A DNA stretch of 64,000 bases, taken from assembly GCA_964016885.1 (NCBI GenBank), contig OZ024743.1, positions 348,130,001 to 348,194,000 on the forward strand. Direction: 5' to 3'. The number at the start of each line of letters is the position of its first letter. Position 1 is the first letter of the stretch. The notes under the pieces are model-generated. The model did not search any database, had not been told where the DNA came from, and saw only the letters and a program-made list of their open reading frames with translations. Source of the DNA: Eledone cirrhosa. Taxonomy: Eukaryota. Positions 1 to 64,000 of this stretch are shown here, one piece after another. The translations under genes were made by a program, and so were the position numbers.

Positions 1-960
<960 letters not shown>

Positions 961-1363
961 GGTAATGTATAGTGCGGAAAAAGAAAGAATGGAAATGAAA
1001 AACATGGCAGAAATGATAGAGGATCATATATAATGCAAATATAAAATTAAAACGACGATAAATATAGGAAATGGAAACATACATGCAAAAACATAAACAA
1101 ATATGGAAATATAAGAATAAAACATGTAAAAAAAGAAACGCAACTTCCGATAACATGATTGTAGAAAAATGGTGAATATATTTAGTACTGTGAAATATAA
1201 TAAAAATCGATGCTGCTCCGGAAACTATAATAGGTGTCTACAGTTAGTGAGAATCTCATCCAATATGGCTTTATGAATAGAGATGTGCACACACGATCAT
1301 ATACAAAGGTACATGAATACATATGCACGTGAACGTGCACAAACACGCACATTCATATACACA

Positions 1364-1438
<75 letters not shown>

Positions 1439-1512
1439 AGAAGATAGGAGGCAAGAGAAAGAGAGAGGGTGAGACGGCGGAAGAGAGAGATGCATAAATA
1501 TATAATAAATAA

Positions 1513-1641
<129 letters not shown>

Positions 1642-1642
1642 T

Positions 1643-1738
<96 letters not shown>

Positions 1739-1765
1739 AATATATATTTATATATATATATATAT

Positions 1766-2056
<291 letters not shown>

Positions 2057-2360
2057 ATGTGTGTGTGTGTGTGTATGTACATGTACACACCTACATAGAC
2101 ACGTATATAAATATGTACAAAAGCGAAAAGAGAGATAGATAGATTTGCATGTATATGCGTGTCTTCTAGACTTCTGGTATGTATGAACGCGAAAACAAAG
2201 TGTTACACACACGCACTTACACATACATATATACATAGAGACACACACATCACAATCATGTCTGTTTATGCGTTTATGTGTAGACCTATGATAATATTTT
2301 ATTCATCGCAAGACATTATCACAGACAGACGGACATCCATATTAGTACATTCACATGTAC

Positions 2361-2472
<112 letters not shown>

Positions 2473-2592
2473 GGTTGTCTCTCTGTCTGTCCCCTTTGCT
2501 ATATCTCTCTTTCTCTCTTTCTCTGAATATGTATACATATGTGTGTATTTCTGTGCGCGTTCATCTTTATGTATACACACACACACACACGC

Positions 2593-2643
<51 letters not shown>

Positions 2644-2656
2644 CTATATATATATA

Positions 2657-2709
<53 letters not shown>

Positions 2710-3695
2710 CACAAATGCACATGTACATTCACATGCATATACGTGGAGATATCGATTAGTTTCATTTATCTCTTAAATAATATTGCTTGCTTTTGACACA
2801 ATACAAAATATTTTTGAAAATGACTCTTAAAATTGTTAATCTTTTTTTCATTTTCACTTCCGTTGTGTTGCTCGAGATACATTAACAATAAAAGCAACCT
2901 ATAACACATTCACAATATCTCCATACGCACATTCATATGACTTTATACATATAATTATAATAACTATACATACGCGCACATAGAAAAATAAATAAATAAA
3001 ATAAATATATTTATAATAATAAAAATAATAATAACAACAACAACAATAACAATAATAATAACAATATTAATAATATCAACAACAACATCAATAAAATAAT
3101 AATAAACTCCCTCAGAAATCAATACACTAATATAAAAATCTTTTAGCACTAAATATTTAATATATTTATTAATACATCTTTATCGTTTAATAAATACCGA
3201 TTTTATATTTGACAAAGAGCGATGCAATAAGAGATTTGGGGGGGATAGAGGAAGGAGGAGGTAAAGAATGTGAAGTAGAAATAGCGGAAAAAATAGAGTG
3301 CAGAACGCTAATATGAAAAACGGCATTTTAAAAGCGTACTTCAAATGATAAAATATATCGTGGTGAAGTCACGAAAACGTACCATTGCGTGTCAACCCTG
3401 ATTTGACATTCATAATGACAGAGATAAGTTTGAATTTCAAGCTATATAAATAAATCGACTGTAGTGTTAAAACATTGATAGTTGCTTATGTTTCTTTTCT
3501 TTATTTCTTCTGCAACTGTTTGCTCTGAAAATGTGATCGCATCTTTGCATCTCGCTTACTCTCATCAGTTCATGAGCACATGTCAATGCATATATGCATA
3601 CGCTCATATATATATATACTGAAAACACATGCAACTATGACTATGCAATACCAGGTTATTTATATATGTATCTAGGAATGCACATATATATGATG

Positions 3696-3797
<102 letters not shown>

Positions 3798-3814
3798 AAT
3801 ATGATGTATATGTA

Positions 3815-3913
<99 letters not shown>

Positions 3914-4051
3914 CATATTTGTGTGTGTATGTGCCAGGATATGTGTGTATACACAGACACAGACAGAGACACACATACACACGCACATATATATATATGC
4001 ATATATATATACATATATAAATATATATATATCATATATCATATGTATGTA

Positions 4052-4106
<55 letters not shown>

Positions 4107-4171
4107 ATATATATATAAATATCTATATATATCTATATATATCTATATATATATATATATCTATATATATA

Positions 4172-4246
<75 letters not shown>

Positions 4247-4277
4247 ATATATATATATTTGAATATACATACATAAT

Positions 4278-4324
<47 letters not shown>

Positions 4325-4337
4325 GAATATACATACA

Positions 4338-4373
<36 letters not shown>

Positions 4374-4698
4374 GAATTGTCACGTTTGTAACGATTTATG
4401 TTTCCCTTTCTGACTCTTGATATCGCAATGTATCTGCATTTGTAGGTATTTGTCTTCCCCCTTACTATTAGTATTTAAATATCACTTAGACACAAAAGGA
4501 AATTCCCATACTCAGATAAACAACATTATTTATGTTTTGCATTATATCATATTTCCTAAATGTTATCTTTCTTTTTATCTTTTTAACAATTCATCTTTCT
4601 ATCTTTCCTTTCATCTATCTATGTCATTTTCTCCCAATACATAGATATCTATAAATCTCTATTATATCCCATTAGTGTGCGAGTGTGTGTATATATTT

Positions 4699-4735
<37 letters not shown>

Positions 4736-4736
4736 C

Positions 4737-4852
<116 letters not shown>

Positions 4853-4857
4853 TTATA

Positions 4858-4902
<45 letters not shown>

Positions 4903-5099
4903 GACTTACCATCCCATTCCTTCTAACTAGCCTCTGTGTCACGTGATTGATTCTTTAGAATCGGCCATTTGACTTGAAGCAGTGAGAATTTCGGTACATA
5001 GAATTCAGTCCTCGCAAGCTGTTCGATCTACCGAATTATTATTATTTTTATATGAGCCGCCAGTGTCCGCGCATTGCCTGGAGACTTAACTGAGAATAG

Positions 5100-5181
5100 A
5101 CTTCCTGATGACGCAATGAATTCTCGACAGTTGAATTACGTAACTGTCTTTATCCCATTGCAGAAACTAATTAGTTGGAGT
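5100..5181 (+). ncRNA. Type I hammerhead ribozyme (family B, copy 1)
   Basis: acttc-CTGATGA(5105)-c-gcaatg...cattgc-a-GAAA-ctaattag-TT-ggagt. Stem III is palindromic, and the predicted GUU cleavage is after 5176. Confidence 0.75.
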
Positions 5182-5659
5182 GAAAATTTAAGTAAGAAAA
5201 AAATTTTTTTTAAATTTTTTTTTTAAAAAAATATTTTTTTATTTTACGTCCTTTATATTATTGTTCTGCATTCTCCTGCATTGAACCACCTAGGTACTAT
5301 GACATAACCTGTGTATTTGTTGGCATGGGCGTGCATCTGTGCGCTTATGTTAGTTGATATATTAAATTATCTATATTTATCTCCAAATCACTGATTTGTC
5401 GAGCAAACTTGTCAAAACCACTTCTAAAAAAATTTTTTTTGGGGTGTTAGTAGGCGTCAGTCATCTTACCATCCCATTCCTTCTAACTAGCCTCTGTGTC
5501 ACGTGATTGATTCTTTAGAATCGGCCATTTGACTTGAAGCAGTGAGAATTTCGGTACATAGAATTCAGTCCTCGCAAGCTGTTCGATCTACCGAATTATT
5601 ATTATTTTTATATGAGCCGCCAGTGTCCGCGCATTGCCTGGAGACTTAACTGAGAATAG

Positions 5660-5741
5660 ACTTCCTGATGACGCAATGAATTCTCGACAGTTGAATTACG
5701 TAACTGTCTTTATCCCATTGCAGAAACTAATTAGTTGGAGT
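5660..5741 (+). ncRNA. Type I hammerhead ribozyme (family B, copy 2)
   Basis: Same motif 560 bp downstream. Predicted cleavage after 5736. Confidence 0.75.
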
Positions 5742-5929
5742 GAAAATTTAAGTAAGGAAAAAAATTTTTTTTAAATTTTTTTTTTAAAAAATATTTTTTT
5801 ATTTTACGTCCTTTATATTATTGTTCTGCATTCTCCTGCATTGAACCACCTAGGTACTATGACATAACCTGTGTATTTGTTGGCATGGGCGTGCATCTGT
5901 GCGCTTATGTTAGTTGATATATTAAATTA

Positions 5930-5962
<33 letters not shown>

Positions 5963-5964
5963 CG

Positions 5965-6016
5965 TTTCTGGTGCGTGTGTTTCTTATTGGCAACATGACC
6001 CTCCCAAAGTATAACA

Positions 6017-6018
<2 letters not shown>
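5965..6018 (+). mobile_element. Terminal fragment of a PLE-1 family pLTR in (TA)n
   Basis: gcgtgtgtttcttattggcaacatgaccctcccaaagtataac matches 53010-53054, 55897-55939 and the end of PLE-1 near 34695-34715. Confidence 0.7.
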
Positions 6019-6053
<35 letters not shown>

Positions 6054-6369
6054 CTTACATATATATACTCTATATATATTCTTATACGTATACACACATA
6101 CACACACACGTATGCATATACATGTATATATGCATGCGTCTTTAGTTTTGTGTGCATGAGTGATTCGTTGTTTAGGCATTTGTACGTGCGCTTATATGGG
6201 TACATGTATTTATATGCATATACATATAATTGTGGAGTTCTATACGACTCGGAAATTTCATCTTTCTGTGCCAATATTTCACTCGGCAGAAATCAATATG
6301 TACTTTATGTTCATTTTTATTGAATATCACAGGGATATTTAGACTCAACATATTACACTTTTACTCTTT

Positions 6370-6975
6370 TTATCTACTCCAACTATACGGTTGAGGCCAT
6401 GCTTGGGCACCGACCTTGTTGCTATTCGTTCTATCTCCAGCATATGTTGGCTGGCAATTGGTGTAAGAGGAAGTTCGTTGCTGCTGCCCTTCGTTTACCT
6501 TCATAGCATGCTGTGGGCTCATCCTGGATCCTGGATAGCAGAGTGTCACGATATTTCTTGAAAACATCCATGTCCACAACATGCAGATCTCTGAAATTTA
6601 TTTGCAGCTTGTTGAAGATTTGTGGGCTATTACAATATCTCTCGTTATTATAGATGTGAAAGATGGGACGTTTGACAGCTGGACCAACCCCCGAAAAGGG
6701 GGTTGGTCCAGTTGTCAATGCCAAGTTTGGTGCTAGTCTCTCCAGGATTTTCGATATGTATATCACTGCGTATTTCTCACTTCTTCCTTCCAATGAGTAG
6801 TTTCAGTCCTTTTAGCTTCCTGTAGCTCATCTCCTTCATTACGACCACAGTTGGGAGCAGTAGTCCAGTCGGCTTAGAACAAATTTCTTTCATAGTATCA
6901 GCATGATATCTCGCTTCTTGTCCGCACAGTCCTCAATATCCAGCTAGCGAGTCGTCTGCACATTGTCGCAACCTT
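6370..6975 (-). mobile_element. CR1-superfamily LINE 3' fragment, decayed
   Basis: The minus-strand peptides EKYAVIYISKILERLAPN and DLHVVDMDVFKKYRDTLLSRIQDEP match the element at 53165-54660. Confidence 0.8.
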
Positions 6976-7080
6976 TGTTTTTGCTGGACCGGCAATTGCT
7001 CTGTATAATCAGTTCCTGATTATTACTGGAATTCTATAAGAATGCAGCCTCTATAATTTTCAACAATGGTCGGCGAGTAC

Positions 7081-7126
7081 TAAGCTCTGATGAACACCAA
7101 CAGTGTGAAACAGATCTGTCAGCTTA
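7081..7126 (+). ncRNA. Canonical minimal type I hammerhead ribozyme
   Basis: taagct-CTGATGA-acac-caaca-gtgt-GAAA-cagatctg-TC-agctta. Stem I is 6 bp, stem II is 4 bp, stem III is palindromic, and the GUC cleavage site is after 7120. Confidence 0.9.
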
Positions 7127-7283
7127 TCTCCCTTGCTTTGTTGAAAAAAGAAGTATGTGTGTATGTCATTACTTTAAAATAATAGCCCAAAGTCTTCAAA
7201 GTGTTTTTAATTAAACATGCAGTATCTTGCCAAATATAGTATACATACGTTCATGTATACATCGCTATTGAAGAACACCAATC

Positions 7284-7348
<65 letters not shown>

Positions 7349-7454
7349 TATGAATATGAATGCAATTCAATTCAAGCACTACACGTCATGTTACTTCTTC
7401 TTCTTCAAATAAAAAAAGGACGACTGTGTATAATTAGAATGAGAAGGTAGCGAA

Positions 7455-7745
7455 CTTGTTGATGTTAAAGAGTCCTTTATTAATAAAGCCGATACATAGA
7501 TCAATGACGATCAATATCGTGATTCCATCAGACAGCAGAATTAAGTAAGAGGTTACGTTTCTGAGGCAACCATATGTGGAAAGGAGCAGCCTACAAAAAA
7601 ATAATGTTCTTGCTTGTGTTGTCCACTCGCTTGATACATATTACCATTTCCTCAATCTTGCTCTCTAAGGAAATCACGACATTGATCGTCATTGAAATAT
7701 GTATTACAACTTTATTAATAAAGGACTCTTTAACATTGACAGCAT
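7455..7745. repeat. Diverged inverted repeat; each arm holds a decayed HHR
   Basis: Arms are about 7455-7550 and 7645-7745 (gttaaagagtcctttattaataaag / ctttattaataaaggactctttaac). The arm consensus approximates gctgt-ctgatg-aatcacga...tcgtcatt-gaaa-tatgtatt-aca. Confidence 0.55.
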
Positions 7746-7769
7746 CGCATTTTCCCCATTCTGATATAT

Positions 7770-8704
<935 letters not shown>

Positions 8705-8929
8705 TGTGTGTGAGTGTGAGTTTAAGGAATTTAGTAAAGATTGATATACAAGTTTGGCAGGGAACCCAGTTCGATGGTTGAGTAGTAATATCGGTTAAAT
8801 TTGATGTGATAGGCAGATGAATATGTGAATTTTACCAGATTGTCTCTCTCTCTCTCTTTCTTTCTTTGTCTATCTATCTATGCCTCTATCTAACTCTCTT
8901 TCTCTTAATATATATTTATATGTATATAT

Positions 8930-9779
8930 ACAGTAGTATGTATATATATACATACATGCACACATATATATATATGTACGTATGGATTTACCGAACATTT
9001 ATTATAATGCTCGGTGTGTTTGTAAACAAACATCCCGAATTAAGCCGTACAGTGTCAAGCAACCATCGTTGCCCTTTTGTCAACACTGACAAAGGAATCA
9101 TGTCCTAGTTTCAAGCTTATTAGCTATCGTCAGCATCGTATACCTTCCTGCCCGATGATTAAACGTTTGAAAGTATATACTTTCCTTATGCATATTAACG
9201 GATGAGCAGCCTAATTTGCATATCGAGTGAGTTAATCGGCCGGGCGCACCGAAAACGATAAACGGAAAAAATGAAACTAAATTTCGTTTCTCACTCTTAG
9301 TACGGCTGTTACTTAAATATAAGTATGTATACGTACATACATATATGTATACAGACGTATAATAGTATGTATATATATACATACATGCACACATATATAA
9401 GGCTGCTCAGCCGTTATTATGCATAAGCAAAGTATATACTTTTAGACGTTCAATCATCTGGCAGGATGGTATACGTTGCTGACGATAGCTAATAAGCTTG
9501 AAACTAGTACATCGTTCCTTTGTCAGTGTTGAACAAAAGGGCAACAGTGGTTGCTAAATACTGTACGGCTTAATTCGGGATGTTTGTTTACAAACACACC
9601 GAGCATTATAATAAATGTTCGGTAAATCCATACGTACATATATATATGTGTGCATGTATGTATATATATATACATACTACTGTACGTCTGTATACATACA
9701 TGTATGTACGTATACATACATATATTTAAGTAACAGCCGTACTAAGAGTGAGAAACGAAATTTCGTTTCATTTTTTTCC

Positions 9780-9783
<4 letters not shown>
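8930..9783 (-). mobile_element. HHR-bearing non-coding element with a permuted body and an inverted arm (family C)
   Basis: 9400-9783 is inverted against both 8930-9212 and 9258-9399. Flanked by TA-rich tracts. Confidence 0.75.
9474..9514 (+). ncRNA. Type I hammerhead ribozyme (family C); decayed partner at 9098-9138 on the minus strand
   Basis: cgttg-CTGACGA-t-agct-aata-agct-t-GAAA-ctag-TA-catcg. Stem III is palindromic, with GUA cleavage after 9509. The other arm supplies a perfect stem I (cgatg). Confidence 0.75.
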
Positions 9784-9821
<38 letters not shown>

Positions 9822-9833
9822 TCATATATATAT

Positions 9834-9910
<77 letters not shown>

Positions 9911-9954
9911 TATATATAGAAATAAATACACATGTATATATATTTATATGTATG

Positions 9955-9986
<32 letters not shown>

Positions 9987-10683
9987 TGTATATACCTATA
10001 CACATATATGAACACATACATAAAGAGAAATATATCTGTTTGTACAATAATTATTCATGGACCTGATTTTGACATTTTACATAATACAATGATACATGTG
10101 TTAACAATATCTTTTTTTCATATATTATATTTGAAAATAAATCCCTCACTTTTCTTTCAAATCACTTTATAAAAAAAATATAAATCGGAAATATTAAACA
10201 AATATATATGTGAAAAAATGTTACCAATGTTCCGAACAAATATACATACTTCAACTTGTCAGAAACATTTTTGCCTAATACATATTAACGTAATTGACAT
10301 ATTTTAACGCAGAGAAGGAGACAAATGATTGTAAGCAGACACGCGATATACACATGTGCACTCACACACATGCACATGCACACACGGTAACACACAAAAT
10401 CTCATATATTTACGTGTGCAAATATATTTGTGTGTGTGTGTATTTGTGTGTATTTGGGAGTGTGTTTTCATATATACACACATATATATTTCTATATATA
10501 TCAGGATTAAACAGGTATTAAACTACATAGACAATCATTCATCAGAGCACTTGATACTTGAGACAGTTGAGTGTGACTTTATTAGATAGATTCGGGGCTC
10601 AACGGCTGAGCTCTTACCTTTTCGACAGCTGACCTAGAACTAAATGTCGAAACGGTCAAGCCCCGACTCATTCTAATATACAT

Positions 10684-11060
10684 ATATAATAGAAAAAAAC
10701 GAGGAAGTTTCGTTTACATATTAAAAAATATTTATTGTGTATCGACTAGTTACCGGAGGAGTTATGGAGCTGACTCCACTATCGATCTGCTCCTCAGTCT
10801 GGTGATGTGACAAACCTATATATTTTTGTTGTGGAAGGGTCGCTGCTTATATATATATATTTTCAACTCATATACGACAACAAAAATATGTTTTTGTCAC
10901 ACCACCAGTCTGAGGAGCAGGTCGATATTGGAGTCGGATCCATAACTCTTATGAGTGGCCTTGTGCTAATCCTCTGCGAAACGCACGCAACAGGTCGATT
11001 GCACACGATAAATATTTGTTTATATGTAAATGCAACTTCCTCGTGTTTTGCTATTATATA
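10684..11060 (+). mobile_element. Diverged inverted pair around a short (TA)n, with a long-stem-II HHR remnant at 10904-10995
   Basis: Arms are about 10684-10820 and 10876-11060. Motif: accagt-CTGAGGA-gcag...ctgc-GAAA-cgcacg-ca-acaggt. Confidence 0.6.
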
Positions 11061-11154
11061 CACACTGTTTTTACATAGAGTGCTTCATTTGGGACCAGCA
11101 CCAGCACCAGTAATTCACCGAACCAACAACACTACACTACACACATATATATAT

Positions 11155-11254
11155 AATATTTGCTCTACGGTTCTTATATATTTGATATATATTTATCCTT
11201 ATCGAGCCCTCTTTGGATTTTAGTCTTCAAATTTATTATTATTACTATTTTTAT

Positions 11255-11258
<4 letters not shown>
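11155..11258 (+). mobile_element. PLE-2 family 3' tail fragment
   Basis: Near-identical to 38232-38321 and followed by (TA)n. Confidence 0.85.
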
Positions 11259-11296
<38 letters not shown>

Positions 11297-12919
11297 TGTA
11301 CGGATTGAACTTGCCTTGCCTCGTCGTTATATATGTATAAGGAAAATGTATAATACGTTAACGCAATGGAAGCAGGGGAGAGGGAAATAAATATAGAAAA
11401 TTACAAGACACACCACCTGTTATACCAGACTACAAAGACAGTTACAATGAATTTGGAAGACACTTATTGTTAACACTGAGCCATTTAACTAACAGTAATC
11501 TATTTTTCATATTAGGCTGGGATTTAACAATTTTCGAAGAATTGGAGACGTCTAATTCTGTTGATAATAAATACTTGATCATATATTCCCGTGATTATGA
11601 TATACCGCTTAATCGCATTTATATATCATATAAACACGAAAGACAATTTCTTCACCAACATCACAATAACTACTGTTATCCATGGCTATCATCATGAGCT
11701 CACCAGCGGGCTTTTGGCTTTATATTATGAAAAATAACCTCTCTGCGTCAATCTATTTTTAAAGAAATATCTATCTGTAAAACCGTTCATGTAAATGACA
11801 ACTAAGTATGAAAAATACCTTTCGGTGCTAAGAAGTTAGATCGAATCTATAGACTGATAAATACTATATTCTGAACGGCAGCCTAGTTGTCGTGCGCATG
11901 TGTATTCAGCAGCAACTGAACTGAAGGTGAAATGTCATTGAATGTGCCGTATCCTTTCAGAACGATGTCAAAACAATGGCTCAAAAATCAGATTGGAAGG
12001 AACAATATTCTATTGTAACAACACAATTCTAATATACCAAAATATGCAGCCGCAATGGTAGGTCTCCGCCTCAAGTCTATTGTTACATTATCACTAAATC
12101 TATTGTTCATATAGCTGAAACAATGCAGATGCTACATGCACAAACATTCGAAAGGAAGATAATAGAACCTCCGGCTGAGTAAAAGAAAACATTCACTACA
12201 CTAACACTACAATAAATAGCTCACCATTTCTCTATACTCCTTTCTGTATATGTTATAACTACTACAGCGGTGCTCATCTGTACCAGCTAATCTTAATTGT
12301 ACTCAATGTATACATATGTGTTGTAATTCCTCCCAATTTTTTTACATTAATAAATACATCACAAATCGTACACAACAGATTTTCTACAACTATTTCTTTC
12401 TCGAATTGCAACTCTCTGGAGTTTTCTCCATTGCGACACGTCTCTAAGTACATCAAATTACATGATTTTTATCTGAATATAATGTACTTCAACCTGACGT
12501 ATTTGCTAAGCTTTCAACCGTCTTTTTAAAATCGAATAGAGAAACTCTTCTTAACACTTTCTACTGCTTGGAGACTAGGGCGATCTAGAAACTTGTTAAG
12601 TAAATCTACTTTTAGTGGGTCAACGTTAGAATATTATATATTTAGTATCGACAGTTGCTTTCAGAGATCTCTATTCTGCATAAGTACAACATTCAGAAAA
12701 GTTTCTTCATTTTACTAATAGGTAAAGTTATGTACTATATTTATTGTATCCCAAGGGGTTGCTATCAATTTCCTATACAGGGTTTGGCTTCATTCATACC
12801 AAATATGCAATTCCTTTGAAATTCATATTCCTTCTCGTCCATTTTAATTATATTTTCCAATGTTGTGATATAGATGTTTTAGTAGAAAATCCGTTGTGTA
12901 TTTGTGGATAGGAATACTA

Positions 12920-13024
<105 letters not shown>

Positions 13025-13351
13025 TTCTCAATCAACTGACCATCAGCATATTGAGTTAGAGTGTGGCTCTATAGTTGTTTCCCTGGACGTATAAACATAC
13101 TTCACTAATGGAGATAAATTATTCAATTTTGACCAAGTAATTTACTATTTAAAATGCTATAGAACCACGAATAATCTCCCGGAGAGCCGATTCCTCCGAA
13201 ATGATTTTTACCTAAAACTAATTAACTTCGCTTTCAATGATAGCATTTTGGTGAAATACATGAACATCATAGAATCACATTTCTGACCACTACATCATAT
13301 GTTTGTATGTATTTATGCATTCATTTATGTATGTAGTGCGCGTAGCAGTGG

Positions 13352-13420
<69 letters not shown>

Positions 13421-14094
13421 CACACACACATATATATATACACACACACATACATATGTATATCTAATATCTATAAATGTATGTGTGTATGTATGAATGT
13501 ATGTATATATGTATATATATATATATGTATGTATACATGTATGTATGTATATATGTATATATGTATGTATGTATGTTTGTATGTATGTGTGTATGTATGT
13601 ATATATGTATATTTGTATGTATGTATGTATGCATGTATGTGTGTATGCATGTATGTATGTATGTATGCATGTACGTATGTATGTATATATTGGTCCTATT
13701 CCAAAACAACGAATTCAATATTATGCCACTTTGAAATATTCTATTCTGTCTAGAGAACTGAATTTGTAATCTAATCTCGTAATCCTTGGAGATTTTGATT
13801 GAATATTCCGCTTTTAATATGTTTTGCTTGAAGTTTCGTTATCTCTACGGATAAGGTCGTATTTTCCTTTTACCCTTGAAGACATATTTCCCATAGGTAT
13901 GTTCCCTCTATTCTCCTCTCGGACTATTCTAATTTCATTATTTCAGAAATTTTACCAAAAAGAGTATCAGTCTTTATTATAATAATACTGAATTTTCTCA
14001 TATAATAATACTGCATGCACCAGAATATATATACGTAGATCAAAGGTCGTTCAAGTGTTCACAATAAAACCTAAATAAGTCCGGAGTTGTATTT

Positions 14095-14300
14095 CGTATT
14101 TTCCTGAAAATACAAGTATATGACCGGCTGCTTTTTGTGCTGGCGGTCGCCATTGAGACTTCTGGTATCTTCGTTGCTCGTCCTACCGTTTTTCCTCGCC
14201 AAATCGAGGACAAAGCCTTGGGAGTTGGAATGGGTATTCCGGTGGTTATCATCAGCTCTTTTCCTCAGTATCACGCTCACAATCTTATTCTTCAGATGCA
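14095..14300 (+). mobile_element. Possible very decayed C-terminus of an RLE-type (CRE-like) non-LTR element
   Basis: AVAIETSGIF resembles the P(V/I)A(I/V)ET.G.(F/Y)G motif at the end of CRE-type RLE domains. Frameshifted. Confidence 0.25.
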
Positions 14301-15949
14301 GCTAAGATATAGCGTCCATCGAATGGTTTAGAGTATACCCATTCCTCATTTTCCTTTTCCTTTTTTCTCATTCATAAATGAATTTACTATAAAAAATGTT
14401 TGTAAAATAGACTTCGTAAATGTTTAATAATGTAAACTTATCTTAGTTCATATTCTATTTCCAATTATTATTATTTTTTTTTTTTCTTTTATGGTCGAGA
14501 CTGTATGAGCTCTTGGGCTTAGATATGTTACTACTAATGTATGTATATTTAATGTGTTCAAACAATAATTCCTTTGTTTCAAATGATACTCAAAGGCCAA
14601 TCTAGAAAGAAAAGATGGATCAATGGACATAGCCCGAAAATACAGTAAGAGCATACTTGTCTCAAATTATAATTCTTGTATTTTTCTATTGCTTACAAGT
14701 CTATGATTTACAGTACATGGAGATATACTTCAATAAACCAGACATAGGTCATATGGACGCAGCATAGTCATATGATTAACCTCTTCAATTTGATTACACT
14801 GCTTGGAATTTGGGAGACATTTCTTGTAAACTCTACCGGTCTATCAACACGAAGACAATAGGAATTCGTAAAACTTCTAATTCTTGAGATATTTTACTAC
14901 ATTATCTTGCCATCTATTTTCAGTTGTTTTTTTTTATCACATTGAAATCGGAAAGTAATAAAAATGTTAATATCTTAAGTACTTGACTTCTGGGGTGGAT
15001 ACATTGATCGCGACCAGTATCGATAAATTTAATTAAAATCAATTAAAATTCTTTAGGAGTTTCATCTGAAGTATTTTGTCCAGTGTGGCAATGTCTAAAT
15101 GTTCTTTGTTACTTCTTGAAAAGTTTGATTTTGAAGTAGATTTTTAAAACAAATTCCCTTATAGTTTTTTTTATTTTTAATATTAACTTTCTTTGGACCA
15201 TCGACAAATTCATGCTTTCACGGCTTTGTGCTTAGAATATAGCGATTATTAGAGAGGCGTGTCATGTGGAATGTAAAGAATAATTGAATTGGTCTCTGAA
15301 TATAATTATAACATCAATTCAGCTTTCTTCCCAAAATCAAATGGTGTTTTTACTAGAGCATTTTGGCTGGGTGTACATTTTTGTTTTGTGCTGTGGATCA
15401 GGTAAAGCTCAATGTCTCAGAATTTCTTTCATATTCATTATGTCTATCTATATTTATGACTAGTCACACACCGCGTTACATTAAATGTTCCCGAAAATTA
15501 TGTTAAAGATACACGTGACTGCAGAATATTCGGCAACTCGCATTCCAATTTAACGAATTCGCCGTTCGGATGATCGAACAACTTGAACACTCATAATAGG
15601 ATTTTTTATTAGAATGATATAGATTCCGTGATTGTACTTAGAATTTGTGTGGTGGCAGACTTTAGCATATGATGATTATGTTTGTGTTTGTAGTGTGCTG
15701 TATGCACAGTGTATTGTATCATTGTTGCAAACGAATAGTGAAATAGTGAGAATGTGCTGCAATTGTATGGCCAATAGACTGAGATGGATCATTATTTTTT
15801 TCAGCTTCACAGAACATTGTTATTAAATAACTTTCCTTCGCGTTACGATTTTAATTTCAATTGGTTAAACATTAATTTTGGCTGTCTACTTTACATATAA
15901 TAGACCATATTTATATTTGAAAATGTAATAAAACTGAGTCAAAAAATAG

Positions 15950-16750
15950 GTGAAACAGGTTATTATAGTAGAAATATCATTTTTGTATGAGGCATAAATG
16001 TGAATATACGCCATAGCTGAGGCTGTCTCTTCAATCAAAGAGATTATAAACGAATGAAGAATGACTAGGAAAGTAAGTTTTTCTCCTCGGAAACTGTCGA
16101 AGGCTGCTTGTATATAAAACAAAATATTGCTCTTGGCGAAGCCTTCAAAAGCAAGCTATGTCGATATCTGATATATGGGTGTATCCGCTCATAAAGAAAT
16201 GTTGTTGATTGAGGGAGACATACACAGGATATTAATAAAATTAACAGTTTTTGAATGTCTCGAATGCTTTTGTGATTCTGATAGAGGTTCGACGATATTT
16301 GACATGTTCAGAAAGAATTGTCTTTTCAAGCAATGCCAAAGACATTCGTTCGTTACTCCAGTTTGAATTATGTCTTTAAAAGGGCAATAGGTTCACGAGT
16401 AGGTCACCTCCTGTCAAGATATTTTTGCCATATTTCTCCTTTTCGGGAAATAACTATACTGCATTCAGAGATAATTATGTCATCAGCCAACAACTCAGTG
16501 TCCAATTGGTTAGAGTGCCCGGTATTTAGTTCTCTCCCCAATAAAAGGCTATAGTAGCCCCTTCTGTTTTGCATATGATTTAATATTCGATATAAGTAGA
16601 GTCCTTCCTTGATTGTCTTCCATGATAACACAGCTTCTCTTGAAGTTTCATTTTTGATAATGTGCTTTTTCAATACATCCTTACCAGATATTTCACGATA
16701 TCACTGGATACACATCACTTGTTAATAGTAATGGTAATTAGGAAAGCTTC
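15950..16750 (-). mobile_element. Highly decayed LINE RT remnant (CR1/L2-like)
   Basis: SWKTIKEG...SLLL...LLADD follows the S.W..V.SG...PLLF...LFADD motif order. Confidence 0.3.
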
Positions 16751-17744
16751 TCTGCTCATTTGATTCGCTGTGTTTTTTGCTTAGTTGTACTTGACTGTAA
16801 TTTTGCTTTTTTTTTAGTGTCACATTTGGTAGTTGGCGACGAATAGTCGGATAATATGGTTCTAGTATACATTCCGGATTTCAGTGCTCTATGATTTCAA
16901 ACCTCGTTGAGATGAAATTTGTTTTCATCTTTTCAAGGTCGATAAAAAAGTATCATCGCTTTCCCTGCCTTACTCTCTCACTCTCTCTTCTTTTCTGGAA
17001 GAAATCGCTATATTCTAACCTCAAGGAGGGAGATGATCCACCATGTTTAAATAACCTCAAATACTCTGTGTGACATGATGATGCTAGTACAACTCCGTTA
17101 GGATTCACAGGTTCATAAATATATATTTAACAGTAAAATATTTATCTTGTTACATTCTGACTGTAGAGGCTGTGGTGTGTTATTTGCGTTATTTCATTGA
17201 GAAAAAAGTATGTACTTTAAGAAATGTTATTGTGTGAATTAAGCCTTTCGTTCGCTTGCCTTTATGATTGCGGTTTTTTGTAGGGAGTGTTTTTGCGCTT
17301 TTCCACTGCAGCTTTTTACTAACTAATATAGTTAAAATTTATAGTTTATAGATCTATATAGTTTTCATTTTAAGCTCTGCTATAGAGATTATTTTTAAAA
17401 ATCTTTTTTCTTCATTATCACTCCTTTCCACCCACCGATTAACCACGCAAACGAAGCCACCAAACCAACCACAAACATCATCACCATAACCACAATCAAC
17501 CCCTTCTGTGACATACACCAATACCTCTACCATGAATCCAACTAATACCAGCGCCATTACAATTGCATTATCGTCAAATTCACGGCACATGACCAACATG
17601 TTACTTCAGTCATCATGACTAACCTCAATATTTATCACCTCTGAAATATCCCCTAATTATCATCATACCACCATTACTACAGTCCATCCCAGAATCCTCT
17701 TATTATTCTTTCTTTATTTTCATCATCATTACAGCCAGTACAGC

Positions 17745-17975
17745 GGCAGTAAGGGATACTCTGCATGGTCACTGAACCTGCTTGAATTAGTAGACACATT
17801 TCTCTCAAATCAAATCTTACTTAAACTCAAAAATAACTTTGGATAATACTTATTATCATGATGATCACACCATGATTTAAAGAAGATATTAAAAGGAACG
17901 TGATGGCCATATCTAGATCACATTTGTTCTTATCTCTGTTCAGCAAGAGTCGATCTGTTATTAAATATCAACCTC
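17745..17975. mobile_element. Decayed interspersed repeat, SINE-like
   Basis: ggtcactgaacctgcttgaattagtag...ctctcaaatca resembles a common octopod repeat (from recall, not verified). Confidence 0.3.
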
Positions 17976-18472
17976 AATATCACCAGCTACATGTAATAGC
18001 ACTGTATCACTTTCGATTTTAGTAAGGTATGCAGCCAGATTGGACGATTTGAAATATATATTATTCGTTTTACGTTCTCCAGATACGAAAGAAAATAGGA
18101 TTATTTCTTCTTATATAAACCCTTCAAATATTCATAATAACTGTACACGGTAGGGCCCTAAACCACTCATGCGATGACAGTCCAATGGTACTTTACGTCT
18201 TGCCAGTCTATGTGTAGCGATACACGCCAACACCAGTCATAAAATTTAGTTACATCTTCTGCTGACGATTGCTTTGTCAAACGATGTTTAATAATGATTA
18301 TGATGGTGTTGGGGACAATTAGATACCTTCACACTATCTGACAGCAGCCATTGAATACACTTACATCGACAAATAGATCCATGCATGGAATGATTTGTAA
18401 TACATGTAAGTAACTAGTTAGAAATAATACATTAAAGAAGTAAGTAATTGATATAGAATCACGTTATATGAA

Positions 18473-18600
18473 GTGGATTGGCAGTATCGGTAGGGGGTCG
18501 AGCACCTTGCTTTGAGTTCCGGCCCTTGCTATTCTGAGTTCAAATACCGCCGATGTTAAATTTGCCTTTCATCCTTACGGGGTCGATAAAATAAAGTACC
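18473..18600 (+). mobile_element. tRNA-derived SINE, 3' end interrupted
   Basis: A box tggcagtatcgg and B box gagttcaaatac, then the body cctttcatccttacggggtcgataaaataaagtacc. Seven copies occur in the window. Confidence 0.85.
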
Positions 18601-18601
18601 A

Positions 18602-18788
18602 ATAATTGTTTCTACTTTAGGCACAAGGCCAGCAATTACCCAGTGCATTACTGGTACTTTATTTTATCGACCCTGTAAGGATGAAAGGCAAAGTCAACCT
18701 CGGCGGGATTTGAACTCAGATCGTAAAGGGACGTAACTAAGCTGGAAAGCATGGCGTCCGACCCTCTACCGATACTGCCAATCCACCG
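18602..18788 (-). mobile_element. tRNA-derived SINE, full length, inserted tail-to-tail into the previous copy
   Basis: Reverse complement of the same family. taccaataat is repeated on both sides, which looks like a TSD. Confidence 0.85.
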
Positions 18789-19115
18789 TACCAATAATAC
18801 ACTAAGATAATTGCTGGCATTGTCCAAAAAGCAGAAACAGTTATATGAAAATTACAAATCAATTTACAAATCATATATGAAATATAATATAAAATAAAAC
18901 TATAATATGAACAGCTAAAGTATATACAATAATGCATAATACAAAGTATGTAATGCCTAAAGTGTATATCGTAATACTTTTTAAAGTATTGTTTACTTTT
19001 TAACTAACTAACTCTATTCTAATTATAACTTACGTTTTATAACTCTTGTAACATTTTTACTTTTTATTGATTTATTTAGGTATCATATAATATATATTAG
19101 CGTATATACTTTATA

Positions 19116-19326
19116 TTTTATATTATATAATTTTATATTATATAATTTTATATTATATAATTTTATATTATATAATTTTATATTATATAATTTTATATTA
19201 TATAATTTTATATTATATAATTTTATATTATATAATTTTATATTATATAATTTTATATTATATTATTTTATATTATATAATTTTATATTATATAATTTTA
19301 TATTATATAATTTTATGTTATATAAT
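19116..19326. repeat. 15-bp AT minisatellite (ttttatattatataa), about 14 copies
   Basis: Direct tandem periodicity. Confidence 0.9.
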
Positions 19327-19478
19327 TTGTAGTTATTAATATTACGCAAACCTATTTGATTCACCCATTATCCACTTTTTAAATTGATTACCTCCAACTA
19401 ATTACATTTATAACTTAATATAATTATAATTACCCACTCGTTGCAACTTAATCATTTTTATAATTAATTGATCATTTA

Positions 19479-20763
19479 CTAGCAGTAAAGCCCGGCGTTG
19501 CACGGGGTCGCTCAGTAGCTGTGTTAAAGTTACAATGTTAAATTTCTTTTTTGGCTTAAAAACTGTAGTGTCTACTGTGCAGACTTGCATGTGGTGTTTT
19601 TGATTAATATTCCCTCAACCAACAATATGCATTATGAATTTAAGAAAACGTAACGATGACCCGAATGTTATAACAAAAGAGGATGCTGGGGATAAAAACT
19701 GCACTGGTTATTTATTAACAAAGATCGAAAATGTAAACACTGCAACGCAGAGAAAAACATTAGCGTAACCAAATTATCAGTTATGTCTGTCTGCACGCCT
19801 ATATCACCTCTCTGCACGACTGTCTGTCTGCACGCCTATATCACCTCTCTGCACGACTGTCTGTCTGCACGCGTATATCACCTCTCTGCACGACTGTCTG
19901 TCTGCACGCGTATATCATCTCTCTGCACGACTGTCTGTCTGCACGACTGTCTGTCTGCACGCCTAACGAAATTTACAGATACATATATTTTAAATAAACT
20001 TATATAATTTTTGCTTTTTTTTACGAAATATTTGCTTGTTTTACGTAGTCTTTAAATAGACTTGTTTTCAAGTAAAAATATTGTTTTAAAAGGCTTTTAA
20101 ATGGAAATGAAGCAAAACGGAAGCTTAGTGTTCGAACTGATGAATTTTGCAGGTCAACTGTTCGTGTATTGTGTTAATGTCATTTTAAACGCTGAGAAAG
20201 CCAGCGTAATTTTTTTAATTTTTGCACGCAGACGCTCAATGTAAACAGAACAAAGGGAAATAACTCGTCACTTACGCTCAAAAATCGATACATTAGATTC
20301 GATTTCGTCACATAGGGTGGGTCAATTTGAAATATTTTTTTTCCGATGTCTTCGCTAGGGCTCAATGTACAAGTATAGCAATTTCGGTGCAATTCCGTCA
20401 GAGATTCTAAGAGGAGATGTGTGCCAAAAATCGATAGACAGACAGACAACCACAGCTTTATATATATAGATGTCTTCGCTAGGGCTCAATGTACAAGTAT
20501 AGTAATTTCGGTGCAATTCCGTCAGAGATTCTAAGAGGAGATGTGTGCCAAAAATCGATAGACAGACAGACAACCACAGCTTTATATATATAGATGACAT
20601 AATCAAAAACAAGAACTTATTTGAAAATTTATTTGACCGATGGTTCCGCCGGACCTTCATCTATAAGTGTAGCAATTTCACCGAAATTTGAAAGTACGGC
20701 TTAAGAGATGTGTGCCGAAGGTTTTAGTAGACAGACAGACAACCTCAGTTTTATATATATAGA
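19479..20763 (-). mobile_element. Non-autonomous Helitron with three stacked 5' ends
   Basis: On the minus strand, A|TCTATATATA starts occur at 20470, 20594 and 20763, each followed by (GTCT)n. The 3' hairpin is cccgtgcaacgccggg (19491-19506), then CTAG|T at 19479-19482. Confidence 0.8.
19784..19962. repeat. 37-bp minisatellite inside the Helitron
   Basis: tgtctgtctgcacgcctatatcacctctctgcacgac about 4 times, plus partial units. Confidence 0.9.
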
Positions 20764-21249
20764 TTATGTAATATTGTGATGTTTTTCTTTTGGCTAGAAC
20801 GGATGGCGTTGTCACCGATATTGGCATTAGTAGAAGGGGTAACACTCTTAGTGAATATAAACTATTATCTGGTGTGCTTTACATCCTAGAACGATCAGCT
20901 TGCTATCATCCCAGTTACCTTTGGAACGCCATCATTAGATTCCCTATCTGGAGTGCTTAGAATAATTCCCCTACATTGAACATACTCGATCGCATGAACT
21001 GCTTCTTGGACTAGAAATTGATGAGTCGGTCTCGCCTCTGATAAGGCCACACCAACGAATTTCTCTCCATTAACCTAAACTTCATATGAATCCGTAAATG
21101 TACACGCGAATGGTTTCTTTAACCAATTACTTACTTTTTAATTAATTAATTAATTACATTTTAACTGTCTACATACATTATAATTATAACTATTCACCTT
21201 TTATAACTCATTATAACTTTTTTTTATTATTATGATTATAATTATAAAA

Positions 21250-21442
21250 GGGTGGTGAATTGGCAATATCGGTAGAGCGCCAGACACCTGGCTTCACAGC
21301 ATGGAGTTACGGCGCTTTACGTTCTGAGTTCAAATCCCGCCGATATTAACTTTACCTTTCATCCTTACGAGGTTGATAAAATAAAGTACCAGTAATGCAC
21401 TGGGTATTTGCTGGCCTTGTGCCAAAAGTTGAAACAATTATT
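21250..21442 (+). mobile_element. tRNA-derived SINE, full length
   Basis: A and B boxes plus the same body and gaaacaattatt tail as the 18.5-kb copies. Confidence 0.85.
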
Positions 21443-21749
21443 TTAATTATTTATAACTGGATTCCTAATTTCTATTATCTTTGTAAACTCTACGGTTTTT
21501 ATAACGCTTTGCCTCACTAATTCTAATACTCTTTAATAGATTCACGGTCATGTTACGCTGACTTTCGGCCTGGGACTAAGACGGATATCAGATTATATGG
21601 GGCTCCCAGGCATTGTTAGATACATTAAAGATTTGGCTTTGGGTGGCTTTAGGACTGGTTAAAACCTTTCACTTATTTATCAATCTTTTTTGTTGAAGCA
21701 ATAAAATACTGAACATAAACACAGACGATGACACAAACCTAAACACACA

Positions 21750-21915
21750 AACACATCCTCACTCTTATATAGGACGGGCATCTGTAATTACCTTCTGCCA
21801 AATTCCACCCATTAATCACTGGTTTACCTCTTTGCCCAAGGTGCAGTGGAGTTGGACTGAAACTTGAACCCCACGTGTGCAAAACAACACCTTCAACACT
21901 CAAACATGCCTACGC
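21750..21915 (-). mobile_element. Decayed CORE-like SINE
   Basis: ttgcccaagg is the reverse complement of ccttgggcaa, next to a B-box-like ggttcaag. Confidence 0.45.
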
Positions 21916-22189
21916 AAAGTCTAATTAATTGCACATTATATGATCTGGTTTCTAGTCTGAAGATAACTCGTTGTTTCAATGCAATATTCCTAATGTAGCA
22001 TCCACTGTCATGTCCTAGTTTACCCGTCTTTTTCACCAGTTGCAGAGATTATGTAATGACATGGATCTGCACCCTACTTCATGATTGTCATTAATGAATA
22101 TTACCCACGGGAAATCATGAAATTTTACTGGAAGATGAGCACTCTATTTGTCCTCCGATTTAAAGGATAAGGTTCGTGGGGGAAGTCCT

Positions 22190-22410
22190 CAAATGCCATT
22201 TCCAGCGGCTCCTGTCAGAAACAAACGTCTCCAACTGATTTGGCTGAATCCCCAAGCGAGACCAGCAAAGCTCGTGGATGTTGTCCAACCATCTTGCTCG
22301 AGGTGTAAACCCTAGGCCTCCTGTCGGTTGGTTTTGCCCGTAAAATCAGTCCAGCGATTCTTTCCTGAGACATTCTAACCGCATGTCCATAGTATCTCTG
22401 AATTCGGAGA
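22190..22410 (-). mobile_element. RTE LINE 3' fragment
   Basis: The minus-strand frame reads RYYGHAVRMSQERIA, as at 62335-62380. Confidence 0.6.
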
Positions 22411-23065
22411 GGTAGCGTTTATCATTGAAGTATAACAAGATAGAACAGAAATATCGTAAGAACGTAACAGGCAGTGGATTCTTATATCATTTTTAAAAAC
22501 ATCATAAGAGGGAATAGGTGCAATTACCGTCTATAAAGGCCATCAAAGAGACAAAATCATATCCAAAAATATCAACGAAAACATCTCCAAAATTGAAGTA
22601 AGGAATGAATTTCAAATATTTGTTAATGGTAACTAGATACCATATAATTTGACAATATGGCTGGAAACTATTAAAAACAATGTAGCAAGCAGCATGAGAA
22701 GACAGCTATATTTTCGTAACTGAACATTTCAGCGGATGAATGAAGATTTTTTGACTGGTACTAAAGAAACTACAATAACATTTAACAGTAACACTACATT
22801 TTCTTTATAGTTAATGTCACGTATGTAATGCATCTAATGCCGAATTTTTAGGAACTGAGCGAACTAGGACACATCGAACTTTATTGCAGCATAATATATA
22901 ACTCTTCAAGTATTTAGTTCCTCTTTTGAAATATTAATTATTAGATTCTGTAAAGTCAATACTTTATTTTAACGGTGGAGAAGGTCGACGAATTCATAGG
23001 TGATTAATGTATCATCACTGATATGACTGTGACATCTCTCAAAACTAATTAGTTTTGGACATATA

Positions 23066-23140
<75 letters not shown>

Positions 23141-23151
23141 ATATATATACA

Positions 23152-23918
23152 GTATATATATATAAAGTTGTAGTTCCTGTCTGTTTGTTTGTTTATGAAC
23201 TCCTCCTATAGTTTTAGAGATAGACCCCCATAACCACATAAATTCTGAAACTACATTGCCCAGGGTATTGGATAAGTATATTTCATGTTAATCAATGTTT
23301 TCCTCGGGGGGCACTAACTCTAGTTGAAAACCCCGCTGAAACTTTTTCCCTTCAATTTATATGAAATTTAAACCATATATAAATTCCACGATATGATCCC
23401 CATTCACAAAATTTCATCAACTTTCAATAATACTAAGACACCGTAATGGGGGTTAAGCCCCCTATTAGGGTTACCCGGGGCGCACAAAACCCCGCTGGAA
23501 ATTGTTTCATTTCAATTGATATGAAATTTAAACGATAGGTAAATGATAAGATATGATGCCTATTCACAAAAGTTTTGAATTGCTATTTTGAACAACATTA
23601 TTTACAAGAAACAAACTAAGAATCAGATTTAATAATATAATTTGGATTTGATATATTACAAAAAATAAGTTTTCCTATTTTTCATGCATTACATGTTATA
23701 TTGAGTAATATTTGTTTCTACTTTTGGCACAAGGCCAGCAATTACCCAGTGCATTACTGGTACTTTATTTCATCGACCCCGTTGGGATGAAAGGCAAAGT
23801 TAACCTCGCGGGAAATATTGAAATGTAGAGTTTTTCTCCATAAATGATATCACTGATTTAAAATCAATCATCCTTTTCTTACGAAAAAAAGAACAAAAAG
23901 GCACGGGTAATTCGGCTA

Positions 23919-23919
<1 letters not shown>
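23152..23919 (+). mobile_element. Non-autonomous Helitron-like element containing a SINE fragment (23708-23812, minus)
   Basis: Starts tatatataaagttgtag...(GTTT)n and ends gcacgggtaattcggCTAG|T. It has an internal duplication of about 85 bp. Homologue at 48757-49270. Confidence 0.65.
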
Positions 23920-23946
<27 letters not shown>

Positions 23947-23953
<7 letters not shown>

Positions 23954-24143
23954 ATATAGAAATGCCCTTCTACAGGACTAGAATTGTTTCATCGTGAGAA
24001 ATCATCAGTGCCTAGTGATGATTTCTCCCGAATGAAACAGTTTCAGTCCTGTAGAAGCCATTTCTATATTAAATATTTATACTTTGCTATGTATTCAGTA
24101 CCTTACTTACTCTGGTTACCGCCGATTGAACGCGGGATAAACT
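23947..24143 (+). mobile_element. Family A palindromic mini-insert with HHR-like cores in both arms
   Basis: Inverted arms are about 23947-24007 and 24016-24075, plus a tail. The minus arm reads CTGATGA-tttctcacgat-GAAA-caattctag and the plus arm reads ctag-tgatga-t-ttc-tccc-gaa-t-GAAA-cagtt. Confidence 0.7.
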
Positions 24144-24196
24144 TATATATATATATATATAAATTAAACAAATATATTTACAGATACACATAAACA

Positions 24197-24231
<35 letters not shown>

Positions 24232-24247
24232 ACACGCACGCACGCAC

Positions 24248-24330
<83 letters not shown>

Positions 24331-24931
24331 CACACACGCATAAATGTGTATCTGTGTGTGCGAGCGAACATGTGCATCTGCCTGCCGGCTGTAACAAATG
24401 TAAGGGAATTATAATCGGTATTTTCCCAAATTAATTAGTTTCTTTGTGAACTTACTGTATGTATTGTAGTGGAAATGAAGCCAGATCACTCATTAAAATC
24501 TGGGAGCTAAAAATAATCCAGATGTATTTATTCTATTTCCCTTTACTATTTATATATATTGTCTTAATCTTGTATCAAGGTCTTCCTGAGATTTCTATAT
24601 CCTACCATTTTTTTAAATTAATACTATCTCCCACGATGCTACAACGAAACCACCCAGGTAGGTAACATACACATCTAAAGTACCACCCACTTACAACTCA
24701 AAGGATAAATTAATTCTTAACACAACAACGAGACATCAATTGTAGAATTCAAAAACATACATTTTATTCTATTCCCAACACCCCTTTCCCTACCCGTTTT
24801 TTGTGTTATTTTATATGAGATGAAAAGTAAAAAGGCTTGCTGGAAGCTATTGGAATATAATCCTCTTGTCTGTATATACCTAATGTCTTGATGGATATGA
24901 GTGATTATACATACACATATGTATACACACA

Positions 24932-25022
<91 letters not shown>

Positions 25023-25153
25023 GTATATATATGTGTGTATATATATATATATATACACACATATATATATGTGTATATAAGTATGCATTTATACATATAC
25101 ATATGTATATATGTATAAATATACATACATATATATATATATATATATGCATA

Positions 25154-25232
<79 letters not shown>

Positions 25233-25843
25233 GCATATATAACAGTGGATTACTAAATAAAAGAAAAAATACGTCTGTCAAAGTATTCAATACGAAACGC
25301 TAACTGAAGGCGTTAGAAGACGTAAAACGCTCTTAAAGCATTCTACTTCATTTTTTGGGCGCCTATTATTATATATTTTTGTTCAAAATCCTTTATATTA
25401 TAGCTTAGATTGCTTCATATATTTTATTGTTGGTATGAAAAATCACTATTATTGTTATTGTATTGGTATTATTCTGTCCATTCTCCGTCTCGTCTTTTTT
25501 TCTCATTTTCTTTACAACTTTTCATTGCTTTTCCCATTGCCGTATAGGTAGTGTGCTAGGTGTTAGCTATTGTATTGCTGCGGTTGCCTCGACCTATGTA
25601 TCAACCAAACTACCAAACTACCCACATGTGTATATATATATATATATATATTGTGTGTGTATGCTTTGTTTATTTAACTATTTATCGACTTACCTGTCTG
25701 TGTATCTGTGAAAGTATCTACCTACTTATCCATCTATTCATGATTATAAATCTAATTATCCTTATCAAAACCATATTTTTATCTATTATAAATTATTATA
25801 ATCACAATGAAATTAACAAGGATGTTTAAAGCAACAATAGCAA

Positions 25844-26032
25844 AATAATTGTTTCTACTTTAGGCACAAGGCCAGCAATTATCCAGTGCATTACTGGTAC
25901 TTTATTTTATCGACCCCGTAAGGATGAAAGGCAAAGTTAACCTCGGCGGAATTTGAACTCAGACCATAAAGGGACGTAACTATGCTGGAAAGCATGGCGT
26001 CCGACGCTCTACCGATACTGCCAATCCACCGC
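25844..26032 (-). mobile_element. tRNA-derived SINE, full length
   Basis: Near-identical to 18602-18788. Confidence 0.85.
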
Positions 26033-26069
26033 CTTTAACAACCTGTAGGATGAACAACAAACCTAGCAA

Positions 26070-26116
26070 AATAATGATAACTATAATGATGAAGATAATG
26101 ATTTTGATGATGATGA

Positions 26117-26149
<33 letters not shown>

Positions 26150-26158
26150 TGATGATGT

Positions 26159-26194
<36 letters not shown>

Positions 26195-26215
26195 CCATGA
26201 TAACAACAACAATAC
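26070..26215. repeat. Compound (GAT)n(GAC)n(GAT)n trinucleotide repeat
   Basis: Direct runs. Confidence 0.9.
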
Positions 26216-26449
26216 AAATTGTTCAGCACGTGTGCATTTAAAATAATAGTCGATGTTTCTGTTCAATTTGCTTGCATTTGTCAATGCTTTTGCACCGACG
26301 TGACATGTTTACATACGAAAACATTACTGCTGACTATTCTAGATGAGGAGGGTGATTTTTAACAACCTGTAGGATGAAAAACAAACCTGACAAAGGGCGG
26401 ATGAACTTATGAGAGTCAACGACCATTCAATATTGTATCTCCGGTCCAC

Positions 26450-28230
26450 AGAAATAGCGGGCAAATAGCCTTACTGCATAGACTAAAAAAGCTCATCATT
26501 TTTGTAAGGCAATCTTTCTAGAAATGGTGTCTCAATAAAATACTGGTTAGCGGTAACCTTAAGATGCAAGAGAAGGAAAACCCTAAGAAGAACTCATTTT
26601 CAATGATGTATGAAAAAACGATTAACAAAAACTTGCCATGAGATTGGAAAAAATAATGGTAACCTCTCGGAAGGTACTATACGTGAAGCTGTTAGGCACA
26701 GTAAGTTGCATGTGGACCAAACAATACATTCTTCGGATCCTGAGGTACAGACTTCCAACGGTCGTCATCAAGCAACTGTATCTTTACGCCAATGATAAAT
26801 ACCTAGAAACAATGGAATTAAAAATAGGTTTTCAGGGTGAATCTTTCTCATCACTGCATTTTGTAATGGCCATGATACTCACATCCTTTGTTCTGCCTGA
26901 GACTGGGATTGTGAACAATCTCGAGAGAGGTTGTTTGTCAAGTTGCTCATGGATGATCAGAGCTTATTTGTTAAGAATAAGCTGTTCATTACTGATTTGA
27001 GTACATTAGAATGGAATTTGGAGTTAGAAAATATACAGTCTTTTTCTATGAGATGAGAAAGAAGGATCTACAGCAAGGGAATAACACTCCCAAATGGAAA
27101 GAACATATCCGAACCTGAAGAACCTGGACACAAATATCTTGGTGAGGGTGAGGAAAACGTTGATGGTAGGATGAAAAGAATATTACTTCAAAGAATAGGA
27201 ATACTTGTAAAGACAAAACTAAATGCCCGAAATATGATGACAGCTATAAATTGCTGGGTTGTAGCAGTAGTGAGATACAGATGGGCGGTCATCAATTGGA
27301 CCAAGCAGGAACTGGAAGACATTGACAGAAAGACTAGCCCAATGAAGTGGGAAATATTGTAAGGGAGAAAATATTATGAGGCTGTATGAGTCAAGAGAGA
27401 ATGGTGGGAAAAGTTTGATTGGAATAGAAGAATGCGTCGCTGCAGAGAGGATAGGCCTAGACATTTACGTTGCAAGTAACAAAGAGATACTACTGGAATA
27501 CCTTGCCAACACAAATACGTTAGTGAAAGGAGTTGAGAAGGAAAAGCACAAATTGCGAGCGTCAATGCATTTGCATGGCCAATTCGTAAATTCGTAGATG
27601 AGACTAGACATCTGAAAACGGAAAAATCATGGGATTGGTTGAGAAGGGGAAATATGAAGAGAAGGACGGAGGCTTTGCTTTTAGCTGCCCTGGATCAAGC
27701 GCTAAGCACCAACTCAATGAAGAAATTACATGGACAAAGCGATAGCGACCAATACCACGGCAAATAGGGCTTGCACATGCATTGGCTACTTTGTTAGAGA
27801 TATGGATTCAAAGTGGAAAAAAAATGGTATCACCATGAACCGGATAGTGTAATTTGAAATGACAAAGCACAAATAAGGTGGTATCTGACTGGCAAACAAA
27901 CAGAGGTATTGAAGACCGGAAACCTGACACTGTTGTGATTGAAAAAGAGGAGAGCCAGTGGAGGATAATTGACGTCGCAATCTCTGGGTATGAGAGAACT
28001 AAAGGGAAAGAATGGGGAAAGATAAGGAATGAGTTGAGATTTGAAACAGCTCGGTTGTGGAACGTGTCAGCAAAGGCGATTCCCGTTATTATTAGTACAC
28101 TTTGATCTATACCAAAGAAATTAGAGAAGAATTTGGAAGAACGTGGAATACCACCTAACATTTCCTTCTTGTAAAAAGCAGTTCTTCTTGGTTCAGCCCT
28201 TATAGGGCGAAAGATACTGGTTATCTGAGG
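26450..28230 (+). mobile_element. R4/Dong-like non-LTR retrotransposon (RT plus restriction-like endonuclease), decayed
   Basis: Motifs in order: GFQGESFSSL, LMDD, KYLG, RLYESRENGGKSL, LHGQF, RKPDTVV..IIDVA, KAVLLGSA. Multiple stops and frameshifts. Confidence 0.85.
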
Positions 28231-28344
28231 TCGACAGACTTGATGATTTGTTTGTTTACATCTTTCACGTGAAAACAATGGTGCGAAAGCGAAATAATAA
28301 TAACAACAACAATAGATGTTATACACTTAATATATATAAAGAGA

Positions 28345-28418
<74 letters not shown>

Positions 28419-28522
28419 AATAGGTAGATAGATAGAAAAAATACATATACGTTAATTATTTATGTTCATGTACATGTGCATGTATACATGTATGTATGTA
28501 TGCATGTTTGGGTGTAAATGTG

Positions 28523-28566
<44 letters not shown>

Positions 28567-28644
28567 CAAAATAATTAATGAAAGAGGTACAAGCCGTTAA
28601 ATCATATCTTTATAAAGCTCTTACATATGATAGTGTAACATTTC

Positions 28645-28708
<64 letters not shown>

Positions 28709-29337
28709 TTTAGGGATATATATGTTTGTATGTAATGTATGTGTACAGAACTACAAAATGAGAAAAGAGAAAAAAGTAAGGTAGGAACAAAGAAAGACAG
28801 ACAGAAATAAGGTTAAACTGAAGAAAAGGGAAATAGAATACAGAAGAAAAAAGTGTGATGTCAACAGGATGATATTGTCATGTAAAAAGTAACGGAAACT
28901 TATTAAAAAAATACAACAGCCATGAGAATAACAACAAGAATAATACTTTTAATAATAACAATAACGACAAAAATAAGAAAAGATAAGAAAGAAAAATAAC
29001 AAAGCGAAATAATAAAAAAAAATCTATTAAAACTAATCAACAGAATGGATATAGGATATATAGAAAGGCAGACATCATTTTAACGAAACAAATTTATATA
29101 ACATATTCAATCTCTTTAAATTTCCGACACCACCCCCATTGCGTCCAACCAATTCATACGGCCCTTTCACGCTCAGTTATGCTCCCTAAATTTTCGTCTA
29201 TTATATTCCATTACATTTATAACTATTATTCTCCACCACCACCATCACCATCATTAAAAACGATGCCAACTCCACCATGTTTACACGACTCCATTCATCT
29301 ATCTAGATCCTTCTATGTCCCCCTCCCAATCTCTGTC

Positions 29338-29376
<39 letters not shown>

Positions 29377-29382
29377 TCTTCC

Positions 29383-29416
<34 letters not shown>

Positions 29417-29876
29417 CTCTATCCTTCTCTCAATCTAAAATCTCTATCAGTCTGCTTGATATGTCCCCATGTATAGAGCAGAACGCCCTCTATTTTCAGA
29501 TTAGCCGCCACACATATCTGACACATTAATAGGTTCATTATAAGCGGCTAATGGTGTTGATTAAGGATCTTTTCACATGTCTTACGGGTCAGCAAATGCC
29601 TGGTGTTGGTGATGGTGGAGGTGGTGGTGGTGGTCGTTGACGTGGTACTGGAGGTAGTAAAGGAAACGTAGAGAGTCTTCTCTGTGTTGTGTCAATAACA
29701 CTATATATATGCTTGTAGGCGGGCTTTTAGATATTTATATGAATATATGTATATGTTTATGCCAGTTTTCACAGAATTATCATACACAATTGTAAGATTG
29801 AATTTCTATTACATTGCATTTCTATTGTGTTTATTCATGTGTGGTATTTATATTTTCATATACTTGCGTCTCTGTG

Positions 29877-29910
<34 letters not shown>

Positions 29911-29913
<3 letters not shown>

Positions 29914-30240
29914 ATAATAATAGTAATAATAATAAATGTGAAGACTAAAATCCAAAGAGGGCTCGATAAAGATAAATATATATCATATATATAAGAACCG
30001 TAGAGCAAATATTTATTAAAATAACAGATTAAAGTTTAAGCAAAGAATCGCTGCTTTCACCTTTAAAGGGATCTTTTAAAACTAACAAAGTCAATCTGTA
30101 AACGCAGAAGTCGATATTTCAAAAAACGTTGCAACCGGAGGGAAACAGGAAGACGATACTTTGGTTCGTAGAAACGTTCCCTGGCAAAGAACGGGAAAAA
30201 ATGAATAAATATACATATAAATATATATATAAATATAAAA
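29911..30240 (-). mobile_element. PLE-2 family pLTR fragment with tail
   Basis: Reverse complement of about 38030-38321. Abuts (TA)n. Confidence 0.85.
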
Positions 30241-30614
30241 TATTAAAAAAATAGTGAATAAAACAATGAAACAGTTCCTTATATTAAACAAAAAAAGTTC
30301 ATTATTTAACGATCGTTTCTGGGATATATATGTGTTAGAATTGGCATGTATATTTAACAGATCTATGTACAAAATTATACAAAATTATACAAACTATCAA
30401 AATTAAATATACATACCAACTCATATATATGCCGTCTTCAGAAATAATCTGTTTTATTCACTATTTTTTAAATATTTTATCTTGACTCTGTATTCCGTTT
30501 ATCTTTCACCGAAAGTGATTTTTCATTGCATCTCTTCTTTCCATGATATCCGGATTACATTGAGTTCTTCATACGGATTGGACACTACTGTAAACTCTTG
30601 GTAGATTTATCTAC

Positions 30615-30671
<57 letters not shown>

Positions 30672-30693
30672 TTACATATACATATTATATGTA

Positions 30694-30851
30694 TGTTTCA
30701 GAAGATCCCGTTCAGGGTGAAAGCAGCGATTCTTTGCTTAAACTTTAATCTGTTATTTTAATAAATATATGCTCTACGGTTCTTATATATTTGATATATA
30801 TTTATCCTTATCGAGCCCTCTTTGGATTTTAATCTTCAAATGTATTATTAT

Positions 30852-30855
<4 letters not shown>
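30694..30855 (+). mobile_element. PLE-2 family pLTR end with tail
   Basis: Matches 38162-38321 and lies between (TA)n tracts. Confidence 0.85.
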
Positions 30856-30922
<67 letters not shown>

Positions 30923-31069
30923 AATATATATATACATACATGATGGATGCAAACTCATATTCGAGCATTGCCACCACCCGATAGAATGCTAAAACAAACA
31001 TTAGGCATGAATTTGGCTCTTTAAACCAGCCCAAAACGTGTACCCTCTGATACACTCATGACAATTGTA

Positions 31070-31690
31070 GGGAATTTCCACTGCATGGTTCCGACTGTGT
31101 GTTCTCATATGTCTTTTAATGCCTCCCATACTTGCATATTCCTTGCCACATTCCTTAAACCCATTCAGATCATAATCTACATGAGGTCTACTATATGACT
31201 TTGTTCATGTCTAATCAAACCACCATTTCACAGGCAGACTCAACCACACTGTTGACAAACCAGATGTTGCTCAATAGCAGGCAGTTCAGAACAGTCCATT
31301 TTCCTCACATTCATTTTCAGTGTTAGGTGTTTCCTTTGACGAGTTTCATATTGTTCACTTCCTGACTTGATCAAACGTCATCACTTCACACGCCCCTCAG
31401 CCATTTTCTCCTATTCGTCAGAGGAAATTCCAGCACAAGCCAATGTGCTCCTGACACAGTCCCGGTACAGCATTTTTGGTTTATGTAGTAGTCGCCTTCC
31501 TTCTCACAGTTCTCCGTAGAGGAGTTGCTTTGGAATATGATCGTCAGACACCCAGACCAAGTGACCGCACAACCTCAGCCAATGCACCTGCTCCGTTCGA
31601 GAACTTCCAAATCACTGGCGAACATTTTCCATTGCACTCCAAGTATCTTACGAAGAGATTGTTAGTGAAACCTCTCCAGTTCCTTGAGCT
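31070..31690 (-). mobile_element. RTE LINE 3' fragment with a C2H2-like end
   Basis: Minus-strand LRLCGHL.../LRRTVRRKA region and a CQQCG..C...GGLIRHEQSH motif. Confidence 0.6.
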
Positions 31691-31980
31691 GCTTTCTGTA
31701 TGTGATGATTATGAAGATTAATGGAGAATATAAAGCAAGGTCATTTAACTATAAAGCCTAAGACTACGCATGCACCCACACATGCACAATTATGCTTATG
31801 TCAGTGTTTTAGTTTTCGAAGCATGTTAAAATATGTTAAAGCTATTAATTGTATATAGTTGCGGTTTTTGAAAAGAAATATTTTTCCGAGCTATAGAGCA
31901 GTACTTTTAGTTATTTATCTTAAAAAAGATAAATATCTATATATAAATATATATACATACATATATAGATATATATATAC

Positions 31981-32089
<109 letters not shown>

Positions 32090-32152
32090 CATATATATAT
32101 ATACATATATATATATACATATACATATATACATATATATATATACATATAC

Positions 32153-32189
<37 letters not shown>

Positions 32190-32241
32190 CATACATATAT
32201 ATATATATTTACATATATATATATACATTTATATATACATT

Positions 32242-32273
<32 letters not shown>

Positions 32274-32274
32274 C

Positions 32275-32343
<69 letters not shown>

Positions 32344-32422
32344 CATATATATATATACATATATATATATACATATATATATATACATATACATATATAC
32401 ATATATATATATATACATATAC

Positions 32423-32479
<57 letters not shown>

Positions 32480-33478
32480 CATATATATATATATATACAT
32501 ATATATATAGTTATACTTGGGGAGGGTCATATTTGCGTAATATTGCCAGAATAAATAACAGAACACACTCACTGTTTGGTTGGTTTTCGCTTCTCGCTGT
32601 CTTTTATTATATCTGCGATCTAACTTACTCGGTCCTCAATGTTGCCATTGACTGACCGGCGGTCAAAAATAATACAGATACAATATAGACACAAACACAT
32701 ATATATATATATAGTTTACATAATTTACATAAATCTTTCGTTGCACATCTGCAACATCGTCAGTGGTGTTATATTCATTGTTCCTCCTGTTGTGTTGTAT
32801 GTCTACGCCATTTTTTTTTGTTCAGTCTGTCTATATATTTATTTATTTATTTGCTTGTTTGTTTATCTTATTTTATTTGTCTTCTTTGCGCATGCGTTTG
32901 CGTGTGTGTATAGTGTTATGTGTGATGTGTGACTAGTGTGTATAGTGTTGTGTCTGCTGGGTGACTAGTGTGTGTTTATGTGCTTGTTGTTATTGTGCTT
33001 GTGTATGTATTTATTTATCTTATTTTATTTAATTTTATTTACTTATTTATACTTCTCTTAGGTCAGTGTTGTTTGTTTAGGTGTTGTTGTTGTTCCACTC
33101 ATTCTTTCTGTTTAGCTTTGGTCTTCTAATTTCTATTTCACTGGCCTCTCTGATTTGCCTATCTGCTGGGTCATTCCTATGTTTAGATATTATTCTAATT
33201 TCTATGTTGTCTATGTTACCGTCATGTTGTTGTCTAGCATGTTCGTATAGTACTGACCCGTTTTTTCGTCCTTTTAGTTCCCCCCAGTGTTGGTCTATCC
33301 TTTCACCTATGCTACGAGCTGTCTCACCTATGTATGTTGTTGTCATGTTTCTGCAAGTACCCTCTGTACATCTTATGCTATAGACTACGTTTCTAGTTTT
33401 ACAGTTTATCCGGGGTTCACCTTACATATGATACAATTCCTATTGGTACAGTGGGTTTTCTTAAAAGGGTAGGTTTTA

Positions 33479-34147
33479 GAAAAGTATAAGACCCTCATAG
33501 AACTGGACATGAAAGGAATCTGCCCACTATACAGGAGCAAATCATGGAATAGCTTAGATAGGGCTAGACATAAGATAGGGAAGGCCACATCATGGTACGA
33601 CAACCAGAGATATCAGAGTGTCATGTTTGTGGACGCCACCCCTGGAGGGAAATTAGCTAACCAGTGTAGAAAGGCCCTGAGAAAGACCCACTTAAAAATA
33701 AAGGTGGTAGAAAAGCCAGGAACCACCATAAAATCCCTGATCAGCAAAACCTACCCTTTTAAGAAAACCCACTGTACCAATAGGAAGTGTATCATATGTA
33801 AGGTGAACCCCCGGATAAACTGTAAAACTAGAAACGTAGTCTATAGCATAAGATGTACAGAGGGTACTTGCAGAAACATGACAACAACATACATAGGTGA
33901 GACAGCTCGTAGAATAGGTGAAAGGATAGACCAACACTGGGGGGAACTAAAAGGACGAAAAAACGGGTCAGTACTATACGAACATGCTAGACAACAACAT
34001 GACGGTAACATAGACAACATAGAAATTAGAATAATATCTAAACATAGGAATGACCCAGCAGATAGGCAAATCAGAGAGGCCAGTGAAATAGAAATTAGAA
34101 GACCAAAGCTAAACAGAAAGAATGAGTGGAACAACAACAACACCTAA
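33479..34147 (+). CDS. PLE ORF C-terminus: RT thumb remnant, Cys-rich linker and GIY-YIG endonuclease (5'-truncated)
   Basis: Open frame from 33479. Motifs: CTNRKCIIC, NVVYSIRC...YIGETAR.IGER..QH, RQIREA, LN. Confidence 0.9.
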   Translation, partial: EKYKTLIELDMKGICPLYRSKSWNSLDRARHKIGKATSWYDNQRYQSVMFVDATPGGKLANQCRKALRKTHLKIKVVEKPGTTIKSLISKTYPFKKTHCTNRKCIICKVNPRINCKTRNVVYSIRCTEGTCRNMTTTYIGETARRIGERIDQHWGELKGRKNGSVLYEHARQQHDGNIDNIEIRIISKHRNDPADRQIREASEIEIRRPKLNRKNEWNNNNT

Positions 34148-34455
34148 ACAAACAACACTGACCTAAGAGAAGTATAAATAAGTAAATAAAATTAAATAAA
34201 ATAAGATAAATAAATACATACACAAGCACAATAACAACAAGCACATAAACACACGCTAGTCACCCAGCAGACACAACACTATACACACTAGTCACACATC
34301 ACACATAACACTATACACACACGCAAACGCATGCGCAAAGAAGACAAATAAAATAAGATAAACAAACAAGCAAATAAATAAATAAATATATAGACAGACT
34401 TAACAAAAAAAAAATGGCGTAGACATACAACACAACAGGAGGAACAATGAATATA

Positions 34456-34498
34456 ACACCACTGACGATGTTGCAGATGTGCAACGAAAGATTTATGT
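34456..34498 (+). ncRNA. Minimal HHR in the PLE-1 pLTR; mirror copy at 32728-32765 on the minus strand
   Basis: ca-CTGACGA-t-gttgca-gatg-tgcaac-GAAA-gatt-TA-tg. Stem I is weak. Confidence 0.7.
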
Positions 34499-34793
34499 AA
34501 ATTATGTAAACTATATATATATATATGTGTTTGTGTCTATATTGTATCTGTATTATTTTTGACCGCCGGTCAGTCAATGGCAACATTGAGGACCGAGTAA
34601 GTTAGATCGCAGATATAATAAAAGACAGCGAGAAGCGAAAACCAACCAAACAGTGAGTGTGTTCTGTTATTAATTCTGGCAATATTACGCAAATATGACC
34701 CTCCCCAAGTATAACAATATCTGTTTCGACACACGATTTCATATAAAAAACCTCGCAAAACTAATTCATCGCCGCCATATATATATATACATT

Positions 34794-34879
<86 letters not shown>

Positions 34880-34930
34880 CATATATATATATTTTATATA
34901 TATATATATACATATATATATATACACATA

Positions 34931-34962
<32 letters not shown>

Positions 34963-35013
34963 CATATATATATATACATATATATATATACATATATATA
35001 TATATACATATAC

Positions 35014-35044
<31 letters not shown>

Positions 35045-35045
35045 C

Positions 35046-35123
<78 letters not shown>

Positions 35124-35124
35124 T

Positions 35125-35289
<165 letters not shown>

Positions 35290-35290
35290 T

Positions 35291-38200
35291 ATATTTATTA
35301 AAATAACAGATTAAAGTTTAAGCAAAGAATCGCTGCTTTCACCCTTAACGGGATCTTCTGAAACTAACAAAGTCAATCTGTAAACGCAGAACTGGATATT
35401 TCAAAAAACGTTGCAACCGGAGGAAGACAGGAAGACGATACTTTGGTTCGTGGAAACGTTCGCTGGCAAAGAACGGGAAAAAACGAATAATACGTCATTA
35501 ATAGGAGCGGTGAAAAACAATTACGTGCAAAGACAGAACCACGTTTATGGTATAAAAGAGGTCGTAGACTAATGTTCTCTTAGGTGGTGCATAGAGACGT
35601 TATCTGGCAATGAACGAAAAAACGAAGATAATAAGTCATATGTGGAGCGTGGAGAACAATAGCACGCAAAGACAAAACCACGTAAACGGTATAGCAGAAG
35701 TCGTAGACTAAAATACTAACTAGGAGACCAAATGAATCTCCGCTACAGAGTTAAGAACAAAGTAAATAAATACAATACAGAAGTAATAGAAATAAATAAA
35801 TACATACACGCAAACAGATACGTACATACACAAGCATCCGCAAAACCTTACCATAGGTATACGAAACCACGCACATATAAATATGTGTGTGTATGTATGC
35901 TTGTGTACAAAGAAATAAATAATTATATAAACGTATATAAGTAAATAAATACGTATATAACAAGCGCACGCACATACCTGCGAATAAATACACGAAAGTT
36001 CGGAGACGTAAGTCAACTAAAACAAGAAGTACACATATACACACACCCACCATACGTACGAACCTGCATACTCACGCAGACGCAAAACTCCCGTATACAC
36101 ATATCTAAAGCCTAAATACCAGAATATGTAAAAATTCCCCAACGCGGGCGGTGGTTTGTACCGTGACGATGGTCTTTTGACCATGACTAAGTGCGGACCT
36201 CGTCCTTGCGACAGGTTCAGAAAAGAACTCACAGCCTTCTTTAAAGGCTTCAACCTCTCTATACAGGTTGAGGACAATCTCTCGGTCGTTAATTACCTCG
36301 ACGTTAACCTCAATTTATTGAATGGGTTGTATTACCCGTATAGAAAGCCGAATGATACGCTTATTACATAAGTAAGCATTCCAACCATCCTGCCAGCATA
36401 ACCAAGAACCTGGTAAAAAACGTTTCGTTGAGGCTTTCCCGTCTTTCCACCAACGAGCGCATTTTCAACGACCATTCCACTTATTACAATGAAGCTCTTG
36501 CTCGAAGTGGATTTGTCGATAAAGTAGCTTATACAGAGTACGAAAATAGACCTAGAAGAAATAGATCCCGTCGCATTTGTTGGTTTAACCCACCATATAA
36601 TATGGAGGTGGCCACACCATTAGCTAAGATCTTTCTTTCCCTTATTACGAAGCATTTTCCCCCTACACATAAATATAGTAAAATTTTTAATAGAAATACT
36701 ATTAAAATGTCTTACTCTACGACTCCTAACCTTGCACATAATATCACAGCTTCAAAGTTAGCTAAACTACCTAGCCGTAGGAACACGTGCAACCCTGTAG
36801 TTAGTACTAACTGTAATTGTAGGAATCGGGCTGATTGCCCCCTATCCGGGAAATGCCTCTCTAGTAACTTTGTCTACAAATGTAAGGTTGTAACACCCAC
36901 GTCCCGTAGGGCCTACATAGGGTTAACCGCCAATAGTTTCAAGCAGTTTCCTTTCGTTACCCTCTAAGAAGGAATATGACGTCACTTTCAGCTTATATCT
37001 GGAGTCTAAAAGACAACCACACCCAATATAAGTTACACTGGGAGATCCTAGCTAGGGCTAGATCGTATTACGGAAATAAAAGACCATGTGACCTCTGCGC
37101 CGCTGAGGCCCTGGAATTATTCTACGCCACAGACCACATCTTAAACAAAAAATCCAAGGCAATTTCGGCTTGTAAACATAAATTGCACAAAACTTTCCTG
37201 TATTACAGCCCCACTTTATACCCCACCGGATAGCACGATCTATACGTGGATATTTTACGTCTTGATGCGGGAGCTAAGTATATGTTTTGTTTATTCCTTT
37301 ACTTATTTGCATAGGTAAGTATATATTACCCGTATGTTTTGTGAAGATTGTATACCTTCTCGTACGTATATTTGACTGTTATGGCGAATAATTTTTACAT
37401 ATTCTGGTATTTAGGCTTTGGCTATGTGTATACGGGAGTTTTGCGTCTGCGTGAGTATGCAGGTTCGTACGTATGGTGGGTGTGTGTATATGTGTACTTC
37501 TTGTTTTAGTTGACTTACGTCTCCGAACTTTCGTGTATTTATTTGTAGGTATGTGTGTGCGCTTGTTATATACGTATTTATTTACTTATATACGTTTATA
37601 TAATTATTTATTTATTTGTACACAAGCATACACACACACACATATTTATATGTGCGTGGTTTCGTATACCTATGGTAAGGTTTTGCGGATGCTTGTGTAT
37701 GTACGTATCTGTTTGCGTGTATGTATTTATTTATTTCTATTACTTCTGTATTGTATTTATTTACTTTGTTCTTAACTCTGTAGCGGAGATTCATTTGGTC
37801 TCCTAGTTAGTATTTTAGTCTACGACTTCTGCTATACCATTTACGTGGTTTTGTCTTTGCGTGCTATTGTTCTCCACGCTCCACATATGACTTATTATCT
37901 TCGTTTTTTCGTTCATTGCCAGAGAACGTCTCTATGCACCACCTAATTGAACATTAGTCTACAACCTCTTTTATACGATAAACGTGGTTCTGTCTTTGCA
38001 CGTAATTGTTTTTCACCGCTCCTATTAATGACATATTATTCATTTTTTCCCGTTCTTTGCCAGCGAACGTTTCCACGAACCAAAGTATCGTCTTCCTGTC
38101 TTCCTCCGGTTGCAACGTTTTTTGAAATATCCAGTTCTGCGTTTACAGATTGACTTTGTTAGTTTCAGAAGATCCCGTTAAGGGTGAAAGCAGCGATTCT

Positions 38201-38318
38201 TTGCTTAAACTTTAATCTGTTATTTTAATAAATATTTGCTCTACGGTTCTTATATATTTGATATATATTTATCCTTATCGAGCCCTCTTTGGATTTTAGT
38301 CTTCAAATTTATTATTAT

Positions 38319-38321
<3 letters not shown>
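35291..38321 (+). mobile_element. Penelope-like element PLE-2 (Nematis type), 5'-truncated with an 846-bp inverted arm
   Basis: Arms are 35291-36136 and 37390-38235, with an 86-bp unduplicated tail. The pLTR has an internal tandem duplication of about 140 bp. (TA)n lies on both sides. Confidence 0.92.
36138..37233 (+). pseudogene. PLE RT (YRDD) and GIY-YIG endonuclease, frameshifted
   Basis: Motifs: GLYRDDGL, VNYLDV, PYRKPN, WFNPP, CNC....CPL.G.C, VYKC...YIGLT, CDLC..E. The frame breaks near 36370 and 36950. Confidence 0.9.
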
Positions 38322-38357
<36 letters not shown>

Positions 38358-38360
<3 letters not shown>

Positions 38361-38435
38361 TACGAATCCAATTCCTGGAGTGGGCGATCCGTTATATCCT
38401 TGAGCAAGACACTTTACTTCACGTTGCGCCTTCTA
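38358..38435 (+). mobile_element. CORE-like SINE fragment
   Basis: ccttgagcaagacactttacttcacgttg, related to 52220-52535. Confidence 0.5.
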
Positions 38436-40239
38436 CATGGAGTTGCGACCGCTAGAGTGTATTAGCAATTGAATAGACCAATGGAAACATTTGTTTCCTC
38501 GGTCCGATTTGACGAGAGTCAATCGCATGTCTATATATATGTATACTGATAATAATTTAACTAAACACCTGGCATGTGAACCTCAACTGAATAATAACTA
38601 AATTCAGTTTATATAGGAAACATATTATGAATTGTATATATGTGTTGCTACTCATCAACAACCTTTTTAAAATCAACCCACCTGTTTCTTTTTTCTAGCA
38701 TATCCAAACTGTAATTGCTGTTTAATCCTATTAGTCCTTTAGGACTAACATAGACTTCCTCACTTTCAATTACATAAATACTAAAATACAATAGTGGATT
38801 ACGATTGAGAGTTAATGATGATAGAATTTGTGAACTATACCGATTACATCGTATACCCAGTATTCATAAGTTTAATGGTATACGTGGCTTAGTATGAATT
38901 ATTGTATATATTCATACATGTGAATACCCTTTGCATTTGTAATTCAAATTAGGAATCCACACAGTTGGAAATCGATTTCCTAAATCAAATATCGGTTATT
39001 ACACGGTGATTCTTAATCGTTAAGTAACGTAAGTATAATTAGCTACGCTGTAACACAGGACATAAATTAAACAGATTACTTTACACCGAAATACATCACG
39101 TTACACCGCCTATTCCTTTTGAAATTGCCGCTCGCTATGGTAATGTCGGACAATGTTAGATATCAAGCTGCTTTATATTTTCTGCTACTGATTTTGTCTT
39201 ATATCACAGTGAGTAACATGTTTGATAATAATAATGAACTTATCTATTTCACACATTTTATGAACCATTTTCAAGCGTTTTGTTCACGGTACGCTCGAAG
39301 ATGACATCAGTTGCCGATGTTATATTTCATGAAAACAATTTCCTAGTATGAGATGTTCTTTAAGTTGCGTATGCTTGTGTAAGCACTGTGTTCAGCTGTG
39401 GCAGAACCACATCTAGTCAAGCTTTGTAGCCGACATTCTTGTGGACACGATAAGAAGAATCATCCATTTTGCATTGTGAAAAGCCTTATATATAATGCTT
39501 CAAGGAAACCGGATTTTTACCATCCGCATACATACACACCGACATCCATTCAGAAATTTAGACAGACAGAGACACTTGCGCAATTTTCGCACACGCGCAA
39601 CTACACATTTCACACAAACCCACATCACCTACAGACAAACCACGCATCATGCTCTCTTAACCACACACACACACACATACACACACACACACACACACTC
39701 ACACATACACACAGACACATGCACATCTACACATAAAACCACACCCGATCCCACTCCGCCTCCAGATTTGACACGATCTCATCTCACCCCGTCCAACCCT
39801 TTCAATCCACAAAAAAATACACCTATACAGGGATATATACACACACAGACATACACTCCACTCCCCCACACACAATGGTTTTTCAAAACCTACAATCGCA
39901 TGCACTCGCTTTCTCCCAGACTATCACACTTACATACACGTATACACACACACTTTACCTTCCGTCATCCTCACTCAGAATCCAATTTTCCTTTCCCCCT
40001 CTCTCTTCACCTCCACCCACCCCTCACCTACCACCACACCCTTGCCTTCCCACACACTCTCACTTTTTAATATTCTGTTGTTTTTTTAACTCTGTGTTTT
40101 CTATATATATTCCGTTTAAACCTCTTTCTATTTATTTTGACTTCATGTTTCATATTTATTTTTATTTCTACCCCCCCCCCCGTCATTTCATGTTCTTCCA
40201 GCTAACTCACCCCTCACTCTCTCTCGGATTTCCTTCACC

Positions 40240-40280
40240 CATTCTTCTTATGAAAGACTTATGTCCGAAACGTCGTGCAA
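40240..40280 (+). ncRNA. Decayed HHR at the end of a CA-rich pLTR-like remnant (about 39480-40340)
   Basis: CTtATGA-a-agac-ttat-gtcc-GAAA-cg-TC. The core G5 is mutated and stem I is lost. Confidence 0.4.
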
Positions 40281-41246
40281 AACACCTTCCCATTCTCACT
40301 AAGCGTTACTCCTGCGTTTGTTTGCTTGTCATTTTGAACTACATATATATATATATATTTTATTACTAAATATATCTAAATGTTTCTTCTCTCTTCATAA
40401 TGTATTTTTAACTCTGATACTGGTTCAGTCTAGTTCAACCGGATTGGTCTGTCCCAGTCATTCATTGAGCAACATCGGTGAGGTTGGCACCCTTAACTCA
40501 CGGTTGGGTGTGGATGCATTCATGTATATGTGTGTGTCCGCATGTATCTGTGTGTTTCTATATATATTGTTAATAACTCCCTCTGGTCGAGTAATCTTTG
40601 AAGTGTGGTGACTGCTGGAAGGCTTCCATTACTCATACTTCTCGCCTCCAACACCACCTCTTCTACGGCTTCGATATAAATACCCCTCCGCCTCCGTGGT
40701 ATTTTCTTCGGGGTTATAAGAGGCTTAGCTCTGTTTCTCGACCGTTATATCCCGTGACTATCTCCCCCTCCGCCTTTTGGGATTCTTTCTCACGTCGTGT
40801 AGACGCGTTCTTGAGGCTAGTAAAATGAGGTATCCTCTTGATAAGTCGGCAGACCTCGCAAGGACTCTATATCTTTATGATGTATTGTTTTTTTTATGCC
40901 AGGAAACTACGTAGTCGAGGAATCTAGGAGCAGTTTAGGTATGATACATTTTATTACTAATTATATCTAAATGTTTCTTCTCCCTTCATAATGTATATAT
41001 ATATATATATACCAATGAAAATTCAACTGATAAGGTATGGTTTCGTTGGCTATGTCAACATTTATAAAACACTCTTTGTATTTTATTTGATGAAAGCGTA
41101 CCAAAGTTTTTGGTACCTTTAAATATATATAATAGAATAAATATGGTTTTATACATATAGTTTCCATCAGAAATTTGTCAAGTGCTCTGAATTTGTTATA
41201 AACATTTATATTTGTTGAATTTCCAACAAATTAAATATCCCTTCTA

Positions 41247-41608
<362 letters not shown>

Positions 41609-43329
41609 TGTGTGTGTGTGTGTGGTTGGGTGCGTGTGTAGAATTATAACTTAGCTGCGAACATACCTTTTTTACAAATATGTATCTGAATTTCGTATTT
41701 CTAAAGAAATATGGTATGTTTATAAATGAACATTTACAGCGCCAGAGCTATGAATAACACACTGGCAGTTAACGCCACCAGGCGGTGCCCGACAGAAGCA
41801 GGGGAGATAATCGTCAATGCATTTCGAACTCAACTGGTTCTCGTCAGGATGATCTCTCCCTCTCTTGCAACTGCCGGACGAATCTGTATAAGTTGTTTCA
41901 ACTTATAATAGAATAAGGTTTGCTTCTAGTACCGGTTTCACCTTAGCGCACTCTGTTGGTAAGGTTATATACAATAGAATTGAAGCAATCGGCTCTAGTC
42001 TCCATGTACACTGGTGAATACGGTGCGACAGTAAACAATGGTAGTGTTGAAAACCTTTCCGGACATTAAATTCCAACAGGCAAGTAGATAGCAATATAGA
42101 ATTAATATGCTGGCTAGAATTCGATTTCGGGATATTTTGACCAAGCACGTGCGTAAACCCGATCAATTTCACAACTTATACGAATATAGGTGAGCGAGAG
42201 AAAAAGATAGAGCAGGGATTAGAGTGTATATTGAACAAAACAATAAAACATGTGGAAAATTGCTCAACGTACTCTCATTTGAATCTGCTAGTTGGGAGAA
42301 AATAATAATAATAAGTTGACGGGACTACATAAGGTTTCCCTGCTAGTACCTGTTGCATTTTAGCGTACTCAATAGTGAAGTTTATGTAAAAACCCCACAG
42401 TAACACGAAGTCATTTGCCTCAATACGACACACGTATATGGGTACCATAAACTTATAACCGTACTCTAATTTCGTCCACACTTAATGCAGCAAGAGAGCG
42501 TACAGCATTCATTGTCTTCATTTTATTATGCAGTAATGCACAATCGGCGCATGTGGCTTCATCAACGGGTCTCGCCTAATCAATAACCGACAGAATTCGA
42601 TTCCAGGCCGTGCCGCCTATGGCAGTAAATGCGACAGACGCCACAGTAGTACATTTGTAACTGAAATTCCTTCGCGCCATCAAAATACCGTCAACCGTTT
42701 GGTCACTAGTTCAGAAATTTACCTGATAGTAGGAGTCGATGTTCTATTCTTCGGCCGCTCCATAAGAACTCAACCAACATATCTCAAGTCAAACACAAAT
42801 TCATAAGGTAGTGAAAAAAATCCAGTTATTAGAGAAAATCTGTCTCGAATCGCTGTACAATAGAATGGTAGCATTCGGCTTTCAGTCTAATGATAAAATA
42901 ATTATATATATTTATACATACACATTTGGTTCCCACACTTTTTTTCCATGTTTACACACAATGATTCACGCAAATACTGTCCTCTTTTCACTTGGTAGGT
43001 ATTCTGATATATATTTCAACATCTGCTACTTCCTTTATACACTAAGTGTATATACATGCATTCATTCATATATTCCTATCGTATACTCATTTACGAGAAC
43101 ATGTCATTTCATCAAACCATTTAAATGCATCTATGTATCATAACCTTTTTAACAGTTACCCACACACATCCCCCCCCCATGTCTTTCGATCCCTATCTTT
43201 GTTACTTTTTCTCCCCAGCTCTTATCTCCTTCCAGTCACTGCATCTTAACGACACCTATGTTCATGCAATTTATCTATATGATTCTACGTCGCTGAGAGC
43301 GTACATACATAAATGCTGATTGTTATTTC

Positions 43330-44520
43330 TTGTTAGAAGAGTGCCATACCTTCATTGAACATTGCACGATCATGTGCACACATGTGACATTTCAGACCCA
43401 GTTTAGTTTTGTGACATTTGAACTGTCTGTATCCTGGTAAATCCGGCTGAGTTGTGACTTCATGCATTCTACCATGTCTGTTCAGACTCTCAGCCGACTT
43501 GCAAATTAAGCCACACACACTGCAAATGTACTGTGGAGTGTTTGACGATAGAACCATCCTACAAGTGGCTCAATTTCTTCCTGGCTCATATGATTTCAGA
43601 TGGTTGACAAATCCAGCTCTTTTTAGAAGAAATCGGTCACATATATTTTCAATTGCTCCTATATTTTGCAGGCACTGCACTTGAGTCCGGTTTACGGAAG
43701 GGCGCTTTGAAACAGCATACTCCACTCACTTTTTCTCAAAGGCCTCGCATCTATATTTGATGATCTTTCTCCATGATGTACAGTCTTCAGTCAGACTCTT
43801 TCATTTCTCCATATCAATCTTCAGATCTTTAAGATTGTGTTTTATGACACACTTATACCTCTTCTTTGTTTTATTCTGTACCATTTTTTCTCTGGTCAGC
43901 TCCCCATAAAATAACTGTCTAGGCAGCCTTCCATCTGCCATCCTAATTACATGACCAGTCCAACGTATGTGGTTCATAATAATAATCTCCCCTTTCAATA
44001 CTTATGCTAACCACTATCCCGCGTAGAGGAGCTTCAGGTGTGTAAGAGGACAAGTTTATGTTCAGGATGCGTCGGATACAAAACTGATGAATGGTGCTTG
44101 TAAGCTGTCCACATTTCGCAGCCAACTAACAGGGCTGTAAGAAAACAGGTCTCATACTCGGAGAGGTTCGTGTTACCAGTGATACCGAGATTTAACCAAA
44201 TTCGCTTCTGAAGCTTCGATTAGACAAAACTCTCATTCGCAATCCTAGGCTCTAGTTCAGAATCGATGATACCATCTCTCCAAAGCGCACTCCCGAAATG
44301 CTTAAAGCTCTGGACCATCTCAAGGCCTTTTTGCTCTCATGAAAATTTATGGCTCCACATGGTGGAGTATACATGACCTTTGTCTTTTATATATTAATAT
44401 TTAGTCCAAACACAGATAATGCATTGGAGAACGTATCCAATATCTGCTGCATATCCTCTACTGTATGCGCCACAAAATCTGCATCATCAGCATACAGGAA
44501 CATGATAACAAGAGTGCCAA
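43330..44520 (-). mobile_element. RTE LINE, RT C-terminal half, decayed
   Basis: FLYADDADFVA, GLNINI.KTKVM, HIRWTGHVIRMADGRLPRQLFYGEL, and a C2H2 finger CSVCGLICKS...H...H. Confidence 0.9.
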
Positions 44521-44691
44521 ATAAATGCATATATGCATACGTGCATAAATACATACATACATGTATACTTCCATCAATACTTACATACATAGGTGCAAAT
44601 ATACATAAATACGCACATATGTACAAACACACACACACATACATACATACATACATACATACATACATGCATACATACATACATACATACA

Positions 44692-45990
44692 AAGTTCCAC
44701 ATCAACAGTGACATAGACCGCCATTACTTAAACGTAAGCAGGGAGGCAGAGGCCTAACATCAGTCCAGACAACATTTGAATGTCGCATCATATCTCTCCT
44801 ACAACATCTACGAACCTCGAAGCGTAGGAGCCCGTTTCTCTAGCAAGTCTATCTGCATGAAACAGAAAAGATCATGAGAGTTGGGAAGGAACTCCTCGAG
44901 AAATATTCCCTGTGAGATAATCAAAAACTCACACCCAGGGAAGTCGCTCAGCAGTATCGCAGTGAATCCATGGATGAAAAACTGCATGCTTATCAGCAAA
45001 AAATCATGCATGGATTTGTTGCCAGGAAGCTCTAGAGTGAGAGTAATATAGATAAGGAAAGTAGTCTAACTTGGACCAACAACCGCTATATTGGCTCCCA
45101 CTTTGAAGGATACGCTTTTACAATCCAGGAACAAGAGATTAACACGAAATACCTGATTCACAAAAGAGATAGGGATGCAGGCAAAACACCTAGATGTGAT
45201 AACAAGTGCAAACTCGGCAGAACTAACATCGAGGATATCACCCATGTCATCAGCAGCTTTCCAAAGATGTCATCGCGGTACTATCTACCTATGAGGCATG
45301 ATGTAGTGGCTAAAAACACCGTACAATACAGTTCGTAAAATAGATAGCCCCAATAATAAACACATTAAAAGCTACAGCAATGTGGAAGTCATCCATGTAC
45401 ATAATATGAAAGAGTACTGGTGGAATGTTCCAGTAAAAACTCCAATAAAATGCAGGTATAACAGACCAGATATTATGATATCTGACAGGGAGAAGAAAGC
45501 ATGCACAGTAGTGGAAATTAGCTGCCCAGCAGATGCCAATATAATATCAAAGATTAGTGAAAAGGAGAATATTAATGCAGAACTGATGAGAAATCTGCAA
45601 ATACTCCACCCTGATTACACCTTCAGATTTATGCCTCTGATTACTGGGGCATTGGGGTATGTTAGTAACTGCCTCAATACAAATCTGGAGAAGCTAAGCT
45701 TCACAGGAACAGAAAAAACACAAGTTAGGAAATTACAAGTACAATCCATTAATGGAACAGTAACAATTTTGCATCTAATAACTGCATATACACATGTACA
45801 GATACAAAGCATATACACATGCACACATACAACTCAAAACATACATATCCACGCATACAATAACATCCATATCTACACATGCATGATTACATACATATCT
45901 ACCTAGTTGATGTTGTGTAAATTCCAATGAAAGAGTCTTGTGTCTATGTTAGAAACCGACTCTCTCTCTATTGGTTAAACTTTGTGAAAT
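44692..45990 (+). mobile_element. R4/Dong-like non-LTR 3' fragment inserted in (TACA)n
   Basis: LKRKQGGRGL, MHGF, IQEQEI, decayed CCHC, RHD, NRPDIMI...VVEISCP, IT.GALG. (CATA)n lies on both flanks. Confidence 0.85.
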
Positions 45991-47475
45991 TATAAAACCA
46001 GAAGAACATACATACATAAATAAATAAATAGATGCATATATGCATACCTGTTACATTTGGGAACTTATGTTTACAAAGCAAACTCATTAGCCACGCAGCC
46101 ATGTTGCGTTTTTAAGAGATTTTGTATCTAGGTTTGATCTTTCCACAACTTACATCTACTAGAAACAGTATATAATGCTATCTACGAGTCTCTACGTCCC
46201 GCATCTTGTGTATCGGTGTGTGCGTGTGTATATGTGTGTTTCTGTATGCTGTTGTTTATGTGCGGTTGTGTTAGATACAGTATATTTATTTAAGGATTTG
46301 AATATTTATCTGAACCTTCAGCATTTATTATTTTGCATGTGGTTACTCTAACTGTTCTTGATTGTTTAATGTTGTTTCTACAGCTGCTGATTCTGTAGGC
46401 CAAATTTGAATCAGAAAACGAGAAGATTTCTGTACAAAGGAACTCAAAATGTGACCCAACACAACGTTTACTTTTCAGTTGTAATTCTTTGATGGCAGGA
46501 CCAAATTTGAAGAGTATTTGTCAATCCAATGTATAGAGAAACCCTCACCTTAGTTTGAATTCATGGGTGCTAAAATTGGATGCTATATATGGACCTTGGC
46601 GTGCATTAATAACAACACATGAAATGCAAATACTTGTACGAACACTCTCTCCATCCCAAAGCATTGACCCAACTATCACAACATTGTTCATGCCATTCTG
46701 AATAGGACACATCCGTGATGGTCTTCTGAGATTCATGCTACGATTAGGGAAATCGTGTTGAACATCTTATCGTATCCAGGAGATTGGCCTGTAATCTATC
46801 AAAGATATGAAGGTAAACATGATGGATAAAATGCTTGTAGGTAAGGATAAAGTTGCCCTGACATAGTACACAGATTTAGAAGCCCTTCAACTTGACTTGA
46901 AACGGGGGACATGAGTTGTAAAGAATCATGAAGACAGACAAAATTACTGAGAAAGTTATTCAATTTCTAGGAATCTCATTCAGAAATACGATTCATCTAA
47001 TCAATTATTCTCAACTCGATTTTTCCAGATTCCATCGTATTTCACATATTGTCTCCTCTTGACAATAATCTAATGAGAGTATTTTTTTTTAAATCTGTCT
47101 TACCAAAAGGTTTCAGTGCATGTGGGCCAATATAGAAATGATTACAGCGAACAATAATTCTCAAATCTGAAAACTTAGAACGTATTGAAATTAAAATATA
47201 TTTCGGGATTCTATTAAAAATCAATTATGATAAAAAATAATTAAAAACAAAATACAATGAGCATTCTATATTTCCGCCCATATATACCAATGCATACAGA
47301 TACACAATTAAATATAAACATACATGCATTTATACATAAATACATGCATACATAGATACATACATACATACATACACACATGAATACATACGTACATACA
47401 GTGAGACAGAGAGACCTACATACATATATACATATACATCTATATACATATGTACATATATATATAGATGGGCGT

Positions 47476-47579
<104 letters not shown>

Positions 47580-48409
47580 GTATGTATGTGTATATATATG
47601 TATATATATATACATATAATATATATATAATATATATATATATGTGTATATATATATATATACATATATATATACACATATATAATGTATGCATGCATAC
47701 GCGCACATATAGATCCACACTTATATATATACACACATACACATTTATATATTTATATATATATATACATATATAACTATATAAAACTATAACTAGATAA
47801 AACATTCGCAGGTTTCTTATATCCCTTATGTATACGTCTATTTATAGGTTTCCGACATTTTGAGAACCATTTTATTTAGCACTCTAATCAAATGAATGAA
47901 GACACAATAGCAGCATCAGATAATATTAAACTACCGTGAAAGAGATTGAAGTCAGTAATATAGAGGAAGGAATATCCAAAGAATTTCACGTCTTTCTCTT
48001 CTTCGCAGACCAGTTTGAATATCTGCTGATTCATTTTGACGTCGACACGATAACTTTATTTAATTCCAAGTTCCCTCAAGATTCCATTCGCCATTCTTTA
48101 GCTTCAATGGAAATCGGATAAATAAAACTGTTTGACGTAATAGCATATAAAGTCAGGCTTTATGCAGTTTGTTAGTGGAAGCTGTGTGGTTTAGATGTGT
48201 CGAAACCAATCGCCTGATTATGGTAACAATAACCGAGAACAAAAGAGTACTTTAATCAAAACCTTCACGATATACGTACATTTCTACATGCACACTTCCA
48301 CACACAAATCACACAAACACACACAGCGTCATATATATGTATGTGTGTGAGTATGTGTGTGTGTATGTGTGTGTAGGTGTGAGAGCTTCATGCGGGCTTG
48401 TGTATATAA

Positions 48410-48464
<55 letters not shown>

Positions 48465-48495
48465 CAAATAACGAAACGAAATTAAATTTCTTTAA

Positions 48496-48548
<53 letters not shown>

Positions 48549-48584
48549 GTGTGTATGTTAGTGTGTGTGTGTGTACATATATTC

Positions 48585-48715
48585 CCAATTTGCGTCGGTG
48601 TGAACTACAGTAAAAAAGGTACTCAATACTTTGGTAGAGTAGATGACAGCTTTCTATATATTTTTCTATATATTTAGAAATGACTTCTATGGGGCTAGCA
48701 CTTTTTCATTCGCAA
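48585..48715 (-). mobile_element. Family A diverged copy
   Basis: cagtaaaaaaggtactcaatac is the reverse complement of the tail at 1896-1918. tagaaatgacttcta matches 23957-23972. Confidence 0.55.
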
Positions 48716-48756
48716 CAAATAATATGTGTGTATATCTATATATATATATATGTATA

Positions 48757-49375
<619 letters not shown>

Positions 49376-49911
49376 ATAGTAGTTTTGGAAGCCTATTCAG
49401 TGCAGATGGATAAATCTCCTGGTAACCAAATTCCGATGATAGTATGACGAGAGAGAGAAGTAGGAAGAAGCGTTTAAAGAGACGTAGAGAAGGTAAACTA
49501 AGTAAAAATGCGTAAAGAGTATACCAGAGATTGAGTTACCTTGGACGCGATTTATTGGTCCCTATATTTCGTATTTTACATAAATCGACAGGGGGCTTCC
49601 GAGGGAACAGTGGTACGTCGGTCTTGTCGGCCCTGTGCGTAATATATATATATATGTATATATATTACGCACAGGGCGAAACAGATTATGGATAATCTGT
49701 CCGAGAGATATAATGGTTATTGAGGCGGTTTGTATAATAATATATTTTTATTTTATCATTCTCTCTGCTTCTTGGTTAAATATTTCAAACAACCCTTGTA
49801 ATTTTAGACACACGGTTTACTGTGTTTCTTACTATATATTATTAATCGGCTCACTATTTTTATACTTGGTGCTTAATAGATACAGGGTACCAATTGAGTT
49901 TTAACTCTAAT

Positions 49912-50025
<114 letters not shown>

Positions 50026-50736
50026 ACATGTGTGTGTGTGTATGTGTGTGTGTACGTGTGTACGTATGTACGCATATGTTTATGTATATACGTAAATGCA
50101 TACATATATTCATATGTACATATATTTATAGATACGCACATATACGTTTGAAAGTTCGTGCTCTTGAAAAAGACGCAGAGCAATTGAGTTTCACTTCGGG
50201 TTTTACTTTTTACCATGTAACGACCATTTTGTGACCTTCATAATGATTTTTGTTTGCCCCATTTGTCTCCTTCGCGTTTCGAATTTGGCCCTGACCTTCC
50301 ATCTGTTTTTTGGGGACTATTATCATGGAGAGAAACAAATCGAAAATGATATACACAGGTATCTAGAAACCTGCATTACATTGTGGATAAATGAATTTGT
50401 CGTGATGCAAAGGACGTATAAGTAAATATAAGAAACATCTAATAAAACTGGAACATAGTCGTGTCTTTAGCAATGCACGTCTGAATGCACGTTGATCCCC
50501 ATATACATTTATATATACATATATCTATGTGTGTGTGTGTGTGTTTGTATATCTATATTTGTGTGTGTGTGTGTGTCTATACGTGGGTTTGCATGTGTGT
50601 GTGTGCTTCGGTTTTTAATTGTTTTGCAAGATACTTGATATTAGTTTGTGCATTAGAACAGATATGTCGTTTTAGGGTAATGTGCTGCCAATCAAAACAG
50701 AAACACACAGACACACACACATACACACACACACAC

Positions 50737-50802
<66 letters not shown>

Positions 50803-50819
50803 ACACACACATACACACA

Positions 50820-50850
<31 letters not shown>

Positions 50851-51589
50851 GGGGGAAGATTTACTTCGGTTTTATTAATGAGGTAATCAATTTATCAATT
50901 AATATTTTCGTTAGCCATCTAATTAATTTTTAAATGTCTTTCGTCACAGCCTGCGACATTACTGATAGCAATAGCCTCCTGTGTCTCCTCTTTGACCACA
51001 TCTATCTAGCATTTCTGTATATAATCTTCCTTCAGAACTTCAAAATATTCATTTCCGATAATACAGTTGATTATTTTAACTATAATATATTACTACAACC
51101 TATTTTCCTGACCCCAGAATGGTGAGATTTGAAGAGGATATTCTTCTCAGCAGGATTCGAACTCAGAATCTATCGTTTCTGTCATTTTACCTCCATACAC
51201 ATTTACGTAACAATGCTGCTTGATTCGCAATTTTATAATTTACTGCTGTCGTTATTATGATGGTGGATGGGGATTTTGAATTATTTTTCTCTATTTTGTT
51301 GTAAAATATATTTCTGAATGATTTCGCGATGATTATATCTTTTCTTACATGCATGCATGTTATTCTGTGCATGCACATATGTTACAGCACATGCGCAATA
51401 TTTGAACATGAATACGTGAATGCAACGAATTCAATTCGAACAAAAGAAATGACATTTGTAATAGAATGGCTATAAAAAATAATTGTAACATAACTCCTGT
51501 GACTTTATACCAGTTGTAAGCAGGAATCATATATCAAAAAGTATACATAGCAATATAGTAACAAAAACACGTACACATTGTATAGTGGA

Positions 51590-51644
<55 letters not shown>

Positions 51645-51647
<3 letters not shown>

Positions 51648-52084
51648 CGTAAAATAAGAAAATTATAAAATTAACTTACTTACTAAAATTTCACTCCAAC
51701 TAATTAGTTTCTGAAAGGGAATAAACATACTTTCCGAAGAAACATACGGAGAAGCCTTTCGTCATCAGGGAAGTCTATTCTCAGGTAAGTTTCCAGGCAA
51801 TACGTGGACACTTATACAAAAATAATTCAGTGGATGGAAAAAAGCAAAGCGTGGACTAAATTCCAAGCCATTGAGAAAATCACTGCCTACTGCGTCGGTG
51901 GCAAATTCAAAAGAATCAATCACGTAACATCGAGGTCAATCAGTGAAAAAGTGGTTTGTTAAGAAGACAGCAGCCGGACTGTTACTATAGTAGCAGTTTT
52001 GGCCAATTTTTGCTCGACAAAACAATTTGGAGTTAATTATAAAGAATTAGTATATCGAGTAACATATTACTAGATATACTAATT

Positions 52085-52090
<6 letters not shown>
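51645..52090 (-). mobile_element. Family B diverged copy, differently permuted, with a 19-bp inverted arm
   Basis: Homologous to about 5347-5810, crossing the tandem junction. gatatactaattctttata near 52072-52090 inverts about 52038-52056. Confidence 0.75.
51693..51774 (-). ncRNA. Type I hammerhead ribozyme (family B, copy 3)
   Basis: Minus strand: ttcc-CTGATGA-c-gaaagg...cctttc-a-GAAA-ctaattag-TT-ggag. Confidence 0.8.
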
Positions 52091-52159
<69 letters not shown>

Positions 52160-52219
52160 AGGGTGAGTGTGTGTGCTCGTGTTTCCGTGTGTATGTGTGT
52201 GTGTTTAAAAATGGTATGG

Positions 52220-52535
52220 GGTTGTGTAGCCCTTCGGTTATGAATGACTATGTGTTTTGCACATAGAAAGATACTCTCTGCGGTACAAGCCCAAGCAAGG
52301 AGTTTTTGTAGAAAGCCCAGCAGTCACCCTTGCATACCAGGCTCCCCTTCCCATGCCGGCTGATAGGGTTTGGCGCCAATAACAACACAACGCAGTTTTA
52401 CAGCTGTGTATACTGGAGCAACGTGAAACAAATTGTTTTGCTCAGGTATTCAAGGCATCGCCCGATCCGTGAATCGAAATCAGAAACTCATAGAGGTGAA
52501 TCAAACTCTGTAACCAATAAGGTGCGTGCCTTCAC
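52220..52535 (-). mobile_element. CORE-like tRNA-derived SINE, decayed
   Basis: Minus-strand B-box-like gatttcgattc followed by cctgagcaaaacaatttgtttcacgttgctccag. Confidence 0.55.
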
Positions 52536-52574
52536 CTTCCCATATATATATATATATATATATGGGGGGGGTAT

Positions 52575-53113
52575 ATAACAAAGACCAATGCGTAAGTTAT
52601 CAGGTGGACCATAACACACCAGAGTACTCCATACTTAAGGTAGTAGACTAGGTAATAGGAAAAGAGTCAGGACCTCGAACAACACACACACATAGAACAA
52701 ACAACCAACCAGTAACATGTAAATAAACAAATAAATAAACAAATAAAAACACACACAGACATCCGGATGTAACACATGCGCAAACTAAGCACACAACACA
52801 CACAAAAACAAGATGGCGTAGCACAGAAAAAAGGAAAGGCACAAAGCAAAGAAAATAATCCCCAGTCACTGAAGAGGTCACAGACTGTGTGACGAAAGAA
52901 CTTTGACAATATATGAACAACCGTCCGGTTATAGAACCAACCAACCGGAAATTTATAAATTCTTAAATTTATAAATTTAATTTATAATAAATTGGAGTGA
53001 AAGCAACTGGTGCGTGTGTTTCTTATTGGCAACATGACCCTCCCAAAGCATAACAATATCGGTTTCAAAATACGTTTTCAGATAAAGAATCTTGCTAAAC
53101 AAATTCAGAAACG
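52575..53113 (+). mobile_element. PLE-1-related pLTR with tail, in (TA)n
   Basis: AC-rich region, HHR, then atgaccctcccaaagcataacaatatc and a tail homologous to 34716-34776. Confidence 0.8.
52865..52907 (+). ncRNA. Minimal HHR in a PLE-1-related pLTR
   Basis: gtca-CTGAAGA-g-gtcaca-gactg-tgtgac-GAAA-gaac-TT-tgac. Confidence 0.8.
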
Positions 53114-53164
53114 ATATATATATATATATATATATATATAACATGTAAGCGTGCCTTAGCAAGC

Positions 53165-54660
53165 AGCTCCACTGCCGATGCTCTTACGAAGCTCCTTGGC
53201 TAGCGGTAGAATACCGAGAGAGCTGAAAGAAGGCACAATATGCCCTATCCATAAAGGAAGTTTCAGAGCAGAGGTCAAAATCTACAGACCAGTCTCCCTG
53301 ACATCACATATCAGTAAAGTGATGGAAAGAATCATCAGAAAGAAACTGATCATGTTCCTCGAGGAAAATGACTGCCTGACTAGCACGCAGCATGGCTTTA
53401 GCCCAGGAAGAAACTGCCTTACACAGCTTCTCCATCACTAAGACCGGGTACTGAAACAACTGCTAGACAACGCACATGTGGATGTGATATATCTTGACTT
53501 TGCGAAGGCCTTTCGAAAGGTTGACTATGGAATGATATGTCACAAACTACGCACACGCGGCATAACTGGAAAAGTAGGTGAGAGGCTGCATGACTTCTTA
53601 AAATACAGAAGCTATACAGTTGCAGAAAATGGGGCCCTCTCAAAGGAAACATCAATAACAAGTTGCATGCCTCAAGACACAGTCCTGGGACTACTTTGGT
53701 GGCTCTCGCAGACAGACCCTCTGTATTACATACAACATCCCTCACTATTTATGCTGATGACACTAAGGTAGCACAGGCAATCAAAAATCCCGCTGATACT
53801 GCCCTTTTACAAGATCTAGATGCCATATACAAATGCTGAAGACAACAGCATACAGTTTAATGCTGGACAATTTCAAGCCCTACAATACAAACCTGCAAAC
53901 ACAAATACAGTACAACACGTTATATTGGACCAGGAGGGACCGAAATTCCCGTGTCGAAATCGATACGATACCTGGGCATAGACATGAGCGACGATGCATC
54001 TTTTTCCTCACACATCATGAAAGTGGCGACAATATGCAGACGTCTCTGTTGCTGGATCTTGAGGACTTTCCGAGCAAGAGACCTAGAGACCATGTTGACA
54101 CTAAGGAGGACATTTGTCCTAAGCCGCCTGGACTATTGCTCCCAGCTGTGGTCATCCCATAAGGTCAAATTAACCACGGAGCTTGAAGCAATCCAACTAA
54201 GCTACACCAAGTCGATTGCAACGATGAACGAGATAAGCTACTGGGAGAGGCTAAAAGAACTGAACGTCTACTCCATGGAACGAAGACGGGAGAGATACGC
54301 AGTGATATACATATGGAAATTCATGGAGGGACTAGCACCACACTTTGGCATTGTAGCTGCACCAACCCCCAAACAGGACGTCGGTGTGTGGTGCCAAACA
54401 TCCCGTCTTCCACATCTAGAATAAGGAGCAGATATTGCAAAAGCCTGGGGATCAAGGGCCCTCAACTCTTTAATAAGCTGCCGGGGGATTTGAGAGATAT
54501 GCATGGTGTGGACGTGGATGTTTTCAAGAAACATCTCGACACCCTGCTGTCCAGGATCCCGGATGAGTCCACAGCCCGGCACGAGTGAAACCTAAGATCA
54601 GCAGCAACAACCTCCCTCTTGCACCAGTGGCCAACCAATACGGGCTGGGGATGAAACGTG
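53165..54660 (+). mobile_element. CR1-superfamily LINE, 5'-truncated RT region with stops and frameshifts
   Basis: YRPVSLTSHISKVMER, QHGF, IYLDFAKAF, PQ.TVLG, YADDT, RYLGI, LDYCSQLW, YWERLKEL. Confidence 0.92.
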
Positions 54661-54662
54661 TA

Positions 54663-54711
<49 letters not shown>

Positions 54712-54776
54712 GGGGGGGGGGGGGGGTTAATGGTAGCTATGATGCTTCCATAGGCGGTATGCCAGTTGACCATATA

Positions 54777-54860
<84 letters not shown>

Positions 54861-55039
54861 TTCTCTCTCACTCCCTCGGGAAGAAATCGGATGGGTTCAC
54901 ATCTGGAGAGAAACGGTTTTTACTAAGTTTTAATGGTCACTATAGTGAAAGTGGAAGAACTAAGGCTTGAAGAGAAATTCAGGGCCCACGGATGGTGGGC
55001 TAGCTTTGAAGTAAGTTTATTTATAATTGTGTTTGTTTC

Positions 55040-55939
55040 AGTGGATTATTATTTTTACCAATAGCAGAGTGAAATGTTCGTCAATGCAAACCTCAGAAGC
55101 GAAATACCTTACATATTTAGGTCTCTAGACAAACAAACATTAAATATTAAGATAGTTAAACGACCATAAAAGCCCTAATTAGTAGAACCTCTCCTTTGGC
55201 AAAATAAACCCTGCACAGATAGGAAATGCGTAGTCTGCAAATTAAGCCCACAAACTAAATGTAAAACTAAAAGCTTAGGATATAGCATAAGATGTACTGA
55301 GGACAGTGTAGGAATAAGAACACAACATAAATAGGGGAAACAGCCCGTAGCATAGGAGAAGGGCTAAATGAACACTGGTGAGAACTGCAACCAGTACTCC
55401 ACCAACAAGCCAAAATAGAACAGGTGCAATATTAGAGAACATGGAGATAAAAATCATATCCACACACAGAAACGACGCAATGCTCCGACAGATTACAGAA
55501 GCGACAAAAATAAATAAACATGAATGGAATGGAAACACAATACAACTAGTGACTAGGGACAAGATAAAGACATACAGACATATACAAGAACCTAACTAAT
55601 AAAACAAACCTGACACACAAACAGAGAACAAGCAACCAACTAACGACAAGTAAATAAACTTATAAATAAATAAACACACACTCCCGGATATGACGCATGC
55701 ACACACAATGGGTCACAATACACAACACACAAAAACAAGATTGTGTAGGACAGAACAAAGGAGACACTCAAAAGAAGAAGTCAATCACTGAGAAGGTGAC
55801 AGAATATGTGACGAATGTCAGTAAATAAACAACCATCCGGTTATTAAACTAGCCAACCGGAAATCTCTATTAAATTAAAGTAAGATACCAACATGTGCGT
55901 GTGTTTCTTTTTGGCAGTATGACCCACATGAAGTATAAC
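55040..55939 (+). mobile_element. Decayed PLE-1-related element (GIY-YIG remnant plus pLTR)
   Basis: NCKTK..YSIRCTE and IKIISTHRND..LRQITEA. The pLTR ends aagtataac|(TA)n, and an eroded HHR lies near 55785-55820. Confidence 0.8.
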
Positions 55940-55952
55940 TATATATATATAT

Positions 55953-56237
<285 letters not shown>

Positions 56238-56559
56238 GATATAGGGAGAGAGAGAGAGAGAGGAGGGGGGGATCTGTAAAGTTACCCACTACCACAGCTT
56301 ACCCGACTTGGATTTCGGCGCATTGTATATCATAGCGATAATAAACGTTATTAAAATCAATTCAGCAGTATGTGCTGGTAGGTTCCCTGTCAGCGCCATG
56401 AAGGAGAGTCGATGTAAAGTTGCATCCACTCTAACTAATCAGCATGTATGTTTTAACATTTTCTATTCCAATCTGTCATCCCATTTTTCAAGTGAAATAC
56501 CGACCGATATAGCTTAATTCTCATATTACCTGAGAATATGGGGATGTTACGAATAACTT

Positions 56560-57250
56560 ACTTCCTTGAAAGGACTAATCCTGCCATTTCGAAAACAGGC
56601 TGGCTACAATCAAGAACATTGCTACACATTCCGCGCCATTTTGATGACATTGCTGAAGCTTTGGCAGACGGCTTTGACATAGATAACATGTACCTTGATT
56701 TCAGCAAGAACTTTGAAAAGGTACTCAACATTGGTGTGTTACTGCGGCGGATTGAATATTTCTTGATAAACAGAGCCCAGGAAGCTGTAATCGAAGAGTA
56801 ACAATCGGGATCAGTAAAAGTCATTAGTGGTGCCCCAAATAGCAATGTGTTGAGCCAGACCACTTTATTATTTCATCAATGGCATCACAGATGTCATCAA
56901 AGTCAGCAAGATCTGATCTAGTTATTAAACAATTGGCAGAAAAAACAATATGCTTCTAAACGAGAATAAATGTGAGCTAATCCACTTTCGAAAATAGGAC
57001 TCACGGAATCTAACATATATTCCCTCTGGTGAAATCTTATTAACTCTCGATAACAACTTAGGCTAGATAGCCCACATCAGCCAAAAATGTTGATCATTCG
57101 TATATTATTTTCTAGGTACATTCATACTATTATTCTTCTCTTCTCTATCTTTGCCCCTCCCCTTATTGAATATTGATGTCCGTTGCCTCTCCCCACAAGA
57201 AAGAAAGTGTTATGAGAAGTATTGCAGTTATCAATTATTAAAGAAAATTA
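56560..57250 (+). mobile_element. Decayed CR1-like RT
   Basis: IDNMYLDFSKNFEKV, IEYFLINRAQ, VISGAP. Confidence 0.7.
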
Positions 57251-57671
57251 AGTAAACTGCATGAGAGGCCTTGTTTATTGGGATTGGATCATCTAGTGTT
57301 CATATACAAACAAGTTCTCCCATCCGTAAACGTGACATTATTTGTTTCGTATATAAAATATTGCTCAAATTTCGTTGGCAACAACTTTAGAATATGGCTA
57401 AGCCGTGTTTACCCCTCAGAAACTGGAGCCGAGTTATATAACAACGTAACAACTGAAGAATTTCACCTCAACTGACCTTCGTCACTGTAATATCTTAATA
57501 TAAGGCAGAAAAGAAGGAAAAGATTCCATAACATCCACATTGATTCCTGGACAAATTCTTTGAATATGTTCAAGATAACCCTCCTAAACTTGCATATGAT
57601 ACCACCAGCAAAATCTCAAGTGGACCAAGATGTCAAATGTATGAACGAAACATGAAGCATCATTCAAAACA

Positions 57672-57706
<35 letters not shown>

Positions 57707-57707
57707 A

Positions 57708-57774
<67 letters not shown>

Positions 57775-60025
57775 ACTCCTCTCTCTCTCTCTCTCTATCT
57801 ATTTATGTATCTATCTATCTTTCTATCTCTCTATCTTTCTCTCTCTCCCTATTTCTCTCATTCTCACCCTCTGTCTCTCTATCACTTTCTATGTGTCTCT
57901 GTGTCTCTATCTCTCACTTTCGCTCCCCCTCTCTCTCTATCTCTCTTTAAAGTATTCACGCGTAATTATTTCGATATCAAGCACTCCCGGAGACACGTCA
58001 GTACTTGGTACATTAAGGCATGGGTATCACATATTTTGGCACGCTGGCTTCGACCACAGTAAAACTATAACCATTGTACCCACCGACACACCACAAATGA
58101 CCCCACTCCTTATAGTTCAAACTGTAGGGTGCAGTGTCATTTGAAATATTTTCTTTAATTTTTCTTGTTTTGGTGATCCCTTTTTTTAGATACTTTAATA
58201 ATTATTTATACACCGTTCCTGAAACTTACATTAATTTTTTCCTTCCTATTTTTCGAATTTCAGTTTGCATCAATACTTTTCAGTCACGAGTAAACTAAAA
58301 AAAGACAACGACAAAAGCCACATCGAATATAACAACAACTAAAACCTTATCATGAATACAACATGTAAAAACAAACGAAAACCCAACGAACAAACACAAA
58401 ACACAGAGAACACCACTAAGCACAAGAATAATAACAAACACAGAAGCAATAACACCAACGACGTAGGAAATTCCAAATAAAAAATATATATTTAGTAAAT
58501 AACATGTCAGATTGTTGATAAAAAAAGCGAATAATTAAGAAAGTTATAATCAACCGTCGTTAGTTGCTCAACTGATCTAATCCACGTGCCAGGTGACTGA
58601 CAAGGTTGTGTATTCGTGCGTGTGTGTGCGCGCCAGTGTGTGTGTGTGCGTGAGTGTGCGCATGTGTGTGTGTGTGTGTGTGTGTCTTCATGTCTCTGTT
58701 TCTCAGCGTGTCAGTTTGTGTCAGTATAAGTTATGTTTGTGAGTGTGTCGTTTTCCTGGGATAGTTATTACGTTACGTGTGTATGTGTGTTTGTATACGT
58801 ATGTGAGTATATACATCTGAAGCTATGCACGAGGGATTGCATATGTTTCAGAGAACGTGACAAAGAAAGAGAAAAAGAAAATATAGATGAAATGTGGAGT
58901 TATTCATGGGAAGGGGGACAGAGGCACAGAGAATGAATAAAGGAGAGAGAGACAGTGAGAGACACTCATATAGGAGAATCATTAAGGTTTAGGGTTGTTA
59001 AATTATAAGTTTATAATGATTTTCCAAAAACGTATGATAGAGGGACGTGGAACTATGGTATAAAGGTCTCGCTTCTCATTTTTATGGAGAGAACATGGAT
59101 CAAATGTATTTTTGTTTAAGATAAAACATCATCAGTTAAGGATGGTCACGTCATTTAGGCATAGCATTTTGTTAGTTCTCCGTGATTGATTAAAATCCAT
59201 CCTACATAATATTTATTTTTATTCTACTGGACGCATTCACTGATTAATGACAGCCTTAAATGTTGTCTAATTATTATATATATTTTATATAATGACATGA
59301 CATAGTTCAGGAACGTCACGCAGAACTAACAATATTCTATCCCAAATCACGAAATCATCCTCAAACCAATCGAATTCGACCTTAAACAGATAGCAAACGG
59401 AAGCCTGATATGAAAGCCTGCAGTGGGGTGGATTTCAATAAAGTCAGGCAAGTCACAATGGAAGTGTTAAAGCAGGTGATGGTCTACTCTCCCCTGAGTG
59501 TAAATTCTCCCATCCAAGATGAAATACAAAACCCAATCTGCACAATTGTACCTATGTGTTACAATACATTACGTCTGCTACTGAAGTGATATATCTGTAG
59601 AATTACTGGTAGAGACGTAAATCGCATGTAATCTTCTGTTGTCATTAATCTATATACCACTAAATCTATGTGATTGCTTGCTTGCTTGCTTGTCCGTAAT
59701 ATAATACAGCCAAAAGAGCACATAATAGGGAAATACTTTGATAGGAAGCTGATCCTGAAATGGGAATACAAATTGAATAAAACAAGTTTCGCGTACATTG
59801 AGGCACGGTTCCCGAAAAGGGGATTTTTCATGGTACCTTCATGAACAGAGAGAGAGAGAGGAGGGAGAGAGAGTGTGAGAGAGAGAAAGAAAGAGATCGC
59901 TGGTAGTGTTGTTGTGTATATATATATTTGAGTGTGTGTGTATATGCGTGTGTGTGTGTCTATGATCAGTATATATAGATCACAGACACCCACATACACA
60001 CACACAAACACACAAACACACACAC

Positions 60026-60075
<50 letters not shown>

Positions 60076-60223
60076 TTATATATACATATATACATACACA
60101 CACGTATATATATATGGGCCTTCCAGTTTCATTTCATATTATATACATGTTTGTATATATTTTAGTTATTTAAAAATTATTTTTAAGTGAATATGAATTT
60201 TTAAAAAATATTTTGAAGTGAAC

Positions 60224-60251
60224 GTGACCAAACGGGTCACAGGTTGCCTAG
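60224..60251 (+). mobile_element. Helitron-like 3' terminus
   Basis: Hairpin gtgacc...ggtcac followed 7 nt later by CTAG|T. The 5' end was not located. Confidence 0.4.
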
Positions 60252-61578
60252 TAAATTATTAAAAATGTAAAGGAAAGTTGAGTAGTAAAAACGGTAATGT
60301 TATGGATTAAATACATTAAAGTTTTAGGTATTTTATGAGGCTTAGGGTCAAATTTTATTTACATCATTTTGGTTTAAAGATTGTACAAGGTCAACTGGTT
60401 GTTCCAATACTTTTATCTAGAGAGGCGCATGTGTTCGGCGATGTTTTATAGGAGTCGTAACGTCGTCAAATTCTGAGGTTGTTATGAAACTCAGAAAATG
60501 AGTATAGTCTTAGTGGCTAAGGTCCGCGTCATCACTATTAGATGGTACTGTTTCATGTATGGCGAGACGTTAAGAGTTTTATAGCATTCTGTACCTTCTA
60601 AAAATATTTTCCTACGAAGTATATTAAAAATCTCACTAATTAACACCTCGCAAAATGTAACACCCACTGTATATACCAGAAATTATTCTGGAGCAATTCA
60701 ATTGACCTTATTCTCTTTAAACTTTGGTTTTACTCAGCTTTATAAAATCACAATATACAAATATGACTTTTGGACATATAAACATGTATCGAAAAAAGAT
60801 TGAGTTGACAATATAAAGTGTTCAGCAGAAGCGTTTCAGCTACTAGATTATAATTGTGATTAGTGTAGCAGTATTCATGGAATCCATCCCCGCTTAAGCG
60901 ATAGAATGCACAGCATTTGTCTGTAAATAGTATACGTAGCTATAAGTACTGGTGAACGTATGTAAATAAATTCAGTATTCTGAGTTTTATAGTATTTTGT
61001 GTGTGTTGGCGGTGAAAATAAATAAATTTGTGTTTCACTATGAGGTCTCATTGTATCATTCTATTTAATTTAGAAGACCTACATAAGTTATACAGTTATG
61101 AAAATAAGTAAAATATGTGCGTCAATACATCGCCTCCCAGGACAGACCGCAGTCCTATCGCCAGGTTGTACATCATCAGATGAGACTGTAATACCTAAGG
61201 CCCGATCGGCTCTTATTTTTAACCCACGTGAAGTGCGATGCGGCAAGACTGTCTTTGTTGTGTATAGCCATGTCGCAGTATTTGGTGGGTTTATTTGTGC
61301 CAGTCCTCAATCTGGTACTATTCTCAGACCCACAAAGACTAGGTCTTTTTAAAGGCGGACTTTACTCATCTCGTAAATGCTTCATCACTGGGCTGTGAGA
61401 GAGATATTGGGAGCTAACAGTGTTACTCATTGCTTCATCTTCCTTACTAGTTTACCGCTCTTGGTCTCAGTTGCTTATTCGCTCGAAAGGAGCCTGATTA
61501 TCATATCTAGTGGCCGCATCAATATCCGCTCTCTAGCAGAGGGATCGGTGGACATTCTGTTCTCCTGGTTTCTCTATA

Positions 61579-61662
61579 ATAATTGTTTCTATTTTTAGGC
61601 ACAAGGCCAGCAATTACCAATACATTACCGGTACTTTATTTTATCGACCCCGTAAGGATGAA
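61579..61662 (-). mobile_element. Truncated SINE 3' part
   Basis: Same family as 18602-18788. Confidence 0.8.
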
Positions 61663-61959
61663 TCATGCCCTAATATTTGTCTCAGGATAATTTGAAATGA
61701 TTTATTATGAGTGTCGGAATCCACCAACGGTGCGTAATGTGACTTCTCCAGTTCATAACTATTATAAAGAGAATTGAAATTCTCAGCCTGGTTGGAAGTT
61801 GTGTCGGGACTGGTGAAGTAGGATCATCAGACTGGATTTGTGGACAAGATTGTAGTAATTAACTCGATAGAAGTTTATCTACGACATATTCTTTATAGAT
61901 TTATTGCCGAGAGTTGTACGACTGGAACGGAAGTTAGTGCTGCAAGGATTGAGACACTC

Positions 61960-62500
61960 AATACAGACTACACATGAGTGAAGTTTTAGTGAAGCCAGGG
62001 GAAAATTTCACGTTCACGAGTGATGGAATGATCGAGGCTGAAATAAGTGCAAGAATTGCAGGTGCTGCTGCAGTAATACGCGCGTTTCAACATTCAGTCA
62101 TCAGAAGAAGGTGGGGAAGATGTAAACGCCAATTCGGTATTTGCGCCAAAAGTTAGATATGATCATAAATTTTGGATAATGTGCAAAAGAATACGATCGC
62201 GAATACAAGTGGTCGTAATGGGGTTTAACCGAAGGGTCGCTGGAGTAACTTTACTGAATAGACTCTGTAGCTTGGGGATCAGAATGTCGCTCCAGATTGA
62301 ATCGATACTTCTCCGAATTGAGAGATCAGAGTTCCGATACTATGGATGTCTGGTTAGAATGAGGCAGGAAAGAAACGCTGGACAGATGTTATGGGTAATA
62401 CCAATTGGGGGAGACCCACAATTAGACGCCGAGCAAGAGGGTTTGATAACATCCCTGAAAATATTGGAGATGACAGAATCCACTGGATGGTGTGTTTGAG
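61960..62500 (+). mobile_element. RTE LINE fragment
   Basis: FTSDG..EAEISARI..A, RRVAGVTLL, LLRIERS..RYYG.LVRM. Confidence 0.75.
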
Positions 62501-63135
62501 GAACTTCTCGCTAATAAGTAGACGAAGAAAATGTTTATTTTTATATAACCTGATGATTATTCTCTCCATGTACACCCCTAACTGTAACCAAACTTACAAA
62601 AGAATACTTTCTGAATATATATATATATATATATATATATAGGAAAATGTTCAGTACTTTGGTGCGTTAAGGGCCACCTGGTTCCTTACCACACTTACTT
62701 CGTTATATATATATATATATAACATTTTCGCTCTACATGGGTAAATACAATAAATGTAATCTGAGGTTTTCAAATATTAATAATAATATTCCATTCGTTT
62801 GCATTTATGTAAACAAGCCTCATTTTTAAAGCCAATTCAGTAGAATGAGCCCATTTTTCTTGCTCTAGTGTTGGCATGTAAACAGAACTGCAGACACTAA
62901 TGTTTCTGGGCATTACCCTTCAACCGTACAGTTCATTGTTCACCTGCCTAGGGAAAATATATGAAATTTTCTAAAATATACAGTAAATGATCAGCCTAAT
63001 TTTCATATTAGCAGACTGACTGATCAATCAGATCTACATATTAGCAGATCCACTGATCAGCCAGATTTGCATATCAGCAGACTGGCGAGTCAGTTTCCTG
63101 TATAAAAGCGAAGGGTATAACACCCAGGAACATTA

Positions 63136-63199
<64 letters not shown>

Positions 63200-63274
63200 G
63201 GGTGGGGTGCGTGCGTGTATGTGCGTGTTTATATATATATATATATATGGGAGTGGGGTGCGTTCGAATATGTG

Positions 63275-63308
<34 letters not shown>

Positions 63309-63310
63309 CA

Positions 63311-63428
63311 TAATTGTTTCTACTTTTGACACAAGGCCAGCAATTACACAGTACATTACTGGTACTTTATTTTATCGACCCCGTAAGAATGAAAGGCAAA
63401 GTTAACCTCGGCGCGATTTGAACTCAGA
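63311..63428 (-). mobile_element. Truncated SINE
   Basis: Same family. Ends just past the B box. Confidence 0.8.
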
Positions 63429-63522
63429 AACATAATGCTGACTGAATACTCACATATTTTTAAAATAAGTTTTTGCCGTTCCTTTCACTTATCTTCTATT
63501 TATCTTCTATTTCTAAATATCC

Positions 63523-63556
63523 CTTCTGATGACGGACGAGAATCCGAAATATTAAG
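63523..63556 (+). ncRNA. Minimal type I HHR
   Basis: ctt-CTGATGA-c-gga-cgagaa-tcc-GAAA-ta-TT-aag. Stem III is a loopless palindrome (ATAT). Confidence 0.55.
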
Positions 63557-63680
63557 ACTATTTTCCTCTTGCTATGTTAAGCAATAGACTAATATAATTC
63601 TTCAGCGTACTGTGTCGTTTGTTATTTCGGTTTAGCTTTTAAACACAACACACATACACACACACACGGACGCACACACA

Positions 63681-63738
<58 letters not shown>

Positions 63739-63763
63739 TACACACACACACACCACACACATA

Positions 63764-63802
<39 letters not shown>

Positions 63803-64000
63803 GCCAATATGCAGATACGCACATACACAAACATATATATTTGGGTTGATGGGCATATATGCATATATGCATAGATAAGAAATTATAATTCCCACCCTGT
63901 TGATTCTTCCACAGATATTTAATTAAACAATTTATCCCACCACTGTTTCTTATTATTATCAATATTAAAATATCAGAAAGAAAAAAATATATATAGTCTC

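Follow-up and report, generated by a model that had tools for sequence, protein, structure and literature searches.

A hammerhead-bearing tandem repeat of Eledone cirrhosa with a PLE-type insertion footprint: a candidate non-LTR retrozyme family

How might a repeat that encodes no protein, and in which each unit carries a hammerhead ribozyme motif, have spread through a genome, and from which RNA template? The question is raised by a locus in Eledone cirrhosa, which we analysed within a window of 64,000 nucleotides (contig OZ024743.1 of assembly GCA_964016885.1, positions 348,130,001 to 348,194,000; coordinates below count from the first letter of this window). The retrozyme class is already described (PMC7229834; bioRxiv 10.64898/2026.07.22.740005) and is not new; in the portions of these two sources available, the mobilising enzyme and the circular template of animal retrozymes are still argued from co-occurrence and sequence likeness. 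An initial annotation had proposed a retrozyme or non-autonomous Penelope-like element (PLE) family here. This proves to be the right class, with an insertion footprint that supports mobilisation by a PLE directly, and on the sequence comparisons below we regard a PLE-mobilised non-autonomous family as very probable.

The locus is a plus-strand tandem array (4906-5936; 1.84 units, period 560), which TRF missed because its longest period is 500. At an offset of 560, 467 of 472 ungapped positions are identical (4905-5376 against 5465-5936), and the five mismatches between the copies, all in the A/T tract 5197-5225, amount to two single-base indels. Copy 1 (4906-5465, +) is 560 bp long and contains no ORF; copy 2 (5466-5936, +, 471 bp) stops at an internal end site that we call E2 and gives way to (TA)n. 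The core CUGAUGA lies at 5105 and 5665 and GAAA at 5163 and 5723, and GUU ends at 5176 and 5736. The period, the identity and the presence of all three motifs in both copies bear out the annotated head-to-tail arrangement with a hammerhead in each copy, and the interval between the predicted cuts after 5176 and 5736 is exactly 560 nt, as had been claimed, by arithmetic on the motif positions. The predicted monomer between them (5177-5736, +; GC 35%) might be released and circularised. Its description as ORF-less also stands, the longest ATG-started ORF of the circularised unit measuring 36 aa on the plus and 27 aa on the minus strand; an ORF for RT plus GIY-YIG endonuclease was found in neither the unit nor the tandem.

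A third, diverged copy lies on the minus strand (51642-52087, 446 bp), with a BLAST identity of 68% over 451 columns (E 2e-32) and 314 of 406 aligned columns identical. From a start resembling 5354 it passes through E2, the junction of units and the hammerhead motif, and stops at a second internal end site, E1. The annotation had stated that a diverged copy reads across the unit junction, and copy 3 does pass from 5354-like sequence through 5465/5466.

Beyond the window, word sampling detected part of the unit in 20 of 24 listed public sequencing runs. Contigs of four runs (X1, X12, X6 and X11) were compared with one unit; their kind is unrecorded, so they are uninformative on RNA. Matching contigs numbered 1085 in X1, in four identity bands, 38 in X12, 8 in X6 and 1 in X11, counts that are not equal to copy numbers; the X6 contigs stand at depth 2-6, and the X6 and X11 matches may be carry-over DNA, so that presence in several species is not claimed. 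Judged from these matches, at least one genome contains the unit in great abundance. The joint from 5465 to 4906 is present in at least two X1 and at least two X12 contigs, and a variant joint with another spacer in at least one contig each of X12 and X6. A tandem or closed organisation can thus be taken as a property of the family, in line with the earlier proposal, as copy 3 and contigs of X1, X12 and X6 all span junctions. Six RNA-recorded runs each contained at most 0.04 of the sampled unit words, a figure that expresses word share alone and is no evidence of expression. Searches of viral contigs (two patterns) and of prokaryotic genomes gave 0 matches. The sole matching metagenome contig, which shared a 20-nt conserved motif, was rejected as a chance match; the shared motif lies inside an open bacterial-type coding stretch without a hammerhead core.

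The motif in each copy can be folded as a type I hammerhead. When the core is constrained to stay single-stranded, copies 1 and 3 adopt the same fold, which in copy 1 occupies 5084-5193 (+; predicted cut after U5176). Stem I has a distal part (5084-5089 with 5188-5193) and a proximal part (5100-5104 with 5177-5181); the core lies at 5105-5111 and GAAA at 5163-5166; and stem II (5113-5118 with 5156-5161) has a C5112/A5162 mismatch at its base and carries a distal hairpin (5126-5148). The second hammerhead (5644-5753, +; predicted cut after U5736) is identical in sequence to the first, and that of copy 3 (51678-51790, -) has its core at 51768, its predicted cut after 51698 and a distal hairpin closed by cUUCGg, so that a complete core and stems are found in 3 of 3 window copies. 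Copies 1 and 3 share distal stem I, internal loop 1, proximal stem I, stem II and internal loop 2, and in both stem III consists of 3 bp with the loop AAUU. Between them, compensatory pairs occur twice in stem II and once in distal stem I, while the distal hairpin differs in sequence and is identical in shape; stem pairs were listed by coordinate with a script, and MAFFT shifted the core by one column. Variants in the contigs point the same way as these pairs: 5103 T>C, the majority letter in X1 and X12, changes a stem I wobble to C-G, and 5128 C>T together with 5146 G>A, dominant in X6, swaps C-G for U-A.

A strict type I descriptor, with thresholds chosen after the motif had been seen, matched twice in the window and in 0 of 30 shuffles, copy 3 passing at a looser setting only. 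Rfam returned nothing at gathering score across the window, and for 4880-5960 only five chance-level matches (snoRNA/sRNA). The minus strand of 4906-5936 contains no CUGANGA core. Close to the hammerhead there are GTAAG motifs that resemble splice donors; they are accounted for by distal stem I, of which they form the 3' strand.

Two further contacts are predicted. Internal loops 1 and 2 could form a pseudoknot (5092-5097 with 5120-5125, +; 6 bp, and 5 bp in copy 3), of a kind frequent in hammerheads according to the available part of PMC3088659; the complementarity occurs in copies 1 and 3 without compensatory change, which leaves it a candidate. Stem III is a 12-nt perfect palindrome (5165-5176, +) with a predicted partner at 5725-5736, an arrangement that would give a double hammerhead, and dimeric hammerheads pair through stem III (PMC4209133, in part). 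The two palindromes do pair in the minimum-energy fold of the 1.84-mer, with an ensemble probability of about 0.2, and an A14-U17 pairing is also possible in the stem III duplex. In this 1.84-mer fold the core is sequestered by 5036-5050 and the probability of stem I is near zero; the active fold lies +12.0 kcal/mol above the predicted minimum as a double hammerhead and +12.7 kcal/mol as two single ones. The cut-site triplet here is GUU, the fastest triplets cited in the available part of PMC3138052 are GUC and GUA, and PMC1636495 gives no data on GUU.

Folding of the whole unit gave a mixed picture. The copy 1 monomer pairs with itself at z -2.96, with one of 100 shuffles equally good, and copy 3 at z -0.79, no better than shuffles. 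Among family variants, of which 39 of 90 rows were used, 13 predicted pairs are broken where 17.9 would be expected (P 0.057). A 15-bp hairpin with many G-U pairs is predicted just upstream of E2 (5320-5353, +), and among six variants listed for it, four turn G-U into Watson-Crick pairs and two break a pair. The A/T homopolymer tract 5190-5247 folds as a long hairpin and is mostly missing in copy 3; copies 1 and 2 differ nowhere else, and the tract may exaggerate the z-score of folding.

The way in which the copies end bears directly on their mobilisation. The array is flanked by (TA)n on the left (4721-4899, the presumed target, from TRF and sequence) and on the right (5932-5960), and copy 3 by (TA)n at its 3' end (51593-51641) and its 5' end (52088-52159; both by TRF). 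(TA)n is accordingly found at 4 of 4 window junctions, and also in at least two X12 contigs; long (TA)n makes up 7% of the window. Both insertions lie inside (TA)n, where a target-site duplication, longer than 4 bp in non-LTR retrozymes when present, is indistinguishable. Copy ends recur at two internal sites. E1 (5248-5258, +), some 80 nt past the predicted cut, receives the direct 3' end of copy 3 (near unit position 5255) and matches an inverted stub at copy 1, these being its n=2 observations, both in the window and one of them an 11-bp stub. E2 (5372-5380, +), some 200 nt past the predicted cut, is where copy 2 ends (5936, unit position 5376) and where the inverted arm of copy 3 ends, and at least two X12 contigs enter the microsatellite at 5372 and 5380. 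The earlier suggestion that dispersed copies are circularly permuted needs correction, in that permutation is not free: the six 3' ends listed fall at these two internal sites.

Each insertion also begins with an inverted piece. At the array this is a stub (4895-4905, -) that is the exact reverse complement of 5248-5258 in E1 and has its sole match in the unit there at lengths 6-11. Neither the TA tract nor the direct copy accounts for about five of its bases, and the chance of the stub 5-mer at a given site is about 0.002, with five TA-like sites in the unit, of which E1 and E2 are two. Copy 3 begins with an inverted repeat in which 23 of 24 positions pair (arms 52038-52061 and 52068-52091); the inverted arm stops at E2, where (TA)n takes over. 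A 5' inverted, 5'-truncated piece is therefore present in 2 of 2 insertions, as a 24-bp arm and a short 11-bp stub, and the two sites are used reciprocally, the copy 1-2 insertion ending at E2 with its inverted piece at E1 and the copy 3 insertion the reverse. We rejected the idea that E1 marks one element split by a microsatellite, as no homology extends beyond the 3' TA tract of copy 3 (score 26, shuffles 29.8).

Together with the 5'-truncated partial tandem at 4906-5936, these features resemble published PLE inserts, for which the available part of PMC8557442 describes partial tandems inserted into (TA)n, with 5' inversion and a tail at one of the two ends. An Anolis PLE nicks and extends both strands in vitro and uses two internal start sites (PMC11167929, in part). 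Read in this light, the unit carries the two-ended insertion pattern of PLEs. Its E1 and E2 lie about 120 nt apart against the usual PLE tail of 30-40 bp, the corresponding values for PLEs in the window being about 60 and 22 nt. Microhomology, or pairing with the nicked target, could alone choose E1 and E2.

From this footprint and the hammerhead we build a model to which we give about as much credence as doubt, that of a non-LTR retrozyme whose tandem transcript would be cut, closed into a circle and copied into (TA)n by PLE enzymes. A tandem locus such as 4906-5936 would be transcribed from the plus strand. Contact between the palindromic stems III would join its two hammerheads, which would then cleave after 5176 and 5736, probably aided by protein, and a host ligase would close the monomer; RtcB closes retrozyme monomers in vitro, and coral, mussel and axolotl repeats of like design yield circles (PMC7229834, in part). 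A PLE endonuclease would then nick both strands of a (TA)n tract, each nick priming reverse transcription at an internal UA-rich site, E1 or E2, so that a direct copy would arise with a short inverted piece at its 5' end. If copying ran on past a full turn of the circle, it would produce partial tandems that regenerate the exact unit. Within this scheme we think it probable that the hammerhead cuts in vivo; whether the circle is the template is a question on which we are evenly divided.

The copies themselves narrow the choice of template. All long copies cross the cut site, so the template should be either circular or a multimer left uncut; from E1 or E2, a linear monomer already cut would offer only 80-200 nt. 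One possible alternative, which we do not favour, keeps the same PLE-mobilised family and supposes that its template is an uncut multimeric transcript, the hammerhead cutting rarely or only trimming and no circle being formed. The intact cut site of the long copies is explained equally well by a linear uncut template, and the active fold is 12 kcal/mol uphill. Published cases lean in the same direction, since in the Anolis PLE mutation of the hammerhead left insertion normal and the substrate was mainly uncut RNA (PMC11167929, in part), and in Xenopus one of nine dimers was cut in vitro and eight were not (bioRxiv 10.64898/2026.07.22.740005, in part). A linear template should, however, shorten with each 5' truncation, so an exact junction across subfamilies some 25-30% apart would need either long master arrays or a circle, and this conservation favours the circle. 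Against the uncut template also stand the compensatory changes, which maintain a full hammerhead fold.

A quite improbable reading takes the unit as the mere pLTR of an autonomous PLE, with 4906-5376 and 5377-5936 as two 5'-truncated copies in partial tandem. PLE inserts are usually 5'-truncated partial tandems (PMC8557442, in part), the hammerhead resembles Hydra-clade PLE motifs, and the contigs are short enough that an ORF-bearing member could be hidden. The 5376/5377 joint should then be private to this locus, yet copy 3 spans it, as do diverged X1, X12 and X6 contigs; among the contigs listed, diverged ones cross 5376/5377 (records 8, 17 and 25) and the cut site (records 5, 21 and 22). 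Taken together, diverged copies leave no part of the circle unspanned, copy 3 being the only one to cross the A/T tract, and the share of matching X1 contigs that continue into unlike sequence is 0. Such junction-spanning diverged contigs argue against two truncated pLTRs at a private junction, and a family with many variants that cross the junction argues against both a local duplication and a simple leftover PLE end.

A satellite or local duplication that retains a relic hammerhead and owes its spread to a LINE or to events at the DNA level is very improbable: near-identity of copies 1 and 2 is what a recent local duplication would give and LINE-like fragments are present in the window, but the copies are dispersed over separate (TA)n tracts with recurring internal ends, 5' inversions and no poly(A) tails, and the compensatory changes in the hammerhead speak against relic status. 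The fragments, which we take to be decayed and LINE-ORF-like, lie at 6431-6802 (-), 53442-54588 (+), 26626-27362 (+) and 45036-45906 (+); Pfam recognised no family in the three tested.

If the family is PLE-mobilised, which PLE might have served it? The window contains remnants of two kinds, assigned to clades by motifs and one homologue search, with Pfam matching 0 of 6 ORF fragments. A Neptune-like 3' remnant at 32510-34775 forms an inverted pair in (TA)n, with GIY-YIG ORFs at 33473-34147 (+) and 33077-33421 (-) and a minimal hammerhead-like motif in each arm, at 32763 (-) and 34462 (+). Its 33473-34144 segment has a CX4CxxC linker followed by the GIY-YIG motif, as in Neptune/Nematis, and the one named relative of ORF 33473 (2 matches) is an Octopus vulgaris protein at 57%; this relative and the microsatellite-rich composition suit an octopod host, a weak indication given that PLEs pass between hosts. 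One end is short and the other about 60 nt longer (32510 versus 34775), and the extra bases read as a peptide start common to the remnant at 53033. Long AT-rich 14-mer microsatellite blocks (31929-32700 and 34570-35300) flank the inverted pair. Further Neptune-like 3' remnants at 52570-53113 and 55150-55940 end in (TA)n, the former with a minimal hammerhead at 52869, which also has U at the cut, and the latter with a decayed GIY-YIG frame. Directly downstream of the tandem, the same TA tract contains a 50-bp PLE end (5961-6012) that is 98% like 53007-53051; it ends short, carries a short 5' stub that corresponds in inverse orientation to the long end at 53113, and is probably an independent insertion.

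The second kind is a Hydra-like remnant at 35300-38255 with an inverted 5' copy, its ends 22 nt apart. Its 36356-36964 segment shows the CxCX5C linker of the Hydra clade. Near its 3' end is a hammerhead-like motif (38166) with the core CAGAAGA rather than CUGANGA, a core that recurs in short copies at 30695-30759 and 41412-41475; motifs of this type have U at the cut and a basal U-U mismatch in stem II. The motif at 38166 is absent from the free fold. The Neptune-like and Hydra-like remnants share the short-end/long-end pattern, and in this they match the footprint of the unit.

Sequence homology gave no direct tie. Compared with six window regions that bear PLE ends or hammerheads, the unit had no significant homology to any (0 of 6; highest z 2.0), and none with the Hydra remnant; among Xenopus families, 24 of 57 have pLTR homology to known elements (bioRxiv 10.64898/2026.07.22.740005, in part). 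Near 52990, a Neptune-like pLTR matches the cut-site flank over 11 nt, which is not significant, and three short motifs of the unit matched no pLTR in the supplement of PMC8557442. Ribozyme detail offers a lead. By eye, the available part of File S2 of that paper has a GUU site in 10 of 25 Hydra-clade families and a stem II base mismatch in 15 of 25, and Chara PLE-X1 has a C-A mismatch at the base of stem II, as here. A Hydra-clade PLE may on this basis be the likeliest helper, with a Neptune-like PLE as the alternative; the Hydra link is a lead only, because File S2 covers Hydra and Chlamys only and the Neptune-like motif at 52869 also has U. The most specific version, in which a pseudoknotted long-armed hammerhead yields a 560-nt circle that a Hydra-clade PLE primes at two fixed sites, one per nicked TA strand, strikes us as rather unlikely in its entirety.

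How the unit sits among known systems can be judged feature by feature, from the parts of the cited sources available. Like metazoan non-LTR retrozymes (PMC7229834; bioRxiv 10.64898/2026.07.22.740005) it is built of ORF-less units in tandem, with one type I hammerhead per unit, and it has a low GC content (0.35, under 50%), no LTR features seen and PLEs in the same genome. Its palindromic stem III, suggestive of dimer cleavage, and its stem II base mismatch recall axolotl retrozyme motifs. Its 560 nt fall outside the 150-450 bp range of PMC7229834 and inside the 51-972 bp of the bioRxiv study. Unlike the non-LTR retrozymes described there, the unit bears a long second hairpin on stem II, and its copies, set in (TA)n, show 5' inversions and stop at two recurring sites. 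At the DNA level, a predicted hammerhead in each unit, tandem arrangement, non-coding sequence and multiple copies together fit a non-LTR retrozyme.

Among PLE-related systems, Hydra-clade PLEs (PMC8557442), which according to File S1 are present in Octopus bimaculoides, share with the unit a (TA)n target, a hammerhead near the 3' end, GUU and the stem II base mismatch; in contrast to them the unit has no RT-GIY-YIG ORF, and the Hydra hammerheads listed have a short loop 2. The Anolis Poseidon PLE PAc (PMC11167929) likewise has two internal 3' ends, an AT-rich target and use of both strands, but is autonomous, with a 30-40 nt tail and a hammerhead dispensable for insertion in vitro. MRC1-type elements of Chlamys (PMC8557442) are also non-coding PLE passengers with head-to-tail insertions; they differ in belonging to green algae and in having 3' sequence in common with an autonomous family, of which none was found for the unit. 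With the minimal PLE hammerheads of PMC4209133 the motif shares an extra base after position 9, G10.1-C11.1, a long stem II and a palindromic stem III, whereas its defined distal stem I and loop 1, 3-bp stem III and extra base on both sides of stem II set it apart. Unlike a plant LTR retrozyme, with a type III hammerhead in its LTRs and a 4-bp target duplication, the unit has a type I motif open at stem I; unlike a viroid-like replicon, with a ribozyme in both polarities and no DNA form, it lacks the core on the minus strand and is genomic DNA. By these features it is neither an autonomous PLE nor a plant LTR retrozyme nor a viroid-like replicon.

In the literature searched, which left most subscription journals outside its scope, we found no description of this family or of any cephalopod retrozyme, and the available text of the O. 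vulgaris repeat annotation (PMC13282606) does not mention hammerheads. The family may already be filed as an unclassified repeat, Repbase and Dfam lying outside the comparison. The combination of a PLE footprint with two exact priming sites makes mobilisation directly testable, by offering purified PLE protein a linear, an uncut or a circular template. Should a circle prove to be primed by a Hydra-clade PLE, a retrozyme circle would for the first time be tied directly to a named PLE enzyme, and the family would be, within the literature searched, the first of its kind in a cephalopod.

Two minor features lie near the far end of the window. At 63526-63560 there is an isolated hammerhead-like core of the minimal type, whose short stem II is GGA/TCC; it is a single copy in the window. 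Close by, at 63310-63430, is a member of a short repeat family, SINE-like by size and 90-93% identical, with other members at 18602-18720, 21322-21441, 23708-23808, 25845-25963 and 61575-61662.

Follow-up and report, generated by a model that had tools for sequence, protein, structure and literature searches.

The permuted 429-bp repeat at 8929-9784 is probably the decayed insertion of a 429-nt, non-coding non-LTR retrozyme (a non-autonomous Penelope-like element, PLE) bearing a hammerhead ribozyme (HHR), likely pasted into a (TA)n microsatellite by the reverse transcriptase (RT) and GIY-YIG endonuclease borrowed from a PLE. A period of 429, a permuted segment order, a head-to-head inverted copy, and two 3' ends in TA repeats 100 nt apart are read directly in the DNA. 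Also read there are an HHR motif in each copy and the lack of any open reading frame (ORF) related to the neighboring PLE protein. The locus lies in a window of 64,000 nucleotides, the whole stretch of DNA that was analyzed. The window is AT-rich (GC 0.21-0.40), with 112 tandem-repeat rows that include many microsatellites, and fragments of retroelements are present.

The locus consists of a main copy on the minus strand and an inverted arm on the plus strand. A self-BLAST of 8801-9900 gave one inverted match of 9397-9698 with 9215-8919 (90.8%, E 5e-117) and a second of 9641-9785 with 9399-9258 (94.5%, E 6e-59). Alignments and end mapping give a repeat period of 429, with 9399 aligned to 8970. 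The main copy (8929-9399) has 471 nt, or 1.10 units, in the minus-strand order B-C-A-B', and the 5'-truncated arm (9400-9784) has 385 nt, or 0.90 unit, in the plus-strand order A-B. On the minus strand, segment B (9259-9399, 141 nt) is an upstream partial unit that ends with ccgttta at 9259. It is the equivalent of a pseudo-LTR in the main copy, and simple sequence rich in TA/TG makes up about 90 nt of it. Segment C (9213-9258, 46 nt) starts with tcgttttcgg and is found in the main copy only. It is predicted to pair with the stretch directly 5' of the HHR, and it has no second match within the 64-kb window. Segment A (8971-9212, 242 nt) carries the HHR at 9133-9103. A second pass into the start of B follows (8929-8970), giving a terminal redundancy of about 42 nt that ends at the 3' end of the main copy. 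This redundancy is TA-rich, with 37 consecutive identical positions, and because it is so short the permuted order rests on the comparison of the main copy with the arm. The main copy is 5'-truncated at 9399, and its 3' end is at about 8929, or about 8919 if a 4-nt gap is allowed in the alignment. The copies are joined head to head at 9399/9400, and no microhomology is visible.

The original prediction described a permuted HHR unit of about 430 bp that combines tandem read-through with an inverted arm, and the self-BLAST and alignments bear this out with a period of 429. Its reading of the minus strand was also correct: ccgttta ends at 9259 and runs into the unit start at 9258 and on into the HHR, and the return to the start sequence near 8930-8975 is found at 8970-8929, which repeats the start of B. 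The arm does halt where ccgttta meets (TA)n, but its last unit base is 9784 and not the predicted 9783. Two features were absent from that account, namely that the main copy stops 100 nt short of the arm's end and that the direct redundancy amounts to about 42 nt.

The two copies end at different points in TA repeats, suggesting that two priming sites were used. The arm has an apparent tail of 100 nt (9685-9784, plus strand by end mapping) beyond the 3' end of the main copy. Published PLE tails are 30-40 nt, compared to this extension of 100 nt, and the neighboring families have 62 and 87 nt. On the right is a (TA)n microsatellite of about 190 bp from the tandem-repeat listing (9785-9974), the likely target, and a short TA-rich left flank (8907-8928) is likely the other half of it. 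The TAT at 9783-9785 is compatible with unit and microsatellite alike. Since TA repeats are found on both flanks, a TSD is unreadable. It is also conceivable, if quite improbable, that there was one fixed 3' end at ccgttta, with a main copy of 1.33 units that later lost 100 bp by slippage in TA-rich sequence, or with an arm formed by fold-back before the loss. The 8929 end does lie within a TA-rich stretch, TA flanks it on either side, and its position is ambiguous by about 10 nt. However, paired 3' ends, separated by 62, 87, and 121 nt, occur in three other families of the window, and one of these families has them in several copies. For the arm, a simple fold-back origin is disfavored: it reaches 100 nt farther than the main copy does, and complementarity is absent at the inner junction; this absence also argues against the fold-back variant of later loss, which would need it for priming.

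Under the preferred reading, insertion with two-site priming, a tandem source locus elsewhere would have been transcribed into an RNA longer than one unit. The PLE enzyme would nick both (TA)n strands, and each nick would prime internal reverse transcription, 175 nt and 275 nt downstream of the HHR site. One cDNA, of 471 nt, would cross the uncleaved HHR into the upstream unit, and the other would be 385 nt long. The two truncated cDNAs would then be joined at their growing ends, with both copies decaying after insertion.

The structure of the longer copy indicates that the template exceeded one unit, since this cDNA crosses the HHR site into the upstream unit. Neither copy shows a scar where the HHR would cleave, and the order B-C-A-B in one copy versus A-B in the other without such a scar implies either a template of more than one unit or a precise template jump. 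The smallest linear RNA covering both copies is B-C-A-B, with 570 nt or 1.33 units. There is close to an even chance that the template was a linear read-through RNA that had escaped cleavage and spanned 1.33 units or more. A linear RNA, a circle, and a template jump would all give the same DNA at this locus. The original prediction favored a multimeric or circular template. A template of more than one unit or a precise jump is indeed needed, but the linear RNA of 570 nt suffices. That prediction also treated ccgttta as a unit end whose crossing points to a multimer or circle, which is not supported: the end is defined only by the arm meeting (TA)n, and any PLE tail reads across such a point. 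Rather than a ligation point, ccgttta is probably one member of a pair of priming sites separated by 100 nt. It is at the HHR site, which lies 275 nt upstream of ccgttta, that a junction would be informative about a circle.

Rolling-circle copying departs from the best explanation in the template only, and it is a realistic but doubtful alternative. Dimeric HHRs would cut intact family loci to 429-nt monomers, which would be ligated, and the PLE RT would make 1.1 rounds of the circle. Both copies read through the HHR site seamlessly, as expected from a circle, and a stable, self-paired circular fold is predicted for the unit (-124 kcal/mol, z -6.3, 66% paired, with 0 of 60 shuffles as stable). 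The antisense unit folds about equally well (z -5.6 and -5.3), hence the stability is not strand-specific. For the non-repetitive 326 nt of the unit the fold z is -4.1, a value reached by two of 59 non-repetitive background windows. Coral, mussel, and axolotl express retrozymes of like size as circles (PMC7229834; here and below, papers are cited for what their accessible text states), and a circular template was proposed for PLEs in 2014 (PMC4209133). On the other hand, a 570-nt linear RNA accounts for both copies. HHR mutants of the single PLE examined in vitro insert normally, with uncleaved RNA as the dominant substrate (PMC11167929), and only one of nine Xenopus dimers was cleaved in vitro (10.64898/2026.07.22.740005). 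In addition, the 44-column overlap has too few informative sites to prove a single template molecule.

A template jump is unlikely, and would make the ccgttta/tcg junction a real, recurrent joint. A linear RNA of about one unit would start at C, and the RT, once at the 5' end of this RNA, would jump to a second RNA at the ccgttta priming site and add 141 nt. The upstream partial unit does end exactly at the arm's end, and fixed 3' sites are reused by the neighboring PLE families. However, the coincidence of the ends is built into the definition of C as the part missing from the arm, and the junction has no recognizable untemplated bases. In published PLEs, as described in PMC3846280, the element simply continues past the tail and there is no start site.

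Both copies contain a type I HHR motif, and both motifs appear to have decayed. HHR positions such as 16.1 and 10.1 are numbered according to standard usage. The arm HHR (9458-9527, plus strand) passes the type I descriptor. Its core CUGACGA (9479-9485) is followed by a U-U mismatch and a 4-bp helix II with an AAUA loop, GAAA, and a palindromic ACUAGU helix III; the cut is predicted after 9509, and helix I has a 6-nt bulge and two U-U mismatches. The main-copy HHR (9085-9152, minus strand) fails the descriptor. It keeps the CUGACGA and GAAA boxes and helix II; position 16.1 (9104) is G and not U, and the 3' strand of helix I is altered at two positions (9099 and 9098). The two mismatches in the arm's helix I are at positions that are paired in the main copy. 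The G16.1 and broken helix I strand of the main copy, together with the helix I mismatches of the arm, indicate that both HHRs are decayed. The unit had been predicted to carry an HHR, and a motif is found in each copy, but the core is intact only in the arm. The G10.1-C11.1 pair is missing, with U-U in both copies instead; U-U at the base of helix II is known from the axolotl retrozyme HHR_Amex2 (PMC7229834).

As a prediction from its sequence, the arm motif fits a canonical metazoan type I HHR. Canonical metazoan type I HHRs have a helix III of 1-2 bp with a palindromic loop of 2-4 nt, and those with a short palindromic helix III are thought to act as dimers (PMC4209133). In the arm, the helix I bulge and the AAUA loop could be partners in a loop 1-loop 2 tertiary contact. 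The active-like fold of the arm HHR is calculated to cost 8.8 kcal/mol for the monomer and 5.7 for the dimer, and for the HHR at 7087 these costs are 4.0 and 0.0. In the unconstrained co-fold of the arm, helix III pairs between the strands, but the core pairs with a downstream segment. The 71-nt HHR segments of both copies fold no better than shuffles (z -0.2 and -0.6). The window has 19 loose CUGAnGA..GAAA matches. The full type I descriptor accepts three of them (9479+, 7087+, and 41847-), and each of these has a palindromic helix III. No match to this descriptor, which was composed after the arm motif had been seen, turned up in 100 simulated windows.

It is very improbable that the locus is no ribozyme element at all and consists of microsatellite-rich DNA duplicated locally in inverted orientation, with a CUGA-GAAA motif that arose by chance, or of an assembly artifact. 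Rfam does offer this reading some support, as it gave no match at the gathering score over the whole window and, at E<=10 over 6500-11500, called neither copy of the unit a hammerhead. A third copy of the unit is also missing from the 64-kb window. Against this, the full HHR topology with a palindromic helix III was found in none of the 100 simulated windows, the copies differ by 3.5-6%, and the segment order is permuted rather than mirrored. The divergence rules out a collapsed or duplicated assembly artifact. The Rfam search at E<=10 over 6500-11500 gave 97 matches, mostly microRNA models on TA/TG repeats, which were discarded as compositional. Its sole hammerhead match was HH9 at 7069-7142, with 25.3 bits versus a cut-off of 52 (E 0.004). 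That region contains a clean type I HHR (7068-7135, plus strand) with an extended palindromic helix III, for which the dimer fold is the minimum-energy structure; no repeat partner of it was detected within the window. At 41816-41847 (minus strand) is another type I HHR, the third, whose helix III is also palindromic and whose distal helix I is like that of the motif at 7087. Four more CUGAnGA..GAAA boxes are found at 63526-63549 and 52869-52897 (plus strand) and at 24008-23987 and 62104-62085 (minus strand), some with a plausible helix II, and all fail the full descriptor.

The unit is non-coding. Its length of 429 bp and GC content of 0.36 are within the retrozyme range (150-450 bp, GC below 50%). 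The longest frame has 98 codons, lies partly across simple repeat, and is interrupted by a stop in the arm. A tblastn search with two neighboring PLE-type proteins found no match in 8900-9800, which rules out a coding remnant. There is no sequence link between the unit and the neighboring PLEs in the 64-kb window by blastn with word size 7 or by nhmmer of the 326 nt. ARAGORN found no tRNA genes, a result still compatible with a degenerate tRNA-derived SINE head. The 26-nt HHR pattern had no exact matches in prokaryotic contigs and the 326 nt had no match in phage records, both of which are weak negatives for a eukaryotic repeat.

The differences between the two copies are clustered. All comparisons of the unit are based on two copies at one locus. 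Segment B and the arm at 9641-9785 have five mismatches in 142 columns. In the other alignment (arm 9410-9559 versus main copy 9202-9054 for the clustered part), all 17 substitutions in 281 columns are within the first 159, the half with the HHR, and the next 122 columns are identical. The clustering has a p of 0.00075, or 0.026 without the TA-rich part, both being post hoc values. The inverted pairs of the two neighboring PLEs differ by 0.5% and 1.8% and have no such clustering. Two template variants, gene conversion, or chance are possible causes. No selection on structure is seen between the copies, with a mean pairing probability of 0.52 at the 17 differences versus 0.62 overall.

Two PLE-type elements in the window have insertion structures similar to that of the 429-bp unit. 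Each has an inverted copy of its own 3' end on its 5' side and (TA)n at both outer ends, and one copy in each pair ends 62 or 87 nt beyond the other. The first is a 5'-truncated element at 31943-35298 with an inverted arm 0.5% diverged, a 62-nt tail, and an endonuclease-like ORF end at 33473-34147 with a CxxxxCxxC linker. This ORF end is 57% identical to an 803-aa Octopus vulgaris protein labeled RT-domain-containing in its source, one of two matches among 329 candidates. This is the single named homolog of any neighboring ORF, and it makes an octopus-like host probable. In Pfam the octopus protein has only a sub-threshold RVT_1 match (E 0.004). Short fragments related to the element are found at 5960-6020 and 53007-53107, along with a diverged ORF fragment at about 55047-55563, and cores like a minimal HHR are found at 34462 (plus strand) and 32763 (minus strand), both failing the descriptor. 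The second family, also 5'-truncated, is at 35167-38357, and its 3' ends fall at two fixed sites in (TA)n with 87 nt between them. Further sites are at 11155-11296, 29881-30208, 30695-30943, and 41245-41567, including a short inverted copy. Five 3' ends of this family, the query included, are at the distal site and two at the proximal site, and the copy at 11155-11246 is almost pure tail. An HHR-like box at about 38166-38190 has A instead of U4. The ORF at 36356-36967 is placed in Atlas clusters at 0.95, with GIY-YIG in 18-27% of the members. By eye, both endonuclease-type ORF ends have what appear to be GIY-YIG and Zn-finger-like motifs. Pfam gave no convincing name to six neighboring ORFs, both endonuclease fragments included.

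Several other repeats are found in the window. A 560-bp non-coding unit at 4905-5940 is present in 1.85 tandem copies that are 99.8% identical, between (TA)n runs, and has a degenerate CUGAUGA box that fails the descriptor. It is probably the family B with which the 429-bp unit had been compared, and the two units have no sequence in common. A diverged minus-strand relative at about 51650-52090, with about 70% identity, continues across the end point of the 560-bp unit (score 63, compared to at most 31 in 300 shuffles) and comes to a stop 121 nt short of that point. The 429-bp locus had been proposed to repeat the family B pattern independently. The parallel read-through in an unrelated unit is there, but what it shows is a common PLE mechanism and not circularity. 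A partial tandem at 7765-8597 has 138-bp direct repeats (96%) with a period of 695 bp and ends in (TA)n about 330 bp from the 429-bp locus. No HHR was found in it, and it is possibly another non-autonomous PLE. A dispersed SINE- or MITE-like repeat of about 190 bp has at least six copies (18473-18788, 21248-21455, 23707-23814, 25844-26036, 61575-61662, and 63295-63429), one of which makes a long palindrome at 18473-18786. Long imperfect, MITE-like palindromes are found at 10683-11060, 7462-7736, and 23942-24081. ORF fragments at 6420-6839, 53861-54665, and 45307-45906 resemble the C-termini of LINE reverse transcriptases by eye, and Pfam gave them no convincing name.

The class of element, the layout of its insertion, and the idea of a circular template have all been published before. 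What is added here is a unit that lacks ORFs and shows the whole PLE insertion signature, located next to autonomous PLE fragments that share that signature. The relevance is modest: short copies of this kind bear on the source of PLE partial tandems, whether circles, uncleaved multimers, or template jumps. A literature search covering mostly open papers found no report of cephalopod or octopus retrozymes; the supplement of PMC7229834 or bioRxiv supplements may list some. A repeat annotation of O. vulgaris has 31 recently active PLE families, and the word "ribozyme" is nowhere in its main text as available (PMC13282606). A bolder interpretation, which is rather unlikely, is that a cephalopod retrozyme family is expressed as a 429-nt HHR-processed circle and that this single insertion combines rolling-circle read-through with two-strand, two-site PLE priming from two RNA variants. 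If true, it would provide insertion-site evidence that PLE enzymes mobilize retrozyme circles, which has so far been argued from co-occurrence and pLTR phylogeny.

The unit itself resembles metazoan non-LTR retrozymes. It shares with them a non-coding unit of 150-450 bp, GC below 50%, a type I HHR with a palindromic helix III, a self-paired predicted circle, and PLEs alongside (PMC7229834; 10.64898/2026.07.22.740005). A 2026 preprint uses co-occurrence and pLTR phylogeny to argue that the retrozymes of animals belong to the non-autonomous PLEs (10.64898/2026.07.22.740005), and a circle model has also been published for retrozymes (PMC7229834). Active retrozymes are described as having at least two head-to-tail HHR units, unlike this locus, where the direct units number 1.10 and each strand has a single HHR. 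With a single HHR on each strand the locus is unable to release an HHR-to-HHR monomer by itself, and because it lacks the tandem of two HHRs it is filed as a probable dead derivative of a retrozyme family rather than an active one. Retrozyme families are described as having monomeric derivatives (10.64898/2026.07.22.740005). The inverted arm and the apparent tail are present here, and the available text of PMC7229834 and 10.64898/2026.07.22.740005 has no description of them for retrozymes. Plant LTR retrozymes are likewise HHR-bearing non-autonomous retroelements, with circles as their product (PMC7229834; 10.64898/2026.07.22.740005). As described, they have a type III HHR, true LTRs, PBS/PPT, and a 4-bp TSD, whereas the HHR here is type I and there are no true LTRs. 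Non-LTR retrozymes are described as lacking PBS/PPT, with a TSD, when present, longer than 4 bp.

The insertion resembles those of PLEs. Like the Chlamys PLEs of the MRC1 type, the element is non-autonomous, with pLTRs, head-to-tail insertions, and microsatellite targets (PMC8557442). The Chlamys elements are green-algal, mostly without a canonical HHR, and have a 3' end similar to that of an autonomous partner (PMC8557442), unlike the 429-bp unit, for which no autonomous partner was found within the window. Compared to EN+ PLEs as described, the locus has no RT or GIY-YIG ORF, its period is 429 bp and not about 3 kb, its apparent tail is 100 nt and not 30-40 nt, and its HHR is of the canonical type, while theirs is a minimal form with an extra base before G10.1. 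PLE insertions are known for a partial tandem, an adjacent inverted 5'-truncated copy, a tail at one end, and a bias for (TA)n or other microsatellites (PMC8557442; PMC3846280). The AT-rich DNA cut by one purified PLE protein is extended on both strands. Synthesis begins at two sites inside the RNA, downstream of the HHR, and these set the tail; uncleaved RNA serves as substrate, with HHR cleavage dispensable (PMC11167929). As in EN+ PLEs (Penelope/Poseidon, Neptune, Nematis), the locus has a partial tandem, an inverted 5'-truncated copy at the 5' end, an apparent tail on one copy, a (TA)n target, and 3' ends downstream of the HHR (PMC8557442, PMC3846280, PMC11167929), and it has two HHRs on opposite strands a few hundred base pairs apart, as described for EN+ PLEs in PMC4209133.
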